Source: an uncultured bacterium (lineage in GTDB: Bacteria > Babelota > Babeliae > Babelales > Babelaceae). From it: a stretch of DNA of 64,000 bases. Each line of letters starts with the position of its first letter. Positions within the stretch are counted from its first letter, which is position 1. Location of the stretch: NCBI GenBank assembly GCA_963848965.1, contig CAWKFG010000004.1, positions 224,001 through 288,000 of the forward strand, in the 5' to 3' direction. Position numbers and translations under genes: made by a program. The notes beneath the pieces were generated by a model that worked only from the letters and a program-made list of their open reading frames with translations, was not told the DNA's origin and made no database searches. This document shows positions 1 through 64,000 of this stretch, in pieces.

Positions 1-14
1 TTGCGCGTTGTGCT

Positions 15-695
15 ATGGCACTGGAGCAACCTGCTCATAATCCTCAATTACATTCACACGGCTTTGAAATTATGAAAGAATTGTTAAAACGCGGTGCAGA
101 TACTCTTGCTGCTTATAAATATGCAGATGCTATAGCGAAAGCGGATGGCCCTGATAAACACACCTATCAGGTTCTTCTAAGATATCTAGCATTTAAAAAA
201 AACTATATTGCTATAAAATGCAAAGAGCTAAAAGATAATAAATACTCTCGTGCTTGTAACCCAGAAGTAACGGATCTACCCTATGGTCTCTGGCTTATAC
301 TCCCTGCTAGACGTAACCATGAAAACTGTTCTCATCAAACTCCTTTTATATGGGCTTGCGCTTTAGCACATGAAGAAGACGTAAAAGCTCTCCTTAATTG
401 TGGACTTCCTAAATCTTATAGTAATGCTCGAGATATCAGAGGATATACAGCTTTAATGTATGCAGCAAAACACAATCACAGTAATATTATTAAGCTACTT
501 GCAACAAATGATCTTAGAGATAAAAATGGAAGATTAGTACTTACTAATAATGTTACTCAGTACATTGAAGCACTCATAGAGGCTACTAAAGAAAACAATT
601 ATATACTCGCAACCGAGATCTTTCTTTTCCTTATTGCTCCCAACTTTGGTAAACAACGAAGTATTGATTTTATTAGCCCTCCTACAAAAGAGTAA
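15..695 (+). CDS. Ankyrin-repeat protein (probably 5'-truncated by the window edge)
   Basis: Ankyrin consensus segments QTPFIWACALAHEEDVKALL and GYTALMYAAKHNHSNIIKLL; the frame is open back to the window start. Confidence 0.8.
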   Translation: MALEQPAHNPQLHSHGFEIMKELLKRGADTLAAYKYADAIAKADGPDKHTYQVLLRYLAFKKNYIAIKCKELKDNKYSRACNPEVTDLPYGLWLILPARRNHENCSHQTPFIWACALAHEEDVKALLNCGLPKSYSNARDIRGYTALMYAAKHNHSNIIKLLATNDLRDKNGRLVLTNNVTQYIEALIEATKENNYILATEIFLFLIAPNFGKQRSIDFISPPTKE

Positions 696-700
696 CAAAA

Positions 701-738
701 AGGGCGCTTGGATTTTCTCCAAGCGCCCTCTGTTTTTT
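701..738 (+). terminator. Intrinsic terminator, likely bidirectional
   Basis: Stem AGGGCGCTTGGA / TCCAAGCGCCCT flanked by A and T runs, between convergent genes. Confidence 0.8.
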
Positions 739-783
739 AAAAGCCTTTGTTATGCAACATCAGTTACAAACGAATTAGCAATG

Positions 784-2208
784 TCATCTGCCCGTCGCAA
801 AAAGTTTCTTACCGGCTTTGCAAGGCATATTATAAAGTTGTGTATATATTCGTGAAAAGATGTTACCTTTACTAAAGATATCTCTTCTATACAAATCGGA
901 GAACTTCTTTTTCTGTTCATTGCTATACGGTACTTCCTGTTGTGCAGACTCTTGTTTATGCAGCATATCTGTTGTAGGTAAGTTTCTAATAGCAAGTATA
1001 AGACGTTTATCCTCGGCTGTATTTTTTTCCAGATCTATATTAAGGTCAAGATCATCATTAGCTATATATCGTTGTACAACTCGAGCACGAACGTTCCATA
1101 ATTCACTAAGAACACCTTGCTTTAAGATGCTGTGATCTGGATCACATCCGTTTAACTGCGTTCTTATGTTAACAATTCGCTTAACGTGAGCTTGTTGCAT
1201 CTCATCATCAGTCATAGATATCTTACGTTGAGGATCAAACATATGAACAATTCCCCATGTGTAATCACCTGGATGTGCTCCTGCTGCTAAATCCTGCATT
1301 TCTTGCTCTAATGGTAACGTTACCTTATTACCGCCAAAAAGACCTTTAAAGCCTCGTCCAAATGCTGAGAACTTATCTCCTACATATGAAGCAGCTTTCT
1401 TAGCAATAATGCCAATGCTTCTGTGTGCATTACAACCACCGCCAAGCTGAATAATATCTCCAGTGGAGTAAAAGTTAAGAAGAAGATCTATATTCATTGG
1501 TCTACATTCTTTAAAATCATGCCCTTCCTGAATTATAGGAGCACCTATATGTACTGCAAGTGCAATAGAATTAAAGAGCGAATGGCTTGCATGATTCACC
1601 ACGTTACCACCATGGCTATGAGCTATAGTAACAACTCTAAAATTAGAGAAGTAGGTATTAATTAAGTCCGCTAATACCTGTCCTGCAGATCGCCGTGCCG
1701 AATCCTCTTCAGCACCAGTCCAACCAAATGTTAGCATATGTACAGAAGTGTTTTGATAATATGCTGCTTGTTCTGCAAACTTCTTAGTCTTAGGAAGCAA
1801 GTTCATTCGATTTTCTTCATTCTCATCCATATACTCTGGGCTATGTGCTCGCGCATTAGTTCCATGAATAAGAAATACCACTATTGGAGCTGCGTGAGGA
1901 TCACGGTTAACAGGATTATATACCTTATAATGGAATACTCCTGCTCCTACAGACTCACTTATTTGTCTCCACCTAAACTTGTCTGCAATTATATTTGGTG
2001 AAACATCATTCCATCCAGTAGTATTAGGAATTTGGATCTGCTGTGGCTGTGCAATGCCATCTACATCAAGCCAGCTGTCTGCTAATGCGTCTTTTCCATA
2101 CCACGAACTGGCAGGATCAACGCCTGAAAAATGTCGTACCCCATCTGCGTGGACTAATCCACTCATAGATACGAGTGCTATAAGCGCTATAGCTATTTTA
2201 TATACCAT
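784..2208 (-). CDS. Secreted alpha/beta-hydrolase (lipase-like)
   Basis: N-terminal signal peptide; IHGT oxyanion motif; AHSHGG nucleophile elbow. Confidence 0.7.
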   Translation of the reverse strand: MVYKIAIALIALVSMSGLVHADGVRHFSGVDPASSWYGKDALADSWLDVDGIAQPQQIQIPNTTGWNDVSPNIIADKFRWRQISESVGAGVFHYKVYNPVNRDPHAAPIVVFLIHGTNARAHSPEYMDENEENRMNLLPKTKKFAEQAAYYQNTSVHMLTFGWTGAEEDSARRSAGQVLADLINTYFSNFRVVTIAHSHGGNVVNHASHSLFNSIALAVHIGAPIIQEGHDFKECRPMNIDLLLNFYSTGDIIQLGGGCNAHRSIGIIAKKAASYVGDKFSAFGRGFKGLFGGNKVTLPLEQEMQDLAAGAHPGDYTWGIVHMFDPQRKISMTDDEMQQAHVKRIVNIRTQLNGCDPDHSILKQGVLSELWNVRARVVQRYIANDDLDLNIDLEKNTAEDKRLILAIRNLPTTDMLHKQESAQQEVPYSNEQKKKFSDLYRRDIFSKGNIFSRIYTQLYNMPCKAGKKLFATGR

Positions 2209-2637
2209 ACACCACCTATTTGTTAAATGTATTTATGTCAAAAATATTTTACTCCACTTGTATCAAAGAATACCTTATTTTGTATATTTGTCAACATGCT
2301 TATTTCTTTTAAATTATCAGATAAAAAATTTTACCTTCGCTTACTCACCATTTTCCTTATAAGTATAAAAGAGTATACCATACAGAACCTACCTTTATCA
2401 AAAGGTATCTTCTTTCTTAAAGTAAGCGAAACCAAATTATCATTAAACAAAGATTAAAGTCGGCAAGATATTCTCCACCTCATAACGACATGAGCTAGAG
2501 CTCGTGGAGGCCTAGACCTCTTATAAAGAAGCAGTGACCAATGAAGTGAAAATAGTAATGCTTGTATCCCCGCCCGACCTTAGAGGGAGATATCACTATA
2601 AAAGACATTATATTTTTTATACTATTTGCGAAAAGCA

Positions 2638-2667
2638 TTGACATTGAATAAAGCATTTTTATAAAAT
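2638..2667 (+). promoter_or_regulatory. Sigma70-type promoter
   Basis: TTGACA-N18-TAAAAT upstream of an AGGAG RBS and the ATG at 2700. Confidence 0.55.
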
Positions 2668-2699
2668 TAATTCAGGTAGATAATTAAACAGGAGAAAAA

Positions 2700-2969
2700 A
2701 TGTTTCGTTATGCAAAAACAGCTTTACTACTCATTGCTAGCATGCTCTACATCTCTGTATCGGCAGGCACCTGTACATGTAAAATCGGTTCGCCAATGCC
2801 CACAGTAAGTCATCCTCAACCGGGAGTAACGATATCACAAATGAATTACTCAGAAACACTTCGTGGTGGGGTTCCTTCTCGCCAAGCATGCAAGGAGCTC
2901 TGCAAAAAAGTACGTAGAGACTTTGGATATCCACGAAATACGCCTGTTAATTATTCATTTAAACCATAA
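2700..2969 (+). CDS. Small secreted cysteine-containing protein
   Basis: AGGAG RBS, signal peptide, CxC and CxxxC motifs. Confidence 0.75.
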   Translation: MFRYAKTALLLIASMLYISVSAGTCTCKIGSPMPTVSHPQPGVTISQMNYSETLRGGVPSRQACKELCKKVRRDFGYPRNTPVNYSFKP

Positions 2970-3003
2970 GGAAACAAACACATTACTTTAAAAAGGAGAA
3001 ACT

Positions 3004-3150
3004 ATGTTTAAGAAAATCGCTTTAATGACTATTGCAGCAGTAATCTTTATGTCATCATTGCCTGTATTTGGATGTCCCTGCGGAGGAGCACGTCCTAAAA
3101 CATCAACTTCTAAAGTTCCACAAAATGGACAACAATCAACAAGAAGATAA
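3004..3150 (+). CDS. 48-aa secreted peptide (not in the ORF track)
   Basis: AAGGAG RBS; MFKKIALMTIAAVIFMSSLPVFGCPCGGARPKTSTSKVPQNGQQSTRR*; followed by a hairpin terminator. Confidence 0.7.
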   Translation: MFKKIALMTIAAVIFMSSLPVFGCPCGGARPKTSTSKVPQNGQQSTRR

Positions 3151-3157
3151 ATAATTA

Positions 3158-3182
3158 AGGGCCCTTAAAGGGCCTTTCATTT
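3158..3182 (+). terminator. Intrinsic terminator
   Basis: GGCCCT-TAA-AGGGCC followed by a T-rich tract. Confidence 0.55.
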
Positions 3183-3294
3183 AGTTAATCATACAAAACA
3201 CTTTTTCATCACTGTTTCTAGTATAAGTGACAAACAGCACACGTATGCTTTTACAACAACAAATGTAGTAATGTATACACCCTTTAATGCACAA

Positions 3295-4740
3295 CTAATC
3301 ATAATTTTGCGGATGCATAGTATGCCATGGTGTCGCCTGTTCGTAGGCATAGGCAGCTTGATATAACTGACCTTCTGACAAATCTGGCCCCACTAACTGG
3401 AACCCTATAGGAAGCATACTTTTAGTAAACCCACATGGAACACTTAATGCAGGAATACCTGCTAAATTAATAGGACCTGTAAAATAATCCTGAAGATCCA
3501 TCTCTATACTATTACCTTCATAGGCGCCAAACTTAAATGCTGGTATAGGAGCTCCTGGCATAAACAGCAGATCTACCTCTTTAAATGCTCTCATAAACTC
3601 ATCACGTATAAGACCTTGAACAATCTTAGCACTATTATAAAATTGATCTGCATGCCCTACTGATAATACATAATTACCAATTAAAATACGTGACTTTACT
3701 TCTAAACCAAATCCTTCATAACGAGTATTTGTATACATCTGGTTTAGTGTCTTACTCTCTTTACTTCTAAGGCCATAACGTACTCCGTCAAATCGTGCAA
3801 GATTAGATGCTGCTTCTGCACGACTCACCATAAAATAGGCAGCAGTTCCATGGTCCATCATAGGTAAAGTAAGACGTTTAATACGAGCACCTAATTTTTC
3901 AAAAGTACGTAGTGCTTCATTCAAACCAGTATACACTTCTTCATCAAATCCTTGAGCTTCAAGAGCATTATCTATAACTCCTAACGTAAACCCTTCTTTT
4001 AACTTTCCTGTTAAATACTTTGTATAATCTTGTGATACAACCTGTAGGCAACTTGAATCTCGATCATCTTTTCCAGCAATAAAAGACAGAATAAGTGCAT
4101 TATCATAGACATTACGTGTCAGCGGTCCTATCTGATCTAAAGAAGAAGCATATGCTATAAGACCATAACGAGAAACACGACCATATGTTGGTTTTAATCC
4201 TACAATTCCACAAAATGTCGCTGGTTGTCGTATAGATCCTCCCGTATCTGAACCTAATGCCCAAGGTACTAACCCTGCTGCTACAGCAGCTGCAGAACCA
4301 CTACTCGATCCTCCCGGAACTCTACTTGTATCCCACGGGTTTTTTGTAAGTTGAAATGCAGAAGCCTCAGAAGAGCTGCCCATACCAAACTCATCCATAT
4401 TTGCTCTTCCAATGAGCGGTGCTCCAGAGGCTTTAAGCCTTTTTATTGTAGTAGCATCATACGGTGCATTATAGTTTTCTAAAATCTTTGATGCACATGA
4501 GGTAACGCGTCCTTGCTGACATATGTTATCTTTTATAAGCCCTGGAATACCACGTAATGGTCCATCACCTGTTTTTTCCATAATAGATGATTGATCAAAA
4601 ATTTCTAAAGCAGATCCTAAAGTTGTATCATACTTTTTAAACCGCTCACCATAATAGGCGATAAGCTCTTGTGAAGTTATTTCTTTATCTTCAATTTTTT
4701 TTTGCAATGTTTTTATTGAAGCAAATGCTAGTTCTTTCAT
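3295..4740 (-). CDS. gatA: Asp/Glu-tRNA amidotransferase subunit A, copy 2
   Basis: [24 protein letters not shown] and [16 protein letters not shown] motifs. Confidence 0.93.
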
Positions 4741-4761
4741 GCAAACCTTACTCGTAACATT

Positions 4762-6207
4762 TTATTTGTAATTTTGTGGATGCATAGTATGCCATGGTGT
4801 TGCCTGTTCATAGGCATATGCCGCTTGAAACAACTGACCTTCTGATAAATCTGGTCCCATAAGCTGGAAACCTATAGGAAGCATACTTTTAGTAAATCCA
4901 CAAGGAACACTTAATGCAGGAGTTCCCGTTAAGTTGCTTGGAGAAGTAAAATAGTCCTGAAGATCCATCTCTATACTCTCGAGCCCAATTTCTCCAAATT
5001 TAAATGCGGCAATAGGGGTAACCGGACCAAATAAAAGATCAACTTCTTTAAACGCTTTATTAAGCTCATCTCGCATAAGACCTTGTACAATCTTAGCACT
5101 ATTATAAAATTGATCTGCATGTCCTACTGATAACGCATAATTACCGATTAAGATACGCGATTTTACTAAAAATCCAAATCCTTCACCTCGAGTGTTTGTA
5201 TACATTTCGTTAAGAGTCTCACTCTTTTTACTTCTATGCCCATAACGAACTCCGTCAAATCGTGCAAGATTAGACGCAGCTTCTGCACGACTTACAAGAA
5301 AGTATGTTGCAGCACCATGGTCCATCATAGGTAAGGTAAGACGCTTAATACGAGCACCTAGTTTTTCAAAGGTACGTAATGCTTCATTCAAAGCAGCATA
5401 CACCTCTTCATTAAACCCTTGAGCTTCAAGAGCATTATCTATAACTCCTAACGTAAATCCTTCTTTTAACTTTCCTGTTAAATGCTTTGTATAATCTTGT
5501 GGCTCAACAGGTAAACTACTTGAATCATGCACGTCTTTTCCTGCCATTACTGAAAGAATAAGTGCATTATCATAAACTTCACGTGTAAGCACTCCTATTT
5601 GATCTAAAGAAGAAGCATATGCTATAAGACCATAACGAGAGACAAGTCCATATGTTGGCTTTAGTCCTACAATTCCGCAAAATGCAGCCGGTTGTCGTAC
5701 TGAACCTCCTGTTTCTGTGCCTAATGCCCAGGGCACTAGTCCGGCAGCTACAGCAGCTGCAGAGCCACTACTTGATCCTCCTGGAACTCTACTTGTGTCC
5801 CACGGGTTTTTTGTAAGTTGAAATGCAGACGTTTCACCAGAGCTGCCCATAGCAAATTCGTCCATATTTGCTCTTCCAAGAATCGGAGCTCCTGCTTTTT
5901 TAAGCCTTTGTATAACAGTAGCATCATAAGGTGCATTATAACGTTCTAAAATCTTTGATGCACAAGATGCATTACGTCCCTGCTGACAGATATTATCTTT
6001 TATAAGCCCTGGAATACCATTGAGTGTTCCTGGTTGCATACGCTCTGTAATTGATTCAAGATCAAAAATCTGTAAGGCTGCATCGAGGTTTTTATTATGC
6101 TGCAGAAAGCGCTCTCTATAAAAAGAGAGTAACTCAGCTGGTTGTATCTCTTTACTTTCTACTTTTTTTTGTAACGTTCTTATTGAAGCAAATGAAAGTT
6201 CGTTCAT
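4762..6207 (-). CDS. gatA: Asp/Glu-tRNA amidotransferase subunit A, copy 1
   Basis: Same amidase signature (GTETGGSVRQPA); overlaps the gatC stop. Confidence 0.95.
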   Translation of the reverse strand: MNELSFASIRTLQKKVESKEIQPAELLSFYRERFLQHNKNLDAALQIFDLESITERMQPGTLNGIPGLIKDNICQQGRNASCASKILERYNAPYDATVIQRLKKAGAPILGRANMDEFAMGSSGETSAFQLTKNPWDTSRVPGGSSSGSAAAVAAGLVPWALGTETGGSVRQPAAFCGIVGLKPTYGLVSRYGLIAYASSLDQIGVLTREVYDNALILSVMAGKDVHDSSSLPVEPQDYTKHLTGKLKEGFTLGVIDNALEAQGFNEEVYAALNEALRTFEKLGARIKRLTLPMMDHGAATYFLVSRAEAASNLARFDGVRYGHRSKKSETLNEMYTNTRGEGFGFLVKSRILIGNYALSVGHADQFYNSAKIVQGLMRDELNKAFKEVDLLFGPVTPIAAFKFGEIGLESIEMDLQDYFTSPSNLTGTPALSVPCGFTKSMLPIGFQLMGPDLSEGQLFQAAYAYEQATPWHTMHPQNYK

Positions 6208-6500
6208 AAGTCAGGGGTGCCTTTAAGAATCATAGGAACAACAAAATAATTTTCTTCACGCACAGGAGCTCGAGAGAGTATAAGTTCAGGATCAGTTTTT
6301 ATAATCTCATCAGCACGCATTACATTCACATTTTTAGGAAGTGGTTCCGGTTGTGCAGTAGCCGCAACCTCTTTTAAATGTGATGCATAAGAAAGCACCG
6401 CTTCTAGTTTACTCATAAGAGCAGGTATTTCTTCTTCTTGTACCCGTATCTGAGAAATAGCCCCTAAGCGCAGCACATCTTCTTTGGTAATTTTTACCAT
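6204..6500 (-). CDS. gatC: Asp/Glu-tRNA amidotransferase subunit C
   Basis: ITKEDV..., NVMRAD...APVREENYFVVP; the ATG at 6500 overlaps the MATE stop (TAATG). Confidence 0.92.
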   Translation of the reverse strand: MVKITKEDVLRLGAISQIRVQEEEIPALMSKLEAVLSYASHLKEVAATAQPEPLPKNVNVMRADEIIKTDPELILSRAPVREENYFVVPMILKGTPDL

Positions 6501-7927
6501 TAAACACCTTTTAGTGATTGATTTTTCCACTCTTCACTTTTAAACTTGCGAAGATAAATAATACTCATAATAGCATTCCCCACATAGAGGGACCCATATA
6601 TAAGAATAAATTTAATTAAGAGATTATCAATAGGCAAACGAGAAATAAGGTATGAAGTAGGAATAAAATAGAACCCTGTAACAAGCATACGTACTACCAT
6701 TACCGTCCTCATTTGAGCAGCACCGCGCAAAGCTGCAGATAAAATAACTTGTATAAGATCAAAAAACACAAGCATACTCATAAAAGGAACTGTGGCTGCT
6801 GCAAAATCAGTAAATGCATTACCTTTATCAAAAAATGAGAGGAAAAACTGAGGCCACATAAGCAGTGCAAGAAGCAAACAAGAGACAAAGATCGTAGAAA
6901 TTACGAGTACTCTCGTTATATTATGCTTTATTCTTTGCCAACGTTGCGCTTTATAGTCGTTACTCACTAAAAAGGTAATCACTTGTGCAAACGCTATACC
7001 AGGTAATATAGAAACCTGTAAAGCGAGCTTCATAAAAGAGTAGGTAGGTAATATAGAGCATGCAGCATCAGGTGGCGCCCCTTTTACCATACAAGCGACC
7101 ATCTTGGCAAGCCAAATATAACATAAAGCAAAACTAGCTTTATCTATCATAACAGGCCAACTTAAGTGCAGTAACGATTTTAACGTTGCCCATTTAATAG
7201 GTGAAAAAAACTGCAATGTATATTTACGACTTTCAGCACTAGTACAGACATACCATAAAGCACCTATAAGCATAACAGAATACTGAATAACATAGGCGAG
7301 TGCAGACCCTTGAAAGCCCATACAAGGAAAGCCCCACGCACCAAAAATAAGAGCATAATCAAAAAATAAAAATACTGCAGCTCCTACAACAAACAGAAGC
7401 ATTGGTACTCGTGTATTTTTAATGCCGCGTAAAAAACCAAGAAGCGAGAAATAAATAAACGTAAAAAACACACCAACAGCACGTAATCGCAAGAAAGGGA
7501 CACCAAGCTCAACCATCTCTTGTGGAACACCATAAAATGCATATATAGCACATGCGCCCCAATAAAGAGAGAGAGCAATGAGACCACCTAATATCATTGT
7601 TATCCAAAAAGCATCAGTAGCCGTTTTGCCTGTTTTGTAATAAGCCTCTATACCATTATGTTGACCACACAATACTACCATACCGACTGAAAATCCATCT
7701 GCAATCTTTGTTATAAAATGGACCAAGGTATCAGTAACACCTAAGGTAGCATAAGCAGAACTATTTCCTAATACAGCAATAAATCTGCTATCAATAAGAG
7801 TAAGAGCGGTATAGAGCAAAAACGCAGTTATAAACTCTGGGTAAAAGTATCTCCAAAGGGCACTATAACTCTCTCCTTGCTCGTGCGCGTGTACAGTATT
7901 CGTTACCGTAAAAGTCTTTTTCATCAT
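6500..7927 (-). CDS. MATE family efflux transporter
   Basis: About 12 TM helices; GFLRGIKNTRVPM, GFQGSALA and ALRGAAQMR MATE motifs. Confidence 0.88.
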   Translation of the reverse strand: MMKKTFTVTNTVHAHEQGESYSALWRYFYPEFITAFLLYTALTLIDSRFIAVLGNSSAYATLGVTDTLVHFITKIADGFSVGMVVLCGQHNGIEAYYKTGKTATDAFWITMILGGLIALSLYWGACAIYAFYGVPQEMVELGVPFLRLRAVGVFFTFIYFSLLGFLRGIKNTRVPMLLFVVGAAVFLFFDYALIFGAWGFPCMGFQGSALAYVIQYSVMLIGALWYVCTSAESRKYTLQFFSPIKWATLKSLLHLSWPVMIDKASFALCYIWLAKMVACMVKGAPPDAACSILPTYSFMKLALQVSILPGIAFAQVITFLVSNDYKAQRWQRIKHNITRVLVISTIFVSCLLLALLMWPQFFLSFFDKGNAFTDFAAATVPFMSMLVFFDLIQVILSAALRGAAQMRTVMVVRMLVTGFYFIPTSYLISRLPIDNLLIKFILIYGSLYVGNAIMSIIYLRKFKSEEWKNQSLKGV

Positions 7928-8010
7928 TCACCTTCGGTAAACAGTTGTAGCTCTTTGCTATCACAATCCATTGTACTGTATAATCCTTTGTTCATCACGT
8001 CAACCATTGC

Positions 8011-8649
8011 TCAAGGAGTAACAGGCCTTCTCAAGAATACTAATTTTCTCTTCTTATTACCAAGAGTATACCATTCTTCTTTTTCTACAAGCGGTACCTC
8101 CTTTTCATGAGGGACCCAATCCTTTGATGCCCAGTAGACAAGCAATGCATCTTTATAAAGACTTGAAGGCTTAAACATACGTAGCAGTTCAGCAGGTTGC
8201 AATGAAGCACGAGCACAAAAAATTTCAATGTTATATACTGTTTTTCTTAAAAAAGTACGCCAATCTAAGTCATATACCTCTACTGAATCTAAACCAAGCC
8301 GCTCTATAACATCATATAAAAATTGTATTTTTTTATGATTTACTTCAATCAAAACAAGTGCTAGATGAGGATACTTAATCTTGAGTGGTAATGCAGGAAA
8401 CCCTGCACCAGTACCAACATCACATAAAGATCGTATCTTCTTACAGTCGATAAATTGATCTAATGCAAGAGAGTCATCAAAATGATCTGAAAGCACTCGT
8501 TTCAGGTCTGTAATAGCAGTGAGATTATGAATATCGTTCGTTTCTACTACCATACGGTAATACTGTTGAAATTGCTCAGTTTGCTCTGCTGTAAGAGCAT
8601 GGCGCTCTATAAATGATGCCCACAATTGAGAAGAAGATTCGTTTTTCAT
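8011..8649 (-). CDS. rsmG: 16S rRNA (guanine527-N7) methyltransferase
   Basis: HNLTAI, HFDDSL, DVGTGAGFPALPL. Confidence 0.92.
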   Translation of the reverse strand: MKNESSSQLWASFIERHALTAEQTEQFQQYYRMVVETNDIHNLTAITDLKRVLSDHFDDSLALDQFIDCKKIRSLCDVGTGAGFPALPLKIKYPHLALVLIEVNHKKIQFLYDVIERLGLDSVEVYDLDWRTFLRKTVYNIEIFCARASLQPAELLRMFKPSSLYKDALLVYWASKDWVPHEKEVPLVEKEEWYTLGNKKRKLVFLRRPVTP

Positions 8650-8722
8650 AATGCAATCTAGACTTTGTTAAAGATTGTTTGTTACAGTTACTATAGTTTT
8701 ACCATTATATAAAGGGATAGTT

Positions 8723-9451
8723 ATGAAAAAATTACACCTTTTAAGTTTACTCTTTTTTCAGTGTACCATATTTTCCATAGTTGCTGAAATTCCTCCGCAT
8801 ATTATAACCTTTTTTATTCGTCCTTTACCGCCTGCTTATAAAGAAGCAGATCTTGCAAAACTTGAACGCTCTATAAGCTCTCCTGAAAAAATTGTAAAAA
8901 CCCTTATTAAAAAAGAAATTAACACACTACATCTCTATTCTGGTATCTATTCAAGCTATGGCGGTACCTTTGCTGTCTCTGATATGAACGGGCAAGTGGC
9001 CTTTGGCCGCAAAACTCCAGGACCGCGTCTTCATCTTATCGTTACTGAAGATATCAAAGCAGTACCAGTAAATCCGCTACGCAATAAAACGCTTCTTGGT
9101 TTTGTTCCAGATCCTAAAGCAGCTCTTCAATATTATCATTATGAACGCAAACAAGATCCAGAAACAGAACTTTACTCGTGGATTGTTACCGAAGAGCCGT
9201 TTGCAAAAAACAAGCGTATCCCTGTAGATGCTATTATTATTTTTGCACACCCTCGCCATATTGTTGTTCCTATAGGAACGACTCATACAACAGAGAGTGA
9301 AAACCTTGTATTACCAGACATTTTTACTACACACAATCTTACTTCGGCCCTTAATGCTCTCCGTTTCTTTAAAATACGTCATTATTTTTCCCGTGTAAAA
9401 ATAGTATATAAATTCCAACCAGATGGGTATCAGCAAAGGGTAAGTAATTAA
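8723..9451 (+). CDS. Hypothetical secreted protein
   Basis: Long ORF; likely start MKKLHLL at 8723 with a signal peptide. Confidence 0.65.
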   Translation: MKKLHLLSLLFFQCTIFSIVAEIPPHIITFFIRPLPPAYKEADLAKLERSISSPEKIVKTLIKKEINTLHLYSGIYSSYGGTFAVSDMNGQVAFGRKTPGPRLHLIVTEDIKAVPVNPLRNKTLLGFVPDPKAALQYYHYERKQDPETELYSWIVTEEPFAKNKRIPVDAIIIFAHPRHIVVPIGTTHTTESENLVLPDIFTTHNLTSALNALRFFKIRHYFSRVKIVYKFQPDGYQQRVSN

Positions 9452-9529
9452 CGCTATTTTTTTCAGATGGAAAAAATAGTGCTATACTAAAAGAAGTCTC
9501 AGCCTGAAAGTTTAAAAGGAACCGGTTTT

Positions 9530-10156
9530 ATGAAGTTACAAATTGCCTTTGACTTGATAGATAGTGATAAAGCACTTTCAATAGCAGCAGATACCGAATC
9601 ATATGCAGATATTTTTGAAGTTGGATCACTGCTTATTTATAAGTATGGAGATGTCGCTATTAAACGATTTAAAGAAAAGTTTCCTCATAAACTCCTTCTT
9701 GCTGATGCTAAAATTGTAGATCGTAGTAAAGATGCAGTAACACTCTTTGCTCAAGCAGGAGCTGACTGGATCACCGTTATGGCAGGAGCAGGAAAAAACG
9801 TTATACATACTGCCTGTACAATTGCTCACGAGCTTGGTAAAAAGATTATGCTTGATCTAGCTGATGCAAGTTCATTAGGCCAGTCTGCTTTAGAAGCTAA
9901 GAGTCTTGGCGTTGATGCTCTGCTGTTTCATAAACCAACTGAAGAAGATGAACAGTTGCTTTTTGCAGATCGTTGGGAAATGGTACGTGGTAATACCACC
10001 CTTCCTATCTTTATTTCTGCTGCCACTACCAGAGAGAATATTGCAGAACTTATTGCCATAGGTGCCTCTGGAATTATCATAGGTAATGCTATAATACGAT
10101 CAGATAACCCTCAACAAGAAGCTGCTTACTTTGCAAGCATTATGGGACGACGTTAA
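9530..10156 (+). CDS. 3-hexulose-6-phosphate synthase / KGPDC family (OMP decarboxylase barrel)
   Basis: KLQIAFD, EVG, ADAKIVD (DxKxxD), AGADWITVM. Confidence 0.8.
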   Translation: MKLQIAFDLIDSDKALSIAADTESYADIFEVGSLLIYKYGDVAIKRFKEKFPHKLLLADAKIVDRSKDAVTLFAQAGADWITVMAGAGKNVIHTACTIAHELGKKIMLDLADASSLGQSALEAKSLGVDALLFHKPTEEDEQLLFADRWEMVRGNTTLPIFISAATTRENIAELIAIGASGIIIGNAIIRSDNPQQEAAYFASIMGRR

Positions 10157-10288
10157 GTCTGTAACTGCTTGCTTTTCTTTTATTTTTTTAAACTTTTTCA
10201 CTTGACATTTGACTTTTTGAAATTAACCTTTTTAATATAAAAATATAAGCATGCCCAAAAAGGCCTTACGTAAAAAAAATGAAGTGTT

Positions 10289-12565
10289 ATGAAAAAATTA
10301 TTAATTGTTGAGTCGCCCGCAAAAATTAAAACTATCTCTAAGTTTTTAGGCAAAGACTTTAAGATAATGTCCACGTTAGGACATATTAAAGATTTGCCTC
10401 AGCGTGAATTTGGTGTGAGTTTTAAGCCTACTATTGATCTTCATTATGTAGTGCTTGAAGGAAAAGAGAAAACGCTTGAAGATATTCGAAAAGAAGCACA
10501 AAAAGCTGATGCAATCTACTTGGCACCTGATCCAGACCGTGAAGGTGAAATCATTGCATGGCATGTAGAACAAGAAATTGCAAAGCTTGTTAAAGATAAG
10601 AATCATATTCACCGTATTACATTTAACGAAATTACAAAGCCAGCAATAGAAGAAGCGCTTGCTAACCCTACTGACGTTGATCTTAACAAGGTGGCAGCAC
10701 AACAAGCACGTCGTATTCTCGATAGGCTCGTAGGATATGAAGTATCTCCTATACTATGGAAAAAAGTTGCTAAAGGTCTTTCTGCAGGCCGCGTACAATC
10801 AGTGGCACTGAAACTTATTTGCGATCGTGAAGACGAGATCAAAACTTTTAAGCAAGAAGAGTATTGGACCATAGACGGTCTCTTTGCTTCTAAAAGCGGT
10901 ACTTTTACAGCTACTTTAGCAACAATCAATAAAAAGAAACCGACTATTACAAACGAAAAGGAAGCTCATAAAATAAGCGAAGAGATTCGCAAAGCACGCT
11001 TTGTAGTTGAATCGATTAAAGATTCTAAGCGGCTTAGAAATCCAGCGCCACCCTTTATGACAAGTACTTTACAACAGAGTGCTTATAATCAGCTTGGTTT
11101 TTCTGTACAACGTACTATGCAGGTAGCACAAAACCTCTATGAAGGGATCCCTCTTGATGATGCATCAACGCCTGTAGCGCTTATTACTTATATGCGTACT
11201 GATTCATTACGTATTTCTGATATTGCACTCAAGCAAGCACGAACCTTTATCCCTAAAGTATATGGTAAAGAGTATTTACCAGAGAAAGCACAAATTTATG
11301 CTAAAGGTAAAAAAGGACAAGATGCGCATGAAGCTATAAGGCCCATTGATGTAACTCTTACTCCTGAAAAAGTAAGCAAATATTTACCTTCAGATACAGC
11401 AAAACTGTATGAACTTATTTGGTGCAGATTTGTAGCAAGTCAGGTTAAACCTGCACAGTATGCACAGCGCCAGGTAACTATTGTTGGAGAGCCTGCTGGT
11501 AAAGGGCAATTTGTCTTTAAAGTTACCGGTTCTACTCTTATTTTTGATGGATTCTTAAAAGTATATAATCCAGATGAAGCTGATAAAGAAGAAGATACTA
11601 CAAAAGTAGTTATTCCTAAAGATTTAGAAAAAGATGAACTTTTAGACCTTGAGAAAGTTTCTCCAAAGCAGCATTTTACACAACCGCCACCACGATATAC
11701 TGAAGCTTCGCTTGTCAAAGAGCTTGAGCGTGAAGGAATTGGACGACCAAGTACTTATGCAACTATTTTAAAAACAATTCAAGCACGTTCATATACAACC
11801 TTAGATACTAAAAAACGGTTTGTTCCAACAGAGTTAGGCGCTGTTGTTACTAAGATGCTTACTGAAAATCTTCCTAAAATTATGGATGTCAGTTTTACTG
11901 CACGTATGGAAGAGGATCTTGATAAAATTGCGCAAGGTAACTTACAACGAGATACCCTTATTAATGATTTCTACGGAGACTTTGAAAAAGATTTAGAAGT
12001 ATTTAGAGGTGAAGCCAAAAAAGTTGTAGAACAGACTGATATTACCTGTCCACGTTGCCATGAAGGAAAACTCTTAATTCGCTTTGGAAAAGCAGGACCA
12101 TTTGCAGGATGTAGTAACTTTCCTAAATGTACCTTCACCAGCAACTTTGAGCGTCTTGACGATGGCTCTATTAAACTTATTACTCCTGAAGAGCCTAAGT
12201 TGCTTACTACTAAGTGTCCTGTATGCCAAAAACCATTGCGACAAATGCAGGGTAGATTTGGTCCTTTTGTTGCTTGCTCAGGATACCCTGGTTGCAAATA
12301 TATTCAGCCGGTAAAAGCAGACTTTAAATGTACGCAGTGTGGTAAAGGTGATCTTGTACAAAAAATTTGGCGTGGTAGCAAGTTCTGGGGCTGTAGTACC
12401 TACCCTGAATGTAACTTTTCTATCTCAGGTGAGATTGAAGGGACACCATGCGAGAAATGTAAAGCTCCCTATATGCTCAGACGTGTTGATAAAGAAGGTA
12501 ACATTACCTTTGTGTGTGGCAATAAAACATGCGGTTTTAAGAAAGCAGCACCCACAGAGCATTAA
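10289..12565 (+). CDS. topA: DNA topoisomerase I with C-terminal zinc ribbons
   Basis: IVESPAK, DPDREGE, SAGRVQS, ITYMRTD; repeated C4 zinc ribbons. Confidence 0.97.
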   Translation: MKKLLIVESPAKIKTISKFLGKDFKIMSTLGHIKDLPQREFGVSFKPTIDLHYVVLEGKEKTLEDIRKEAQKADAIYLAPDPDREGEIIAWHVEQEIAKLVKDKNHIHRITFNEITKPAIEEALANPTDVDLNKVAAQQARRILDRLVGYEVSPILWKKVAKGLSAGRVQSVALKLICDREDEIKTFKQEEYWTIDGLFASKSGTFTATLATINKKKPTITNEKEAHKISEEIRKARFVVESIKDSKRLRNPAPPFMTSTLQQSAYNQLGFSVQRTMQVAQNLYEGIPLDDASTPVALITYMRTDSLRISDIALKQARTFIPKVYGKEYLPEKAQIYAKGKKGQDAHEAIRPIDVTLTPEKVSKYLPSDTAKLYELIWCRFVASQVKPAQYAQRQVTIVGEPAGKGQFVFKVTGSTLIFDGFLKVYNPDEADKEEDTTKVVIPKDLEKDELLDLEKVSPKQHFTQPPPRYTEASLVKELEREGIGRPSTYATILKTIQARSYTTLDTKKRFVPTELGAVVTKMLTENLPKIMDVSFTARMEEDLDKIAQGNLQRDTLINDFYGDFEKDLEVFRGEAKKVVEQTDITCPRCHEGKLLIRFGKAGPFAGCSNFPKCTFTSNFERLDDGSIKLITPEEPKLLTTKCPVCQKPLRQMQGRFGPFVACSGYPGCKYIQPVKADFKCTQCGKGDLVQKIWRGSKFWGCSTYPECNFSISGEIEGTPCEKCKAPYMLRRVDKEGNITFVCGNKTCGFKKAAPTEH

Positions 12566-13153
12566 TTATCTAGCATTCGAAACTATATCTACAGGTTCTT
12601 TAAGCTCTTTATGAAAAAATTTGTAGCTAAAACCGAAAATAGATGCTGAGACTACAACTGTTATTATATCTTTTACTGGCCCTTGAGGTTTAAATGGTGG
12701 TGCATATGCTGCACCTCCTGCACTTTGAATTTCTTTTATTCTTAGAGCTCCATGCTCACTTAAGCGCCTAAGCTTCGCAATCTCTACCAGTTTTTTTGCC
12801 TCTTTTAATGGAATTTCCTGCCAAAACATAGTCCCTGCGATTGCTATCTTTTCTTCATCAAGAAAATCTTCTATAACTAATGCTTGGCGCGGCTTTATAG
12901 CAAAAATATAGGTTGCATCTACATACATACCTTTAAGTATTGGAGCAAGCTGTTTTATAGGATGAGGAAATACTAGTATTTCAGGAGTGTTCTCAGAAAC
13001 TATCTCGTTTTTATAAACTCTTACATCATTATAGGTAACGAGCTTTACCACAATATCTTTACTATAGTTGTTAACAAGTTTTAAATCGTAGACACAGAGC
13101 GCTGTAACACTATAACTAATACCTGCTAGTAAGCATACTACTGTTTTTAACAT
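12566..13153 (-). CDS. Hypothetical secreted protein
   Basis: 195-aa ORF with a signal-like N-terminus. Confidence 0.6.
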   Translation of the reverse strand: MLKTVVCLLAGISYSVTALCVYDLKLVNNYSKDIVVKLVTYNDVRVYKNEIVSENTPEILVFPHPIKQLAPILKGMYVDATYIFAIKPRQALVIEDFLDEEKIAIAGTMFWQEIPLKEAKKLVEIAKLRRLSEHGALRIKEIQSAGGAAYAPPFKPQGPVKDIITVVVSASIFGFSYKFFHKELKEPVDIVSNAR

Positions 13154-13377
13154 AAAAACCTTTATAAGTAACTGTTTACTTTCAGAGTATCATTTTTCCT
13201 AGAGTTTTCAATTTTTGCTTCACCTAAAACACCGTTCTAAAATATCTTTTACCGTACTGTTTTCTTCTCTATAACGTAGCTTAAGCGAATTAATAATACG
13301 ACTATTCTTTACCAGTTGCTCCTCACAAAAACTTCCCTATACTTAACTTAGGAAATCTTGTAACAGAAAGGATTAAT

Positions 13378-14001
13378 ATGCAAAAAATAGCACTTATCTT
13401 AGGAATGTTTAGCTTTTTTTCACTCATTGCAGATACTTCATCACTCTCTCCTCACATGGATCTTATATATGCAGTAAGACAATTAGATTATAGTAAAGTC
13501 TCGCAGCTCTTAGAAAAAGAAAAAGCGCTTCCTGCAGAACTTCAAAACGGACTTATTCGTGAAATTGATACTCTTATAGAAAAGGAAAAAAAGTCACATT
13601 GGAGTAAAGGATTTGCTAATCTCATAGTCGGTATTCCTCTTTCTATTATCTCTTTACGATTTCTCAACAAAGCATACGAGCACAATGTTGATAGAGAAGA
13701 TTCTCTAAAAGAGCTTGCACGCAGATTTATCAAAGTACAGCCTACAAAAGTCGCAGTTGCTCGTGAAGGCACAGGAGTATATGTTACTAATCTGCCATTA
13801 GTTGCTGTTGCTGGATTTTTGAGTGCAGTTGGCGCTCAAGCGGTACTTAAGGGTATAACATCTTTTTTCTCTGGTGAAAGCAAAAATTACTTTAAAGCGT
13901 TAGCTATGAAAAGTCTTATAGAAAACAAAGTCGTTTTTAGCAAGAAAAAGCTGTCTGTACAGTGGGATCCAAGTATCTTTGAAACTGATATACAATCATA
14001 A
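13378..14001 (+). CDS. Secreted/membrane protein, distant paralog of the 37.3-39.6 kb family
   Basis: GAAAGGA RBS, signal peptide, LIYAVRQLDYSKVSQLLEKE..., two hydrophobic segments, C-terminal FKALAMKSLI. Confidence 0.7.
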   Translation: MQKIALILGMFSFFSLIADTSSLSPHMDLIYAVRQLDYSKVSQLLEKEKALPAELQNGLIREIDTLIEKEKKSHWSKGFANLIVGIPLSIISLRFLNKAYEHNVDREDSLKELARRFIKVQPTKVAVAREGTGVYVTNLPLVAVAGFLSAVGAQAVLKGITSFFSGESKNYFKALAMKSLIENKVVFSKKKLSVQWDPSIFETDIQS

Positions 14002-14012
14002 ATAAGCTTACG

Positions 14013-14038
14013 AAAAGAGGACCTTAAGGTCCTCTTTT
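14013..14038. terminator. Bidirectional terminator (perfect 26-bp palindrome)
   Basis: AAAAGAGGACCTTAAGGTCCTCTTTT between convergent genes. Confidence 0.8.
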
Positions 14039-15357
14039 TACATAATAGTTGGCAAGGTAAATTTAAAGGGAGCTTTTTTTGGATACAGTATAGAAACTAT
14101 CTCACGAATACTTAATCTATCAACAATAGAATAGAGATCCCATATTGATATAACACCATTATTAGCAGTGCTCAACATATACCGTCCATCTGGGCTAAAG
14201 CATAACGAAGAAATACCATCGTAATGAACATTATAATCTTTAAGTTCAATCAAATCATTCTTTATCTTCCTTGCTATAAACACAGTATTGTGTAAAGAAC
14301 TTGCCGCTATATAGTTATTTTGTGGATGAAGTGCAATACAGGAAACAGGTGGCCAAATTATACCGTAACCGCAATAAGATACAGCTCCATACTCATTATC
14401 TTTGGTAGCATAGACCTTTATCGCCCCGTTTTTATAACCTACTATAGCTTCTCTACCTCCCGGGGTAAAGTTCACAGCAGTGATAGCTCTTTGACTGCTC
14501 TTTGCAAGCAAATGAGTAGCTACAAAATTCCCTCTCCAATTTATAAGTACTCCTGCATACTGATGGTAAAGTTCGTTACGGCCACTATCATATCCTACAA
14601 GCAGTTGTTTACTTTGAGTGTGAAATACTGCGCAAGTGAGGTAAATATTCCTATGTTGCGGAAAAAATCCTAGCAAATTACTTGTATTTGTACATTGCCA
14701 GGTAGTGGGTGACCATGTGCGCATAGTAAAATCTTTAGAAAAAGAAAAAAATCGAGTAATTCCTGATGAGTTATATTCAAATGCCACAGCTATAACAGAT
14801 TGTGTATGTCCTCGTAAAACTGCAAGACATTTATTTTCGCTTATATCCCACACAGCAATAGTTGCGTCCTTAGAACCTGTAAGAGCATATTTACCATCTC
14901 TGCTAATAGTCAAACAGGTAATTGGTCCTTTGTGTGCTTGCAATGTTTGCGCTTGCATAGTACTTTTGTTAAGGACATATACATTACCATCCTCCGCTCC
15001 TAAAACAATAAAATGTCCATTGGGCGTAAATGACGAACAAGTAAAGGTAGTTACATAAGTAAGGCCCGGTAGAGTAACTTGCGCTAAAGTTGGCATATGT
15101 GATGAGCCTTTAAAAAGAGCGTGATAATAGTTCTTAAAAAAATAGTTACGAAGGTTGTTTTGCACACCTGCATCCAAAGCCTCTAAACTTTTTAACAACA
15201 ATTCTTGTTTCTTAAACGATGCTTGTTTCAATAATGTATCAATGGTAGAGCATGACGACTGTACTAAAGACTTTACATGCGACTGTGGGTCCATTGCTTT
15301 AAGACCAAAGAGAGGCATGAACACTAATAGGGTTATAAAAATATTTTTAAACATCAT
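14038..15357 (-). CDS. Secreted WD40-repeat protein
   Basis: AHKGPITCL..GSKDATIAVWD, GHTQSVIAV, FSPDGRYM..IWD; signal peptide. Confidence 0.9.
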   Translation of the reverse strand: MMFKNIFITLLVFMPLFGLKAMDPQSHVKSLVQSSCSTIDTLLKQASFKKQELLLKSLEALDAGVQNNLRNYFFKNYYHALFKGSSHMPTLAQVTLPGLTYVTTFTCSSFTPNGHFIVLGAEDGNVYVLNKSTMQAQTLQAHKGPITCLTISRDGKYALTGSKDATIAVWDISENKCLAVLRGHTQSVIAVAFEYNSSGITRFFSFSKDFTMRTWSPTTWQCTNTSNLLGFFPQHRNIYLTCAVFHTQSKQLLVGYDSGRNELYHQYAGVLINWRGNFVATHLLAKSSQRAITAVNFTPGGREAIVGYKNGAIKVYATKDNEYGAVSYCGYGIIWPPVSCIALHPQNNYIAASSLHNTVFIARKIKNDLIELKDYNVHYDGISSLCFSPDGRYMLSTANNGVISIWDLYSIVDRLSIREIVSILYPKKAPFKFTLPTIM

Positions 15358-15484
15358 AGCACTATAATCCTTGAATAATTTTTTATGATAATTATTATAA
15401 TATCTATTATAAAATAAATTATAATTTATGCAAGAAACAATATGCTTATTTGATGATATAGCCAGTAGTTCACGAAAACAACCT

Positions 15485-16657
15485 TTATAGTGGCACTGTA
15501 GAAAGCGATTTCCAGCTTATTACACGACCCTGCGACCATTTCTGATCTTCATCACCTGCATATATAACCATACTATTTTCAGGATCTGCTTGGGCCAACT
15601 CATTCCAAAACCTAAGGCCATCAAAAAAGGATGGTGAAATTGTCTTTGCTGCTTTAATCTCTATAGGTATAAGCGTTTGTCCTTTATCAATAATACAATC
15701 TATCTCATGCCCTGTATGATCTCTCCAAAAATATAAGCCAGGATCTTTTCCTTGGTTATAGTATCTTTTGGCTAAGTCTGAAATAATAAGAGATTCAAAA
15801 AGGTTTCCCTTAAATGGATGCATAGGAAGTATTTCTGGAGTTATTTTAAGAAGAGAGCATACGAGTCCTGTATCATAAAAAAATAATTTAGGGCTTTTAG
15901 TAACCCGTTTACTAAAACTTCTATAGTGCGGCCTTAACAGAAATACAATATAGCTTGCCTCTAATAAAGAGAGCCATTGCCGAGCAGTATTATCACTAAT
16001 ACCACAATCATTAGCAAGAGATGTTAGATTTAGTAGCTGCCCAATACGTCCAGCACATAATTGGATAAAGGTTTGAAACAAATCAAGATTCTCTACTTGC
16101 CTTAGTTGCCGAACATCTCTTTCAAGGTATGTATGAATATACCCTCTATACCAACGATCAGCAGGTACTTCAGTTGTATAAAGAGGAGGATATGAGCCTT
16201 TATACATAAACTCTTCTATAGCTTGAGGAAGGAGCTGTGCTGCAGAAAGTTCTTCTATAGAAAGTGGTAAAAGTGTATGAATAGAAATTCTTCCAGCTAA
16301 TGACTGTGTAATAGCTTGATTCATAAGAAAATTCTGTGAACCAGTTAAGATAAACTGTCCTGGTCTCTTTTTCTCATCAACATAGGCTTGAATATACGAA
16401 AGGAGCTCTGGCACATGCTGAAATTCATCAATGATAAGGCCATGATCATTAAGATACTCTGCCAAAAAACCTCGTGGATCTACTGAAGCAAAGGTACGTA
16501 AATCTATGTTTTCTAAATTCACATACCGATAAGTACCAAAAATTTCACGTGCTAAAGTGGTCTTGCCTGCTTGTCTTGGGCCTAGTATAGCAACAACTGG
16601 GAAAAATTTTGCCATTTTAAGGATATCAGCAGTCATAGCACGACGTATAATCATCAA
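15485..16657 (-). CDS. AAA_14 ATPase with DUF4143 (PD-(D/E)xK-like) C-terminus
   Basis: GPRQAGKT, IIDEFQ, LTGSQN, KSPKLFFYDTGL, EIDC...IEIK. Confidence 0.88.
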   Translation of the reverse strand: MMIIRRAMTADILKMAKFFPVVAILGPRQAGKTTLAREIFGTYRYVNLENIDLRTFASVDPRGFLAEYLNDHGLIIDEFQHVPELLSYIQAYVDEKKRPGQFILTGSQNFLMNQAITQSLAGRISIHTLLPLSIEELSAAQLLPQAIEEFMYKGSYPPLYTTEVPADRWYRGYIHTYLERDVRQLRQVENLDLFQTFIQLCAGRIGQLLNLTSLANDCGISDNTARQWLSLLEASYIVFLLRPHYRSFSKRVTKSPKLFFYDTGLVCSLLKITPEILPMHPFKGNLFESLIISDLAKRYYNQGKDPGLYFWRDHTGHEIDCIIDKGQTLIPIEIKAAKTISPSFFDGLRFWNELAQADPENSMVIYAGDEDQKWSQGRVISWKSLSTVPL

Positions 16658-18300
16658 TTTCTCCTATCTTTGAAAATTCGAATTTCAAATTCGGATTTTC
16701 ATTTTTCTTAGAATAGCATGATTTAAACAATAAAATCAATTGCTTAAGGCTTAATAAAGTAATCTGTTTAGCTTTATGACCTCTATATTTCCAATAAAAA
16801 TAGTTTGTAAAGAGCAAAGAAGGATCATATCTTCTTTTTAACGTAAAGAATTGGTCTATCGTAGGATAACCAGCTCTCAGCTGCTCTTTTGTAAAATACA
16901 GCTGATACGGCAAAAAGAAGGTTCCTCCGAGCTTTAAAGCAAGATTTATGAGTTCTTGTGTTACAACTTTCATGTTTTCAAGAGCAGGAACTGAAACTCT
17001 TTGATTAAGATAGAGCACAATAGCAAACATATCTTGAGGAGCATAATTTAGTAGAATAAAAGATTGAGGTACAATACGGATTGATACGTTAAGCACGAGT
17101 ACTTTTCTCTTTTTAAGAACCTGTTTCATGCCATCAATAAACTCTATAAACCGAGTATGCGGCACAAAATACTCCTGTAAAATATCCGTTTCTTGAGAAA
17201 GAATATTTTCAAGGTATTCAACTGAATCATGCATAATTTGATTACGCGACATAAAAGTTTCGCTTTTTAAAGGCAGAGAAATATAAGGATCAATATACTT
17301 TTCTGCAAACCACTTAAATATGCGTGCATACATACGCCTTTTTAGACAGATTAACTAAAAATCTTCGTGTATTTACAAAGCTTACACGCCTTAAAGGTTC
17401 AAAAGGTCCTGTATAATCTTTTACTGGCTTATAACCATAGACAAGAGCCTCTTGAAGAAATGATAGCGGTGAAGTAGATAAATGAGCATACAGAAGACCA
17501 TACGTTTTATCTCGTACAGCTTTCTCAAAGAATTCTGGAAGCTCTTTATAATTCATAATCTTAAGTATACTTTGATACATAACGTTGTCGGTCACTTTTA
17601 AGGTTACTTCAAGCACTACTCCAAAGAGGCCATAACCACCAATAACCGTATTAAAAAGCTCATCTTCTTGCTCAATTTTCTTAATAGAACCATCTGCAAG
17701 CATGATAGTAAACGATTGAACGGTTGAAACTAACGTTTCATAAGGATCCATTCCGTGAGCATTAACAGAAAGGGATCCTCCTACGGTAAAAATGTCTGTC
17801 GACTGCATAGCCTTAACCGCTAATTTTTTAGGATGAAGAAAGAGTTGTATATCATGCCAGGTAACACCACTTTGTACGGTAAGAAGCTTATTTTTCTCAT
17901 CAAGAGATAGAATTTTATTAAAAGAAGTCATATCAAGTACAAGAGCATTCTTAAAAAACGCCTGCCCACCCATACTATGCCGCTTTCCTGCTATCGAGAT
18001 AGAGAGCTTTTTATCTCGAGCAAGTAGTAATGCATTACGTATTTCATCAACCGTTGATACAGTAGCAATATCGTAAACAGGTGTTTCATTCAGACAACTT
18101 GCATCGTTAATGGTTTTATGAGAAGTGCTCTTATCACTATTTAACCTAATAGGGCAGTAATCTGGAGAAAGCGGTGTAGCAGCATAATAAACAATTACTG
18201 TACCTACATATATAACACCCAATGTTATACAGAGCAATAATAACTTTTTAAATGTAGTCATATACCTTTTGCTTAAAAGCCTGATAATACCTCGAAGCAA
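16626..18300 (-). pseudogene. FAD-binding (PCMH-type) oxidoreductase split by a frameshift near 17335
   Basis: The N-part 17314-18300 (GKRHSMGGQ, TVGGSLSVNAHG, IGGYGLFG) continues in another frame as 16626-17333 (LQEYFVP, GGTFFLPYQ, YDPSLLFTN). Confidence 0.75.
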
Positions 18301-18337
18301 TTATACATAATCTTACATATAAAAAAGAAGTCTTAGA

Positions 18338-18697
18338 TTATAAATGAGTTTTTTGATTAATCATTAAAAGCAAGATAGTAAGAAGTTCCTTAGGCAAAAC
18401 TTTAAGGTAGCTATCTTCTTGAATAGGTCCAAAATAAGGCACTGCACCTATGCTTAATAGAGATGTAGTAGGATTTACATTTGTGCTTTCTACTGCCATT
18501 TTAAGAAATTCATCTTTAAGATCTTGTGGAAGTATCCGGACTTGCTCTTTAAGCTCAGACCAGTTTTTCTTTATATAGCATATTACAAGCTCTTTTAAAG
18601 AAGTTATACGAGGCTTATGCAGATACGCAGGACCCGCCATCATAATAGGAACAAAAAATAAGCTTATTGCAAGCATTTTAAATATTTTATTGAACAT
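18338..18697 (-). CDS. Small secreted protein with SOCS/BC-box-like and F-box-like motifs
   Basis: AAGGA RBS before the ATG at 18697; signal peptide; TSLKELVICYIKKN..LPQDL; C-terminal LPKELLTIL. Confidence 0.6.
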   Translation of the reverse strand: MFNKIFKMLAISLFFVPIMMAGPAYLHKPRITSLKELVICYIKKNWSELKEQVRILPQDLKDEFLKMAVESTNVNPTTSLLSIGAVPYFGPIQEDSYLKVLPKELLTILLLMINQKTHL

Positions 18698-18710
18698 TAA
18701 CATCCTTACG

Positions 18711-18869
18711 TTATTTAGAAGGTAATTCATCTTTAAGCTCTTGAGGAAGTACTTGGTATGCTTGTTCTTTAAACTGAGACCAATTCTGCCTGACATAGCA
18801 CAGTCCGTTAGCAACAACGATTGAAGAAGAAAGAAGAGCCATTATATATGGTATAACTTTATATGACAT
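18711..18869 (-). CDS. 52-aa ORF paralogous to the downstream gene (not in the ORF track)
   Basis: MSYKVIPYIMALLSSSIVVANGLCYVRQNWSQFKEQAYQVLPQELKDELPSK*. Confidence 0.55.
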   Translation of the reverse strand: MSYKVIPYIMALLSSSIVVANGLCYVRQNWSQFKEQAYQVLPQELKDELPSK

Positions 18870-18997
18870 ATAAAATCTTCCTAATTTTATAACATTATTA
18901 TTTATTTACAATAGATAATTTTTATATTATCTTAAGATCTTAGTTCTGTCAATCAAAATGCTTTATATGATTACCCAAAGGCCTTCCTGAAGCATCT

Positions 18998-20921
<1,924 letters not shown>

Positions 20922-21123
20922 ACAATAACGTAACCTACAATAAAAATGACAAACGATTTTTCAAGAATATGCATATATACAGCATAACTCAAAACTATAA
21001 TAAATACAAACAGAATGCTCAAACAAGCTCCCTTTATCTTCAGTAAACAAATTCTCCAGAAAGCTTTATACTTAATGGTATACTCAAGCTAGAAACACAC
21101 AAACATTACCACGAGTTATAAGC

Positions 21124-22008
21124 ATGCTACTAGTTGTTGTTCTTTATGCGCTTCTTGCGCTTACCTTTCCTCTTAGCCAGTTTGCTCTTTACTATAGTAA
21201 ACCAGTATTTTTGATTGCATTTCGCATGCTTTTGGCAGGAGTGCTCTTACTCGGCTACTATCGTATCGTACGAGGAAAGATCTCTGTAGATAAAAAGGAT
21301 TGGTGGCTATTTCTTAAAACCGCTTTCCTTTACATTTACCTTGCGTTTATACCTGAGTTTTGGGCACTACAATATGTGTCTTCTTTAAAGACTACTATTA
21401 TGTTTTCCTTAACCCCTTTTATAACGGCTTTTTTTGAATATTTTCTCTTTCATTACCGCTTTAGTAAAGAAAAAATTGCCGGTATGATTGTAGGAACGTT
21501 AGGCTTTGTTCCTCTCTTATTGCTTCCCAATACCCAATGCTTACCCTTTGGTACGTGTCGCGTACAATTTTTACCTGAAATAATGCTCATGATAGCCATT
21601 ACCTCTGGCGCATATGCATGGTTCTTGGTAAAAGAGCTTAATAAAAAAGGATACTCGCTCATTCTTATTAATGGTATAACTATGCTTCTTGGAGGTTTTA
21701 TGAGTCTTATAACACATCTGGTGACTTCACCCCTTGCAGAGCTTCCTATTTCTGATTTTCCTCGTTTTCTTGTCTATACACTTGCTCTTATTGGTATTTC
21801 AAACGTTATTGTTTATAATCTTTATGGCACTCTGCTCAAAAAATATAGTGCTACATTCCTTTCATTTGCAGGCTTCCTTTCTCCAATTTTTGGTACTGTG
21901 TATGCCTGGCTTTTTTTTAAAGAACATATTTCATGGCACTATTTTGTCTCATTTATCTTTGTCTCGTTAGGGCTATGGATGTTCTATCATGGAGAGAAAA
22001 AGAACTAG
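21124..22008 (+). CDS. DMT/EamA family transporter
   Basis: About 10 TM helices in two repeats; AFRMLLAG, LSPIFG..FFKE. Confidence 0.85.
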   Translation: MLLVVVLYALLALTFPLSQFALYYSKPVFLIAFRMLLAGVLLLGYYRIVRGKISVDKKDWWLFLKTAFLYIYLAFIPEFWALQYVSSLKTTIMFSLTPFITAFFEYFLFHYRFSKEKIAGMIVGTLGFVPLLLLPNTQCLPFGTCRVQFLPEIMLMIAITSGAYAWFLVKELNKKGYSLILINGITMLLGGFMSLITHLVTSPLAELPISDFPRFLVYTLALIGISNVIVYNLYGTLLKKYSATFLSFAGFLSPIFGTVYAWLFFKEHISWHYFVSFIFVSLGLWMFYHGEKKN

Positions 22009-22011
22009 TGC

Positions 22012-23109
22012 CTACGACTTTACAGCAACCCAGAGATCATAAAAGTCTTGCTCACTCAAGTCACCTTCAAGAGACCCTAATTTTAAGAAGCTAAAGCGCG
22101 CGAATTGGTCACGTGACATAGAGAGCAATGATTGAATGGTAGGAGGTGCCTTAATAAGAGATAAAGCCTCAAGTGTAGGCGGGAAGAAGCCAAGAACTTT
22201 AAAATTATGGACTAGCATATGTGGCGTATACATAAACTTCATAAACTCATAGACGAGCTCATCTTTATCAGTACTTGTAGGAAGAGCAAAGCTTTCAATA
22301 GTGACAAGACTTCCTTCCTTGGGCACTAAAAAATCTATAAATGGATAATTAGGTATAATACGTGCACCATCTGCGCTTGATATGACAGCAATCGTCACAT
22401 TTTTAGACTGTAAATAATAACTTGCTCTCAAATCTGCATATGCTTCTACAAAAGGTTTCTGCCTTACGAGTACTGCATAAATAGCTGGCAACATATCTTT
22501 TGTTACTATATTGAAGTGACCATAAAGATAAAATGCCGTAATAGGTATTGCCAATAAAGGATCATTTGGCATGACAACTTTTGAAGGCATTTTTATAGAA
22601 TCAAATAATAACCTCCAGCTAGGTTCTACCTGCTTATCTTTAAAAGACTCTTTATTAAATCCAATTCCGTATATTGACCATTCATAAGGAATTGAATACT
22701 CATTTGCTGGATCAAAATAGTGACCAAGTAAAATAGGATTAAGTTGTGCAACAAAAGGTAGTTTAGTTTTATCAAGCTTTTTAAGAAGATTTTCTCGCTT
22801 TAAAATATTTACTGCATAATCAGAAGGAAATATAAGATCATAACCACGTCCTTTTGTAGCACGCAGTTTTACCAAAAGTTCTTCATTACTTTCATAAAAA
22901 CTTACGTTAACACGAATACCTGTTTGTTTCTCAAAGCGTGCAATATGCTTTAAATCAAACATTCCTGACCATGCAAAAACATTTATACTACGTACTGTAG
23001 ATCTAGCTGGCAACAAATAAGCTAGGTATAAAAATATACCAATAAGTATAAGCCAAAAAGCTACTATCGCAGTACGAATAAAAAGTTTTTTAAGAGTAAC
23101 CATAATCAA
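22012..23109 (-). CDS. potD: Spermidine/putrescine ABC transporter substrate-binding protein
   Basis: FEKQTGI, ESNEELL, GYDLIFPSDY, DPANEYSIPYEW, PKEG. Confidence 0.88.
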   Translation of the reverse strand: MIMVTLKKLFIRTAIVAFWLILIGIFLYLAYLLPARSTVRSINVFAWSGMFDLKHIARFEKQTGIRVNVSFYESNEELLVKLRATKGRGYDLIFPSDYAVNILKRENLLKKLDKTKLPFVAQLNPILLGHYFDPANEYSIPYEWSIYGIGFNKESFKDKQVEPSWRLLFDSIKMPSKVVMPNDPLLAIPITAFYLYGHFNIVTKDMLPAIYAVLVRQKPFVEAYADLRASYYLQSKNVTIAVISSADGARIIPNYPFIDFLVPKEGSLVTIESFALPTSTDKDELVYEFMKFMYTPHMLVHNFKVLGFFPPTLEALSLIKAPPTIQSLLSMSRDQFARFSFLKLGSLEGDLSEQDFYDLWVAVKS

Positions 23110-23894
23110 AATATCTTTGTTTTATTATTAAGTGAGCAAAAAATAATCACCAAGAGACTACTGAGCACAAGCAAGAAAGTTGATAACGCATTTACTACAG
23201 GTGACGCACCAGAACGAATCATACTAAAAATATATAATGACAATGTTTGAGCTTCACTTCCTGCACAAAAGAACGATAAAATAAAATCATCAAACGAGAT
23301 AATAAACACTAAGAGTCCAGCAGCACTAACAGCAGGAAGCAATAGAGGAAATATAACTCTCCAGAATGTCTGTCCATAGGTAGCACCCAAATCGAGCGAT
23401 GCTTCAGTCATATGTTTATCAATTCCTAAAAAACGAGCGTACAAAATAGGAACTGTATATCCTAATCCTAAAACGGTATGGCCTACAATAAGGGTTTGCA
23501 GTCCCAAAGGGACTACTAAAAAAGAGAATAAGCTTAGCAATCCAGCAGCTAATACAATCTCTGGTACTATAATATTACCATAGAGAAAGAGAAAAAAACG
23601 GTTAAAACGCTGTGATACATTATGGTAATAAATAAGACCTAAACTCATTATACTACTTAAAAAAGTTGCAGAAAGCGCAACTATAAGAGAATTATAAAAT
23701 GCTTTCCAGAGAGCTGATGCATAATAGAGCTCTGTATACCATTCTGTAGTAAAGCCTTTCCATGGAGCAGGAAACGGCGCTGTATTGAATGAAAAAACGA
23801 CAAGCACTACCATAGGAATATAAAGAAAGAGATAAATAGCCGCAACAACAATAGACAGTCCTGTACCACTTGTTGCTCGTTCTAAAATATTCAT
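23106..23894 (-). CDS. potC: Polyamine ABC transporter permease
   Basis: FLYIPMVVLVVFSFN, EASLDLGA, SFDDF. Confidence 0.9.
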   Translation of the reverse strand: MNILERATSGTGLSIVVAAIYLFLYIPMVVLVVFSFNTAPFPAPWKGFTTEWYTELYYASALWKAFYNSLIVALSATFLSSIMSLGLIYYHNVSQRFNRFFLFLYGNIIVPEIVLAAGLLSLFSFLVVPLGLQTLIVGHTVLGLGYTVPILYARFLGIDKHMTEASLDLGATYGQTFWRVIFPLLLPAVSAAGLLVFIISFDDFILSFFCAGSEAQTLSLYIFSMIRSGASPVVNALSTFLLVLSSLLVIIFCSLNNKTKIF

Positions 23895-24751
23895 CTTTGT
23901 TCCTTTATGATTCTACGAGCTACAAGATATAACAATCCTACAAAAAGTATCAATGCACAAGAGCTTATCACCGTAAATGCAGCTCCTAAAGAAAGTGTGC
24001 GGTTTGCAAGAACATATTGAGAAATAACAGATCCTACAAACATATATTTTTCACCCCCCATTAAGCCAGGAATAGCAAACTCTCCAAAAGATGGTACAAA
24101 AACTAAAGCAAATCCTGAAAGAACACCAGAAATTGATAGAGGAAGCGTAATACGAGTCCAGGTATGCCATGATGTAGCACCCAAATCCGCTGAAGCTTCT
24201 AATAACTTTCGATCAAATCTTTCTAAAATAGAATAAATAGGTAATACCATAAAAGGAAGATAGCTGTATACCATAAGAAGCATAATCGCTATAAACGAAT
24301 TTAAAAGTTGTAATGGCTCATGAATAAGGCCTAAACGAAGTAAAATAGTATTTAAAAGGCCTCCCTTATCAAGCACAAAAAACCATGCATAGACATGCAG
24401 CAGAAAGTTTGTCCAAAATGGCAAAATTAAAAGAAAAAGAAAAAAGTTTTTTAATCGTCCTGCTTTAAATGATACAAAATAGGCAAGTGGATAACCTACT
24501 AAAAAACAGAGAATTCCATTTGCAAGAGCAAGAGCGAGCGACTTAAAAATAATAAAAAGATACGTAGAGCTAAAAAAATGAGTATAATTTTCAGTTGTTA
24601 CTCCTTGGTATACCCCAAATCCTGAAAACTTCAAGATACTTACTATTGCAATAACAATGAGCGGCAAATAAAAGAACAGTATTTGCCATAAAAGCACAGG
24701 CACTACTATAAAAAAGGGTTTTTCTCCTTTAAAATTTGTATGCATGCTCAT
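23891..24751 (-). CDS. potB: Polyamine ABC transporter permease
   Basis: GYPLAY, LPFWTN, YLPFMVLPIY, EASADLGA; ATGA overlap with potA. Confidence 0.9.
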   Translation of the reverse strand: MSMHTNFKGEKPFFIVVPVLLWQILFFYLPLIVIAIVSILKFSGFGVYQGVTTENYTHFFSSTYLFIIFKSLALALANGILCFLVGYPLAYFVSFKAGRLKNFFLFLLILPFWTNFLLHVYAWFFVLDKGGLLNTILLRLGLIHEPLQLLNSFIAIMLLMVYSYLPFMVLPIYSILERFDRKLLEASADLGATSWHTWTRITLPLSISGVLSGFALVFVPSFGEFAIPGLMGGEKYMFVGSVISQYVLANRTLSLGAAFTVISSCALILFVGLLYLVARRIIKEQR

Positions 24752-25839
24752 CGCTCCAGTAAGACAACGTTTTCTTTTTGCCAATAAAGATATACTTGAT
24801 TATCATAGTCAATAATTTCTTGCGGAAAATGCTCTTCATTCTGCTGAAAGACTTGTAACAACTCATTGTTGTTAAGCCGTATATTGTATTGAGTAGATCT
24901 TCCGTGGTAAATAATACCTTCAACAATTCCTTCAAGCATATTAGAAAAGCCGGACACTTTCTTTTTTGTGATATAAATCTTTTCTGGCCGCACACTCATA
25001 AGCACTGCATGACCTTCCTGCATCCACGACTTTATCTTAGGAATATAGATAGCAAAAGCACCTAACTGCGGAATATCAATAAGATTATCTTGAGGAGTAA
25101 ACCGCAAAGTACCATGTAAAATATTAGTACTGCCTACGAATTTTGCAACAAACGACGATACAGGAAACTCATAAATTTCCTTAGGAGTTCCAATCTGCTC
25201 AACTTCTCCATTATGGTTCATAATTGCCATCTGATCTGCAACTGTTAATGCTTCTAGCTGATCATGCGTAACATAAATGAATGTCGTTTGAAGCTTTTCT
25301 TGAAGTTCGATAAGTTCAACAAGCATGCGCTCTCGCAGCTTAAAATCAAGTGCAGCTAATGGTTCATCTAAAAGCAGCACTTCCGGTTCATTTACTACTG
25401 CACGTGCAAGTGCTACTCGTTGTTGCTGTCCTCCTGAGAGTTGGCTAATAGCTTTGTAGACATGTGCTTCCAAATGCACTGTCTTTAAGACTTTCATAAC
25501 CTTCTCTTTAATAACATCTTGTGACAGCTTACGTATACGTAAACTATAAGCTACATTATCAAAAACGTTCAGATGAGGAAACAGTGCATAATTTTGAAAT
25601 ACAGTATTAATGCGACGCTGATTAATAGGAAGATGCGTAATATCTTGGTTACCTAAAAAGATTTTTCCGCTGTTTACTTCTTCAAAGCCGCCAATTAAAC
25701 GTAAAAGCGTAGTCTTCCCGCATCCGCTTGGACCAAGCAAAGCAAAAAACTTTCCTGACGGAATATCAAGACTAATATTTTCCAAAATAGGTTCACCATT
25801 ATAAGACTTGGTTACGTTATCTATTTTAATGCTTCTCAT
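24748..25839 (-). CDS. potA: Polyamine ABC transporter ATP-binding protein
   Basis: GPSGCGKT, FQNYALFPH, LSGGQQQR, LLLDEP, C-terminal TOBE-like region. Confidence 0.93.
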   Translation of the reverse strand: MRSIKIDNVTKSYNGEPILENISLDIPSGKFFALLGPSGCGKTTLLRLIGGFEEVNSGKIFLGNQDITHLPINQRRINTVFQNYALFPHLNVFDNVAYSLRIRKLSQDVIKEKVMKVLKTVHLEAHVYKAISQLSGGQQQRVALARAVVNEPEVLLLDEPLAALDFKLRERMLVELIELQEKLQTTFIYVTHDQLEALTVADQMAIMNHNGEVEQIGTPKEIYEFPVSSFVAKFVGSTNILHGTLRFTPQDNLIDIPQLGAFAIYIPKIKSWMQEGHAVLMSVRPEKIYITKKKVSGFSNMLEGIVEGIIYHGRSTQYNIRLNNNELLQVFQQNEEHFPQEIIDYDNQVYLYWQKENVVLLER

Positions 25840-26536
25840 TTCTATTGGCACCTGCAAAATACATAGGAACTATGACATCTGAAAATGTACAAGGAATCAC
25901 AATTGCTACTACTAAAAAAAGAAATACATAACCCATCTGCGGATACCACTTATCAAATCCGTGAGCAACCATATAAAATAGTGCAGCTAACGAGCTAATA
26001 AGAATATGAATAAAATGGGATCCCAATGAAAATACACGTAACATAGAAGAATGATGGTACCTCAACACCAGACCATTTAAAATACCAACACCAAGAAAAG
26101 GAAGGACATTCTGCAATTCTCTATGAAAGCAGATATGCAACTCCATTTCTATACCTAAAGCTCTTCCTGAAAGATACGGTAATATCACGTCTGAAAGCAT
26201 ACAAAAAACTGCTGGTGAAATAGTGCCTACAATAAGAGCTTTGCCAATACTATGAGAAAAGCGCGAAAAGGTGATAATTGTTCCTGTTGCTGCAAAAAGT
26301 ATATGCAAAAAGTGAAAGCTATGAAAAAGCATATGATAGCCAGAACATCGTGCTTCACGGGCAGCAAGACCAAATGATTGTACGGTAGCCGAATAATCTA
26401 ATAAGCTCAATATGACCATACCCAACGCTACTGAAAATATTGCATAGGGAAGATGATGTAAAAGTTCTGCCTTAAGTGAATAATCGTGATGATGATGATC
26501 ATTATGAATGTGTGATGTATGCGTAGTATTATGCAT
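25826..26536 (-). CDS. His-rich multi-pass membrane protein of unknown function
   Basis: Likely start MHNTTHTSHIHNDHHHH at 26536; about 6 TM segments containing His; overlaps the potA start. Confidence 0.7.
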   Translation of the reverse strand: MHNTTHTSHIHNDHHHHDYSLKAELLHHLPYAIFSVALGMVILSLLDYSATVQSFGLAAREARCSGYHMLFHSFHFLHILFAATGTIITFSRFSHSIGKALIVGTISPAVFCMLSDVILPYLSGRALGIEMELHICFHRELQNVLPFLGVGILNGLVLRYHHSSMLRVFSLGSHFIHILISSLAALFYMVAHGFDKWYPQMGYVFLFLVVAIVIPCTFSDVIVPMYFAGANRNEKH

Positions 26537-26779
26537 GATTCTCGAAGTAAAGATACGTGAATAATATTTTGTTCTCTTTATTGAATATACGCTTTTTCTA
26601 TAAGAAAGCAAAAAGCCTACTTTGTTTAGGGTACTTTTTATAGTACCTCTTTTTTTTATAAAAAGCCAGCTACTATCATGATTTTCGGCGTTGCCAAAAA
26701 AATAAAAGTACATAGACTTAGATAAAAATGAATCACGTCTGTGATAACCCTTTACGCGAAATAGCATGAAAGGATGTAT

Positions 26780-27589
26780 ATGCGTATACTTTTTACTCTT
26801 ACCTTCCTTCTTTTTACCTCTAGCGGATTCGCTCATGAACCATTGGGAGACAACTCTGATCTTGATACAGATATATCAGAAGACATAACACGTGGTCCTA
26901 GAGAACACGCAGAAGGAATCTCACTTATTGGAGCCAATCTTTCCCCTCAAAACGAAAAGTTTGTAAAAGACCTTATGAAAGAGCTTGATGTAGATTATGG
27001 CCTCACTCTTTTACAACCGTCCGCTTACTTAAAAGAAATAAGTCCTCAATTTGCTTATGAAGCTGTTTTTCTAGCTGAATACTATACGCTCTTTATTAAC
27101 GAAGAATGGCTTAACAAACTCTCTGAACAAGAAAAGCGCTTTCTTATTGGAAAAAATCTTTTAAAAATTAAAAATCAATTACCGTACTTTAAACGAGCAA
27201 AAAAGCACTTTCTAAGAACAGCAGGCTTTCGTATAGGAGAATTTGTTTCTACACTTATACTCTATAAGTACCTTGGAAGAACAGAAACATTCAAAGGATC
27301 TGGTTGGTGGAAGAGATTACAAAGGCTCAGTATTGCCCTTATTCCTACGTTCTTATTTGAAGTACTTATCCAGCGCCCTCTTGCTAAAAAAACTGAAGAG
27401 CAAATGCTTTTTGATGATGCAAAATATGCTGTAGAGACGCTCAACTGTCATGACGGAGCTCTACAACTGTATAACCGTCTTAAGGAAGAACTTGCGCCAC
27501 AGGCACAAACTTCCTATTGGTACTATTACTATAAAGGCTTAGAAAAACTGATACCGTATATTGAATCTTTAAAAGCTCAAAAAGCTTAA
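26780..27589 (+). CDS. Secreted M48-peptidase-like protein lacking HExxH
   Basis: Signal peptide; LFINEEWLNKLSEQEKRFLIG followed by KNLLK where HExxH is expected. Confidence 0.6.
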   Translation: MRILFTLTFLLFTSSGFAHEPLGDNSDLDTDISEDITRGPREHAEGISLIGANLSPQNEKFVKDLMKELDVDYGLTLLQPSAYLKEISPQFAYEAVFLAEYYTLFINEEWLNKLSEQEKRFLIGKNLLKIKNQLPYFKRAKKHFLRTAGFRIGEFVSTLILYKYLGRTETFKGSGWWKRLQRLSIALIPTFLFEVLIQRPLAKKTEEQMLFDDAKYAVETLNCHDGALQLYNRLKEELAPQAQTSYWYYYYKGLEKLIPYIESLKAQKA

Positions 27590-27594
27590 CATAA

Positions 27595-27616
27595 AAGGGC
27601 ATCATACGATGCCCTT
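27595..27616. terminator. Intrinsic terminator
   Basis: AAGGGCATC-ATAC-GATGCCCTT. Confidence 0.7.
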
Positions 27617-27650
27617 ATTATTTTTCTTCAAGCTCCATAAGGCAGTTGAC

Positions 27651-28622
27651 TCAAGTTCCTTTGGCAAAGACTTCTTGGAGAGTAGCTTGAGCAAGGGCCA
27701 AAGCCGCTTGTGTAGATGGACTATCTGCAAGTGGATTTAACATAACAAAATCATGAATAGCTCCTAAGCAGCGCATAGCTCTTACCTGTACTCCTGCTTG
27801 CATCAGTTTATGAGCATATGCTTCAACTTCATCCCGTAATACATCGTTCTCTGCGCTAATAATAAGAGCAGGAGGAAGTCCTTTTAAGTGCTCAAGAGAG
27901 GCACTTAAAGGAGATAGTATATAGGCACTACGAGCTGCCTTGCTAGGCTCATAAGCATTCCAAAACCATTCCATTGCAGCTTTTGTTAACCATGGTCCTT
28001 GAGCAAACTCTTCGTACGAACGTGTATTGAAGCTCGCATCGGTTACTGGATAAAAAAGAACCTGGTACATAATAGAAGGACCTTTGCGCTCTTTAGCAAG
28101 TAATGTAACTGCTATTGCCATATTACCACCAACACTATCGCCAACCACAACCAACCGAGATGTATCAAGATTAAACTCTCGGCCATGCTGTGCAATATAT
28201 TCAGTTGCTGCATACGCCTCTTCTACTGCGACAGGATAATGAGCCTCTGGTGAAGGCGTATATTTAACAAAGACTACAGCCGACTGAGTACTGGAAGCAA
28301 TTCTACGAATAAGGTGGTCATGCGTATGCTCATTACCTAATATCCAGCCTCCTCCATGAAAAAACATAATAACAGGCAGAACATCGTTGCTCGAACGAAC
28401 AATACGAAGACCAATAGTTCCTTTTGGACCTGCTGGAATAGAGATATCTTCAATATGTACAGGTATCTCTTTAACCGGCTCTTTTTGCACAGTATTAAGA
28501 ACTTCACGAGCTTCTGCAATAGAAAGCGTATAAAGAGGAGGTCCTCCCTGTGCTTCTAACTTTTTAACAAACTGTGCAGTTGTAGGATCGAGTCTCTGTA
28601 TTACATCCTTATGTTCCATCAT
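27651..28622 (-). CDS. Alpha/beta hydrolase, HSL-family esterase
   Basis: HGGGW, GDSVGG, ENDVLRDE, HDF. Confidence 0.92.
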   Translation of the reverse strand: MMEHKDVIQRLDPTTAQFVKKLEAQGGPPLYTLSIAEAREVLNTVQKEPVKEIPVHIEDISIPAGPKGTIGLRIVRSSNDVLPVIMFFHGGGWILGNEHTHDHLIRRIASSTQSAVVFVKYTPSPEAHYPVAVEEAYAATEYIAQHGREFNLDTSRLVVVGDSVGGNMAIAVTLLAKERKGPSIMYQVLFYPVTDASFNTRSYEEFAQGPWLTKAAMEWFWNAYEPSKAARSAYILSPLSASLEHLKGLPPALIISAENDVLRDEVEAYAHKLMQAGVQVRAMRCLGAIHDFVMLNPLADSPSTQAALALAQATLQEVFAKGT

Positions 28623-28834
28623 AACTCCAATAAGCGTATATCGACATGCTTTGTTTTATGATGAAAAAAGAAGATGCAAAATGTCAAGAAAACAAGCCCT
28701 CATTCTTACTCAATGCACTAGAGTAGTTCACAATGCTTTTTTATCTCTTGAGCTTAAGCTGTTGAGAAAAATGTAAATAAAGGTACCTTAATAAAGAGTT
28801 CAATTGAATCTTTGTAAATTAAGGCAGACTACCT

Positions 28835-30148
28835 ATGAATAGTATTAAGAAAATGTTACTTATTTTAGTAACTTTAGCATGTGCAGTTCCGCTAGGAGCA
28901 TTACCTATACGCAGCTTAAAAAATGTAGGCAATAGTTGTTTTATAAATGCCACAATTCAATGTCTTTCCCACATTGATAGCATGGCACTCTCTATACTTT
29001 TTGAAAAAGATGATTACTACAAGAAAAAATCGCTTGCAGCTCGTTATCGAAAACTTCTTAAGGAATTAAATAGTGAACAAGCGAGTGATAATAAAGTAAA
29101 GAAGCAGCTCAAAAAATTCTGTTCACAAAGTTGGGAAACTCTCGGTGTAAGAAAATATAGCCAACAGGATGCTGCAGAGCTTATTGATACTCTTTTTAAT
29201 CATATAACTGACTACGATATACAAGATACAGTTAAAGATACGTTGCCTTTCTACCCAGGCACTTATCAACCACAAACAATGCTGTCGAATCTCTTTTTCT
29301 CATGCGTTCATTCAATTCTTACGCCATTAGGACTCTTTGCACTTCCTTCTGTAAAAACAGAGCCTGTTAGTATGTTAACTATCCCATTTACACCTAAAGC
29401 TCTTACGTTAGAAGACTGCTTATCTGCTTATTTTATGCCAACAAAGCTTACAGGAAACGAAAAAATAACATACTTACCAGGCATTCGTGTAGATGCTCTG
29501 AAACGGCTTGCACTTAAGCATACTTCAGAATATCTTATTATACGACTTAATAGAAATAAGTTTACTGTTGAACATGATAGAAAGAACAACAAAGTATTTG
29601 TATCTACTAAGCTTTCTGAACCTGTAAGTTTTCCACTTACTCATCTTGATGTATCGCCATATTTTGATCTTGGATGTAAGCAAGAAGGCTATAAATATAA
29701 TCTTATATCATTTATTGTTCATGTTGGAAGCAGTGCATCATCAGGGCACTACACTGCTTATGTAAAAAATGAGGATGGATGGCATTATTGCGATGATAGA
29801 TCTATCATTAAAATAACAAATAAACAAATAGAGGACATTGCAAAGCGCGGATACGCCATTGACCCTCTACATTTGTTATTTCCAGAAAGTCAGCCACAAG
29901 AGAATATCAAAACAAGTAAACGACAAACGCCTGTTCTGTTTTTCTATGAAAAAGAGCCACGAGCGACTGATGAGTCAAAAGTTCCAGAGATAGCTTCACA
30001 TGAAGAAGTACTCAAGATAGCAAAAGATAAAGAGAACTCTCCCTCTATCATCCAAGAGACAGAGAAAAAAGTCTCAACAGAAATTCAGAGAAATACTCGT
30101 GATGTAGATTTGTTCACTTCTGATGAAGACTGTATAATACTCAATTAA
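28835..30148 (+). CDS. Secreted ubiquitin-specific protease (peptidase C19/USP)
   Basis: Cys box LKNVGNSCFINATIQCL, QQDAAE, His box VHVG..SGHYTAYVK..W..CDD; signal peptide. Confidence 0.9.
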   Translation: MNSIKKMLLILVTLACAVPLGALPIRSLKNVGNSCFINATIQCLSHIDSMALSILFEKDDYYKKKSLAARYRKLLKELNSEQASDNKVKKQLKKFCSQSWETLGVRKYSQQDAAELIDTLFNHITDYDIQDTVKDTLPFYPGTYQPQTMLSNLFFSCVHSILTPLGLFALPSVKTEPVSMLTIPFTPKALTLEDCLSAYFMPTKLTGNEKITYLPGIRVDALKRLALKHTSEYLIIRLNRNKFTVEHDRKNNKVFVSTKLSEPVSFPLTHLDVSPYFDLGCKQEGYKYNLISFIVHVGSSASSGHYTAYVKNEDGWHYCDDRSIIKITNKQIEDIAKRGYAIDPLHLLFPESQPQENIKTSKRQTPVLFFYEKEPRATDESKVPEIASHEEVLKIAKDKENSPSIIQETEKKVSTEIQRNTRDVDLFTSDEDCIILN

Positions 30149-30169
30149 GATTCGTAATTCTTATATACA

Positions 30170-30199
30170 AAAAAGGTGTAGCATAAGCTACACCTTTTT
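30170..30199. terminator. Bidirectional terminator
   Basis: AAAAAGGTGTAGC-ATAA-GCTACACCTTTTT. Confidence 0.85.
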
Positions 30200-30217
30200 A
30201 CTCAAACAAAAACTCTT

Positions 30218-30781
30218 TTAAGCAGCGAGAGCTTGTTTTGCTTTTTCTGCTTGTACTTGCTTTGCTTTTGCTGCTTGCACTTCTTTTAATGGTTTTACTA
30301 TTAAATAATAGAAAAGAGCACCAAAACTTCCTGTTGCAGCTAACCCATAAAAGAGAGAGCTTGGTTTAGCAGGAAGTTTTTGTGAAAACTGCTGATTTTT
30401 TGCTTCTTGCACATTACTTGTAGCAGGTGCAGCTTTGGCGTCTACAGGAGCAGTACCTTGCGGAGCTGCATTTTCAGAAGTTCCTGAATTGGAGACTGGT
30501 GGTACAGCTTCAGGCATTTGCACAGTCTTAGTATCTGAAGTATCTGTTTTTATCTCCACAGTTACTGGTGGAACCGGCTTTTCAACTGGTACCTGAGGCT
30601 CCTGATTTACTGTGATAATCACCTCTGGTTGTGTACTTGGCTTAACCGGAGGCTTACTATGTAAAGTAGCTGTGTTACCACGAGGAGAAAGAGAAAGCGC
30701 TTCAGTAGTAGGTGAAGCAACATCTGCCATACCATAGCAATATGCTGAACTTACAAGAACAATAAATAATTTCTTCATCAT
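30218..30781 (-). CDS. Secreted P/T/A-rich low-complexity protein with a C-terminal TM helix
   Basis: Signal peptide, disordered Pro/Thr/Ala linker, TM segment LFYGLAATGSFGALFYYLIV, basic tail. Confidence 0.7.
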   Translation of the reverse strand: MMKKLFIVLVSSAYCYGMADVASPTTEALSLSPRGNTATLHSKPPVKPSTQPEVIITVNQEPQVPVEKPVPPVTVEIKTDTSDTKTVQMPEAVPPVSNSGTSENAAPQGTAPVDAKAAPATSNVQEAKNQQFSQKLPAKPSSLFYGLAATGSFGALFYYLIVKPLKEVQAAKAKQVQAEKAKQALAA

Positions 30782-30881
30782 GTGTTTACCCGTTATGGTT
30801 AAATGGTTATAACAACAATACCCACTATAGCACAGAGTGTAGTGCGATAAAATAAAAAGAGCAACTATCTTTCCAACTCAG

Positions 30882-33746
30882 CTAGAAAGCATGTCCTAAT
30901 GTTAAGAACCATGCATAGCGCCTATCTTTTTCATCACGTTTTTTCCACTTCCATCCTATATCAAATCGTATAGGGCCAATGGGTGTTGCACAACGTAATC
31001 CAAACCCCGTAGCGCCCAGCCATTTGTGTGCTTGAATATCTGCAAACTTGTTTTGTGCTAGTACACCCATATCAGTAAAAACTACTCCACTTAGCCACCT
31101 ATACAAAGGAAATCGAACTTCTGCATTAACATTAACCATTGATTTGCCTCCGATCGGTAACCAACTGCGCTCATGCTTACTTGTTACAAAAGAGTTAAGA
31201 GGAGGAACCATATCAGTTTCATAACCACGCAATGAAGTAGCTCCTCCTAAGTAAAAGCGTTCTGTCGGCAATATAGTAGAAAATTCTGCATTAAAGATAT
31301 GACCACATCTAAACCGTAGTGCTCCAATAATCGATTTATACAAAGGATAAACAAACGACTGTTCTAAAAGAGCTTTTACAAAAAAGCCTTTGTGAATACG
31401 CAGTGGAAACATACCACGTAGCGAAAGAAACGTAAAAGTACCTTTGGTAGGATCTAATTTATTATCAAAACTGTCCCACAAAAATGATGATTCAAGATAA
31501 AAGTATGGTTCTCGCTTATCGATTAATTGTGGTTTAAATTGAATAACAGGTGCAAGCCGCTCTGAAAGCCCAGAAAGCTTACTCAACTCGAATCCTACAG
31601 TACCACTTACCTGACCTTGCGGATATGCATGAGTGACACTTACTGAAAGGCCATCATGCGCTTCTTTGTATAAGCGCTCTTTACTTCCTCCCCCAATTGG
31701 CTGCTCGTACCGATCAGTGTAAATTTGATAGACTGATCGTAAAGGATAGTTACATGTCCATGGTATCTCATAAGAAAAAGCAGCATTACGTGTATACCGA
31801 GTAAGATCTGCATCCAATCGTAACTGATCTGCAATACCACAAGGATTTTTCCACAAAAAAGAGCCTCCTACTCTATAGGTAGTACCAGAGAGATTGGTAA
31901 AACTTGTGCTCATTTGCTGGAACCCAAAGCGCGTTCGTATCTCAAAGGGATCGTCTTCTACCACCTTTAGGATCATAGTTTTAGTACCCTCTTCCGTTGC
32001 AACATTATACGGAGCAAGTGAAACAGATTCAAACATGTTAAGTGCTTTCAGCCGCTTAATAGTTTGATCAATTTTTTCTTTACTCCAGGGATCCCCTTCT
32101 TTGTATTGTAGTTCACGCAAAATAATATCTGACTTTATCTTACCAGTACTTGCAAGCACCGTTTTTCCAAAGCGCACTTTTGCTGCATGATCAATATGCC
32201 ATACAAGCATAGTACCATCTTTTTGAGTGACAAATTCAGGATGAACAGCTACATACAAACTACCCCTTTGCTTAAAGTATTTGAGTAACCATTGTCGCTG
32301 TTCTTGTATCAAATGTACATCAAATGGCCGTGGCTTTTGTAGACTCGCCCACTCTTTAAAAGGCTCTTCTTTTAGTAGGTGAGGATATCCTGCTATAGTA
32401 ATACCAGTAAGCATTCTTCTTTGACCAAGCTCTAGTGTAAGCACAAGTTCGTATTGCATATCTTCTAAAGGAACAAAATCTTGTTTTACTACTTTAAAAT
32501 CCCAGAATCCTTGCTTAATATGTTCAGTGCCAAACTTATCAAGTGCGTTCGCAAGAGCTGCTGCATCAAAATAGGGCTGCTTTAAAAAATCTGTAAACGT
32601 ACGCTTTATAAGAGTTTGTGTAGCAGGTGAGGTATCTCCTTTAACGCTTACAGAAGAAACGCGCATACGAGGCCCTTCATTAATAACAAAGTAAAATCGC
32701 TCTGATTCTTCTTTCCATTCAACTTTTACCTGCCAAAAACCCTGTTTTTTATAAAGAGTACTAATATCTTCAGCAAGTAATGAAGGAGGTATAAGAAGAG
32801 CAGAACTTCCTACCACTAAAAGCTCATTAAGAAGATGCTCAGAAGAGTAAAAGTGATTACCAAAAAATACAAAACGTTTTTTTTGGTACAGCGTAATAGT
32901 AAATGAAAGAGCTACAGTCTTATCTTTTTCATGAATCTTTTTTGTAAGCTCTATTTTAGGATTAAGATATCCTCTATGCGAAAGGTAGGTTCTTACTTCT
33001 TGTATATGGTGTTCAATAAGCGATCGAGAATAATAATTAGTTCGTAATTTATCTAAAGATGCTCGTACACGCTCTTCTACTTTTTTACATTCTTCATTAC
33101 ACTGAGCTTCATGTACTTTAACAGAGACAGCACTATCATTGATAATAAAACGATCTGTATTCTCTAGATGTAATGTTACGAGTACTCGTTTTGTATCTTT
33201 GTCATAGGTAATATAATCAGTAACTTTTGCATGTAAATAGCCATTTTTTTGAAGTTCTTGTTCAACTTTTACAAGTGAATGCTGATGCTTAGCAAGGTCA
33301 AAAGGCTCGCCCGGCTCCAAGAGGTAATAATGCTCATACCTATCTTTGCCGACGAGCCATCCTTTAAATTTGACCTTAAAAAATGTCCATGCACTTTTAA
33401 GAGCGAAAGTAAGTTCTTTACCTTGAGCACCATCAACAGCTGTAATAACTACTGTATCAAACTTATTCTTTCTTTTTAAATGCCAACAAGCTCGCTTTAT
33501 ATCTTCAGGAGTAATCCACGATTGCTCTTTAAGAGAGACTAAATACCGAAGCTCTTTTTCTGCCATCGGTATATCTGAGGTAAAGATAAGCTTACTCAGA
33601 AAAAATCGTTCTTTAAAACTGGTGTCTACAAGCGAAAACTTCTCATCTGCTGTAGGTAATAAGCTAATATCTATACTGCTTGTAAAAAGCATACAAGAGT
33701 AAAGACTTATGCCTAGTATACAAAGTATTCTATAACGTACTACCAT
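30882..33746 (-). CDS. Omp85 family (BamA/TamA-like) outer membrane protein with POTRA domains
   Basis: POTRA repeats (GYL.A.V, INEGPR), FYLGGATSLRGY, TPIGPIRFD, terminal LGHAF. Confidence 0.9.
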   Translation of the reverse strand: MVVRYRILCILGISLYSCMLFTSSIDISLLPTADEKFSLVDTSFKERFFLSKLIFTSDIPMAEKELRYLVSLKEQSWITPEDIKRACWHLKRKNKFDTVVITAVDGAQGKELTFALKSAWTFFKVKFKGWLVGKDRYEHYYLLEPGEPFDLAKHQHSLVKVEQELQKNGYLHAKVTDYITYDKDTKRVLVTLHLENTDRFIINDSAVSVKVHEAQCNEECKKVEERVRASLDKLRTNYYSRSLIEHHIQEVRTYLSHRGYLNPKIELTKKIHEKDKTVALSFTITLYQKKRFVFFGNHFYSSEHLLNELLVVGSSALLIPPSLLAEDISTLYKKQGFWQVKVEWKEESERFYFVINEGPRMRVSSVSVKGDTSPATQTLIKRTFTDFLKQPYFDAAALANALDKFGTEHIKQGFWDFKVVKQDFVPLEDMQYELVLTLELGQRRMLTGITIAGYPHLLKEEPFKEWASLQKPRPFDVHLIQEQRQWLLKYFKQRGSLYVAVHPEFVTQKDGTMLVWHIDHAAKVRFGKTVLASTGKIKSDIILRELQYKEGDPWSKEKIDQTIKRLKALNMFESVSLAPYNVATEEGTKTMILKVVEDDPFEIRTRFGFQQMSTSFTNLSGTTYRVGGSFLWKNPCGIADQLRLDADLTRYTRNAAFSYEIPWTCNYPLRSVYQIYTDRYEQPIGGGSKERLYKEAHDGLSVSVTHAYPQGQVSGTVGFELSKLSGLSERLAPVIQFKPQLIDKREPYFYLESSFLWDSFDNKLDPTKGTFTFLSLRGMFPLRIHKGFFVKALLEQSFVYPLYKSIIGALRFRCGHIFNAEFSTILPTERFYLGGATSLRGYETDMVPPLNSFVTSKHERSWLPIGGKSMVNVNAEVRFPLYRWLSGVVFTDMGVLAQNKFADIQAHKWLGATGFGLRCATPIGPIRFDIGWKWKKRDEKDRRYAWFLTLGHAF

Positions 33747-33814
33747 ACTCGTTCCTCTATTTTTCAGTACTACGCTTCTAGTATACAGCAAATTAAGAAA
33801 TGAAGCTTCTGCCT

Positions 33815-34093
33815 TTATTCAATAACGCGAAATACTCCTCTATAGTCTCGATCTTTTAAAAAAGGCTCTATTTCAATGTCTTGCACATCTGCTTGTGGTG
33901 ACTCTTTGTGTATTATATCTACAAAATCGTCTACATGCTCTTTTTCACCGCAGATAATTATTTTTACTTTACTACCCCCTACTGGCTGAGCAAGACCTTC
34001 AAGTTCAAATTTACGTGCATACTTTTGCACTATATCTTGCAAAAACTCCGTCTTTGGCTCCACTGTTAATGTTATCTTCAGACATTTATTCAT
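33815..34093 (-). CDS. Acylphosphatase-like protein (degenerate)
   Basis: Fold-like pattern ARKFELEG..VKIIICG..F; lacks VQGVGFR. Confidence 0.6.
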   Translation of the reverse strand: MNKCLKITLTVEPKTEFLQDIVQKYARKFELEGLAQPVGGSKVKIIICGEKEHVDDFVDIIHKESPQADVQDIEIEPFLKDRDYRGVFRVIE

Positions 34094-34193
34094 TATCCCT
34101 CTCCTCTTTGAAAATCTATATCCTACTGTTGATGAACATTAGCAAAGTACGCTCCCTAAAGTCAAAATTTATGCTATTTTTTTGCAATTTCTT

Positions 34194-34227
34194 AAAAAAA
34201 AGCACCGTGGCATAATCCACGGTGCTT
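34194..34227 (-). terminator. Intrinsic terminator of the ATAD3-like gene
   Basis: AAGCACCGTGG / CCACGGTGCTT stem with a T tract on the minus strand. Confidence 0.85.
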
Positions 34228-34244
34228 GAACGTATGTTCTGTAT

Positions 34245-35801
34245 TTATGCAGCTGCAGCTGCGTGCGGTTTACCAAATCCTGCAATTCCTGTTTTCTTCT
34301 GTTCTATCTTTGTGTTAGCAACATCTTGAACAATATCTGCAGTTAATGCTCCACTCTCAGTTGCATATGCTCGTGATTGCCACTCAAGAACAAGCTGAGA
34401 AATTTCACGCCCAACAAAGCCTTCAAGCTTTTTATTCAGAGCGTCTACTGCATCTTCATTTAATGCATTTGGTTCAATCACAATAGCTTTTGGTGCTTCT
34501 TTTGAACCAAAGAGACGACCTAAGAATGAAGTTGCTTGTGGCTGCAATTGAGATGGATCTTCTAAGTACTTATGAATATATTGTTTCAATATATGCTTAC
34601 GCTGCTCTGAAGCTGGTGCATCAATTTTTATTTGTTCAGCACAACGGCTTAAGAATGCACCATCAAGATCTTCTGGACGATTGGTCAACGCTATTACCAT
34701 AAAGTCACGAGTCTCTGTTCCAGTGTAGGTTAGAATATGAGTGAGTAGCTTACGAGTATTTTCACTTAAATTCTTATCTCTGTTTGCAAAAAGAATTTCT
34801 GCTTCATCAATAATAATCATAAGTTTCTTTGCAGACTTTTTAGCAAATTCAAAAAGCTCGGTAAGTTGGCTTAAAGCTAAATCAAGGCTCATGGTATCTA
34901 AAGCAGATGCAGCAAAATAAATATAGTCAAGACCACAGTTGTATGCTAATCGTTTTGCTAACATAGTTTTACCAGTTCCTGGAGGACCATAAAAAAGAAT
35001 ATTCTTTAAGTATGCTCCATTTTTTATGGTATTTTTTAACGATTCTGCAAGTTTAGAAACACGCTCTTGTAATTTTGGTTCTAGAATAACATCTTCTATC
35101 TTTCCTTGCGGCGGCTTTATACCATAGATAAAGTTACCCATTCTTTCACGCCATGTAAGCAATGATGTTTCTTGAGCCAAACGAGGTATTCTGTACCAAT
35201 GGCTAATCATTTGAGCAGCAAGAGCAGTACCATGTTTTGCACCAAATACACCGAGTGCTAAACCAGTACCTGCTAATACGAGCAATCGCGCATTCTTAGG
35301 CTCAGTACATGCTTTAATAACGTTATTGACGTTATCCCTCATTGCTTTTGCATTTTCCTTTGCATGAATACTTGCTTTTATAGCAGTTTTTTGCTTTTCT
35401 GTTTCTGCTTTTCGTTCATCTTCTTCCATTCTAAAAACACCTGCAATTCCTTCTTTTGCTACATCAAACAGTGCAGCTCCTGCTTTATCCCAGCGTTCAT
35501 TAGAATTTAAATGTGTTTTCTGATATTCAGCCTTCATCTTCTGAATTTCAATACGTTCTTCAGGAGTTTGAGCATCTCTCAAATCAGCATCAAACTTACG
35601 CATCTGTTCTTCGTGATTGCGCTTTCTTTGCTCAGCTGCATCTCGAATATTTCTGTCCATATCTTTTGCAAATTGAGCAGTTTCGTTAGCCCACCATTCA
35701 TGGGCATTAAAGTTCTTGTGGCCTCTCATACCATAAGCAGGGGCAGAGAGTAAGGGAATACTAAAAAGTAGCAAGTACTTTTTCTTACATAATAGTTTCA
35801 T
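34245..35801 (-). CDS. ATAD3-like membrane-anchored AAA+ ATPase
   Basis: Coiled coil, TM segment LAGTGLALGVFGAKHGT, PRLAQETS, NILFYGPPGTGKT, IIIDEAE, TNRPEDLD, GFVGREISQL, AYATESGALT. Confidence 0.88.
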   Translation of the reverse strand: MKLLCKKKYLLLFSIPLLSAPAYGMRGHKNFNAHEWWANETAQFAKDMDRNIRDAAEQRKRNHEEQMRKFDADLRDAQTPEERIEIQKMKAEYQKTHLNSNERWDKAGAALFDVAKEGIAGVFRMEEDERKAETEKQKTAIKASIHAKENAKAMRDNVNNVIKACTEPKNARLLVLAGTGLALGVFGAKHGTALAAQMISHWYRIPRLAQETSLLTWRERMGNFIYGIKPPQGKIEDVILEPKLQERVSKLAESLKNTIKNGAYLKNILFYGPPGTGKTMLAKRLAYNCGLDYIYFAASALDTMSLDLALSQLTELFEFAKKSAKKLMIIIDEAEILFANRDKNLSENTRKLLTHILTYTGTETRDFMVIALTNRPEDLDGAFLSRCAEQIKIDAPASEQRKHILKQYIHKYLEDPSQLQPQATSFLGRLFGSKEAPKAIVIEPNALNEDAVDALNKKLEGFVGREISQLVLEWQSRAYATESGALTADIVQDVANTKIEQKKTGIAGFGKPHAAAAA

Positions 35802-35819
35802 AGTTGTTCCTTTTTAAGG

Positions 35820-37157
35820 TTATGCCGTTTTTCGTGTTTGAGGTTCTGGCACAGTATTTTCTAGATCCATATAGCTCTTATAGAGATTATATGCCTTCCA
35901 GCCAGCAATACATGCTATTGGAAAAGCGATAAAGAATGAAATTCGCGCATTGGCACTACTTTTTGCAGTCCACCATTGACGTAAAAGCCGAGCTGGCATA
36001 AATGAAATTGCATCATGACCTTTGGCTACATAGTCTTTAATATCTTTTTCTATTGCTTTTATCTCTGCCTCTGGTTTAAAAGACTCTTTTGCTTTCTTAT
36101 AGTCCTCAAGTATCTTTTTAAGTTCTTCCATATGATTTACTATATACTCTGCCCATAGTGCATTACTGCCATTATCAAAGAGTTTTACAGCCCATCCAAG
36201 ACCAATGAGCTCAATAATAGCACGGCCAGTAGGTGAATAAATCCATTCAGGTATGCCCCACTTAAACCGTTTATTAAACCATCCCATACCTGACACAAAG
36301 CTGTCTGAGCGATCACGTACAAAAGCAAGAAAAGGGTTTGAGCCCCATTGGAGCCACTTTAAAATCGATACAATAGAAATAGGCATAGAGTCAGATTCTA
36401 CTACTTCACCATATTCATTTTTTTCATAGACCTTACCATATCTGTTATCCCAGATAGATATATCTTCTAAAAACTTACTTTTAAGCAGCGTGGTAGCTTT
36501 CTCTACACCAAAGCGAACCATTAAAGGAACTATTGTCTCTTGTTTAAAGGGATTGTATTTGATTAAGCTATGATACTTTTGAATATAGTTTCGTAAAGGA
36601 TCTGCTAAGCTACTTTTCTTTCTTCTATGATTTACGAGCATCTTACCTAACATACTCTTTTCATCATACTCTTTTTCAAAAGCATCTTGTGCTTTTTGTA
36701 CTTTTTCAAGCTCATCAAGTATCTGCTGATAGTGCTCTTTAACGTGCCCTGTTATTTTAGCAATTCTGTTATTATGAATTCGTTTATAAAGAAAGATATC
36801 GCTTACAATATTTGCAGCAAAGAAGCTTCCTTCAACTGCATCCTTATTATAGATCCCAAACCGGGGTATAAATTGTGAAGAGCTTGCAGCTGTTGCCCAT
36901 AAAAGCGTATTCTGCCATCTAATTTTATTGTCTCGAGCTTCTTCTTTCTTTTTTTCCTGCTTTTCCTGACGTGCTTCTTCTTTGCGTATAATCTCTTCAG
37001 GATTTGCTTCTTCCAAAATAGTTGGTATTTCTCGTATAGTAGCATCTATCTCAGCTTGCTCTTCTGGCGAAAGCTTTCCTTGTGTATTTTCCATTGCCTG
37101 TACAGAAGACAGGATACACAATAGACTACTGACTATACCTATTTTTGCTCTCTTCAT
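35820..37157 (-). CDS. Hypothetical secreted coiled-coil/membrane protein, co-oriented with the ATAD3-like gene
   Basis: GGAGG RBS, signal peptide, charged helices, C-terminal TM; 18-bp gap to the next gene. Confidence 0.7.
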   Translation of the reverse strand: MKRAKIGIVSSLLCILSSVQAMENTQGKLSPEEQAEIDATIREIPTILEEANPEEIIRKEEARQEKQEKKKEEARDNKIRWQNTLLWATAASSSQFIPRFGIYNKDAVEGSFFAANIVSDIFLYKRIHNNRIAKITGHVKEHYQQILDELEKVQKAQDAFEKEYDEKSMLGKMLVNHRRKKSSLADPLRNYIQKYHSLIKYNPFKQETIVPLMVRFGVEKATTLLKSKFLEDISIWDNRYGKVYEKNEYGEVVESDSMPISIVSILKWLQWGSNPFLAFVRDRSDSFVSGMGWFNKRFKWGIPEWIYSPTGRAIIELIGLGWAVKLFDNGSNALWAEYIVNHMEELKKILEDYKKAKESFKPEAEIKAIEKDIKDYVAKGHDAISFMPARLLRQWWTAKSSANARISFFIAFPIACIAGWKAYNLYKSYMDLENTVPEPQTRKTA

Positions 37158-37277
37158 AAAATATAGTTCCTCCATTCTAAAAAAACCCCCATAATTTTAA
37201 TGCTTTTTCTATGGTACCGGTTCTCCATTTTTTTATCAAATGGTTTGGCAAAAGGCACATTTTACTGAGAGATCTTG

Positions 37278-37844
37278 CTAACTTTGCAAAGTGATGCCCT
37301 TTATAAGGTATTCAATGAGCTTTGCTCTGCGTAGATGATCACGAGTAGACTCTTTAGAAAAACCACTACCAAATATAGCCATTCCCATCGCTGACGATAT
37401 AACAAATGCGCTCGCAGCTAGACTCGCCATCAGTTTTTCACGTTCAAGTTCTCTTTCCTCCTGCTCAAGGTGCGCTCTTACACTACGAGATGCTATTGTT
37501 TGAGCAATTTTGACAATCTCTATCTTTTCTGGAAGAGTCCTCGTACGTCTACCTTCAAAGTAAGCTCCCATAGCAACTCCTGTTATAGCAAGAAGAGCTC
37601 CGCTTACAAGTTTAACTATATCCTTTGGATGAAACATTCGTGCTTGTTTTTCACCTAATTTCACCGCCTTACGAGCATAGTCCAGGAGTTCTTCTTTTTC
37701 AGATGCAGTAAACTCACCTTTAATAAACCGTTCAACTTCTTCAACAGAATTATTTTTAATTGCATCAATAAAATTTTTCTGGATAGAAAAAAGTGAAACT
37801 GTTGTAAACAACATAGAAAGATATATACCTATAGTATATTTCAT
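37278..37844 (-). CDS. Hydrophobic-hairpin paralog family member
   Basis: Signal peptide; FIDAIKNNSVEEV; two TM segments; LRRAKLIE. Confidence 0.7.
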   Translation of the reverse strand: MKYTIGIYLSMLFTTVSLFSIQKNFIDAIKNNSVEEVERFIKGEFTASEKEELLDYARKAVKLGEKQARMFHPKDIVKLVSGALLAITGVAMGAYFEGRRTRTLPEKIEIVKIAQTIASRSVRAHLEQEERELEREKLMASLAASAFVISSAMGMAIFGSGFSKESTRDHLRRAKLIEYLIKGITLQS

Positions 37845-37938
37845 CGTATCCTTTATAGTAATTACCCCTATTCCGTTCAAACATTAGAGAGGTAGTGCAA
37901 GAATTACATAGTTCTCTACCTAATAGAATGCTCGTATC

Positions 37939-38436
37939 TTATTTTTCTGGAGCTTCTTGAACGCAACTTTCAATTTTGCATGCTTTTTTTAAAGCTCGTT
38001 GAGCGCTATACATAGTCCATCCACGATGTGTTTGTTGACATCCTACATACGATAGACCACCTCCTCCTGCTGCTAATACGAGCCCAAGGAGAGTAAGCGA
38101 AAGTTCGTCACCCAATTCAAGTAAAAACATTACAGATCCTACAACGGTCATTGGAAGTCCTACGTTTAGTAATAAAAATAGACCACCTACAAACCGTACC
38201 ATATCAGCTCCACTGCTAAAGAGGCTCTTGGTCTTATCTTTATACATTTTTACAGTATCGCTAATTTCTTTTAAAAGCAGCTTCTTTTGCTCTTTAGTAA
38301 GCGGACTTTGCTGCTTTACTAATTTTCTTACTTCTTTTACATCATTATTATCTATCGCACTAACAAGTGAATCTACGCAAAACGTAGATGCTGTAAAGCA
38401 AACAAACAAAGCAGCAGGTATAGAACGTATTTTCAT
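37939..38436 (-). CDS. Hydrophobic-hairpin paralog family member
   Basis: LVSAIDNNDVKEV, PLTKEQK, SLFSSGAD, bilobed hydrophobic region, ALKKACKIE. Confidence 0.75.
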   Translation of the reverse strand: MKIRSIPAALFVCFTASTFCVDSLVSAIDNNDVKEVRKLVKQQSPLTKEQKKLLLKEISDTVKMYKDKTKSLFSSGADMVRFVGGLFLLLNVGLPMTVVGSVMFLLELGDELSLTLLGLVLAAGGGGLSYVGCQQTHRGWTMYSAQRALKKACKIESCVQEAPEK

Positions 38437-38461
38437 AAATTCCCTACTAACATTATCACAA

Positions 38462-38496
38462 AAAAGAAAGCCATAAGAATCTTATGGCTTTCTTTT
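38462..38496. terminator. Terminator (near-perfect palindrome)
   Basis: AAAAGAAAGCCATAAGA-A-TCTTATGGCTTTCTTTT. Confidence 0.75.
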
Positions 38497-38516
38497 GTCT
38501 TTTAACATACTACTTA

Positions 38517-39074
38517 TTAGAGTACCGGCATTTCTTCGATATGTTTTTCTATTTTTCGTGCTTTTTCTAAAGCGCTATGAGCACTGTTCATTGACCAGCC
38601 TTTAGAGAAGAGCCACCATGAAAGACCTGCTATAACTGCGTTTGCTCCAGACCACAGAAAGAGCGTTCTTTTTACTAATTTTATGTCTTCTGGGTTATCC
38701 AAGCCTTTCTTATGAAGCTCTCTGCGGAACTCTGGGTTATTTTTATAGAGCGAGTCTACAGCTAATCCAATGCCAAAATTAGCAAGTGCCCCTAACGTTG
38801 CAGAAACTCCAACGATACCGCCAACTCCTACTTTTAGCAAGTCGTAGCCGCTTCTAAAGAGACTTTCTGTTTTTTCCTTGCACTCTCTAGCAATTTCATG
38901 AGCTGTAGCAAGATATTTAGCCTTCTGCTCAAGGGTCAAAGGTTCATGATGCTTTGCTAAATGTTTTACTTCATCAACATTTTGTGCTTCAATAGCATCC
39001 ATAAGCTTTGACGTACCATTCAGCGCTATAGTACTTGTAAGCACTAAAGCAGAAACTAATAAACTGTATTTCAT
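38517..39074 (-). CDS. Hydrophobic-hairpin paralog family member
   Basis: LMDAIEAQNVDEV, PLTLEQK, SLFRSGYD, ALEKARKIE. Confidence 0.75.
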   Translation of the reverse strand: MKYSLLVSALVLTSTIALNGTSKLMDAIEAQNVDEVKHLAKHHEPLTLEQKAKYLATAHEIARECKEKTESLFRSGYDLLKVGVGGIVGVSATLGALANFGIGLAVDSLYKNNPEFRRELHKKGLDNPEDIKLVKRTLFLWSGANAVIAGLSWWLFSKGWSMNSAHSALEKARKIEKHIEEMPVL

Positions 39075-39117
39075 AAAATACTCCTTAAAGATTAAACTAA
39101 TTACAAACTTTTGTTAC

Positions 39118-39621
39118 CTATTCTTTAAATACTGCAGCATTCACCAACTCTTCTATTTCATAAGCTTTATGTAAGTTACCAAGAGCGCTTGAGCGTAATG
39201 TTCCAAGATATACTTGCCATGCTCCCCCTACTACCATACCAGCTCCTAAACAAGCTTTTGCAGCAGACCATAAGGTAGCAGTTGTTTTTCCTTGTATTCC
39301 TTGCCACAATGTTCCGAATACTCCTCGTAAGCCCCACCCTAAGCCTAGGACTGCAGCTGTTCCTCCAAATCCAATTCTCATAAGATCAGTTTCACTTCTA
39401 AAAATAGACTCTGATTTGCTTTTATATGTTGAGATCAACTCCTGAACTTCATGTAAAAGCTGCTTCTTTTGCTCTTTAGTCAAAGCTGTTTCATTTTTTA
39501 AGAGCTCCTCTACCTGTTTTACATTGTTAGATTTTATAGCACTAAGCAGCTGATCTATACTAAAAGTTAAAGAAGTGTTTACAAGCATGAAAGCAGTTAG
39601 GAAAAAACGGATCTTGTTCAT
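39118..39621 (-). CDS. Hydrophobic-hairpin paralog family member
   Basis: LLSAIKSNNVKQV, ALTKEQK, SIFRSETD, Gly-rich TM segments, LHKAYEIE. Confidence 0.75.
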   Translation of the reverse strand: MNKIRFFLTAFMLVNTSLTFSIDQLLSAIKSNNVKQVEELLKNETALTKEQKKQLLHEVQELISTYKSKSESIFRSETDLMRIGFGGTAAVLGLGWGLRGVFGTLWQGIQGKTTATLWSAAKACLGAGMVVGGAWQVYLGTLRSSALGNLHKAYEIEELVNAAVFKE

Positions 39622-39772
39622 AAGATCTCCTTTACTTTATATAGAAACATATATCCAACTTATCCTAGAGTATGAAGGTTCTAAAAGTTCGTCAAGTGGT
39701 TCATAGTACTATATATACTATTTTATTTATTTTTTCTCACACACTGTAGTAATATCTAGTAAGGGGAGAGTT

Positions 39773-41083
39773 ATGAAAGTAGGAATTATTGGAGCAGGCG
39801 CTGCCGGACTAGCAACAGCCTGGCTCTTAGACAAAGACCATGAAATCATTCTTTTTGAACGGCAAGAGCGTATAGGCGGACATGCTCAAACAGTACCAAT
39901 CTCAGTTAATGGAGAGACTGTACCTATTGAAGCCGGATTTGAATTTTTTAATGATCGAATGTTTCCTTACTTCTCTCATCTTCTCAAGCTCCTGGGTATT
40001 CCTGTATGTGCTTATCCTCTTAGTTATACTTTTACTTCACGCCAAGGAATTCCCTTTATAGTACCTCCACTTCATAACGGTAACATTATCTGGCAATCAT
40101 TAACTCCTTCATATATTTCTACGCTTTTACAGTTTAAATATCTTATACATAAAGCTCACAAATGTATCTCTGATAAAGATACCTCTATTACGCTTAAAAA
40201 TTTTATAGAGCAGTTACACGTAACTCGCCATTTTAAAGATAATTTTTTTTATCCTTTTTTAGCTGCAGGATGGGGAACTTCACTAGAAGATTTTAAGACA
40301 TTCTCTGCTTATAATGTTTTAAGCTGGATCGTCAAAAACGCTCCTTCTGGTTTAAAACCGATTTTATGGAATGATATAGTATTTGGTACTACTTCATATA
40401 TTACAGCATTGGTACAGGATCTTACACATACTCACATTAAGCTCGGCTCTGCTATTAAACATATTACTTACACAAACAATAGTTACAGTATACAAGAAGA
40501 AAATGGTACAACAACGCACGTAGATACTCTCATTATAGCAACAAACGCTCATGAAGCCATACGTCTCTTAAGTGCAATTCCTGAAACAGAAGCACTTCGC
40601 TCTAACTTAGCTACTATTACGTACTTTCCTACTACTATTGCAATTCATGGCGATTATCGTTTTATGCCTCTCCATAAATCACTGTGGTCTATAGCAAATA
40701 TACGAACAACAAAGCATTATAGCGCTCTTACTATCTACAAACCCTGGAAAAGTATAAAACCCTTGTTTCGTAGTTGGATTACTCCTGATGATACTTACTT
40801 ACCAGAGCCACTTTATGCCCTTATAAAATATCGTCATGCTCGCGTTGATTATGCTTATTTTAAAGCTCAATCAGTCCTTGAAGAATGGCAGGGAAACAAT
40901 CAGCTCTGGCTTGCAGGACTCTATACTACCGGAATAGATTCTCACGAGAGTGCGCTTGTCTCTGCACTTACTATCGCTCAACAACTTGCTCCTCACTCCC
41001 AGAGACTGCATAATCTTATTACTCTTACAGGGGTTCAAGAACCTGAAAAAGCATTTTGCCCTCTTTTTATAAAGTATTCTTAA
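39773..41083 (+). CDS. FAD-dependent oxidoreductase (amine oxidase-like)
   Basis: GAGAAG Rossmann motif, RIGGHAQT, WLAGLY..DSHESA. Confidence 0.85.
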   Translation: MKVGIIGAGAAGLATAWLLDKDHEIILFERQERIGGHAQTVPISVNGETVPIEAGFEFFNDRMFPYFSHLLKLLGIPVCAYPLSYTFTSRQGIPFIVPPLHNGNIIWQSLTPSYISTLLQFKYLIHKAHKCISDKDTSITLKNFIEQLHVTRHFKDNFFYPFLAAGWGTSLEDFKTFSAYNVLSWIVKNAPSGLKPILWNDIVFGTTSYITALVQDLTHTHIKLGSAIKHITYTNNSYSIQEENGTTTHVDTLIIATNAHEAIRLLSAIPETEALRSNLATITYFPTTIAIHGDYRFMPLHKSLWSIANIRTTKHYSALTIYKPWKSIKPLFRSWITPDDTYLPEPLYALIKYRHARVDYAYFKAQSVLEEWQGNNQLWLAGLYTTGIDSHESALVSALTIAQQLAPHSQRLHNLITLTGVQEPEKAFCPLFIKYS

Positions 41084-41332
41084 CAGAGTACTAAGGAACA
41101 TGCATTAGCAGTGTATATTTACGTAGAGCCCGAGTATGCCATGAACTTTACCATTTCTAAAAAGTCTTTAATCGTCTTTGACTATCACATTACCTGAGCA
41201 CTGAAATTTTTACTCATTTTTTAAAAATCTCATCAGAATTCTCCCGTATTTATACTATTTGAAACAATCTCTTGAATCGACCTGCTTAAAATAGTTATTA
41301 TTAAAATAAAAAAATAATACATAGGAAAAGTT

Positions 41333-42865
41333 ATGAAAACGTCTTTTCTCATTAAAACAATTTTGGTAGGTACCTTTGTACTACAACTATCTCTTAATGC
41401 AGGGGGAAGTTCTACTCAGCAGTTTTCTCCAACTGAACTTAGCTTAATAAATCAGCAAATAAATATAGCTATGGCTACTTTAGGAGCTCAAAGTAGAGAA
41501 TCTCAATTACAAATGCGACCAGTTGCTGCAGTTGTATTACCTCCTGAATTGCAAAAGCAATTTTGGGGAATTATCTATAATCCGTCAGGAGGTAAACTAG
41601 CATCAACGCAAATAACATCTCCTGTTATTAGTAAATTTATAGAAGCTCTGGCAATAGGTCTTCCGGATGCACTGCAAACAAAACTGTGGGGCAAAGTCCT
41701 TTATTCCAAAGTAACAGAAGAATCAAAGAGGCAAACAAGACTCAACAAACGATATGATCATACTTGCTTTTTAATGGCACACAACGGCTATTCTGCAGAA
41801 CAGGCAGGCTTCATTTATGCAAACCAATATTATGATTTGAAAGGACAATTAGAACGCGGAGTTCGAGCATTTGAGCTTGATACTTATCATCGTTGTTGGG
41901 ACAAAGGCCTCGGTATTTTTGGTTCTTCTGGTTGTACAGTAAGCTTGTGCCACGGAAGTTGCGAAATTACTAAGTGGATACAGCCAAAAAAAGGACTTAC
42001 TTCAGGATTGTTTGAAGAAACAGGAGATCCTGCAGGATTTAAAGGCGCATTAGAAACAGTAAAAGACTTCTTACTTAAAAATCCCGATGAAGTTGTCTCC
42101 GTTTTTCTTGAAAATAGTGCAACAGCTCCAGGTAAGAAGGCTGGAGAGTTAGGAGAGCTTGATAAAAAGTTTGAAGAAGCTCAAGTTCAAAATATGGTTC
42201 TTAAGCCTACTGACTGGGATCCTATAGCACAACAAGGATGGCCAACTATTGCAAAACTAAAAGAATTAGGAAAAAGAATTGTTGTTTTTAATAGCAAATC
42301 ATCTGAAACTCATCAATATCCTACTTCACTGTCTTTTCAAAGTACTAAATATACCTATTACCGCTGGATATGTACTTTAGAAACACAGTATAGTACACTT
42401 GATATAGAAAAAGCAGCAAAAGAAAGAGGTGAATCTGCTGGTGCAGTAGAAAATTATACACGATATCTCTATGTACTCGACTATTTCCCTGAAGGTGGTA
42501 AAATTCTTGGTGGAGGAATATCTGATGTCATCAAAAAAATCGGCGGCAGTGAAGTTCCTTTTGGAGGAAACTATAAGCAAGTGAATGGCCCCGATTTAGA
42601 AAGATTCTTAAACAGGGTAGTTACAAAAGGCCTTGAAAATGGCATGTATAAGGGAAGGTATCCAAACTTTATACAAGTCGACTATTTCCATGAAGGGAAT
42701 CCTCTTGCACTTGTAAATAAGATTAATGAAATGGCAAACGATCCTCAAAAGCGAGCACAAATGTTTCGACCTCTTTTCAAAACTGAGGAAGAACTCAACT
42801 TTCAAAAAGGGATGGAAAGTGGTGGATTTGCTGCTCTTGGAAAGCTCTTTCAGCCAGTAAGATAA
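41333..42865 (+). CDS. Secreted PI-PLC X-domain (PLC-like phosphodiesterase) protein
   Basis: MAHNGY, NQ..QLERGVRAFELD, LCHG, NPDEVV..FLE, WPT, PNFIQVDY. Confidence 0.85.
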   Translation: MKTSFLIKTILVGTFVLQLSLNAGGSSTQQFSPTELSLINQQINIAMATLGAQSRESQLQMRPVAAVVLPPELQKQFWGIIYNPSGGKLASTQITSPVISKFIEALAIGLPDALQTKLWGKVLYSKVTEESKRQTRLNKRYDHTCFLMAHNGYSAEQAGFIYANQYYDLKGQLERGVRAFELDTYHRCWDKGLGIFGSSGCTVSLCHGSCEITKWIQPKKGLTSGLFEETGDPAGFKGALETVKDFLLKNPDEVVSVFLENSATAPGKKAGELGELDKKFEEAQVQNMVLKPTDWDPIAQQGWPTIAKLKELGKRIVVFNSKSSETHQYPTSLSFQSTKYTYYRWICTLETQYSTLDIEKAAKERGESAGAVENYTRYLYVLDYFPEGGKILGGGISDVIKKIGGSEVPFGGNYKQVNGPDLERFLNRVVTKGLENGMYKGRYPNFIQVDYFHEGNPLALVNKINEMANDPQKRAQMFRPLFKTEEELNFQKGMESGGFAALGKLFQPVR

Positions 42866-42872
42866 TTATCAA

Positions 42873-42895
42873 AAGGACTGGCAATGTCAGTCCTT
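42873..42895 (+). terminator. Hairpin terminator
   Basis: AAGGACTGGC-AAT-GTCAGTCCTT just after the stop codon. Confidence 0.6.
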
Positions 42896-42970
42896 CTACG
42901 CTGTATATTTTTTCTATTCTTTGCTATACTTTTTCTAAGCACTTACAGTTATTTTTTATATAGGCATATT

Positions 42971-44407
42971 ATGGATACAACTTCTATTCGTGTGCGCTTT
43001 GCGCCATCGCCCACCGGTTTTATGCATTTAGGAAACGTACGAGCGGCACTCATAAATTATTTATTTGCACATCAAAAGAGCGGGACATTTATTTTACGCA
43101 TCGAAGATACAGACGCCCAAAGAATGGTCGATCCTATGGGTGCTCGTATTATGGAAGATATTTCTTGGCTGCATCTAACGTATGACGAAGGTCCTCAAGT
43201 AGGAGGTCCTTATGAACCCTATTATCAATCACAACGTACACAGCTCTATACTCGCTATCTCAACGCAGCCATAGAAAAAAATCTTGTTTATCGTTGCTTT
43301 TGTACTATAGAAGAGCTTGAAAAGAAGAGGCAACGCCAGCTTGCACTAAAACAGCCACCTCGGTATGATCGCTGTTGTCTCCGCTTCAGCCCTGAAGAAA
43401 TTTCACAAAAACTTTCTTCTCATATCCCTTTTATCTGGCGCTTCAAGCTTGATCATGCTAAACAAGTTTCGTTTTACGAACTTGCTCGCAAAACTATGCA
43501 TTTTGAGCTTAAACATTTTTCTGATGTACCAGTAACGCGAGAAGACGGTAGTTTCACCTTTCTCTTTGCCAACTTTATAGACGATGTACAAATGAAAGTA
43601 TCGCACGTCTTTCGGGGTGAAGACCATCTGAGCAACACTGCAGTACAAGTAGCTATGTACGAAGCATTCAATGCTCAAGTACCAACTTTCTGGCATCTGC
43701 CAATTATTACTAACACCGAAGGCAAAAAACTCTCAAAACGTGACTTTGGCTTTTCACTAACAGATCTTAAAAATGAAGGTTATTTACCCCAAGCTATCTG
43801 CAATTACATTATCCTCATGGGTGGCACTTTCCAAAAAGAAATTATGACACTCAGTGAACTTACTCAAGCTCTCAACTTTGACTCTATAACTTCAACGAGC
43901 CAAATAAAATACGATGTAGAGAAGCTCAGATGGGTTAATCACCAATGGATTATGCGATATGATACCAACGAACTCGCCAAACTCTGCAGACCGTACCTTG
44001 ACTCTGCATACTCCACCGTTAACACTCTCTCTGATACTCAATTAGCTACGCTCATCTCCTACATCCAGCCAGAAATTATTACCCTCAAAGAGAGCATCGC
44101 TGCCCTCTCATTCTATTTCACTGTACCTATACCAGAGCCCACTCTCTTTGCAGAGTACCATCTTGCATTGTACCAGCCCCTTTTGCATACACTTATACCA
44201 GAAATTCGTCCTCTGCTTGCACAGCCTGAACAAGCTGTTAAACACTTACAAGCTGCATGTAAAGCCCAAGGAGCTTCTATACGCGAGGTCTTCACTCTTA
44301 TACGCATAGCGCTCACTGGAAAGCCTCAAGGTCTCGGCATCAAAGAGCTATTTGCTCTGCTTGGCCCTGACGAGTCCTACAGGCGCCTAACTACGCTGCT
44401 TAGCTAA
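42971..44407 (+). CDS. gltX: Glutamate--tRNA ligase
   Basis: RVRFAPSPTGFMHLGN, LRIEDTD, RGEDH, KLSKR; start MDTT at 42971. Confidence 0.96.
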   Translation: MDTTSIRVRFAPSPTGFMHLGNVRAALINYLFAHQKSGTFILRIEDTDAQRMVDPMGARIMEDISWLHLTYDEGPQVGGPYEPYYQSQRTQLYTRYLNAAIEKNLVYRCFCTIEELEKKRQRQLALKQPPRYDRCCLRFSPEEISQKLSSHIPFIWRFKLDHAKQVSFYELARKTMHFELKHFSDVPVTREDGSFTFLFANFIDDVQMKVSHVFRGEDHLSNTAVQVAMYEAFNAQVPTFWHLPIITNTEGKKLSKRDFGFSLTDLKNEGYLPQAICNYIILMGGTFQKEIMTLSELTQALNFDSITSTSQIKYDVEKLRWVNHQWIMRYDTNELAKLCRPYLDSAYSTVNTLSDTQLATLISYIQPEIITLKESIAALSFYFTVPIPEPTLFAEYHLALYQPLLHTLIPEIRPLLAQPEQAVKHLQAACKAQGASIREVFTLIRIALTGKPQGLGIKELFALLGPDESYRRLTTLLS

Positions 44408-44411
44408 TTGC

Positions 44412-44817
44412 TAGGGGCTTTGCCCCTATAACCCCAGCAGGGTCACAACCTTGCACCCTCTGGTATCTGCTCAGAGCTAACGCTCCTCGCCCGTCTTTTT
44501 AAAGCAAAAAATCATGCTGATTTTTTGCAATAGCAGTCCCTACGGGAATCTCCGTTCCAGGCGGAACGTGCCTGTTCCGATGACATTGAGTACGAATAAC
44601 CCTTTGGTAGTCTCATATCAACGATGATTCTGTAAACATGGTGTCGTCAGCGAGGGTGTGTTCCACCCTCGATGGAGACTCGCGTAGCGGCGTGCAACTG
44701 CAAAAAATCGGCACGATTTTTTGCTCTAAAAGAACCAGCGCAAGAGCGTAGCTCTGAAGCTAGAAAGCGGGTTGCAAGGGCGGGCCCTTGCCGGGGGTGT
44801 TGGGGGCAGAGCCCTTA
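44412..44817. repeat. ~405-bp imperfect palindrome made of two inverted, diverged multi-hairpin units
   Basis: The left arm (GGGGCTTTGCCCC..GCAAAAAATCATGCTGATTTTTTGC..) aligns with the reverse complement of the right arm (..GCAAAAAATCGGCACGATTTTTTGC..GGGGGCAGAGCCCTT). Confidence 0.85.
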
Positions 44818-44846
44818 ACCTCACAAGCATTGCTTCACGGGAAGAA

Positions 44847-45101
44847 TTAAACAGTCTCAGCAGGATCAAGGAGGCGATTGGGTAATTTAACAAAGTCTGT
44901 TATGATGCCTTCATGCAGGTAGTACTGCATAAGAGAAAGAAAGATGTGTTCTTGGGCTGGAGGTACAAAAAACTCGAATGTGCGTGTTTGCTTGTTGAGT
45001 GTCCGGTCGAATGCGACGTGCTCAAAGCTGCGGAGCGTAGCTACTAGAAACCAGGTATCTTTTTCTTTTACATGAGCTTGATAATAAACACAATACTGCA
45101 T
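44847..45101 (-). CDS. Small protein, DUF4911-like
   Basis: 84 aa; FLVATLRSFEHVAFDRTL..FEFFVP. Confidence 0.65.
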   Translation of the reverse strand: MQYCVYYQAHVKEKDTWFLVATLRSFEHVAFDRTLNKQTRTFEFFVPPAQEHIFLSLMQYYLHEGIITDFVKLPNRLLDPAETV

Positions 45102-45181
45102 AAAATGGATCTTAATTTTTTAAAAATTTAGGGTAATATAAGAGCATACTTTAGTATAAGGGAGTTTTTTTTAAAGAGGAA

Positions 45182-46393
45182 GTGAGCATGACAAAAGATA
45201 ATTCACACAACAAGATTGGTTTATTAACTGCAACGATTATATGCATGAACTCAATGATAGGAGCAGGGATTTTTACTACGCCTGCACAGCTAGCACTTAC
45301 TGCAGGTCCTGCTGGCATTATAACATATCTGTTTGTCATTGCTGCTGTGCTTTTTATGGCACTATCATTAGCACGAGTATCAGCGTTATATCCGCAGGAA
45401 GGGTCTTTTTATGTGTATGCTAAGGCCTGGGGTGGCCACACTATGGGCGTTCTGGCTGCAGGTTCTTATGTTGTTGGAGTTTTAATTGCATTGAGTTTAA
45501 TTACGCAGTTAGCCGCTGGTTATTTGCATGAACTTGTACCTGCATTGAGTGTAAATATGTGGGGCATAGTACTTGTAAGTTCAATTGTAGGGCTCAATGT
45601 TATTGGCGTACGAATGGTCCAAGTTGGACAATTTATTTTGCTCGGTTGTACGTTATTTGCACTTTTAGGAACTACGGTGCTGGGATTAACACACATAAAT
45701 TGGAGTAATTTAACGCCTTTTATGCCGAGCGGCTGGAGTTCTCTGGCGGGTGCTGTTCCTACAGCAATTTTTGCCTTTTTTGGTTTCGAGTCTGCTGCTT
45801 CTCTTTTTAGTGTTGTAAAGAATCCTGAGAGGAATGTTCCTCGAGCATTAACGTATTCTATTTTGGCGGTAGGTGCCATCTATTTAGCGTTTATTTCCTC
45901 AATTATTTTATCAATTCCGAAAGAAGCATTTACGAATGCCCGAATGCCTATCTCAGAAGCGATTATAAAGCTGTTTCCTCAGTATGCTTGGCTTGCAAAA
46001 GCAATTGGTATAGCAATTCTTACAGGGTTCTTGGGAGTACTCCAATCTATGATGTACTCGGTAAGTGCTCTTGCATTCTCGTTCTTTAAATTATTGCATA
46101 ATAAGTATGCTCGAGCAATTACACGATCTGAATATGGTTTTCAGGCAATTATAGTAGGTGTAGGAGCTTTAGTACTACTGAACTTCTTTACTATTAAAAG
46201 CTTAGGTCTCTTCTTTAATCTTACTGCAGTAGGGGTAGTATTTGCGTATGCCTCTTCTATTGTGACTCTATGGCTCAAAGGTCATGATAAGACGATAGGA
46301 CAGAAAATAACAACGTTCTTAGGTCTTGCAACTGCAGCAGGGATATTTATAATTGCCTTTAATGGGTTACTAGGAGAGCTTTTGAAATCTTAA
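45182..46393 (+). CDS. APC family amino acid permease
   Basis: MIGAGIF, AFFGFE, VKNPERNVPRA; about 12 TM helices. Confidence 0.9.
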   Translation: MSMTKDNSHNKIGLLTATIICMNSMIGAGIFTTPAQLALTAGPAGIITYLFVIAAVLFMALSLARVSALYPQEGSFYVYAKAWGGHTMGVLAAGSYVVGVLIALSLITQLAAGYLHELVPALSVNMWGIVLVSSIVGLNVIGVRMVQVGQFILLGCTLFALLGTTVLGLTHINWSNLTPFMPSGWSSLAGAVPTAIFAFFGFESAASLFSVVKNPERNVPRALTYSILAVGAIYLAFISSIILSIPKEAFTNARMPISEAIIKLFPQYAWLAKAIGIAILTGFLGVLQSMMYSVSALAFSFFKLLHNKYARAITRSEYGFQAIIVGVGALVLLNFFTIKSLGLFFNLTAVGVVFAYASSIVTLWLKGHDKTIGQKITTFLGLATAAGIFIIAFNGLLGELLKS

Positions 46394-46466
46394 TTTGACG
46401 AACCCTAAAAATTGATGCTATAAATAATGTGCGTGTTCTTATGCGCATATTAGAAAGGAAGAAGTA

Positions 46467-48101
46467 ATGAACTTTAAGAACTATATAAGGGTGCTTGCAG
46501 CATTTCTTATGGCAAGCTCGTTGCATGCAGAGCTACCAAATGCAACGAACAACGATCCTTATCCACTCTACAGTAGTGTTTATCCTTATTCATATCTGGC
46601 AACAAGGCAAAAAGCACATTTAATGCGATTTGAGTATGCTTATCCTGTTGATAGATTCCGCATTAGTATAAGCGGCTTCGGTCAATTTGCAAATAGAGCA
46701 CGTGACAGTGAGCGTAATGTTATTAATATTGGTGATATTAATGGTAGATGGAATATGCTTGCCCTCTTTTATGATCCACCACTACAAACACAGCTTTTTA
46801 GTATATTGGGTATCCCTGCAAATTTAAAAGATACAAAGCCAATATGTTTTGCAGACATTACAGACCCGCGTAAAATAGATCCTAATGAAGAGTTTGGCTT
46901 CTTTACTATTCCAGCTTGGTACCGCAAATATGGTGCTCGTTTTGAAAGTGAAATTCTTCTTATTGATAAGTGCTTTTATAGTGTTGGGCTAAAAGTACAA
47001 TTTGGTATCGCAGACGTACGACAAACGGTAATGAGATTTGACGATTTAACATGCCAAGCATTAGGGGTTGCATGCCCTACTAATGGGTGTCAAGAAGATC
47101 CTGCAAATAATTGTAAATCTGGTGTTCCTAACCCGCCACCGTTTCCTGATCCAACACCGATTACACCTCCATTTACCGATCCAAACTTTCAAGCTCCATG
47201 TCCTCCAACGAGTCCTAATTGCCTAGGTCCTTCATTTCCAGCAGCGCCAAAAGAATGCATAACGTTACCTCAGACATTTGTACCATGTGCAGATTCTACG
47301 TGCTGCTTCTCCTTTGATTGTGACTGTAAACGGCTTGTTATAGAAAATATTATGAAACAACGAGATTTAATTGCAGATTTTCTGGGCCTTGATATTTGTA
47401 ACTATCATAAGATTGGTGTAGAAGATTTGCGTATCGATCTGTTTTGGAGAGAGATTTTTGTGATAAACCAAGAGAGTGAAATATATCCACGGCTTTTGTT
47501 TATGCCGTTTGCTGAACTAGGCTTTGGTATCCCTATGGAGAAAGCAAAACCAGTAAATAAACCCTTTGCAGTCCCTATAGGTAATAATGGCCATGCAAGT
47601 CTTGGCGGTAAATTTGGCTTTACGTTGGATTTTTTGGACACTATAGATTTGAGTTTTGTAGGTGGTTTTAGTTACTTCTTTAAGCAGGACTATTGCAACT
47701 ATAGATTGCCTACTCATCCACAAGAAAGTGGCATCTTCCCTTATACGGCTGATGTTACCATACGGCCTGGTCCTACATGGTTCTTTGCAGCAGGTATGCA
47801 TGCCTTTCACTTTTTAGACAATCTTTCTGTATGGGCAGAATATGTACTCACGAGCCATGCACAAGATAAGATTCAAGTATGTAGATCCTTTATTCCCTCT
47901 ACTTCAAACTATTTTAAAACAGGTTTTGACGTAGAACTAGCAGAATGCTTCACTAAGTGGGAATCTCATTTATTTAATATAGGGTTTAATTACGATCTTT
48001 CGGATCATCTATCTGCTGGCCTTGCATTCCAAATTCCTGTAAGACAAAGAAATGCTTATGTTTCAAGTATGGTATTAGGAACATTAACCTTTGTTTATTA
48101 A
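46467..48101 (+). CDS. Putative outer-membrane beta-barrel protein with a Cys/Pro-rich insertion
   Basis: Signal peptide, alternating beta-strand patterns, terminal aromatic residue (GTLTFVY), central Cys/Pro-rich loop. Confidence 0.6.
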   Translation: MNFKNYIRVLAAFLMASSLHAELPNATNNDPYPLYSSVYPYSYLATRQKAHLMRFEYAYPVDRFRISISGFGQFANRARDSERNVINIGDINGRWNMLALFYDPPLQTQLFSILGIPANLKDTKPICFADITDPRKIDPNEEFGFFTIPAWYRKYGARFESEILLIDKCFYSVGLKVQFGIADVRQTVMRFDDLTCQALGVACPTNGCQEDPANNCKSGVPNPPPFPDPTPITPPFTDPNFQAPCPPTSPNCLGPSFPAAPKECITLPQTFVPCADSTCCFSFDCDCKRLVIENIMKQRDLIADFLGLDICNYHKIGVEDLRIDLFWREIFVINQESEIYPRLLFMPFAELGFGIPMEKAKPVNKPFAVPIGNNGHASLGGKFGFTLDFLDTIDLSFVGGFSYFFKQDYCNYRLPTHPQESGIFPYTADVTIRPGPTWFFAAGMHAFHFLDNLSVWAEYVLTSHAQDKIQVCRSFIPSTSNYFKTGFDVELAECFTKWESHLFNIGFNYDLSDHLSAGLAFQIPVRQRNAYVSSMVLGTLTFVY

Positions 48102-48202
48102 AGAGAGCAGAAAATACAAAGCGGAGCTCATATTGAATTTCTCTGAGCAGTAGAGTAAAATAAGTTATGTCTTATTTTTCTAAAAAAATTTCTGGAAATT
48201 GT

Positions 48203-49036
48203 ATGATAAAAAAACTTTTTCTTTTCTTATTGGTAGGATTTTATTGTAATTCTATTGCTAAGGTAATCATTTGGGATCTAGGAGGAGTAATTTGTGCTAC
48301 TAATAAATGGGGAATGGCATATGAAATTGGGTTGTTTAAGCCCTTCATGTATTTGCTCCTTGACTGGAAGAATCCTGCCAAGATTCAAAAGCTTCTTTTT
48401 CAGATTTTAAGTGAGGTTGAAACTCCAGAAATTCCTGATTTTAAGTTAGCAGTTATCGCAGATGGAACACCAATGCCTTACATTGTATGCCAATACCAAG
48501 CTGGCAAAAAGCGAGGTCCTGACGCTATAGCACAAGCAAAACAGTATATTGAAAAGCTGCCAGAAAACAGATTCAGTAGTAATCGAGAAAAGGACTTGAT
48601 TATACGAACAATAGAAGTTATGTTCAATCCAGATATTCTTGCACGAAATACGTATATGATCCCTGAAGGAGTCGCACTTTTTAAAGAAGTATGTGAAGCT
48701 CGTAATGCTGATAATAGCACGAAAAACAAGTGTATTGCCTGCTCTAACTGGGATGCTGTCTCTTTTCACAAATTTGCCCTTGCACATGAGAATGTCTTTA
48801 ACCTTTTTGAAGGACGTATAGAAATATCGGGCATTAATCATCTTCTAAAGCCTAATCCTGAGACGTATATCGCTCTTTTGAAAAAGTATTCGCTCAATCC
48901 CGAAGATTGCCTATTCATAGACGACCAAGAGATTAATGTGCAAGCAGCTCAAGCAGTAGGTATCCCTTCTTTATGTCTAAAAAATGGAAATTATAGAATC
49001 TTACGAGACGAACTACAGAGAAGAGAAGTTATATAA
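48203..49036 (+). CDS. HAD superfamily hydrolase with a signal-like N-terminus
   Basis: WDLGGV, SN, KPNPETY, FIDD..N. Confidence 0.85.
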   Translation: MIKKLFLFLLVGFYCNSIAKVIIWDLGGVICATNKWGMAYEIGLFKPFMYLLLDWKNPAKIQKLLFQILSEVETPEIPDFKLAVIADGTPMPYIVCQYQAGKKRGPDAIAQAKQYIEKLPENRFSSNREKDLIIRTIEVMFNPDILARNTYMIPEGVALFKEVCEARNADNSTKNKCIACSNWDAVSFHKFALAHENVFNLFEGRIEISGINHLLKPNPETYIALLKKYSLNPEDCLFIDDQEINVQAAQAVGIPSLCLKNGNYRILRDELQRREVI

Positions 49037-49047
49037 AGCCAGTTTGT

Positions 49048-49075
49048 TTGCAAAAAATGGACATTTTGTTATACT
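49048..49075 (+). promoter_or_regulatory. Sigma70 promoter of the rpsU operon
   Basis: TTGCAA-N16-TATACT with an extended TG. Confidence 0.5.
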
Positions 49076-49161
49076 AATAATAGCTTTAAAAAAGAATATT
49101 TCTTTATAGAAGCTGAAATAGATGATGTACCCCTATTTTATGAAAGGATAAAGATCGTATT

Positions 49162-49371
49162 ATGAGTAAAAAGGCAAATATATCGATTATGGTAAATGAC
49201 AATGTAGAGCGCGCACTGAAACAACTTAAGAAAAAAATAGAGCGCGAAGGTGTTGTAAGAGATATGAAACGTATTGTTTATCACGAACCACCTACCCAAA
49301 AGCGCCGTAAACGTCTTATGCGTGCTATTAAGCAAAATTGGATTCGTATGGCTTCCCAAAAATTTATGTAA
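49162..49371 (+). CDS. rpsU: 30S ribosomal protein S21
   Basis: VERALKQLKKKIEREG..YHEPPTQKRR. Confidence 0.92.
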   Translation: MSKKANISIMVNDNVERALKQLKKKIEREGVVRDMKRIVYHEPPTQKRRKRLMRAIKQNWIRMASQKFM

Positions 49372-49377
49372 GGTACC

Positions 49378-49746
49378 ATGGCCTCCTCATCAGTAAGCAC
49401 TATAAAAAGAGCTCAGAAAGAATCACTTCTCTTTCGAAAAATTTCTCAGCTTTTTGCCCAAACAGCTCTTGATGATACACGTCTTCAAGAGATCTGTATA
49501 AACCGTGTCAAACTCTCTCCTGATAAAGGAGTCTGTACTGTTTATTTTTATACTACAGAAGGAGAAGCTCGTTTTCAAGAACTTCTTCCTATTTTAGTAC
49601 TTTACAAGCCTTCATTAAGAAAAGCGCTTGCCTCAAGCATTAAATCACGTTATACTCCTGAGCTTGTTTTTGCATTTGATAAGAACTTTGAAAAACAATG
49701 CCGTCTTGAAAACATTCTTGAAAACATAAAAACAGAAAACGAATGA
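49378..49746 (+). CDS. rbfA: Ribosome-binding factor A
   Basis: VKLSPD..CTVYF, RYTPELVF.FD. Confidence 0.9.
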   Translation: MASSSVSTIKRAQKESLLFRKISQLFAQTALDDTRLQEICINRVKLSPDKGVCTVYFYTTEGEARFQELLPILVLYKPSLRKALASSIKSRYTPELVFAFDKNFEKQCRLENILENIKTENE

Positions 49747-50492
49747 TCTTTCTTTTGTTGTCATTTCTTCTCTTTTTATGCTGGGGCTCCTTCCTCAACG
49801 TTGTAGGATATCGCATTATTCACGGATATAGCCTTGTTCTTCCTCGCTCGTTCTGTCCAAGTTGTCATACTACTATTAAGTGGTATGACCTTATCCCTTT
49901 TTTCTCGTGGTTTATTTTACGAGGAAAGTGTAGAGCTTGTAAAACACAGATATCTCCTTTATATCCGCTTATAGAGCTTCTTACTGCAGTTGTACTAACG
50001 GGGCTCATTGTTTTTATTGAACCACGATATTGGATCTCGTATGGTATCTTTTTTTCAGCACTCATAGTCACCATAAGAACAGATGCAGAAACTATGCTTA
50101 TTGCTCGTTCTATGACCTTAGGACTAGTGCCTGTTGCCCTTGCATTAAGCGCATTTGGATTACTTTCTCTTTCACTACTTGAAAGTATAGGTGGTGCCCT
50201 TTTTGGTTATGGTATCTTGTGGAGTATTGCACAATTGTTTTATCTTCTAAGAAAGCAAGAGGGTATGGGCGAAGGAGATTTTGACTTATTAAGTATGATT
50301 GGCGCATTTACAGGTATTTTTGGATCCTGGATAACATTGCTTATTGGGGCTTTCCTAGGTACTCTAGCAGGTATACTTATCTTAGCACAAGGAGCTGATC
50401 GCTCTACAAAGATAGCCTTTGGACCCTGGCTTGCACTTGGCGGAATTATCTATACATTTATACAAGAATGGTTATATAACTTTTTACTCTAA
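49743..50492 (+). CDS. pilD: Type IV prepilin peptidase (A24)
   Basis: GSFLNVV, RSFCPSC, LRGKCRAC, YPLIE, MGEGD, FGPWL. Confidence 0.93.
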   Translation: MIFLLLSFLLFLCWGSFLNVVGYRIIHGYSLVLPRSFCPSCHTTIKWYDLIPFFSWFILRGKCRACKTQISPLYPLIELLTAVVLTGLIVFIEPRYWISYGIFFSALIVTIRTDAETMLIARSMTLGLVPVALALSAFGLLSLSLLESIGGALFGYGILWSIAQLFYLLRKQEGMGEGDFDLLSMIGAFTGIFGSWITLLIGAFLGTLAGILILAQGADRSTKIAFGPWLALGGIIYTFIQEWLYNFLL

Positions 50493-50501
50493 AGGAATTT
50501 T

Positions 50502-50846
50502 ATGATGATGCTTTTAAAAGTATTCGCTGGCAGTCTACTTACAGTTGTAGCTCCTTTGTACGGTATGAAAAGTAAAAAAAAGCAACGCCCCTTGGACCCT
50601 AAGTATGTAATAATGAGTGGCGAAGGAGCATATCCAAAACCCTACACGCTAACAAACGATCTCTTTTCCTTTGCGCAGCGTGATCTAAAACAAATGGAAG
50701 CTATAGGGAGCAATGACAAAATCTCAATTGTTGTAGCACTTGATCTACATAAGAAGGTTACATCTTTCACTGTGCAATCTTCGCTTTCTCAAGAATCATC
50801 AGAAACATCTTCTACAAAAGGACCAACGCAAGAAAGTAAAGAGTAG
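50502..50846 (+). CDS. Short secreted protein resembling a clostripain (C11) N-terminal fragment
   Basis: NDLFSFAQRDLKQMEAIGSNDKISIVVALD; no catalytic region follows. Confidence 0.5.
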   Translation: MMMLLKVFAGSLLTVVAPLYGMKSKKKQRPLDPKYVIMSGEGAYPKPYTLTNDLFSFAQRDLKQMEAIGSNDKISIVVALDLHKKVTSFTVQSSLSQESSETSSTKGPTQESKE

Positions 50847-50858
50847 CTCTTTAAACGC

Positions 50859-51320
50859 CTACATAAGATCATCTTTTACAATCTTAATAACATTATCTTG
50901 ATCGATAGAAAGTATATCAGGCTCTCCATCACCATCAATGTCTCCAGCTGCATAAGCTGTAAAGCCGTCAGAAGTTATGTGAGCACCTTGTAATGCAGAA
51001 GCTGGCGTTTTAAGTTGTCCAACAAAGTGATTGTGCCCTGCTGCACCACTAAAGCCATAGGTATAATTGTAATTTCCCTCAGGCTTCCAACTAAGTCCCT
51101 GTGCACCAAAAAGATTCGTTGTATAGTGGCCAAACTCTGCAAAATATGCCTTTTGTGCTAATGCAAGTGACCGCAGAACAACATATGCTTCTGCTCGTTT
51201 TGCCTTTGCAACAAGCTTCATAAGGCTCGGTGTAACAATAACTGATAAGCAAGCAATAATTGCAACTACAATCATAAGTTCAATAAGAGAAAATCCCCTA
51301 CGCTTACAAAAGCTTTTCAC
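50859..51320 (-). CDS. Type IV pilin-like protein
   Basis: Class III signal KRRG|FSLIELMIVVAII; AKRAEA; DIDGDG. Confidence 0.9.
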   Translation of the reverse strand: MKSFCKRRGFSLIELMIVVAIIACLSVIVTPSLMKLVAKAKRAEAYVVLRSLALAQKAYFAEFGHYTTNLFGAQGLSWKPEGNYNYTYGFSGAAGHNHFVGQLKTPASALQGAHITSDGFTAYAAGDIDGDGEPDILSIDQDNVIKIVKDDLM

Positions 51321-51504
51321 ATTCCCTCACTTTTCTTCCTGACAAGAAATGCAGCTACCATGAGAATTATTCTTTCGCTTATCTTCAAAGTAACAGAAAG
51401 AAGATCACAATCGTCAAGAATTACATAGAGAATATAAAGCATTCCTTTAATTTTTTATTCTTTTGTCAATTTAAAAACAGATACCCTACCCCTGAATTTA
51501 TATT

Positions 51505-51533
51505 TTGACATATTTCAAATTTTGGGTTATGAT
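51505..51533 (+). promoter_or_regulatory. Sigma70 promoter of the folC-atp unit
   Basis: TTGACA-N17-TATGAT. Confidence 0.7.
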
Positions 51534-51581
51534 CAGTTACTAGTAAAGCAGTTAACCTTCAAACCCTAACACCATAAACTC

Positions 51582-53021
51582 ATGGAGAATATTATGATGG
51601 AAACCCGCAGACAAACGGTATCGACATCAAAGAATGTAATCCAAGGCAAGCAGCGTAATTATAACGATGTAGTAGAGTATTTGGATAAACATTGGTCCTC
51701 CAAATATCAAGCTAAGAATCTTGATCGCATGAAGCAACTTGACCTTGCTTGCAGCACCCCTTCTCAAAAAATTAACGCGATACTTGTTGCTGGTACCAAC
51801 GGAAAAAGTTTAACTATCCATTTGACAGCAAAATTACTTAAAACAGAAGGACTTAAAGTAGGTACCTTCTATTCCCCTCATATTCTTACCTATAATGAAC
51901 GTCTTGCTATTAACCATGAGACAGTTTCAAACAAAGTGTTTGCAGAACTAGGGAATGATGTTATTAACTTAGCAGAACAGCTTGGCTTTGAGCCACATAG
52001 TTCTGAAGTTCTTACTATGATGGCTCTTCTTTATTTTGTAAATCAAAGTGTTGATGTAGCAGTATTAGAAGTAAGTGAAGGTGGTAGCTACAATCCTGTT
52101 AATCTTTGTGCAGCAAAAGTAGCAACAATTACACGTGTAACTCCACGTGATGTACTGACAAGTGATGAGCAATTGCAAGCGCTTATCAGTGACATGATGG
52201 GTATTGTAAAGCAAGGAACATGGATTGTATCTGGAGATCAAAGCAAAGCTCATCTACAGTGTATGCAAGAGCTTACAACTGCTCAAGGCGGAAACTGGGC
52301 TATGCCTATTCGTAAGCTTGCTCCACTCGCCTATCCATTTGAGCAGCTTCATGGTCGTTGTGCTGCCCTTGCAGAGCGTCTTGCTCAAATGTTTATTGAA
52401 TACTTCTATAATAAAGATGTTACTATTACAGCAGATAGCCTCTTAAGTAAACAAAAAGGACTTCGTGGCCGTCCTACATTAGAAGCAAAAAGACAATCAG
52501 AACTACATCCTAAAAAAACTCTTGATCAGTTTTGGAAAGAAGAAATTAATGAGCTACCAGGCCGTTTCCAACTTCTTGATAAAGAGAAGCCATCTATTCT
52601 GCTTGATACAGCAAGTAATATCGATGCGTTCAAAAATATCCTTCTAGGAGTACGTCTTCTGCATTATCAACGTCCACTGAAAGGGCTTACCATTATTCTT
52701 TCAGCTGCACAAGATACCTTACATAATGAAGAGTTTTTAAAACTTATTCGTTACTTCTTTAAAAAGACATCTGGACAGCTCCTTATTTGTCCTTTAGAGC
52801 CATCTTTAGAAGGTGTTGGTGAAAAAGAATCATGGGATATCGAAAAAGTCACCAATGATGTTAAAAGTATGAAAGTTAAAGCACGTTCATGCAAGAACTT
52901 TGAAGAAGCATTTGATGTTGCTAAAAAGTCTGTTGACGAGCGGTATGGCCTTATTGTTATTACCGGATCTCATTCAGTTGTTAACAGTTATTGGCGTCAC
53001 AAAGGCATCAAGAAATTTTAA
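51582..53021 (+). CDS. folC: FolC-like folylpolyglutamate synthase / Mur ligase family protein (divergent)
   Basis: VAGTNGKS, SPHI..NER, VAVLEV..GG, PGRF, ITGS. Confidence 0.75.
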   Translation: MENIMMETRRQTVSTSKNVIQGKQRNYNDVVEYLDKHWSSKYQAKNLDRMKQLDLACSTPSQKINAILVAGTNGKSLTIHLTAKLLKTEGLKVGTFYSPHILTYNERLAINHETVSNKVFAELGNDVINLAEQLGFEPHSSEVLTMMALLYFVNQSVDVAVLEVSEGGSYNPVNLCAAKVATITRVTPRDVLTSDEQLQALISDMMGIVKQGTWIVSGDQSKAHLQCMQELTTAQGGNWAMPIRKLAPLAYPFEQLHGRCAALAERLAQMFIEYFYNKDVTITADSLLSKQKGLRGRPTLEAKRQSELHPKKTLDQFWKEEINELPGRFQLLDKEKPSILLDTASNIDAFKNILLGVRLLHYQRPLKGLTIILSAAQDTLHNEEFLKLIRYFFKKTSGQLLICPLEPSLEGVGEKESWDIEKVTNDVKSMKVKARSCKNFEEAFDVAKKSVDERYGLIVITGSHSVVNSYWRHKGIKKF

Positions 53022-53027
53022 GAGCCT

Positions 53028-53279
53028 ATGTACGAAATAGTAATCTCGTTACTATTTATCTTGCTAGGCTGCATTCTAGGCTTTATTAATGGACTTTCTC
53101 TGAGCTATCAGCAGGAGAAAGTCCCGCCTTTTTTATCCAGTCTTTTTTCCCTTATACGACTCTCTCTTATTGCAGCTCTCTTCTTTTATCTGTTGCGCTT
53201 GAACACAATACACTTTATACTTCTTCTTATAAGCTTTACCGGAACTTTTTGGGCAACGATTATACGACTTGTCCGTTAA
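53028..53279 (+). CDS. ATP synthase accessory subunit (AtpI/AtpR-like)
   Basis: Small 3-TM protein with an SLIRL motif immediately upstream of atpB. Confidence 0.6.
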   Translation: MYEIVISLLFILLGCILGFINGLSLSYQQEKVPPFLSSLFSLIRLSLIAALFFYLLRLNTIHFILLLISFTGTFWATIIRLVR

Positions 53280-53295
53280 CAAAAAGGTAGTATTT

Positions 53296-54072
53296 ATGGA
53301 AGGTTCTCACCTGTTTGAACAAGAAACGCTATGGTACCCCTTAGCTTTTTTAGGCATTACAAGTCCTCGTACTGCCGTCAACCTTACTACGGTCATGAAT
53401 ACCTGGGTTGCACTTGGCGTTATAGCCCTACTTATTTATGTAGGACGACGCTTTCTTAAAAAAGATAATTCTCTTGGACAGTATTTAGTTTTATCTTTTG
53501 TTCGCAGCTTTATCCAAATGATTGAGCAATCTACAGGAACATTCACCTATCGCTACTTCGCTTTTATTACTTCATTATTTCTCTTTATTATTTGCTGTAA
53601 CTGGGTAGCCCTTATCCCTACTGTAGAAGAACCTACTAAAGACCTTAATACTACTCTCTCACTAGGAATTATCGCATTTCTTTATATTCAGAAAGAGATG
53701 ATTAAAATACATGGTCTTAAAACCTATCTCAAAGACTACTTTGCACCAGTTAATATCTTCTTTCCCTTTAATATAATTGCAGGACTCATTATGCTTCCTT
53801 TAAAAGTACTTGGAGAAGTAGCATCAGTTATTTCTATTTCTTTCCGTCTCTTTGGTAATATTTTTGGAGGAGCAATCATTACCACTATCTTTCAAAAAGG
53901 AGTGTCTGGTTCAGTTATCTTAAACCTTGTAGGAACTCTTTTTGGTATAAATTTGATACTTATTGGCTTCTTTATCCTTTTTGAAGGATTTTTACAAGCA
54001 TTTGTCTTTTCTATACTTTCACTTACAAATATTGCAATGGCAGTTCAAATCGAAGAGCATGAGGAGCACTAA
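53296..54072 (+). CDS. atpB: F0 ATP synthase subunit a
   Basis: PTKDLNTTL, SISFRLFGN (conserved Arg), EGFLQAFVF. Confidence 0.95.
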   Translation: MEGSHLFEQETLWYPLAFLGITSPRTAVNLTTVMNTWVALGVIALLIYVGRRFLKKDNSLGQYLVLSFVRSFIQMIEQSTGTFTYRYFAFITSLFLFIICCNWVALIPTVEEPTKDLNTTLSLGIIAFLYIQKEMIKIHGLKTYLKDYFAPVNIFFPFNIIAGLIMLPLKVLGEVASVISISFRLFGNIFGGAIITTIFQKGVSGSVILNLVGTLFGINLILIGFFILFEGFLQAFVFSILSLTNIAMAVQIEEHEEH

Positions 54073-55031
54073 TGGCACTTTCTCCATCATTTATTCACCA
54101 TTCTGCAGTAGCGTTAAGCACAGCTATTACTGCGCTTGGTGTGAGCATTGGGCAAGGAATTACTAGTAAGGCAGCCTTTGATGCCATAGATCGACAGCCT
54201 ACGTCTGCAACAGATATTAGTAGAGCTACGCTTTTATCACTTGCTATTGTAGAAACAGGTGCTATTTTAGGCCTTTTAGTGTCATTTCTTCTTTTTTTTC
54301 AGCCAGTAGACGAGCTTCATAAAGCAATTGCTCAGTTGGGTATGGCTCTCTCTACTGCACTGCCCGGTCTCGTTATTGGTATTGCTGCCGCATTACCTGC
54401 ACGAGAGGCACTCATCTCCATAGCACGGCAACCTTTTTTAGGCAAAAAGATCATGAACTTTATGCTCCTTACACAATCTCTTATCCAAACTCCTATGATC
54501 TTTGGTTTTATTATAGCGCTTATTATTCGTACCCGTATAGATGCTATTACAACAGTTGCCCAAGCATTTGTTCTTCTTTCAAGTGGTCTGTCTATAGGTA
54601 TTGGCTGCATAGGGCCTGCAGCTGGTGTAGGCCTGTTTGCAAAAACAGCTTGTCGTAATATTGGAGTTAATCGAGCTGCTTATAACAAGCTTTTTACTTT
54701 TACATTCATTAGCCAAGCTATCATAGAAACACCCGTCATCTTTGCTGCAATAATTTCATTTTTTCTTACCAATAAAGCAACTACACCTATGAGCAATCCT
54801 TTACTAGGAGGTACTCATATGTTTTTTGCAATTACTATGGGTCTTGGAACACTAGGTGCTGGTATAAGCTCTGGAAAAAGCGCAGCAGCCGCATGTAATC
54901 AAATAGCCCTTAATCCTCAAAGCTATAATATGCTTTCTCGTTCAAGTATGATGGCCCAAGGACTTATTGATACGTGTGCTGTCTATGCCTTTATTATAGC
55001 ATTGTGGCTCATACTGCTACCTCTTACCTAG
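54072..55031 (+). CDS. atpE: F0 ATP synthase subunit c, four fused hairpins
   Basis: Four ~80-aa repeats with GxGxG-like helices and RQP/RQP/VNR/LNP loops; E61, Q139, E219, D300. Confidence 0.9.
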   Translation: MALSPSFIHHSAVALSTAITALGVSIGQGITSKAAFDAIDRQPTSATDISRATLLSLAIVETGAILGLLVSFLLFFQPVDELHKAIAQLGMALSTALPGLVIGIAAALPAREALISIARQPFLGKKIMNFMLLTQSLIQTPMIFGFIIALIIRTRIDAITTVAQAFVLLSSGLSIGIGCIGPAAGVGLFAKTACRNIGVNRAAYNKLFTFTFISQAIIETPVIFAAIISFFLTNKATTPMSNPLLGGTHMFFAITMGLGTLGAGISSGKSAAAACNQIALNPQSYNMLSRSSMMAQGLIDTCAVYAFIIALWLILLPLT

Positions 55032-55150
55032 GACTATAAGTCAGATAAAAGTTTATTAAAAACAAAGTCTTTAAAGTTCAACTTGAATTTAATACCAGAT
55101 AGGCTATACTTAATGAAAAACTATATTTTTTACCTGTTAATCAAATAATT

Positions 55151-57271
55151 ATGAAAATAAAAATCATTATAATAAGCACTTTTTTTCTCTTTTCGCTTGT
55201 AGCTATGGAACCACAGCCAAATCCCATCACTTCTAAAGCAACAAGCATTAATCACGCAAATACCTCTTTGACTATGCTTCTTGTTCATCATATAGCACAG
55301 CAGCTTGCATCATTCATATTACATGAGAAAGCCCGAACATTTGTTAAACCGGTACCTTTTTTAGATAGTAAAGCAAGCAGTACTAATGAGAACTTTCAAG
55401 AGCAGCTGAATAAGATAAGAAATATTTATCCTGAACTTTATAATAAAATTCGTCTTATGCTTTCACTTTATATAATTATAAGTAAAGCAACAAAAGACGA
55501 GAAACATGCTCTCCTTTTAACACTCTGGCAAGATAAAAGCAGTCGCTTTATACAGTTACTCATACATGAACTTCTTTCTCATACTTCTTTACAAGAGATA
55601 ACAGAACTTTTTCCATTAGCGCATACCATCGCACCCATACAACCTCCTTTTGCACAAGATAAACTCTCTCTTATGCATGTAGCTTCAATGCTTGATGATG
55701 CTTCTGCTGTTGAGTGCTTACTTTCATTTAATAGCACATCTTATGATAGAACTTCGGTGACAGAAGACACACCATGCCATTATGCAGCCCGCTATAAAAG
55801 CACTACAGTATTTTCTTCCTTGACAACTATTCAGATGACTACAAAAGCTAATAAACAAGGAGTTTACCCACTTACACAAGCTCTTGTAAACAATAATAAA
55901 GAAGGCGCTCTGTTTCTTATGAATCTTCCTGAATTTAAAACAGATCAAGCCCTTATTGACAATGCTTTAGAACATCTTCTGAAGTATGGCAATAATCATG
56001 AAATAGCACGGCTCTTTTCTCAAGAACTTAAAAAAACTCCATTTTATAAAACCCTACACTCGTGCTTAAAATTTTTTCTTGCTATAGCAGCCCATGCTAA
56101 TGATCTTTTTGCTTATCCTTCAAAGGATTCACAAAAGCCGCATGATAAACAAATACCCTCGCTCTACAAATTTGCTCTACAACATGTTAATTTTCGCGAT
56201 CCTACATGTGGATTATGCCCACTCCATATAGCAGCTGCATTTAATAATCTAAAAGCTGCAGAATTTTTAGTATCACATGGAGCTCATTTAGAAGCAGAAA
56301 CGTCTCAACATTTTTTTTCATTTGTCTATCAAGCAACACCATTACTTATAGCCGCTCGAAAAGGTCATTTTAAAATGGCTCACTATTTGCTAACTCAGCG
56401 CAAAGCACATACATGTTCCTCTTCTGGCATAAGCGTTCTTCATTGTGCAGCAATGAGCACAAATTTAAAGCTTATCAGATCTCTTCTTAACTATAATAAA
56501 CAACTAAAAGATATACAGTATCAAGGCGCTACGCCACTTCATATAGCAGTACTTACAGAAAATGTGCCCCTTGTACAATTATTTCTAGAGCATACCTTTG
56601 ATAAAGAGACTACAACAGATACAGGTCTTACTGCTCTTGCAATGGCGCTTCAATTTAATGAACATCCAACTATCACCCAAATGTTGCTAGAAAGCGGTGC
56701 ACTCATTCCTGAGCTCATTTTTGAAGAATCGCCACTTTGCTGTGCAGTTACTAAGAATTGGTTACCTATTGTTAAACTTCTCGTTCATCGAGGCATTGCA
56801 GTAAATAAAGTTAATCTTCTAGGCCTTACTCCCCTAGCAATTGCCGCACAAAATCGAAGTAAAGAAATTTTTGATTTCCTGCTCTTACATGATCAAACTA
56901 CAGATCTTTTACAGACTGCTCTTGAAAAAGAAGATACAAATATACTTTCTTTCTTACTTGATTACAAACTCACTAGTGAAAACGTTAATTTTCTGTGCAG
57001 AGCCATTACTCTACAGAAACAAGCAATTGCTAATCTTCTCATTGACAGGTATTCACACTTACTGGTATTAATGAATGAACAGGGTGAGACCCCGTTGCAT
57101 ACTGCAGTCTTAAGCAAAAACTATACAGTATTAGAGCGCCTTATAGCACAGCCATGCTTAATAAGTCTTCATAATACAAGAGAACAAACTCCCTTAGACC
57201 TTGCTCATGGTTTAAACGATGATAAAAGCATTACATTATTAAGTACCGCAGCTAATAAGTCATGTACTTAA
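55151..57271 (+). CDS. Large secreted ankyrin-repeat protein
   Basis: Many TPLH/TPLL ankyrin repeats; signal peptide. Confidence 0.92.
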   Translation: MKIKIIIISTFFLFSLVAMEPQPNPITSKATSINHANTSLTMLLVHHIAQQLASFILHEKARTFVKPVPFLDSKASSTNENFQEQLNKIRNIYPELYNKIRLMLSLYIIISKATKDEKHALLLTLWQDKSSRFIQLLIHELLSHTSLQEITELFPLAHTIAPIQPPFAQDKLSLMHVASMLDDASAVECLLSFNSTSYDRTSVTEDTPCHYAARYKSTTVFSSLTTIQMTTKANKQGVYPLTQALVNNNKEGALFLMNLPEFKTDQALIDNALEHLLKYGNNHEIARLFSQELKKTPFYKTLHSCLKFFLAIAAHANDLFAYPSKDSQKPHDKQIPSLYKFALQHVNFRDPTCGLCPLHIAAAFNNLKAAEFLVSHGAHLEAETSQHFFSFVYQATPLLIAARKGHFKMAHYLLTQRKAHTCSSSGISVLHCAAMSTNLKLIRSLLNYNKQLKDIQYQGATPLHIAVLTENVPLVQLFLEHTFDKETTTDTGLTALAMALQFNEHPTITQMLLESGALIPELIFEESPLCCAVTKNWLPIVKLLVHRGIAVNKVNLLGLTPLAIAAQNRSKEIFDFLLLHDQTTDLLQTALEKEDTNILSFLLDYKLTSENVNFLCRAITLQKQAIANLLIDRYSHLLVLMNEQGETPLHTAVLSKNYTVLERLIAQPCLISLHNTREQTPLDLAHGLNDDKSITLLSTAANKSCT

Positions 57272-57355
57272 CAGTTCTCTATCGTCTCTATTATTTTTTG
57301 CTTATTTTATGCTACACTTGCACGTAAGAGAATCATTATATAACAAAGGACTCCC

Positions 57356-58816
57356 ATGAACTTTGCGTACCTTATTTCTTTTATTTCATACTTTGCCTTC
57401 TTTTTAGGCTTAAGTATTTATTTTTATAGGAAGAACACTAATGCAAGCTCTTTTATTATAGGCAATCGATCAATGAACTACTGGGTTACTGCTATCTCTG
57501 CACAAGCAAGCGATATGAGTGACTGGTTGTTTATGGGATTTCCTGGCCTTATTTATGCTTTTGGACTCTTTAATGTGTGGGTAGCTCTTGGGCTTATTGT
57601 ATTTATGTTTTTAAATTGGCATTTTATTGCACCTCGCTTAAGAACTGCAACTGAAGAGTACCAAAGTTTAACATTAGCATCATTTTTTGAACATCGATTT
57701 AAAGATACTTCAGGCACACTACGGTTACTCACTGTTTTCTTTACCTTGTTCTTTATAAGCTTTTATATTGCTGCAGAATTAATTGGCTTAGGACGCCTCT
57801 TTGAGACAACCTTTGGAATTAACTATAATCTTGGTATTGCAATAAGCATAGCACTTGTCGTGCTTAATATTCTTATTGGAGGATTTGTAGCGCTTGCATG
57901 GAGCGACTTATTTAGAGGACTTTTTCTTCTTCTTATGATTATACTAGTACCAGTAGTAGCACTTATGCATGTAAGCACTACTCAATCAATTACTCAATAC
58001 CTTTCTTTTTCTACGTTTACCTCAAAACTTGTTCCTGATTACTCATGGACAACGATAAGTAGTATTCTTCTTCTAGCAACAGGATGGGGCCTTGGTTATT
58101 TTGGCTCTCCGCATATTCTTATTAATTTTATGGGTATCGAAGATCCTAAAAAAATTCATAAAGCTAAATATATTGGTATTACCTGGCAGACGCTCGTACT
58201 GAGCGCAGCAACTATTGTAGGGCTCGTAGGGATGCTGTTTTTTGCTCAACCACTTGCTAATCGAGAATTAGTCTTTGTCGAAATGGTTAAAAGCCTCTTT
58301 AATCCACTGCTAGCAGGATTCATTTTATGTGCAATTTTAGCTGCAACTATGTCTGTTATGACTGCACAAATTCTTGCTACCGCATCTATTGTTTCAGAAG
58401 ATTTCTTTAAACGTATAATTACTACTCGTCTTAATGCACACCACTCATTGTGGCTCTTACGAGCTTGTGTTATAGTTATTCCACTGCTCTCTTATCTTAT
58501 TAGCTATAACAATACACATGCCGTAAATGATTTGGTAAGTTATGCTTGGTCTGGTCTTGGTCTCGCCTTTGCTCCTATAGTGATCACTGCGCTTTATTTT
58601 AAACGAGTAAATAACTATGGCGCTATCGCTGGCATGGCTTTTGGCGGAATCATGGGTACCGTATGGCCCTCTCTTAACACAGGTATTATGCCACTGCTTC
58701 CAGGCTTTATAGCTTCAACTATACTTATCTTTACCGTTTCAGCAGTCACAGAGAGGAATAAAGAAAAGATCTCTACCTTTGCACAAAAGATGAATAGCTA
58801 TTTTAAAAAGGCTTAA
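57356..58816 (+). CDS. putP: Sodium/proline symporter
   Basis: SAQASDMSDWLFMGFPG, APRLR, GWGLGYFGSPHIL, AILAATMS, YAWSGLG. Confidence 0.92.
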   Translation: MNFAYLISFISYFAFFLGLSIYFYRKNTNASSFIIGNRSMNYWVTAISAQASDMSDWLFMGFPGLIYAFGLFNVWVALGLIVFMFLNWHFIAPRLRTATEEYQSLTLASFFEHRFKDTSGTLRLLTVFFTLFFISFYIAAELIGLGRLFETTFGINYNLGIAISIALVVLNILIGGFVALAWSDLFRGLFLLLMIILVPVVALMHVSTTQSITQYLSFSTFTSKLVPDYSWTTISSILLLATGWGLGYFGSPHILINFMGIEDPKKIHKAKYIGITWQTLVLSAATIVGLVGMLFFAQPLANRELVFVEMVKSLFNPLLAGFILCAILAATMSVMTAQILATASIVSEDFFKRIITTRLNAHHSLWLLRACVIVIPLLSYLISYNNTHAVNDLVSYAWSGLGLAFAPIVITALYFKRVNNYGAIAGMAFGGIMGTVWPSLNTGIMPLLPGFIASTILIFTVSAVTERNKEKISTFAQKMNSYFKKA

Positions 58817-58935
58817 AAGGTGGCCATTTGCTCTTTTTAGAGACTTGCTCTATAATTTCTTATTGAAACATTTTTTGAGGTACTATACCTCTAGCACTAC
58901 ATTCAGATATGAAATATTTTAAAGCAAGGATAGTT

Positions 58936-60360
58936 ATGTTAAAACAAATACTCGTTAGTATATCATTGGTATTGTTACCATCTTTAGCATCTGCTATGCA
59001 GAATGATCACCTATTCCAGCTTATACATAGAGGAGATATAGAATCACTAAGAAGGTCATTGGCAACTGGCATCTTTATAAATGCACAAAATAAGTATGGA
59101 AATACTGTTCTTGCAGAAGCTGTTTTACAAGGCAATAAGGATATCGTTAGTCTCTTTATTAATGCTCGAGCTCCTGTTAACGTTCAGGACAATATGGGCA
59201 TGACACCCCTTATGAATGCAGTAATCCAAGACAGAGAAGATCTTGTAACCATGCTCTTAAGAGCAGATGCAAATCCTAATCTTGTTGATCGTAATGGAAC
59301 ATGCGCTCTTAGTTTTGCAGCCCGCTTAGGGTTAGAAACTATAGTAAGAATCCTTATTGAGTACGGAGCTGATGTCACTAGAGCAGACAACAAGAAAGAA
59401 ACGCCTATTGTACATGCAGCTAAACAAAATCAGCTAGATATTGTAGCTCTACTAGCTCTTGTAGGATCCCCCTTAAAAGGACTTGAACTTTATCCAAAAG
59501 CTCTTGCAACTGCTCAACAAATTTTAGAACAATCACAGCCCTCTAAAGAAGAGCAAAATAAACAAAAAGGTTTAAAATTTATTTATGGTTTAGAAGCACA
59601 GCGAGGAAGACGTCCAAGCATGGAAGATGCTCACGTAGCTCAAGTACCTTTTGCTGATAACCCTGCGATGGCCTTTTTTGGAATTTTTGATGGCCATGGC
59701 GGTGCAGATGTAGCTCACTACTGCGCTAAAAATCTTATGCCCGCATTACAACAATGCCCACTGTTCTCGTCAAATATGAGAGCTGCTCTTATACAAGCTA
59801 TAGAGAAAACTAATAGCGACCTCGGTAAATCTGATCTTAAAGATGCAGCAGAGTTTATGGGGAGCACTGCTATTGTAGCAGTTATAAAAGATAATGATCT
59901 TTTTATAGCTAATGTAGGCGATTCACGAGCTATTTTATCAAGAGGCGGAAAAGCAGTTGCTCTTTCACAAGATCAAAATCCAACTCGTCCAGATGAATTT
60001 GAACGTATAAAAAATGCTGGTGGCTTTGTACGCGATAACAGAGTCGGCGGAACACTTGCAGTATCTCGAGCCTTTGGCGACTTTGTACTTAAATCAGTAG
60101 GACTTATTGCTACTCCTGAAATTGAGCATACTGAAATACAGCCTGAAGATGAGTTTTTAATTCTTACCTGTGACGGTATTTTTGAGAGTAATATTTTGAC
60201 TCGTCAAAATGCAGTTGATATTGTAAGAGGTGTATTAGCGAAATACAAAGATGATCCTCTTGCTCCTACTAAAGCAGCACAAGAGCTTGTTATTACCGCT
60301 TATAACAGAAAAAGTGGCGATAACTTGAGCGCACTTGTTGTAGTATTTAAAAGAAGTTAA
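58936..60360 (+). CDS. Secreted ankyrin-repeat + PP2C (PPM) Ser/Thr phosphatase fusion
   Basis: Signal peptide, about 4 ankyrin repeats, RRPSMEDAH, DGHGG, ANVGDSR, LAVSRAFGD, CDG, GDN. Confidence 0.92.
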   Translation: MLKQILVSISLVLLPSLASAMQNDHLFQLIHRGDIESLRRSLATGIFINAQNKYGNTVLAEAVLQGNKDIVSLFINARAPVNVQDNMGMTPLMNAVIQDREDLVTMLLRADANPNLVDRNGTCALSFAARLGLETIVRILIEYGADVTRADNKKETPIVHAAKQNQLDIVALLALVGSPLKGLELYPKALATAQQILEQSQPSKEEQNKQKGLKFIYGLEAQRGRRPSMEDAHVAQVPFADNPAMAFFGIFDGHGGADVAHYCAKNLMPALQQCPLFSSNMRAALIQAIEKTNSDLGKSDLKDAAEFMGSTAIVAVIKDNDLFIANVGDSRAILSRGGKAVALSQDQNPTRPDEFERIKNAGGFVRDNRVGGTLAVSRAFGDFVLKSVGLIATPEIEHTEIQPEDEFLILTCDGIFESNILTRQNAVDIVRGVLAKYKDDPLAPTKAAQELVITAYNRKSGDNLSALVVVFKRS

Positions 60361-60365
60361 CAAAC

Positions 60366-60408
60366 AGAGTCCCGGTTCAAAGAAAATTTTCTAGAACCGG
60401 GATCTTTT
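60366..60408. terminator. Bidirectional terminator
   Basis: TCCCGGTTC...GAACCGGGA stem between convergent genes. Confidence 0.65.
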
Positions 60409-60413
60409 ATATA

Positions 60414-61091
60414 TTAAGCAGCATCTTTTGTTTCAAATGCTCCTTCAAAGACAAATTCCTTAAAATCTTTGCGATCAGTTGGAACTTCTCGCGCACGTAA
60501 TTCTTCTGGTAATACATGAGCGCCTGCTGGTCTTCCAAAAGCATACATTGCTTCTACTGTATAACCATCTGGTATACCGAGCTCTTTACGAGCACGATCA
60601 TAATCAAAACCACTCATGCCATGCCCTACTAAGCCCATTGCACTTGCCTGTAAAAGCATATTTTGTGTTGCAGCTCCTGTATCAAGCGAATGGGTAGGAG
60701 AAGGCTCATTATTTTTATCAAAGGTATTTTTTGAAATCACAAGTACTAACGCGCCTGCATTGTTCACCCATGATTTATTAAACGGAACAAGAAGATCGAA
60801 AAGCTTATCCCACGAAGCAGTACCTTTTAACGCATAAATAAAACGCCACGGTTGGCCGTTATATGATGATGGAGCCCAGCGAGCAGCTTCAAATAATGAC
60901 ATCAACTCTTTTTGTGAAAGCGCTTCTCCAGACATTGCCCGAGGTGACCACCGTTTAATAATAAGAGACTCTACAGGATAGAGTGCTTTACGAGGCCCTT
61001 TATAAGCTCTCTTATTTTCAATGTACGCATACACTGCTCCACCAGAAAGCAGTGCTCCTGCAATAAAAGCTAAGACAACTTTTGAATTCAT
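60414..61091 (-). CDS. Nitroreductase family protein with an N-terminal TM/signal
   Basis: KRWSPRAM, AARWAPSSYNGQPWRF, DTGAA, HGMSGFD. Confidence 0.92.
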   Translation of the reverse strand: MNSKVVLAFIAGALLSGGAVYAYIENKRAYKGPRKALYPVESLIIKRWSPRAMSGEALSQKELMSLFEAARWAPSSYNGQPWRFIYALKGTASWDKLFDLLVPFNKSWVNNAGALVLVISKNTFDKNNEPSPTHSLDTGAATQNMLLQASAMGLVGHGMSGFDYDRARKELGIPDGYTVEAMYAFGRPAGAHVLPEELRAREVPTDRKDFKEFVFEGAFETKDAA

Positions 61092-61261
61092 AGAATCCTT
61101 TCGATTACATTCTTGTTATTGTATACTAACTTCTGCTAAGAGCCTATGTACATAAGCTCTTTCTCTACTCAAAGTACATTAAGAGCTGCCGACTGAGCCT
61201 ACCAAAGCATTGTATTGAGACTACCATACATTGCTAAAAAACGCACTATGCTCTTAGAAGC

Positions 61262-61738
61262 TTATTTTCTCGTCTCTTCAAATCGAGAAACATCAACAAG
61301 CAGATTAAGACCCTTTAAAAAAGAGCCTATTTGATTATCAAGCACGCTAAAGAATTGCTCATCTACCTGTTCTACTACCATAAGAGCTTGCATTAAAAGC
61401 CTTGAGCCTGCTTGCGTAAGCACAAGCGACTTAGCCCGAGGATCATGAGGATGTATCTCTCTTACTATAAGCTTTTTAGCTTCTAGTGTACGCACTACTT
61501 TAGAGGTCATCATAATATCAGTTTTTGCATGTTGAGCAAGCATAACCTGTGTAACAGAAGCATTCATTTTATTAAACCATCCAATACCTGCAAGAAGAAC
61601 AAACTGAACATGCGTTAAAGCAAGAGGCTTTAATGCTTCACTGATTTTTCGTTGCCAGAGGTTACTGACTTGCCAAAATACAAACCCGAGACTTTGCTCG
61701 GGCCGTTCTTTAGAAAATGTTACCTGTTGTCTCTTCAA
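61262..61738 (-). CDS. MarR family transcriptional regulator
   Basis: LTHVQFVLL, MTSKVVRTLE, DPRAK..LT..G. Confidence 0.9.
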   Translation of the reverse strand: MKRQQVTFSKERPEQSLGFVFWQVSNLWQRKISEALKPLALTHVQFVLLAGIGWFNKMNASVTQVMLAQHAKTDIMMTSKVVRTLEAKKLIVREIHPHDPRAKSLVLTQAGSRLLMQALMVVEQVDEQFFSVLDNQIGSFLKGLNLLVDVSRFEETRK

Positions 61739-62106
61739 CTAAGATCCTCAACTAATTGAAAAGTGTTATTATCAGGATCTACAAATGTTGCCAATTTAAC
61801 ATGACCAGGAATTTCAATAACTCCACCTAAAAATTTTACACCTTTTACTTCTAAATTTTGTTTTGCTTGCTCAATATTATCAACTTTTAGCGTAAGCACT
61901 GTATTACTTCCTGGCCTATGCTGCTCTTTTTCATGTGCACGGGCTACTCCAAGCTTTGCTCCACCTTCTTTTCCTTCAAGCTCAAGCCACCCAAGTTGCT
62001 CATTACTAGTTGTTAACTCAAGTCCTAATGTATCACCAAAAAATTTGCGTGCTTTTTCTAAATCAGAAACGGTGATCCATCCAAGATCAATGCTCTTTAC
62101 CTTCAT
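61735..62106 (-). CDS. VOC/glyoxalase family protein
   Basis: VSDLEKARKFFGDTLG, VDNIE, FVDPDNN. Confidence 0.9.
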   Translation of the reverse strand: MKVKSIDLGWITVSDLEKARKFFGDTLGLELTTSNEQLGWLELEGKEGGAKLGVARAHEKEQHRPGSNTVLTLKVDNIEQAKQNLEVKGVKFLGGVIEIPGHVKLATFVDPDNNTFQLVEDLS

Positions 62107-62146
62107 AAGACCTCTTCTCTATAAAATGTTAAAATCTCTAACCATG

Positions 62147-62175
62147 ATTATAATAACCGCGGTTATAAATGTCAA
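62147..62175 (-). promoter_or_regulatory. Consensus sigma70 promoter with a 14-bp palindromic operator in the spacer
   Basis: Minus strand TTGACA-N17-TATAAT; ATAACCGCGGTTAT at 62153-62166. Confidence 0.8.
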
Positions 62176-62192
62176 GATTATACAACCCATTA

Positions 62193-62223
62193 TAAAAAAA
62201 TCGAGGGCCCTAAGGCCCTCGAT
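62193..62223 (-). terminator. Intrinsic terminator
   Basis: ATCGAGGGCC-CTAA-GGCCCTCGAT with a T tract on the minus strand. Confidence 0.8.
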
Positions 62224-62238
62224 AAAAAAGCATGGTAA

Positions 62239-63630
62239 TTAAGAAGCACGCTGAACGTTTGTATATTGATAACATCCAATTGGCTGTCTTAGTGGACACA
62301 ACGCTGAATTAACATCGCTATTGAGAAGCTCAATAATGCGTGTATATATTCTTTCAGCATCGAAAGCTTTAATTACATCTACAGGGTTTCCATTTGGATC
62401 TCGTTGAGTTTTACCAATACTCGTATTAAGTATAGTAGTAATGGTAACTATTTGTTCTGCTTCATTAACATCTGTAGTTATAGAAGCAGGTTGATCTATT
62501 ACTGTGATACCTACACCGTCTTCTCTTTGTGCAATAACTGATCGATCTATTAAAGCAAGCGCAGAGGTAACATCCCAAATAAAGAGATTAGTAAGATTAA
62601 CAGGATCAAACCATGTATCAGCAACTCTATCAAGTAAGAGAGAAACAAAGAGTGCTTCAGGGGTTTGCACTGATGCTCTTAAACGATTTAAAAAGGCTCT
62701 TGTCAAAGGAACAGTATTCGTTGCATCAAAAGGGTCAAGCATAATGTTTATACCAGCATTAGCGAGTATAGTAAACACGCCTTGCGCAGCTTGAGGATCG
62801 AGATAGAAGTTAAACTCAGCAGCAGTATTATAAGGTACGCTAAACAAGTTTCCAGGAACATCAACAGCACCACCCATTTGTCTAAACTGAGCAATATTAT
62901 TAATCACCTCAGCAGGGGCCCCATCAAGTACTTTGAAAGCTCCTGTTAAGCTTCCTGCAGAAAGCAAAGTAACTTTTTCTGGTGATTCAGCAATAATTTT
63001 CCGTATAGTTGCAACGGAAATAACGTCGTCAGAAGTTTCAGGGGTAGCAGTAGGAACAGCTACATAATGACGATTTGATTGAGGAAGAAGATGTGCAATA
63101 CCCCACAAAGTATCTGCAAACAATAGTCCTCCATCTCCAGCAGGAACTGCTGAACGGAAGGTATAATCTGGAGGAGTACCAGAGCGTTCATCAAGTAATG
63201 AATAGAAAGAACCAACGACTACCTGAATATCATTTCTTCCAAGCCAATCAACAATATTAAATACATTTCTAATAGCAGGACCAGAATTAGAAAAAGCATT
63301 TCCTCCAAGATAGATAGCTCTCAAGTTAATATTTTCAGCCTTAAGTAATAAAAATATTGCTATAGTATCATCAAAGTTAGTAGCATCTGAAAAATAAACG
63401 ACTGGTGTTCTCGGTACCGCTGGATTAGGACAGAACCGAGTACAAACTTTGCGGCGAATAGCCTCTGTAAATGGGTTGTTACCACTTGCAGCACAATCAA
63501 AAATTGCCGCTTGATCTGATCCCGCTTGCCTATTACAGTTTGACCGGACCCTACCTGCTGTACAATCTATTCCTAGAGCAAGCATAAACCCCAAAAGGGC
63601 TGTGAAAATTTTTTGTATTGGTAACTTCAT
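62239..63630 (-). CDS. Secreted nucleoside hydrolase (IU-NH family)
   Basis: SDATNFDD (DxDxxxDD-like), MGGAVDVPGN, AEFNFYLDP, PFDATN, WD; signal peptide and Cys-rich N-terminal extension. Confidence 0.85.
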   Translation of the reverse strand: MKLPIQKIFTALLGFMLALGIDCTAGRVRSNCNRQAGSDQAAIFDCAASGNNPFTEAIRRKVCTRFCPNPAVPRTPVVYFSDATNFDDTIAIFLLLKAENINLRAIYLGGNAFSNSGPAIRNVFNIVDWLGRNDIQVVVGSFYSLLDERSGTPPDYTFRSAVPAGDGGLLFADTLWGIAHLLPQSNRHYVAVPTATPETSDDVISVATIRKIIAESPEKVTLLSAGSLTGAFKVLDGAPAEVINNIAQFRQMGGAVDVPGNLFSVPYNTAAEFNFYLDPQAAQGVFTILANAGINIMLDPFDATNTVPLTRAFLNRLRASVQTPEALFVSLLLDRVADTWFDPVNLTNLFIWDVTSALALIDRSVIAQREDGVGITVIDQPASITTDVNEAEQIVTITTILNTSIGKTQRDPNGNPVDVIKAFDAERIYTRIIELLNSDVNSALCPLRQPIGCYQYTNVQRAS

Positions 63631-63955
63631 AAATAACTCCTTTAGTAAAGCCTTAATAATAAGCTTAAATTATAGTAACTATGAGTATAAACAAACCTAT
63701 ACCACTCATTTAAGCGCTTATTGAACTAGGTTAACTTTTTACTGCTATACGAGAGATAGACTATACTTTTGCTTCGACACCCTCCTTTTTCAAGTGGTCA
63801 ACTGTTGTTCTCTGTTTTATAACAAAAACCATAAAAATGCAAATATTTAGTCAACTAAATGTAAAATAGTTTTGCTTCAAATAACAAGTTAGTGTAAAAT
63901 AAAAAAAATAGAGGTGGTTTTATACGCTATTCTAGGGCTTTAGGATTTAAAAAAT

Positions 63956-64000
63956 ATGGTACATAAAAATTTGCTCTGTGCTATTGGTAACACTCCGTTA
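63956..64000 (+). CDS. Start of a probable cysteine synthase-like PLP enzyme (runs off the window)
   Basis: MVHKNLLCAIGNTPL; IGNTPL is the typical CysK/CysM N-terminal motif. Confidence 0.55.
   Translation, partial: MVHKNLLCAIGNTPL

Follow-up and report, generated by a model that had tools for sequence, protein, structure and literature searches.

The reverse strand of a 64,000-nucleotide stretch of DNA from an uncultured Babelaceae bacterium (the window) carries an ATG-initiated open reading frame (ORF) of 518 aa at 34245..35801 whose product resembles ATAD3. The locus poses two questions: whether a bacterium encodes a genuine relative of this mitochondrial ATPase, and what such a protein might do there. 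ATAD3, a protein of unclear mechanism that is essential in animals and Plasmodium, has links to human mitochondrial disease. To our knowledge, it has so far been studied only in eukaryotes. No description of bacterial ATAD3 homologs was found in the literature, and none of the bacterial ATAD3-like family beyond an automatic label from JGI. According to a 2026 paper (PMC13249166), whose text contains neither 'bacteria' nor 'prokaryot', no other AAA+ subclass is detectably similar to the ATAD3 domain.

Relationship to eukaryotic ATAD3

An initial annotation had proposed that this ORF encodes a bacterial ATAD3 homolog, and every motif string that it quoted is present in the translation of 34245..35801. 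PRLAQETS occupies residues 206-213, EDVILEPKLQERV residues 236-248 and KNILFYGPPGTGKT residues 266-279, followed by IDEAE (331-335), TNRPEDLD (373-380) and EGFVGREISQLVLEWQSRAYATESGALT (460-487). LAGTGLALGVFGAKHGT falls within the only strongly hydrophobic 19-aa windows of the protein (residues 170-191; mean Kyte-Doolittle >1.2). The ATAD3 counterparts of these motifs were read from database sequences, where they stand in the same order. From the N-terminal side, the green-algal, fish, Theileria and Phytophthora ATAD3 proteins contain the glycine-rich transmembrane (TM) helix ALALGVYGAREG, KPSLVRETS, D[IV]VL..L..RV, FYGPPGTGKT, IDEAD, ATNRP.DLD and EGFSGREI....Q..VY.S....LT.

As the initial annotation held, the resemblance extends outside the AAA core. 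A single glycine-rich TM helix (residues 171-192; 35226..35291), recognized by hydropathy, aligns with the TM helix of eukaryotic ATAD3. In both proteins it is followed directly by P-x-L-[VA]-x-E-T-S and then, at equal spacing, by a classical AAA core. In the window ATPase this juxtamembrane P-x-L-x-x-E-T-S motif and its linker, defined by alignment with eukaryotic ATAD3, span residues 193-267 (35001..35225). The core (34620..35000) matches PF00004 at residues 268-394 in a Pfam search (E 1.4e-25) and includes Walker A, Walker B, sensor 1 and Arg finger elements. The remaining residues, 395-518 (34248..34619), form the lid and an ATAD3-type C-terminal tail with the shared pattern G-F-x-G-R-[ED]-I ... 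Y ... L-T. This tail can be aligned as far as the C-terminal end of eukaryotic ATAD3, and in the window ATPase the alignment extends to residues 490-509 of 518. Homology runs from approximately 30 residues ahead of the membrane helix to the C-terminus.

Conservation within these elements is strict. P206 of the juxtamembrane motif and K278, T279, D332, E333, N374 and R386 are invariant in all 20 rows compared, which represent the bacterial clades and eukaryotes; G464 and R465 of the C-terminal tail are invariant too. Walker A, Walker B, sensor 1 and the Arg finger are intact in each of the 20 rows. Judged from these invariant residues, the ORF encodes an ATAD3-family AAA+ ATPase whose catalytic site is intact, and the conserved Arg finger makes it compatible with ring formation. 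Pore loop 1 is degenerate, lacking the aromatic-hydrophobic-Gly motif, and is non-canonical in eukaryotic ATAD3 as well. AlphaFold2 models the AAA core with a pLDDT of about 94-97 and places a low-confidence insert at residues of about 415-445 in the lid/tail region.

Database comparisons quantify the relationship. BLASTP aligns residues 173-490 with a green-algal ATAD3 (E 5e-65; 37% identical across 330 aa), and identity to eukaryotic ATAD3 proteins is 28-38% over 61-91% of the query. An hhalign comparison of 40 bacterial with 16 eukaryotic sequences gives a probability of 100 and an E-value of 4.3e-77 over 366 columns. When 5.8 billion proteins are searched with the ATPase, the matches at ranks 2-96 all lack PF12037 (the Pfam ATAD3_N domain), and the named proteins among them come from Candidatus Babela massiliensis and Candidatus Dependentiae. 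At ranks 97-120, 24 of 24 proteins combine PF12037 with PF00004 (E 3e-56 to 9e-45). The nearest non-bacterial relatives are proteins of this composition, that is, eukaryotic ATAD3. The best solved non-ATAD3 AAA domains reach about 55-57 bits each against the ATPase. A vertebrate ATAD3 compared with a 2026 copy of the PDB finds no ATAD3 chain, its best match being CDC48 (3e-26). No relatives were found among viral contigs, and no sequencing run, RNA runs included, was listed for the ATPase sequence. At the level of these alignments, the resemblance to ATAD3 is far beyond chance. Taking homology alone, the window ATPase is almost certainly a bacterial homolog of ATAD3.

The N-terminal parts of these proteins differ. 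Eukaryotic ATAD3 has a longer region ahead of the TM helix, with a median of 244 aa versus 174 aa in B1, the bacterial clade to which the window ATPase belongs, and this region carries ATAD3_N. The profile check for that domain (PF12037/DUF3523) suggested by the initial annotation was run and does not detect it. PF12037 is absent from the first 253 aa of the ATPase even at E<=10, and hhalign assigns residues 25-168 a probability of 0.24% against a eukaryotic N-terminal profile. The juxtamembrane stretch corresponds to the final positions of the Pfam model (about 229-265 of 265). Weak PF12037 matches occur in the sister clade B3.

Bacterial context and origin of the family

The ORF might still be no true relative of ATAD3, its motif resemblance having arisen by chance in a generic bacterial AAA protein, or its contig being a eukaryotic contaminant. 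That Pfam assigns only a generic AAA domain, with PF12037 absent, speaks for the former. The BLASTP and hhalign matches speak against it, since they span 330-366 positions including parts outside the AAA core, and so do the phylogenies. Window ATPase and eukaryotic ATAD3 are monophyletic with respect to other AAA proteins, with support for the ATAD3-like clade of 100 or 100/100 in three trees. The outgroups, which in two of the trees have 7-11 other AAA rows, consist only of prokaryotic CDC48-like, FtsH-like and multi-AAA proteins, and some of their loci are generic AAA genes taken from a Walker-A pattern scan of genome contigs. The genome's own FtsH-like protein falls in the outgroup and reaches only 35 bits against the same region of the ATPase query. 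Contamination is contradicted by the surroundings of the gene. Its contig is 872,875 bp long, the window includes genes for BamA, topoisomerase I, tRNA synthetases and an ABC transporter, and GC content stays at 0.34-0.39 everywhere except at 44-46 kb. Because gene content is bacterial and GC is even across 64 kb, the contig is read as bacterial, and close homologs of the ATPase occur in 45 of 261 related genomes. Both possibilities, which the initial annotation had itself named as ways in which it could be wrong, are refuted and retain next to no probability.

The window comes from an intracellular bacterium, probably of the Dependentiae (TM6), and within this phylum the family is patchy and multi-copy. 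A family profile applied at E<=1e-35 matches 120 of 261 genomes, including 87 of the 189 of high quality, and the other 141 have no match at this cut-off. Up to 5 scored matches occur per genome. The bacterial sequences form three clades (B1, B2 and B3), often with several copies in one genome. Assignment of B3 to another phylum was considered and dropped, as its members are found in a family (f13) of the window's phylum. Proteins from Candidatus Babela massiliensis and Candidatus Dependentiae (P0005, P0029, P0025, P0045, P0055, P0085), annotated as 'AAA family ATPase', have the B1 architecture and are 36-49% identical to the window ATPase over most of the length. The window ATPase is a member of this family and shows no substantive difference from it. 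Atlas clusters labelled Bdellovibrionota and Chlamydiota provide a lead for possible relatives outside the phylum.

The eukaryotic ATAD3 sequences group in a single, well-supported clade. No bacterial clade branches from within the eukaryotes sampled, a set that has no named Amoebozoa or Discoba. The initial annotation saw in the gene a possible clue to the origin of ATAD3. In each of the three rooted trees, the eukaryotic clade falls among bacterial clades that are paraphyletic, but bacterial monophyly is not rejected by an AU test (p 0.333). Nor is a link to algae and stramenopiles (p 0.08; both tests use 47 rows). Although the data do not decide the matter, the preferred account is that the phylum acquired the gene once, long ago, from a eukaryote and that duplications inside the phylum came afterwards. 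Transfer in the other direction seems unlikely. ATAD3 would then be of bacterial origin, descending from an envelope-spanning AAA+ ATPase of a Dependentiae-like parasite lineage that entered the eukaryotic stem before the last eukaryotic common ancestor and took up the same orientation in the mitochondrial inner membrane. If this were true, an essential mitochondrial protein would have come from a non-alphaproteobacterial bacterium.

Leader and predicted membrane topology

The first 24 residues (MKLLCKKKYLLLFSIPLLSAPAYG; 35730..35801, reverse strand) have a basic n-region, a hydrophobic core and AYG ahead of the predicted cut. The leader call comes from a reading of the sequence and a crude hydropathy rule. 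By this rule, a signal-like N-terminus is present in 21 of 21 full-length B1 rows, 17 of 19 B2 rows and 11 of 13 B3 rows, giving 49 of 53 bacterial rows versus 7 of 23 eukaryotic rows. Downstream of the leader, residues 25-170 (35292..35729) are predicted to form a periplasmic helical hairpin. The initial annotation listed a coiled coil between signal peptide and TM segment; AlphaFold2 models two long helices here, covering residues 33-75 and 80-131, with a pLDDT of about 80-90 at residues 60-100.

A leader combined with one stop-transfer helix predicts an inner-membrane protein whose N-domain is periplasmic and whose AAA domain is cytoplasmic. Such an orientation would suit the ATPase domain because ATP is available on the cytoplasmic side. 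It equals the published orientation of ATAD3A, which, as described in PMC13249166, has its ATPase in the mitochondrial matrix, whereas its N-terminal part faces the intermembrane space and the outer membrane. The eukaryotic protein is mitochondrial, whereas the window ATPase resides in a bacterium. The functional analogy is not carried over to the outward-facing part, because the hairpin has no detectable similarity to ATAD3_N.

A conserved two-gene unit

The ATPase gene is preceded on the same strand, after a gap of 18 nt, by a partner gene (35820..37175). It encodes a 451-aa protein with a leader, an all-helical body and a C-terminal membrane helix. In the window, a terminator-like hairpin (34200..34227, reverse strand; an 11-bp stem with 7 G-C pairs and a T-run) follows only the ATPase gene, 18 nt past its stop codon. 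Since two terminator-like sites were found in the region versus 2.4 expected from shuffles, reading this hairpin as a terminator draws on its position and strength alone. A weak promoter-like site (37211..37239, reverse strand; 9/12 consensus matches) lies upstream of the partner gene. With 8 such sites found versus a shuffle mean of 11.3, it is regarded as a consensus match only.

The same arrangement recurs in other genomes. Every one of the 17 fetched loci has a partner homolog immediately upstream of an ATAD3-like gene. All 19 partner ORFs in these loci are directly upstream on the same strand, with gaps of <40 nt in 15 cases. When loci are picked by the ATPase alone, a partner is upstream in 23 of 29, and each of the 22 genomes with a partner match also has an ATAD3-like match. 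The partner is absent from the three loci of B3-type genes that were open to inspection. Three paralogs of the ATPase in the same genome (663, 517 and 503 aa), located on contig C5, have no partner-like neighbour. ATPase and 451-aa partner constitute a conserved, tightly spaced two-gene unit, which is new here.

AlphaFold2 models the partner with a pLDDT of 84.6 and a pTM of 0.72. It belongs to no Pfam or NCBIfam family. Its fold finds nothing in the PDB with Foldseek at E<=0.001, no usable match in the ESM Atlas and a best Z of 6.4 with VIA-align wide, which is within noise for helical models. A partner profile identifies at least 4 proteins in the 5.8-billion-protein set, a search in which the word prefilter was saturated. 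Against the bacterial ATPase, hhalign aligns the leaders and nothing else. The operon with a partner distinguishes the window ATPase from eukaryotic ATAD3; an hhalign comparison of the partner with eukaryotic ATAD3 found nothing, and a weak search revealed no eukaryotic relative of the partner. Complex prediction for ATPase residues 25-240 and partner residues 28-451, supplied as alignments, returned a score of 0.00, which is no verdict, neither for nor against an interaction.

Possible roles of the ATPase and its partner

The leader and single TM helix predict an ATAD3-like orientation, and for this reason we prefer an envelope complex at the inner membrane to a secreted effector. That the ATAD3-family ATPase and its partner together make up such a complex is, as a whole reading, a somewhat better than even bet. 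The leader would carry the hairpin of roughly 145 residues over the inner membrane, and the glycine-rich helix would halt transfer, so that the hairpin ends up periplasmic and the ATPase cytoplasmic. The ATPase probably forms a ring, as other AAA+ proteins do. Together with the partner, it may constitute an ATP-driven inner-membrane complex that works on the envelope of the bacterium itself; membrane organisation, contact between inner and outer membranes, and the handling of membrane proteins or lipids are examples of what such work might be. In these bacteria, families engaged in host interaction are commonly patchy and multi-copy, which is less often true of core envelope machines, and the distribution of the family counts against the envelope reading for this reason. 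The eukaryote-like proteins encoded in the window and the B3-type loci that lack the partner count against it too. The idea that the module substitutes for PMF-driven Tol/Ton energisers was dropped, as the genome carries a MotA/ExbB/TolQ homolog.

As one of two readings, the initial annotation had suggested a host-derived effector that remodels mitochondria or contact sites. The leader-like N-terminus stands by the hydropathy rule, but a leader by itself is no mark of an effector. Such a protein would need another secretion step after leader-driven export to reach host mitochondria or organelle contact sites, where it would insert and mimic or disturb host ATAD3, with the partner as co-effector or translocator. 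The ATAD3 homology, the leaders on both proteins, the multi-copy, patchy family and the eukaryote-like proteins encoded in the window (UCH with a leader, ankyrin, WD40 and PP2C) are all consistent with this role. It stays attractive because one Dependentiae isolate, as described in PMC6561590, has signal sequences in 44% of its proteome and remodels the host mitochondrion. Even so, when a Sec leader is followed by a hydrophobic helix, transfer normally halts at the inner membrane, and an ATPase is of no use in the periplasm while being exported. The partner is likewise membrane-anchored, and the conserved pairing ties the ATPase gene to it. Moreover, the outward-facing ATAD3_N that mediates the contacts of ATAD3 is not detectable, and no secretion signal besides the leader was identified. 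Taken together, these points leave an effector role rather unlikely.

A cytoplasm-facing ATPase for membrane quality control or extraction, like a protease-less FtsH or Msp1, would need hairpin and partner merely as anchors or regulators, with no trans-envelope role. Its appeal is structural. FtsH, p97, Rpt and Msp1 are the best Foldseek matches to the ATPase model and its nearest solved relatives in fold, and the best sub-threshold NCBIfam scores are for FtsH (65 bits, with a cut-off of 600), CdvC and CDC48. FtsH/AFG3-like proteases, which are among these structural matches, also have an inner-membrane anchor adjoining the N-terminal side of a classical AAA ring, and a periplasmic or intermembrane-space N-domain. 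The likeness ends at the M41 peptidase domain of FtsH, as Pfam finds no peptidase domain in the window ATPase, and at the single TM helix after its leader, compared with the two of FtsH. The aromatic-hydrophobic-Gly motif of pore loop 1 serves substrate threading, and its degeneration here argues against a classical unfoldase role. In addition, the hairpin is conserved and putatively periplasmic, and most of the partner would lie in the periplasm as well, which points to action outside the cytoplasm. For these reasons, a quality-control function appears distinctly unlikely.

Implications

With the ATPase and its partner, Dependentiae biology gains a conserved two-protein membrane module, in a phylum whose envelope and host-manipulation machinery is almost unknown. 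The bacterial family is also a concrete data set on where ATAD3 came from. Because it is large and diverse and has the TM-to-C-terminus body of ATAD3, it would supply compact homologs for structural and enzymatic work. As a defined genetic partner, the upstream gene may hint at the function of the outward-facing side. Together, the ATPase and its partner would provide a bacterial handle on ATAD3.

Relationship to eukaryotic ATAD3

The minus-strand gene at 34245..35801 begins with ATG and encodes a 518-residue ATPase whose homology to eukaryotic ATAD3 is, by sequence comparison, real yet partial: it extends from the transmembrane (TM) segment to the C terminus and leaves out the ATAD3_N domain (PF12037). 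The reading frame and motifs described in the initial annotation are confirmed, every quoted motif string being present in the translation in the order claimed. As read from its sequence, the N terminus (MKLLCKKKYLLLFSIPLLSAPAYG) resembles a Sec-type leader. Strongly hydrophobic 19-residue windows are confined to residues 170-191, and residues 268-394 form a classical AAA domain (E 1.4e-25), beyond which Pfam recognizes no other specific family. An AlphaFold2 model built from a 40-row alignment predicts long helices at 33-75 and 80-131 and a helix at 171-202 that spans the hydrophobic stretch, with a pLDDT of about 95 for the AAA core and lid and an overall mean of 78.4. The Walker A, Walker B, sensor 1, arginine finger and lid arginine positions are invariant in 20 of 20 aligned rows covering all groups. 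Pore loop 1 is without the aromatic-hydrophobic-Gly motif, and the window protein reads LDTMS at that site.

Reference ATAD3 sequences were taken from databases. A search of 5.8 billion proteins scored 8000 candidates, 756 of them at E <= 0.001, and the best 120 of these 756 were analysed. Proteins at ranks 2-96 carry the AAA domain PF00004 and are devoid of PF12037; the six that bear organism names all belong to Candidatus Babela massiliensis or Candidatus Dependentiae. At ranks 97-120 (E 3e-56 to 9e-45), both domains are present in 24 of 24 proteins, their sources being green algae, Phytophthora and transcriptomes of protists. When 1.84 billion representatives were searched exhaustively with HMMER, 386 proteins reached E <= 1e-30; among the matches listed, PF12037 occurs in 26 of the 87 representatives scanned (at most 900 residues), the first at E 1.8e-48.

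The claim of ATAD3 homology holds from the TM segment to the C terminus. BLASTP aligns the window protein with a green-algal ATAD3 at 37% identity over 330 residues (E 5e-65), from residue 173 in the membrane helix to residue 490, and a profile-profile comparison of 40 bacterial with 16 eukaryotic ATAD3 sequences gives a probability of 100 and E 4.3e-77 over 366 columns (query 140-509). By comparison, p97 D1/D2, the best-scoring AAA domains of solved structure, reach about 55-57 bits each against the window protein, and the best PDB match of a fish ATAD3 is CDC48 (3e-26). The claim does not carry over to the ATAD3 N-terminal domain (DUF3523), against which the initial annotation had proposed a check. 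PF12037 is absent from the first 253 residues even at E <= 10, and at profile level the pre-TM part (residues 25-168) does not resemble the N-terminal region of the eukaryotic proteins (hhalign probability 0.24%). Only the final positions of ATAD3_N, comprising the TM segment and the P-x-L-x-x-E-T-S stretch, are common to both.

According to PMC3790746 and PMC13249166, ATAD3 occurs in animals, plants, algae and apicomplexans but not in fungi. A search of openly accessible article texts found no paper joining ATAD3 with Dependentiae, and the term 'atad3' is absent from the Babela and TM6 genome papers. Among the matches listed for ATAD3 together with prokaryotes, titles and abstract starts revealed no bacterial homolog, and searches for ATAD3-like proteins, homologs or orthologs yielded nothing of relevance. 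The sole prior mark of bacterial ATAD3 similarity found is automatic naming by JGI.

Distribution of the family

Used alone as query, the window protein finds matches in 45 of the 261 genomes of its phylum (E <= 1e-40). The family profile A3, built from 20 rows, matches 120 of the 261 (E <= 1e-35); these are spread over 68 of 145 genera and include 87 of the 189 genomes of high quality. Matches are found in 34/35 genomes of genome family f17, 11/12 of f18, 16/40 of f1 and 30/80 of f21. Single genomes have up to five matches; five candidates were scored per genome, so the maximum is at least five. Besides the gene studied here, the window's genome encodes two paralogs, one of 663 residues on contig C5 (1.7e-80) and one of 517 residues that scores less well (3.4e-41); none of its ordinary AAA proteins does better than 6e-31. 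Positions 60000-77000 of C5 hold three clustered AAA paralogs (663, 517 and 503 residues) amid leader-bearing ORFs.

Phylogenetic trees divide the bacterial members into three clades. B1 comprises the window protein and loci of f1 and f21, and B2 the 663-residue C5 paralog and loci of f17 and f18. B3 is made up of leader-bearing metagenomic proteins that match PF12037 weakly, and representatives of this clade are likewise present in genomes from the phylum of the window (G111, 47% identity, E 7e-112; G109, 41%); the G111 protein falls inside core B3 with support of 100 in FastTree. A crude hydropathy rule calls leader-like N termini in 21/21 B1, 17/19 B2 and 11/13 B3 full-length rows, compared with 7/23 eukaryotic rows. 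Median pre-TM lengths are 174 (B1), 176 (B2), 222 (B3) and 244 (eukaryotes) residues. A 21.7-kb stretch (GC 0.36) of the metagenome contig around B3 protein P0232 (L169) has a leader-like start in nearly every ORF and contains runs of similar ORFs of 330-540 residues.

A conserved partner gene and the genomic setting

The gene directly upstream of the ATPase (35820..37175, minus strand) ends 18 nt ahead of the ATPase start and encodes a 451-residue partner that has a leader at its start and a hydrophobic helix at its C terminus. It belongs to no family in Pfam or NCBIfam, and its AlphaFold2 model is confidently predicted as all-helical (pLDDT 84.6, pTM 0.72). A single-sequence query finds homologs in 22 of the 261 genomes (E <= 1e-5), and 22/22 of these genomes also have an ATAD3-like match. 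At 17 loci, a biased sample picked for partner presence, each of the 19 partner ORFs immediately precedes an ATAD3-like ORF in the same orientation; the gap is under 40 nt in 15 of the 19 pairs, and pairs are tandemly duplicated at 2 loci. A less biased count, using a 19-row partner profile (A4) whose source genomes overlap with some of the loci tested, places a partner ORF immediately upstream at 23 of 29 loci picked by the ATPase alone. These 23 include 10 of 14 mostly B2-type loci from f13, f17 and f18 (L026-L039). None is seen beside any AAA paralog of the C5 cluster or at the B3-type loci L031/L189 (one G109 locus) and L169; locus L188 has no upstream DNA. This conserved partner gene is new here.

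At 18 nt past the ATPase stop codon there is a hairpin (11-bp stem, with a T-run), and no such hairpin separates the partner and ATPase genes; counts of hairpin-type sites in this region are not above those of shuffled sequences. Directly upstream of the partner gene are four tandem paralogs of 165-200 residues (37278-39621, minus strand). They are 25-27% identical to one another, with 21 columns invariant, and all four combine a leader with a conserved 'AI..N.V..V' start and hydrophobic stretches rich in glycine; none matches a Pfam family above threshold. The second gene downstream of the ATPase, after one for an acylphosphatase, encodes an unusually long BamA/Omp85 of 969 residues (30882-33791, minus strand, TTG start) in which Pfam finds three POTRA stretches and an Omp85 barrel.

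The ATPase gene resides on an 872,875-bp contig of a 1.73-Mb genome in 5 contigs. The gene content of the window is bacterial, including BamA/Omp85 with POTRA repeats, acylphosphatase, topoisomerase I, GluRS, an ABC transporter and permeases. GC content is 0.34-0.39 except in one 2-kb bin (44001-46000) at 0.443; positions 44408-45181 within it contain no ORF of at least 120 residues, and the bin may hold RNA genes. A 313-residue ORF (19317-20258, minus strand) matches the class I methionyl-tRNA synthetase core at positions 266-390/391 only, its C-terminal part, and has an anticodon-binding domain; the ORF may represent a MetRS gene that is split or has a misplaced start. Tandem 481-residue amidase-family paralogs (PF01425, E about 1e-129 each) occupy 3295-4740 and 4762-6207 (minus strand). 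Eukaryote-like repeat proteins include a WD40 beta-propeller protein (14038-15357, minus strand), a 706-residue ankyrin-repeat protein (55151-57271, plus strand) and an ankyrin-PP2C phosphatase fusion (58909-60360, plus strand). A leader-bearing protein of 437 residues (28835-30148, plus strand) carries a ubiquitin C-terminal hydrolase domain of eukaryotic type (PF00443, E 1.2e-36); secreted C19 ubiquitin hydrolases are mentioned in the Babela paper.

Phylogeny and origin

Trees were built from about 345 columns between the TM segment and the C terminus. The ingroup was thinned from 206 to 116 sequences by dropping rows at least 62% identical to a kept row, and hand-picked sets of 81 ingroup plus 11 outgroup and 40 ingroup plus 7 outgroup rows were used. 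The three trees comprise a FastTree, a quick IQ-TREE run (92 rows) and a careful one (47 rows), the latter two under LG+C20 PMSF. Rows were labelled eukaryotic by PF12037, with a source name for 13 of 28 (fish, mite, fly, Theileria, Phytophthora, diatom, green algae, MMETSP/EukProt); two rows lacking PF12037 were wrongly grouped as eukaryotic, one falling within B2 and the other basal.

All three trees recover the ATAD3-like clade (100 or 100/100) and place the window protein inside it, apart from other AAA rows, so the phylogeny called for in the initial annotation bears out its assignment. Eukaryotic rows bearing PF12037 form a single clade (98 in the 92-row tree, 100/99 in the 47-row tree); on these alignments, eukaryotic ATAD3 looks monophyletic, without a bacterial clade inside. 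Support is 99 and 97/96 for B1 and 100 for core B3. B2 is supported by FastTree (100) and by the 47-row tree (100/100), from which the own-genome paralog L002 was left out; in the 92-row tree it is not one clade, its core having support of 93 and L002 and P0269 standing apart at the base. Among curated prokaryotic AAA proteins, the anti-phage ATPase IteA (NF042959) may stand closest; it is the top NCBIfam model for B3 and B2 members at 68-78 bits, far under cut-off, with matches that begin ahead of the AAA core. Giant proteins of 1500-2100 residues with 4-6 tandem AAA domains (P0121, P0126, P0132, P0135 and others) rank high by summed score, and single AAA domains from some of them served as outgroups.

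The deep branching order varies, B1 being basal in FastTree and the 47-row tree and B2 in the 92-row tree. Constraining all bacteria together lowers the log-likelihood by only 9.4 units (AU p 0.333). Joining B1 to a eukaryotic subclade that contains algae and stramenopiles, a grouping selected after tree inspection, costs 24.6 units (AU p 0.079). By these sequence tests, a single ancient transfer in either direction and a later transfer into B1 are each compatible with the data. Every bacterial member identified here comes from a host-dependent phylum with many eukaryote-like genes, which inclines us to an early transfer from eukaryotes to bacteria and subsequent duplication; the bolder alternative is that ATAD3 originated in bacteria.

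Proposed topology and role

A leader followed by one hydrophobic helix would give an N-out/C-in ATPase, whether or not the leader is cleaved. Its helical hairpin would lie in the periplasm and its ATPase domain in the cytoplasm, and the partner would be largely periplasmic with a short cytoplasmic tail. Human ATAD3A is described in PMC13249166 with its ATPase in the matrix, its TM segment in the inner membrane and its N-terminal part facing outward. If the matrix is equated with the cytoplasm and the intermembrane space with the periplasm, the predicted bacterial orientation is the published one of ATAD3A.

It is possible that the ATPase acts in the host as an effector. The family is patchy and multi-copy, the window encodes the leader-bearing ubiquitin hydrolase along with the ankyrin, WD40 and ankyrin-PP2C proteins, and one Dependentiae isolate wraps a host mitochondrion around itself (PMC6561590). 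That paper mentions a mitofilin-like CDS, and the words AAA and ATPase are absent from it. Given the predicted topology and the orientation shared with ATAD3A, we infer that the ATPase and its partner would form an ATP-driven inner-membrane complex working on the bacterium's own envelope. The window protein is one member of a large and previously undescribed bacterial branch of the ATAD3-like family that has its own partner gene.

Follow-up and report, generated by a model that had tools for sequence, protein, structure and literature searches.

The atpB-c4 locus

The window analyzed here is a stretch of 64,000 nucleotides from an uncultured bacterium of the phylum Candidatus Dependentiae (TM6), in which three successive genes on the forward strand encode a small membrane protein of 83 amino acids (53028..53279), the 267-residue Fo subunit a (atpB, 53269..54072), and a 319-residue F-type subunit c with eight transmembrane helices arranged as four hairpins (54072..55031), hereafter c4. 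The small protein occupies the AtpI position and lies upstream of subunit a in 25 of 43 related loci searched by tblastn; its match to ATP-synt_I (PF03899) is weak (E 0.034, 15 bits against a cut-off of 25.1), and NCBIfam yields no meaningful match. The atpB product matches PF00119 (E 1.5e-35) and the NCBIfam F0F1 subunit A model (4e-35), carries the FRLFGN arginine motif, and is the single match in a whole-genome PF00119 search, making atpB the only a-subunit gene found; it lies immediately upstream of c4 in all 43 related loci. The atpB stop and c4 start codons overlap as TAATG, and a GAGGAG Shine-Dalgarno-like hexamer (54061..54066, forward strand) lies within the 3′ end of atpB, 5 nt before the c4 ATG. 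An a/c4 stop-start overlap recurs in 34 of 54 measurable loci, and the gap is 33 nt or less in all 54.

An earlier note, made from the letters of the window alone, had described four fused c hairpins with unequal ion sites, and the gene bears this out to the nucleotide: the frame runs from an ATG for 319 residues with no internal stop; Pfam PF00137 (ATP-synt_C) matches it in four stretches (whole-protein E 5e-37, 126 bits against a cut-off of 24); and AlphaFold2, given a 124-row alignment, models eight long helices forming four hairpins (mean pLDDT 97.6, pTM 0.93). Assignment of c4 to the F-type also holds, since c4 scores best in NCBIfam against F0F1 subunit C (NF009998, 9.2e-32) and far lower against the V-type K models (2e-14 at best); c4 reaches none of the NCBIfam single-hairpin equivalog cut-offs. 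Thus c4 has the hairpin fold, is closer to F-type than to V/A-type proteolipids, and adjoins atpB within an F-type gene set. The four hairpins are only 24-27% identical to each other, which marks the fusion as old and speaks against an assembly artefact or a tandem repeat of recent date. An artefact, or a set of separate tandem c genes, can be dismissed on other grounds as well: the frame is intact, and all 150 phylum matches listed are near full-length (2 with one stop).

NCBIfam scores and gene context also rule out both a V-type origin and an N-type origin (N-ATPase or alternate F1F0, atpDCQRBEFAG). The N-ATPase models remain below cut-off (alt_F1F0_F0_C, 85 bits against 130.85; altF1_A, 88.5 against 302.1), and the order of small protein, a, and c4, with beta and epsilon some 395 kb away, is unlike the compact N-ATPase operon that begins with beta and epsilon.

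A single-hairpin c subunit in the same genome

A genome search with PF00137 finds two c-type genes, c4 and a canonical single-hairpin c of 82 amino acids (c1) at positions 458896-459141 of contig C4, 180 kb from c4; we saw no V/A-type genes, the genome matches to PF00137 being c4 and c1 alone. The c1 protein carries a full Na+ motif (Q32, E65, T66, S67, and Y70), and its gene is the first of a c-b'-b-delta-alpha operon. Profile searches of this genome detect one a, one alpha, one beta, one gamma, and one epsilon; b', b, delta, alpha, gamma, beta, and epsilon are all encoded away from the atpB-c4 locus. Across the phylum c1 opens the series c-b'-b-delta(-alpha), delta following it in all 29 loci compared, and among 29 c1 sequences Q32 and E65 never vary and Y70 is at least 90% conserved. 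A like-for-like comparison of 19 genomes gives mean pairwise identities of 0.65 (c1) and 0.49 (c4), so that c1 is the more constrained of the two. The c1 loop reads GKYPE across the phylum.

Distribution in the Dependentiae

Among 261 genomes surveyed, 254 contain a strong c4 match (best E <= 8e-18), always just downstream of the sole a-subunit gene; among the 150 c4 matches listed, alignments span approximately residues 1-18 to 313-319, and open frames are 311-354 amino acids long. A c1 match (E <= 1.7e-14) is likewise present in 254 genomes, and 249 have both. Of the 12 genomes missing c4, c1, or both, 11 are 53-86% complete; the twelfth (G115, 95% complete) has c4 but no separate PF00137 c that we could detect. 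The two c genes are never adjacent, and lie at least 23 kb apart in the 14 genomes where both could be compared on one contig, so co-regulation is not evident.

Ion sites of the four hairpins

In the AlphaFold2 model, hairpin 1 comprises residues 5-75 (54084..54296), hairpin 2 residues 82-158 (54315..54545), hairpin 3 residues 162-235 (54555..54776), and hairpin 4 residues 243-315 (54798..55016), all on the forward strand, and the key residues and loops listed from the letters alone (Q28, E61, T62, Q139, E219, and D300; RQP, RQP, VNR, and LNP) are all present as described. Hairpin 1 has E61 at the ion site (codon 54252..54254), Q28 on the inner helix, and the RQP41 loop; position 61 is Glu or Asp in all 124 cluster representatives, and position 28 is Gln in 95. 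In hairpin 2, Q139 (codon 54486..54488) stands in the place of the carboxylate (Gln in 95 of 124, Glu in 23), and the RQP119 loop, extended to RQPF, is the most conserved part of c4 (mean pairwise identity 0.50 versus 0.25-0.34 for the other loops), with P121 in all 124 representatives and R119 in 118. Hairpin 3 retains E219 (codon 54726..54728; 119/124) in a non-canonical pocket, with a VNR199 loop, V186 (elsewhere L, Q, M, or I) at the position equivalent to Q32 of c1, and T140, P141, and F144 offered by the neighboring helix of hairpin 2. Hairpin 4 has D300 (codon 54969..54971), an LNP280 loop, and a c1-like outer helix (T301, C302, Y305); position 300 is Asp in 76 and Glu in 45 representatives, a carboxylate in 121 of 124, and Y305 is found in 105. 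Three of the four hairpins therefore carry a carboxylate (E61, E219, D300), replaced by Q139 in hairpin 2; hairpins 3 and 4 lack an RQP loop; and hairpins 1-3 show a degenerate side where hairpin 4 shows a canonical one.

The site pattern is EQED in 67 of the 124 representatives, EQEE in 20, EEEE in 19, and something else in 18. Glu at position 139 occurs in the patterns EEEE (19), EEED (3), and DESG (1), and all four carboxylates are present in the 22 EEEE and EEED representatives. Judged from these alignments, E/Q/E/D is the state of the clade to which the window belongs and not a rule of the phylum; the gene is conserved across the phylum, whereas E/Q/E/D, which the earlier note had suggested checking in orthologs, is conserved in that clade only. 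Across related lineages we observe EEEE, EQED, EQEE, EQGE, and EEEQ.

The ion site of the Enterococcus hirae proteolipid NtpK is common to two neighboring hairpins and includes the outer helix of the preceding hairpin, as described in those sections of PMC2359735 drawn on here. The Na+ signature that had been read from Q28 and E61-T62 is therefore present as residues but too simple as a single-hairpin reading, since each site belongs to two neighbors. By this grammar, one hairpin provides position 65 (the carboxylate) and position 32 (the ligand on the inner helix), and the preceding hairpin provides the backbone carbonyl of 63, the hydroxyls of 66 and 67, and Tyr70. The outer edges of c4 are then canonical, with hairpin 1 offering Q28 and E61 to a preceding hairpin and hairpin 4 offering T301, C302, and Y305 to a following one, so that c4 can complete normal Na+ sites with flanking c1 subunits. 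The interior is degenerate: site 2, having Q139 and no carboxylate, cannot carry an ion, and sites 3 and 4 keep the carboxylates E219 and D300 but have V186 and S267 at position 32, face Thr-Pro..Phe from the preceding helix, and lack Na+ ligands.

Relationship to other multi-hairpin c subunits

Among solved structures, c4 is nearest to Acetobacterium woodii c1 (atpE1; PDB 4BEM chain J, 4bem_J), a subunit of an F/V-hybrid Na+ rotor ring, whether ranked by sequence (phmmer E of 2.3e-11) or by fold (Foldseek E of 2.2e-4, target TM of 0.76, rmsd of 2.0 over 156 columns). The precedents named in the earlier note are sound: in the parts of PMC9171764 used here, the A. woodii ring is described as nine single-hairpin c subunits together with one V-type c having one Na+ site only, and archaeal c subunits as having 2, 3, or 13 hairpins. 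The parallels with A. woodii are as follows: i) in both cases an F-type enzyme has a fused multi-hairpin c gene directly after a; ii) a single-hairpin c with the Na+ motif is encoded in the same genome, as is Dependentiae c1; iii) one hairpin of the fused c has Gln for the ion-binding Glu, as at Q139 in the majority of the phylum; and iv) A. woodii c1 reads ETSGIF and then QTTGIY, so that, as in c4, the outer edges are canonical and the helix facing the dead site is degenerate. There are also differences: A. woodii c1 has two hairpins (4 helices) and c4 has four (8 helices); three carboxylates are retained in c4, of which two sit in pockets devoid of Na+ ligands; the gene for c4 lies apart from that for the single c and from the other operon genes; the A. 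woodii enzyme synthesizes ATP, whereas the Dependentiae enzyme is probably a pump; and hybrid assembly is proven in A. woodii, whereas we infer it for c4.

Fused c genes of this kind also occur in other phyla. Eight loci (L100-L107; proteins P0193, P0241, P0268, and P0269) from Desulfobacterales, Thermodesulfobacteriota, Victivallales, and Ca. Tritonobacter MAGs all have the order a, fused c of 2-5 hairpins, single-hairpin c, and the nearest ESM Atlas clusters to c4 are multi-hairpin F-type c subunits of these same phyla. In these loci, a hairpin has an S-T..Y side only if Glu occupies the next site; ahead of a Gln site it reads T-P..F or S-A..F. The fused proteins resemble c4 in the Q-T-P..F motif of their ion-blind hairpins and in a last hairpin that keeps the canonical side. 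They differ in having Gln in most interior hairpins, where Dependentiae keep E219 and Asp or Glu at 300; the two-hairpin protein of L107 has Glu in both hairpins, and the three-hairpin protein of L106 has neither Glu nor Asp but Ser, Gln, and Gly. Their single-hairpin c subunits also differ from Dependentiae c1: position 32 is Glu where c1 has Q32, and the loop reads, for example, GKNPE or GRNPK where c1 has GKYPE. In a tree of individual hairpins, H1, H2, H3, H4, and c1 each form a clean clade containing no other-phyla hairpins; deep nodes are unsupported (0.00-0.85), and the tree is compatible with a common as well as a separate origin of c4 and the multi-hairpin c subunits of sulfate reducers.

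V/A-type proteolipids (NtpK, PDB 2BL2; archaeal c) share with c4 the fusion of hairpins in one chain and fewer ion sites per hairpin, and NtpK is the second-best fold match (E 1.1e-3, target TM 0.81). By sequence, however, phmmer of c4 against 2bl2_A gives an E of only 9.9e-4, NCBIfam favors the F-type, and the neighbors of c4 are F-type genes (a; elsewhere b', b, and delta). A literature search returned no account of a bacterial F-type enzyme whose c subunit has three or more hairpins, nor of any Dependentiae c subunit, nor a paper on the 2- to 5-hairpin F-type c subunits of other phyla, most subscription journals being outside its coverage. To our knowledge, the A. woodii enzyme, with its two hairpins, is the only characterized bacterial F-type enzyme that has a fused and partly ion-blind c.

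A probable hybrid ring and its alternatives

Because a canonical c1 is encoded elsewhere, 249 of the 261 genomes contain both c genes, and there is a single set of the other subunits, we think it probable, if well short of certain, that c4 is a rotor subunit of the single F1Fo ATPase and shares one ring with copies of c1. Such a hybrid ring would extend the principle of A. woodii c1 from two to four fused hairpins. The Dependentiae layout looks like the operon order of a, fused c, and single c cut between the two c genes, and the translational coupling of c4 to a single-copy a fits a low c4 copy number, although co-assembly with c1 and the number of copies per ring are, like the ion species and the direction of work, features that we infer. 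A model of c4 with two c1 copies gave an ipSAE of 0.61, against 0.00 for the best of 3 controls; in a benchmark from which our inputs depart in using their own alignments and two partner copies, 116 of 157 solved complexes attain this mark, as do 2 of 215 mismatched pairs. Three runs share at least 94% of contacts, and the pLDDT of the partner does not fall below 75. The two c1 copies settle against hairpin 4 and hairpin 1, respectively, and the predicted site residues come face to face: the edge of hairpin 1 touches c1 residues 63-64, 66-68, and 70-71, and I299, C302, and Y305 of c4 touch Q32, residues 28-29, and residues 68-72 of c1. The pass may stem from the likeness of these subunits to solved c-rings.

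The earlier note had instead considered a ring built from c4 only, with a multiple of four hairpins and at most three carboxylates per subunit. Three c4 copies, say, would supply 12 hairpins bearing 9 carboxylates, and c1 would stand outside such a ring. The search for a separate atpE that the note had suggested found the canonical c1, present in 254 of 261 genomes and more conserved than c4, so a multiple-of-four ring with three of every four sites live is not a likely geometry. The outer edges of c4 do suit another c4 as well as c1, hairpin 4 (T301, C302, Y305) and hairpin 1 (Q28, E61) being able to form a normal site together, so the sequence grammar leaves room for c4-c4 contacts. The position 28 ligand and the position 301 hydroxyl tend weakly to be lost together (6/23 versus 12/101; Fisher p = 0.10, non-significant and not corrected for kinship), a joint decay of both sides that points weakly toward c4-c4 contacts; moreover c4 is translationally coupled to the sole a subunit, and G115 has c4 with no c1 detected. 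Nevertheless the Q32/E65 Na+ motif of c1 is invariant, and c1 changes more slowly than c4, heads the operon of stator and F1 genes, and has just one a and one F1 set to serve, and a fused c is paired with a single c both in A. woodii, the only characterized case, and in 8 of 8 other-phyla loci; we consider a c4-only ring improbable. Slightly more doubtful still, in our view, is a pair of alternative rings on a common a and F1, one of c1 only (more ions per ATP) and one containing or consisting of c4 (fewer), exchanged as a gear change between stages, for instance when free and when within the host. The infective and replicative phases of Dependentiae are distinct, and c genes in different transcription units at least 23 kb apart could be separately controlled, but the coupling of c4 to atpB, which any ring requires, probably means that synthesis of a always brings synthesis of c4, and we know of no precedent for two alternative c-rings on one a and F1. 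A search of sequencing runs for this stretch listed one soil-metagenome DNA run, sharing a small part of its words, and no RNA run, a result that weighs on neither side.

It is very improbable that c4 lies outside the rotor altogether, as a stator-side or assembly protein or as a separate membrane channel derived from c subunits. Loss of the RQP loop in hairpins 3 and 4, non-canonical interior sites, and evolution faster than that of c1 would fit such a protein, but c4 retains the mid-membrane carboxylate in hairpin 1 (124/124), hairpin 3 (119/124), and hairpin 4 (121/124), a nearly invariant RQPF loop in hairpin 2, and edge residues that complete c1 sites; its fold and closest solved relative are those of a ring subunit, and its gene occupies the place of the fused ring subunit in A. 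woodii-type operons. Two observations sit less easily with a simple extension of the A. woodii scheme to c4 and c1. E219 (119/124) and the carboxylate at 300 (121/124) are kept despite non-canonical pockets, at odds with the grammar of the 8 other-phyla loci; and since representatives with all four carboxylates exist (19 EEEE of 124), a lower ion count cannot explain retention of the fusion throughout the phylum. A speculative and, we think, unlikely elaboration is that c4 is the single-copy keystone of the rotor, in which the hairpins and RQPF loop would be the sole platform for docking gamma and epsilon and would set the register and size of the ring, c1 having GKYPE in place of a stalk-binding RQP, and in which E219 and D300 would carry H+ so that one ring would move two ion species per turn.

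Energy metabolism and ion coupling

The genome contains 3 TLC ATP/ADP translocase genes, and searches of this 88.7%-complete genome found no complex I-type, Nqr/Rnf, cytochrome bd, or membrane pyrophosphatase gene (PF00361, PF03116, PF01654, and PF03030). From its gene content the organism looks like an energy parasite, as the earlier note had supposed, and the parts of Yeoh et al. used here likewise describe seven TM6 genomes without an electron transport chain or TCA cycle (PMC4776705). In an obligate energy parasite the enzyme would probably work as a pump; given the full Na+ motif of c1 and the failure to find a respiratory or other primary pump, it probably hydrolyzes imported ATP to pump Na+ and energize the membrane, Na+ coupling being read solely from the sequence motif.

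The number of ion carriers in a c-ring sets the ions moved per ATP, and hence the gearing for making ATP or for pumping. In a hybrid ring, c4 would break the symmetry and remove at least one carrier per turn, giving fewer ions per ATP and a steeper gradient; the lower ion/ATP ratio foreseen for c4 would thus persist in kind, but the drop would be smaller than in a ring of c4 only.

In this phylum, whose members live as obligate parasites inside cells and take up ATP from the host, a four-hairpin c is kept beside a normal one, and the natural variation in site patterns provides a comparative series for asking whether a fused c re-gears the enzyme, fixes ring size, or docks the stalk; whether carboxylates without Na+ ligands can work in a Na+ ring; and how a rotor tolerates gaps. 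Reconstructions of Dependentiae metabolism built on a standard proton ATP synthase may be mistaken about both the ion and the gearing. In the databases, these c4 genes are labeled "hypothetical protein" or plain "subunit c".

A four-hairpin c subunit gene adjoining atpB

The c4 gene (window 54072..55031, + strand) is an uninterrupted ORF of 319 aa with four Pfam matches to PF00137 (ATP-synt_C; whole-protein E 5e-37), and all the residues (Q28, E61, T62, Q139, E219, and D300) and loops (RQP41, RQP119, VNR199, and LNP280) named in the earlier note are present. AlphaFold2, run with 124 aligned relatives, folds the protein as eight helices forming four hairpins, H1 to H4 (pLDDT 97.6, pTM 0.93). 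The best PDB match is the two-hairpin Acetobacterium woodii c1 protein, both by sequence (4bem_J, E 2.3e-11; then A. woodii c2) and by fold (TM 0.76 on target, rmsd 2.0 over 156 columns; then E. hirae NtpK); solved chains span at most two of the four c4 hairpins. The hairpins have diverged to 24-27% mutual identity and to 23-34% identity with the single-hairpin c of the same genome, so the fusion is old.

At the TAATG junction c4 starts one base within the stop of atpB (subunit a, 267 aa; PF00119, E 1.5e-35), and GAGGAG precedes the start. Upstream of atpB lies a gene for a small membrane protein (83 aa) whose AtpI match is weak and under cut-off (E 0.034); the gene 3′ of c4 encodes an ankyrin-repeat protein, not atpF.

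One F1Fo gene set with two c genes

The source genome (1.73 Mb, 5 contigs, 88.7% complete), in which the window spans C4:224001-288000, contains, besides the four c4 hairpins, one further PF00137 gene (match at C4:458908-459099). This gene, c1 (C4:458896-459141; minus strand at 1501-1746 of locus L057), encodes a canonical 82-aa single-hairpin c, and NCBIfam assigns both c4 and c1 to F-type c. It is followed by b′ (124 aa), b (157 aa), delta (178 aa), and alpha (499 aa). The F1Fo genes are dispersed among four locations: the window has small protein-a-c4, with the only copy of subunit a; c1-b′-b-delta-alpha occupies C4:456-459 kb, and beta-epsilon C4:671-673 kb; and gamma lies at 46.6 kb on contig 1. 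The genome thus has one F1Fo set and two c genes. The c1 loop is GKYPE rather than the usual RQPE (in 29 sequences from Dependentiae, G44 and K45 are invariant and Y46, P47, and E48 at least 90% conserved); RQP persists only in c4 hairpins 1 and 2.

Both genes are widespread in the phylum, sampled here as 261 genomes, all within one order. A c4 query finds matches in 259, with a best E of 8e-18 or lower, a level out of reach for single hairpins, in 254; matches beyond these 254 are to single hairpins, and the genomes concerned are 53-78% complete. A c1 query gives E of 1.7e-14 or lower in 254/261, and the two occur together in 249/261. PF00137 detects only the four c4 hairpins, and no separate c, in genomes G115, G144, G148, and G202; a separate c is present in G212. 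G115 is 95% complete in 7 contigs, and its congener G114 has a single-hairpin c, so that the missing c1 could be either an assembly gap or a true loss. Two database entries are named "hypothetical protein [Candidatus Dependentiae bacterium]".

The c4 gene directly follows atpB in 43/43 loci, 38 of them with a Mur-ligase-like gene upstream; of the 54 loci in which the a/c4 junction could be measured, 34 have an overlap, and the junction never exceeds 33 nt. Downstream of c1 are delta (29/29 loci) and b′ (26/29). The two c genes lie at least 23 kb apart in the 14 genomes with coordinates compared on one contig, and c1 is the better conserved (mean pairwise identity 0.65 vs 0.49 for c4; 19 genomes).

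Other fused F-like c proteins from a representative search have 320-411 aa and 4-5 hairpins, and relatives of one fused c occur in MAGs of Desulfobacterales, Thermodesulfobacteriota, Victivallales, and Ca. Tritonobacter. All eight loci from other phyla (L100-L107) have the order a, fused c (2, 3, 4, or 5 hairpins), single c; the Dependentiae layout looks like such an operon split between both c genes. Two very long c arrays from that search, P0217 (968 aa) and P0264 (1139 aa), have about 12 and 14 hairpins by eye and 6 and 7 HMMER stretches; one of the pair is unusually tryptophan-rich.

Ion sites and their history

In Ilyobacter tartaricus, according to PMC2359735, one subunit binds Na+ through Glu65 and Gln32, and its neighbor contributes Ser66, Tyr70, the carbonyl of Val63, and, through water, Thr67; in NtpK of E. 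hirae, a fused protein, the N-terminal hairpin supplies this second ligand set. In a hairpin alignment with this numbering, position 32 and positions 63-70 are Q28 and IVETGAIL in H1; A106 (Ser in most relatives) and LIQTPMIF in H2; V186 and IIETPVIF in H3; S267 and LIDTCAVY in H4; and Q32 and IVETSAIY in c1, where Q32 and E65 are invariant and Y70 is at least 90% conserved (29 sequences). Judged by alignment to known ligand positions, the outer edges of c4 are canonical, and the interior lacks the Na+ ligands: Pro occupies position 67, and position 70 is Phe, Leu, or Met. A. woodii c1 obeys the same site grammar (ETSGIF then QTTGIY), as do the seven of eight other-phyla loci in which the fused c retains a Glu (L100-L105 and L107): S-T..Y is retained only where the following site is Glu, and T-P..F or S-A..F is found where it is Gln. 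Dependentiae c4 departs from this grammar in retaining E219 (119/124) and D/E300 (121/124) in ligand-poor pockets. The three fused hairpins of L106 (Victivallales) have no Glu or Asp at any site (S, Q, G).

Conservation of E/Q/E/D held among 161 closer relatives (E61 in 159, Q139 in 152, E219 in 161, D300 in 153) but not phylum-wide: the 124 representatives (50%-identity clusters, 28-60% identical to c4) comprise 67 EQED, 20 EQEE, 19 EEEE, 3 EEED, 3 EMED, and 12 others. By GTDB family (57 loci, 17/21 families), EQED predominates in f1, f4, f8, f9, f10, f15, f17, and f21 (43/48 loci; the exceptions are one EEED in f1, and three EQEE and one DQED in f21); the pattern is EEEE in f6, f7, f11, and f16, EEEQ in f3, EQGE in f2 and f12, EGQE in f14, and EMED in f5; the hairpin 1 carboxylate is kept in every case. 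Because site patterns vary by family, the invariant feature of c4 is the fusion itself; an ion-blind hairpin 2 is the state of one large clade, and other interior sites were lost in other lineages. A tree of split hairpins (58 c4 rows, of which P0001 duplicates L011; 29 c1; 18 other fused-c hairpins) recovers clean clades for H1, H2, H3, H4, and c1 (support 0.997, 0.991, 0.998, 0.505, and 0.997), which points to a single fusion predating the sampled radiation, the deeper nodes being without resolution.

Ring composition

We modeled a complex of c4 (124-row alignment) and a pair of c1 chains (29-row alignment), for which the ipSAE was 0.61 (best of 3 controls, 0.00), a value to be read with reserve since our own alignments and a doubled partner fall outside the calibration of the tool, in which 116/157 solved complexes and 2/215 mismatched pairs attain this mark; the pass may also reflect likeness, because solved c-rings exist. 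Contact agreement between runs was at least 94% and partner pLDDT at least 75. One c1 copy packs on hairpin 4, placing c4 I299, C302, and Y305 opposite c1 Q32 and residues 28-29 and 68-72; the other packs on hairpin 1, placing c1 residues 63-64, 66-68, and 70-71 opposite c4 residues 21-30 and E61. The predicted geometry is that expected from the ligand pattern, with both c4 edges open to neighbors.

The earlier note was sound in observation and partly right in interpretation. It had considered a ring of c4 alone, with a genome search for a separate single-hairpin atpE as a check; that search found c1, and a single F1Fo set with two c genes therefore speaks against a c4-only ring, which we consider unlikely. 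We think it probable that c4 and c1 together form a hybrid ring. Alternative rings seem slightly less likely even than one of c4 only, and a non-rotor role for c4 is very improbable. A bolder idea is that c4 might be the stalk-docking keystone of the ring, since the RQPF loop of ion-blind hairpin 2 is the most conserved c4 segment (mean pairwise identity 0.50).

We found no published description of a Dependentiae c4, although the literature search was thin for subscription journals; "ATP synthase" does not occur in the accessible portion of the Chromulinavorax paper. New for Dependentiae are i) the separate c1 gene and its phylum-wide conservation; ii) the split-operon reading; iii) the site-by-site grammar; and iv) the family-to-family variation of site patterns.

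Physiology and gene neighborhood

The source genome has three genes for TLC-family ATP/ADP translocases. At 88.7% completeness it gave no match to complex I/Mrp-type PF00361, Nqr/Rnf PF03116, or cytochrome bd PF01654, nor to membrane pyrophosphatase PF03030, for which that completeness leaves room for a missed gene. Yeoh et al. (PMC4776705) report a membrane pyrophosphatase in all seven of their TM6 genomes and the absence of an electron transport chain and TCA cycle, and suggest ATP hydrolysis by the ATP synthase as the means of keeping the membrane energised. Two genes downstream of c4 is a sodium:solute symporter family gene (window 57356..58816; PF00474, E 1.9e-77), which fits a Na+-based membrane economy; given this neighbor and the Na+ motif of c1, the most economical reading is that the enzyme would be an ATP-driven Na+ pump.

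Ankyrin-repeat proteins are encoded at window 55151..57271 and 58909..60360, the latter with a fused PP2C phosphatase domain; such eukaryote-like domains are consistent with an intracellular lifestyle. Just 5′ of the ATPase genes are a prepilin peptidase (A24; 49743..50492) and a type IV pilin-like protein that carries a methylation motif at its N-terminus (50859..51320), and tandem amidase-family paralogues of 481 aa (PF01425, E about 1e-129 each) occupy 3295..4740 and 4762..6207.
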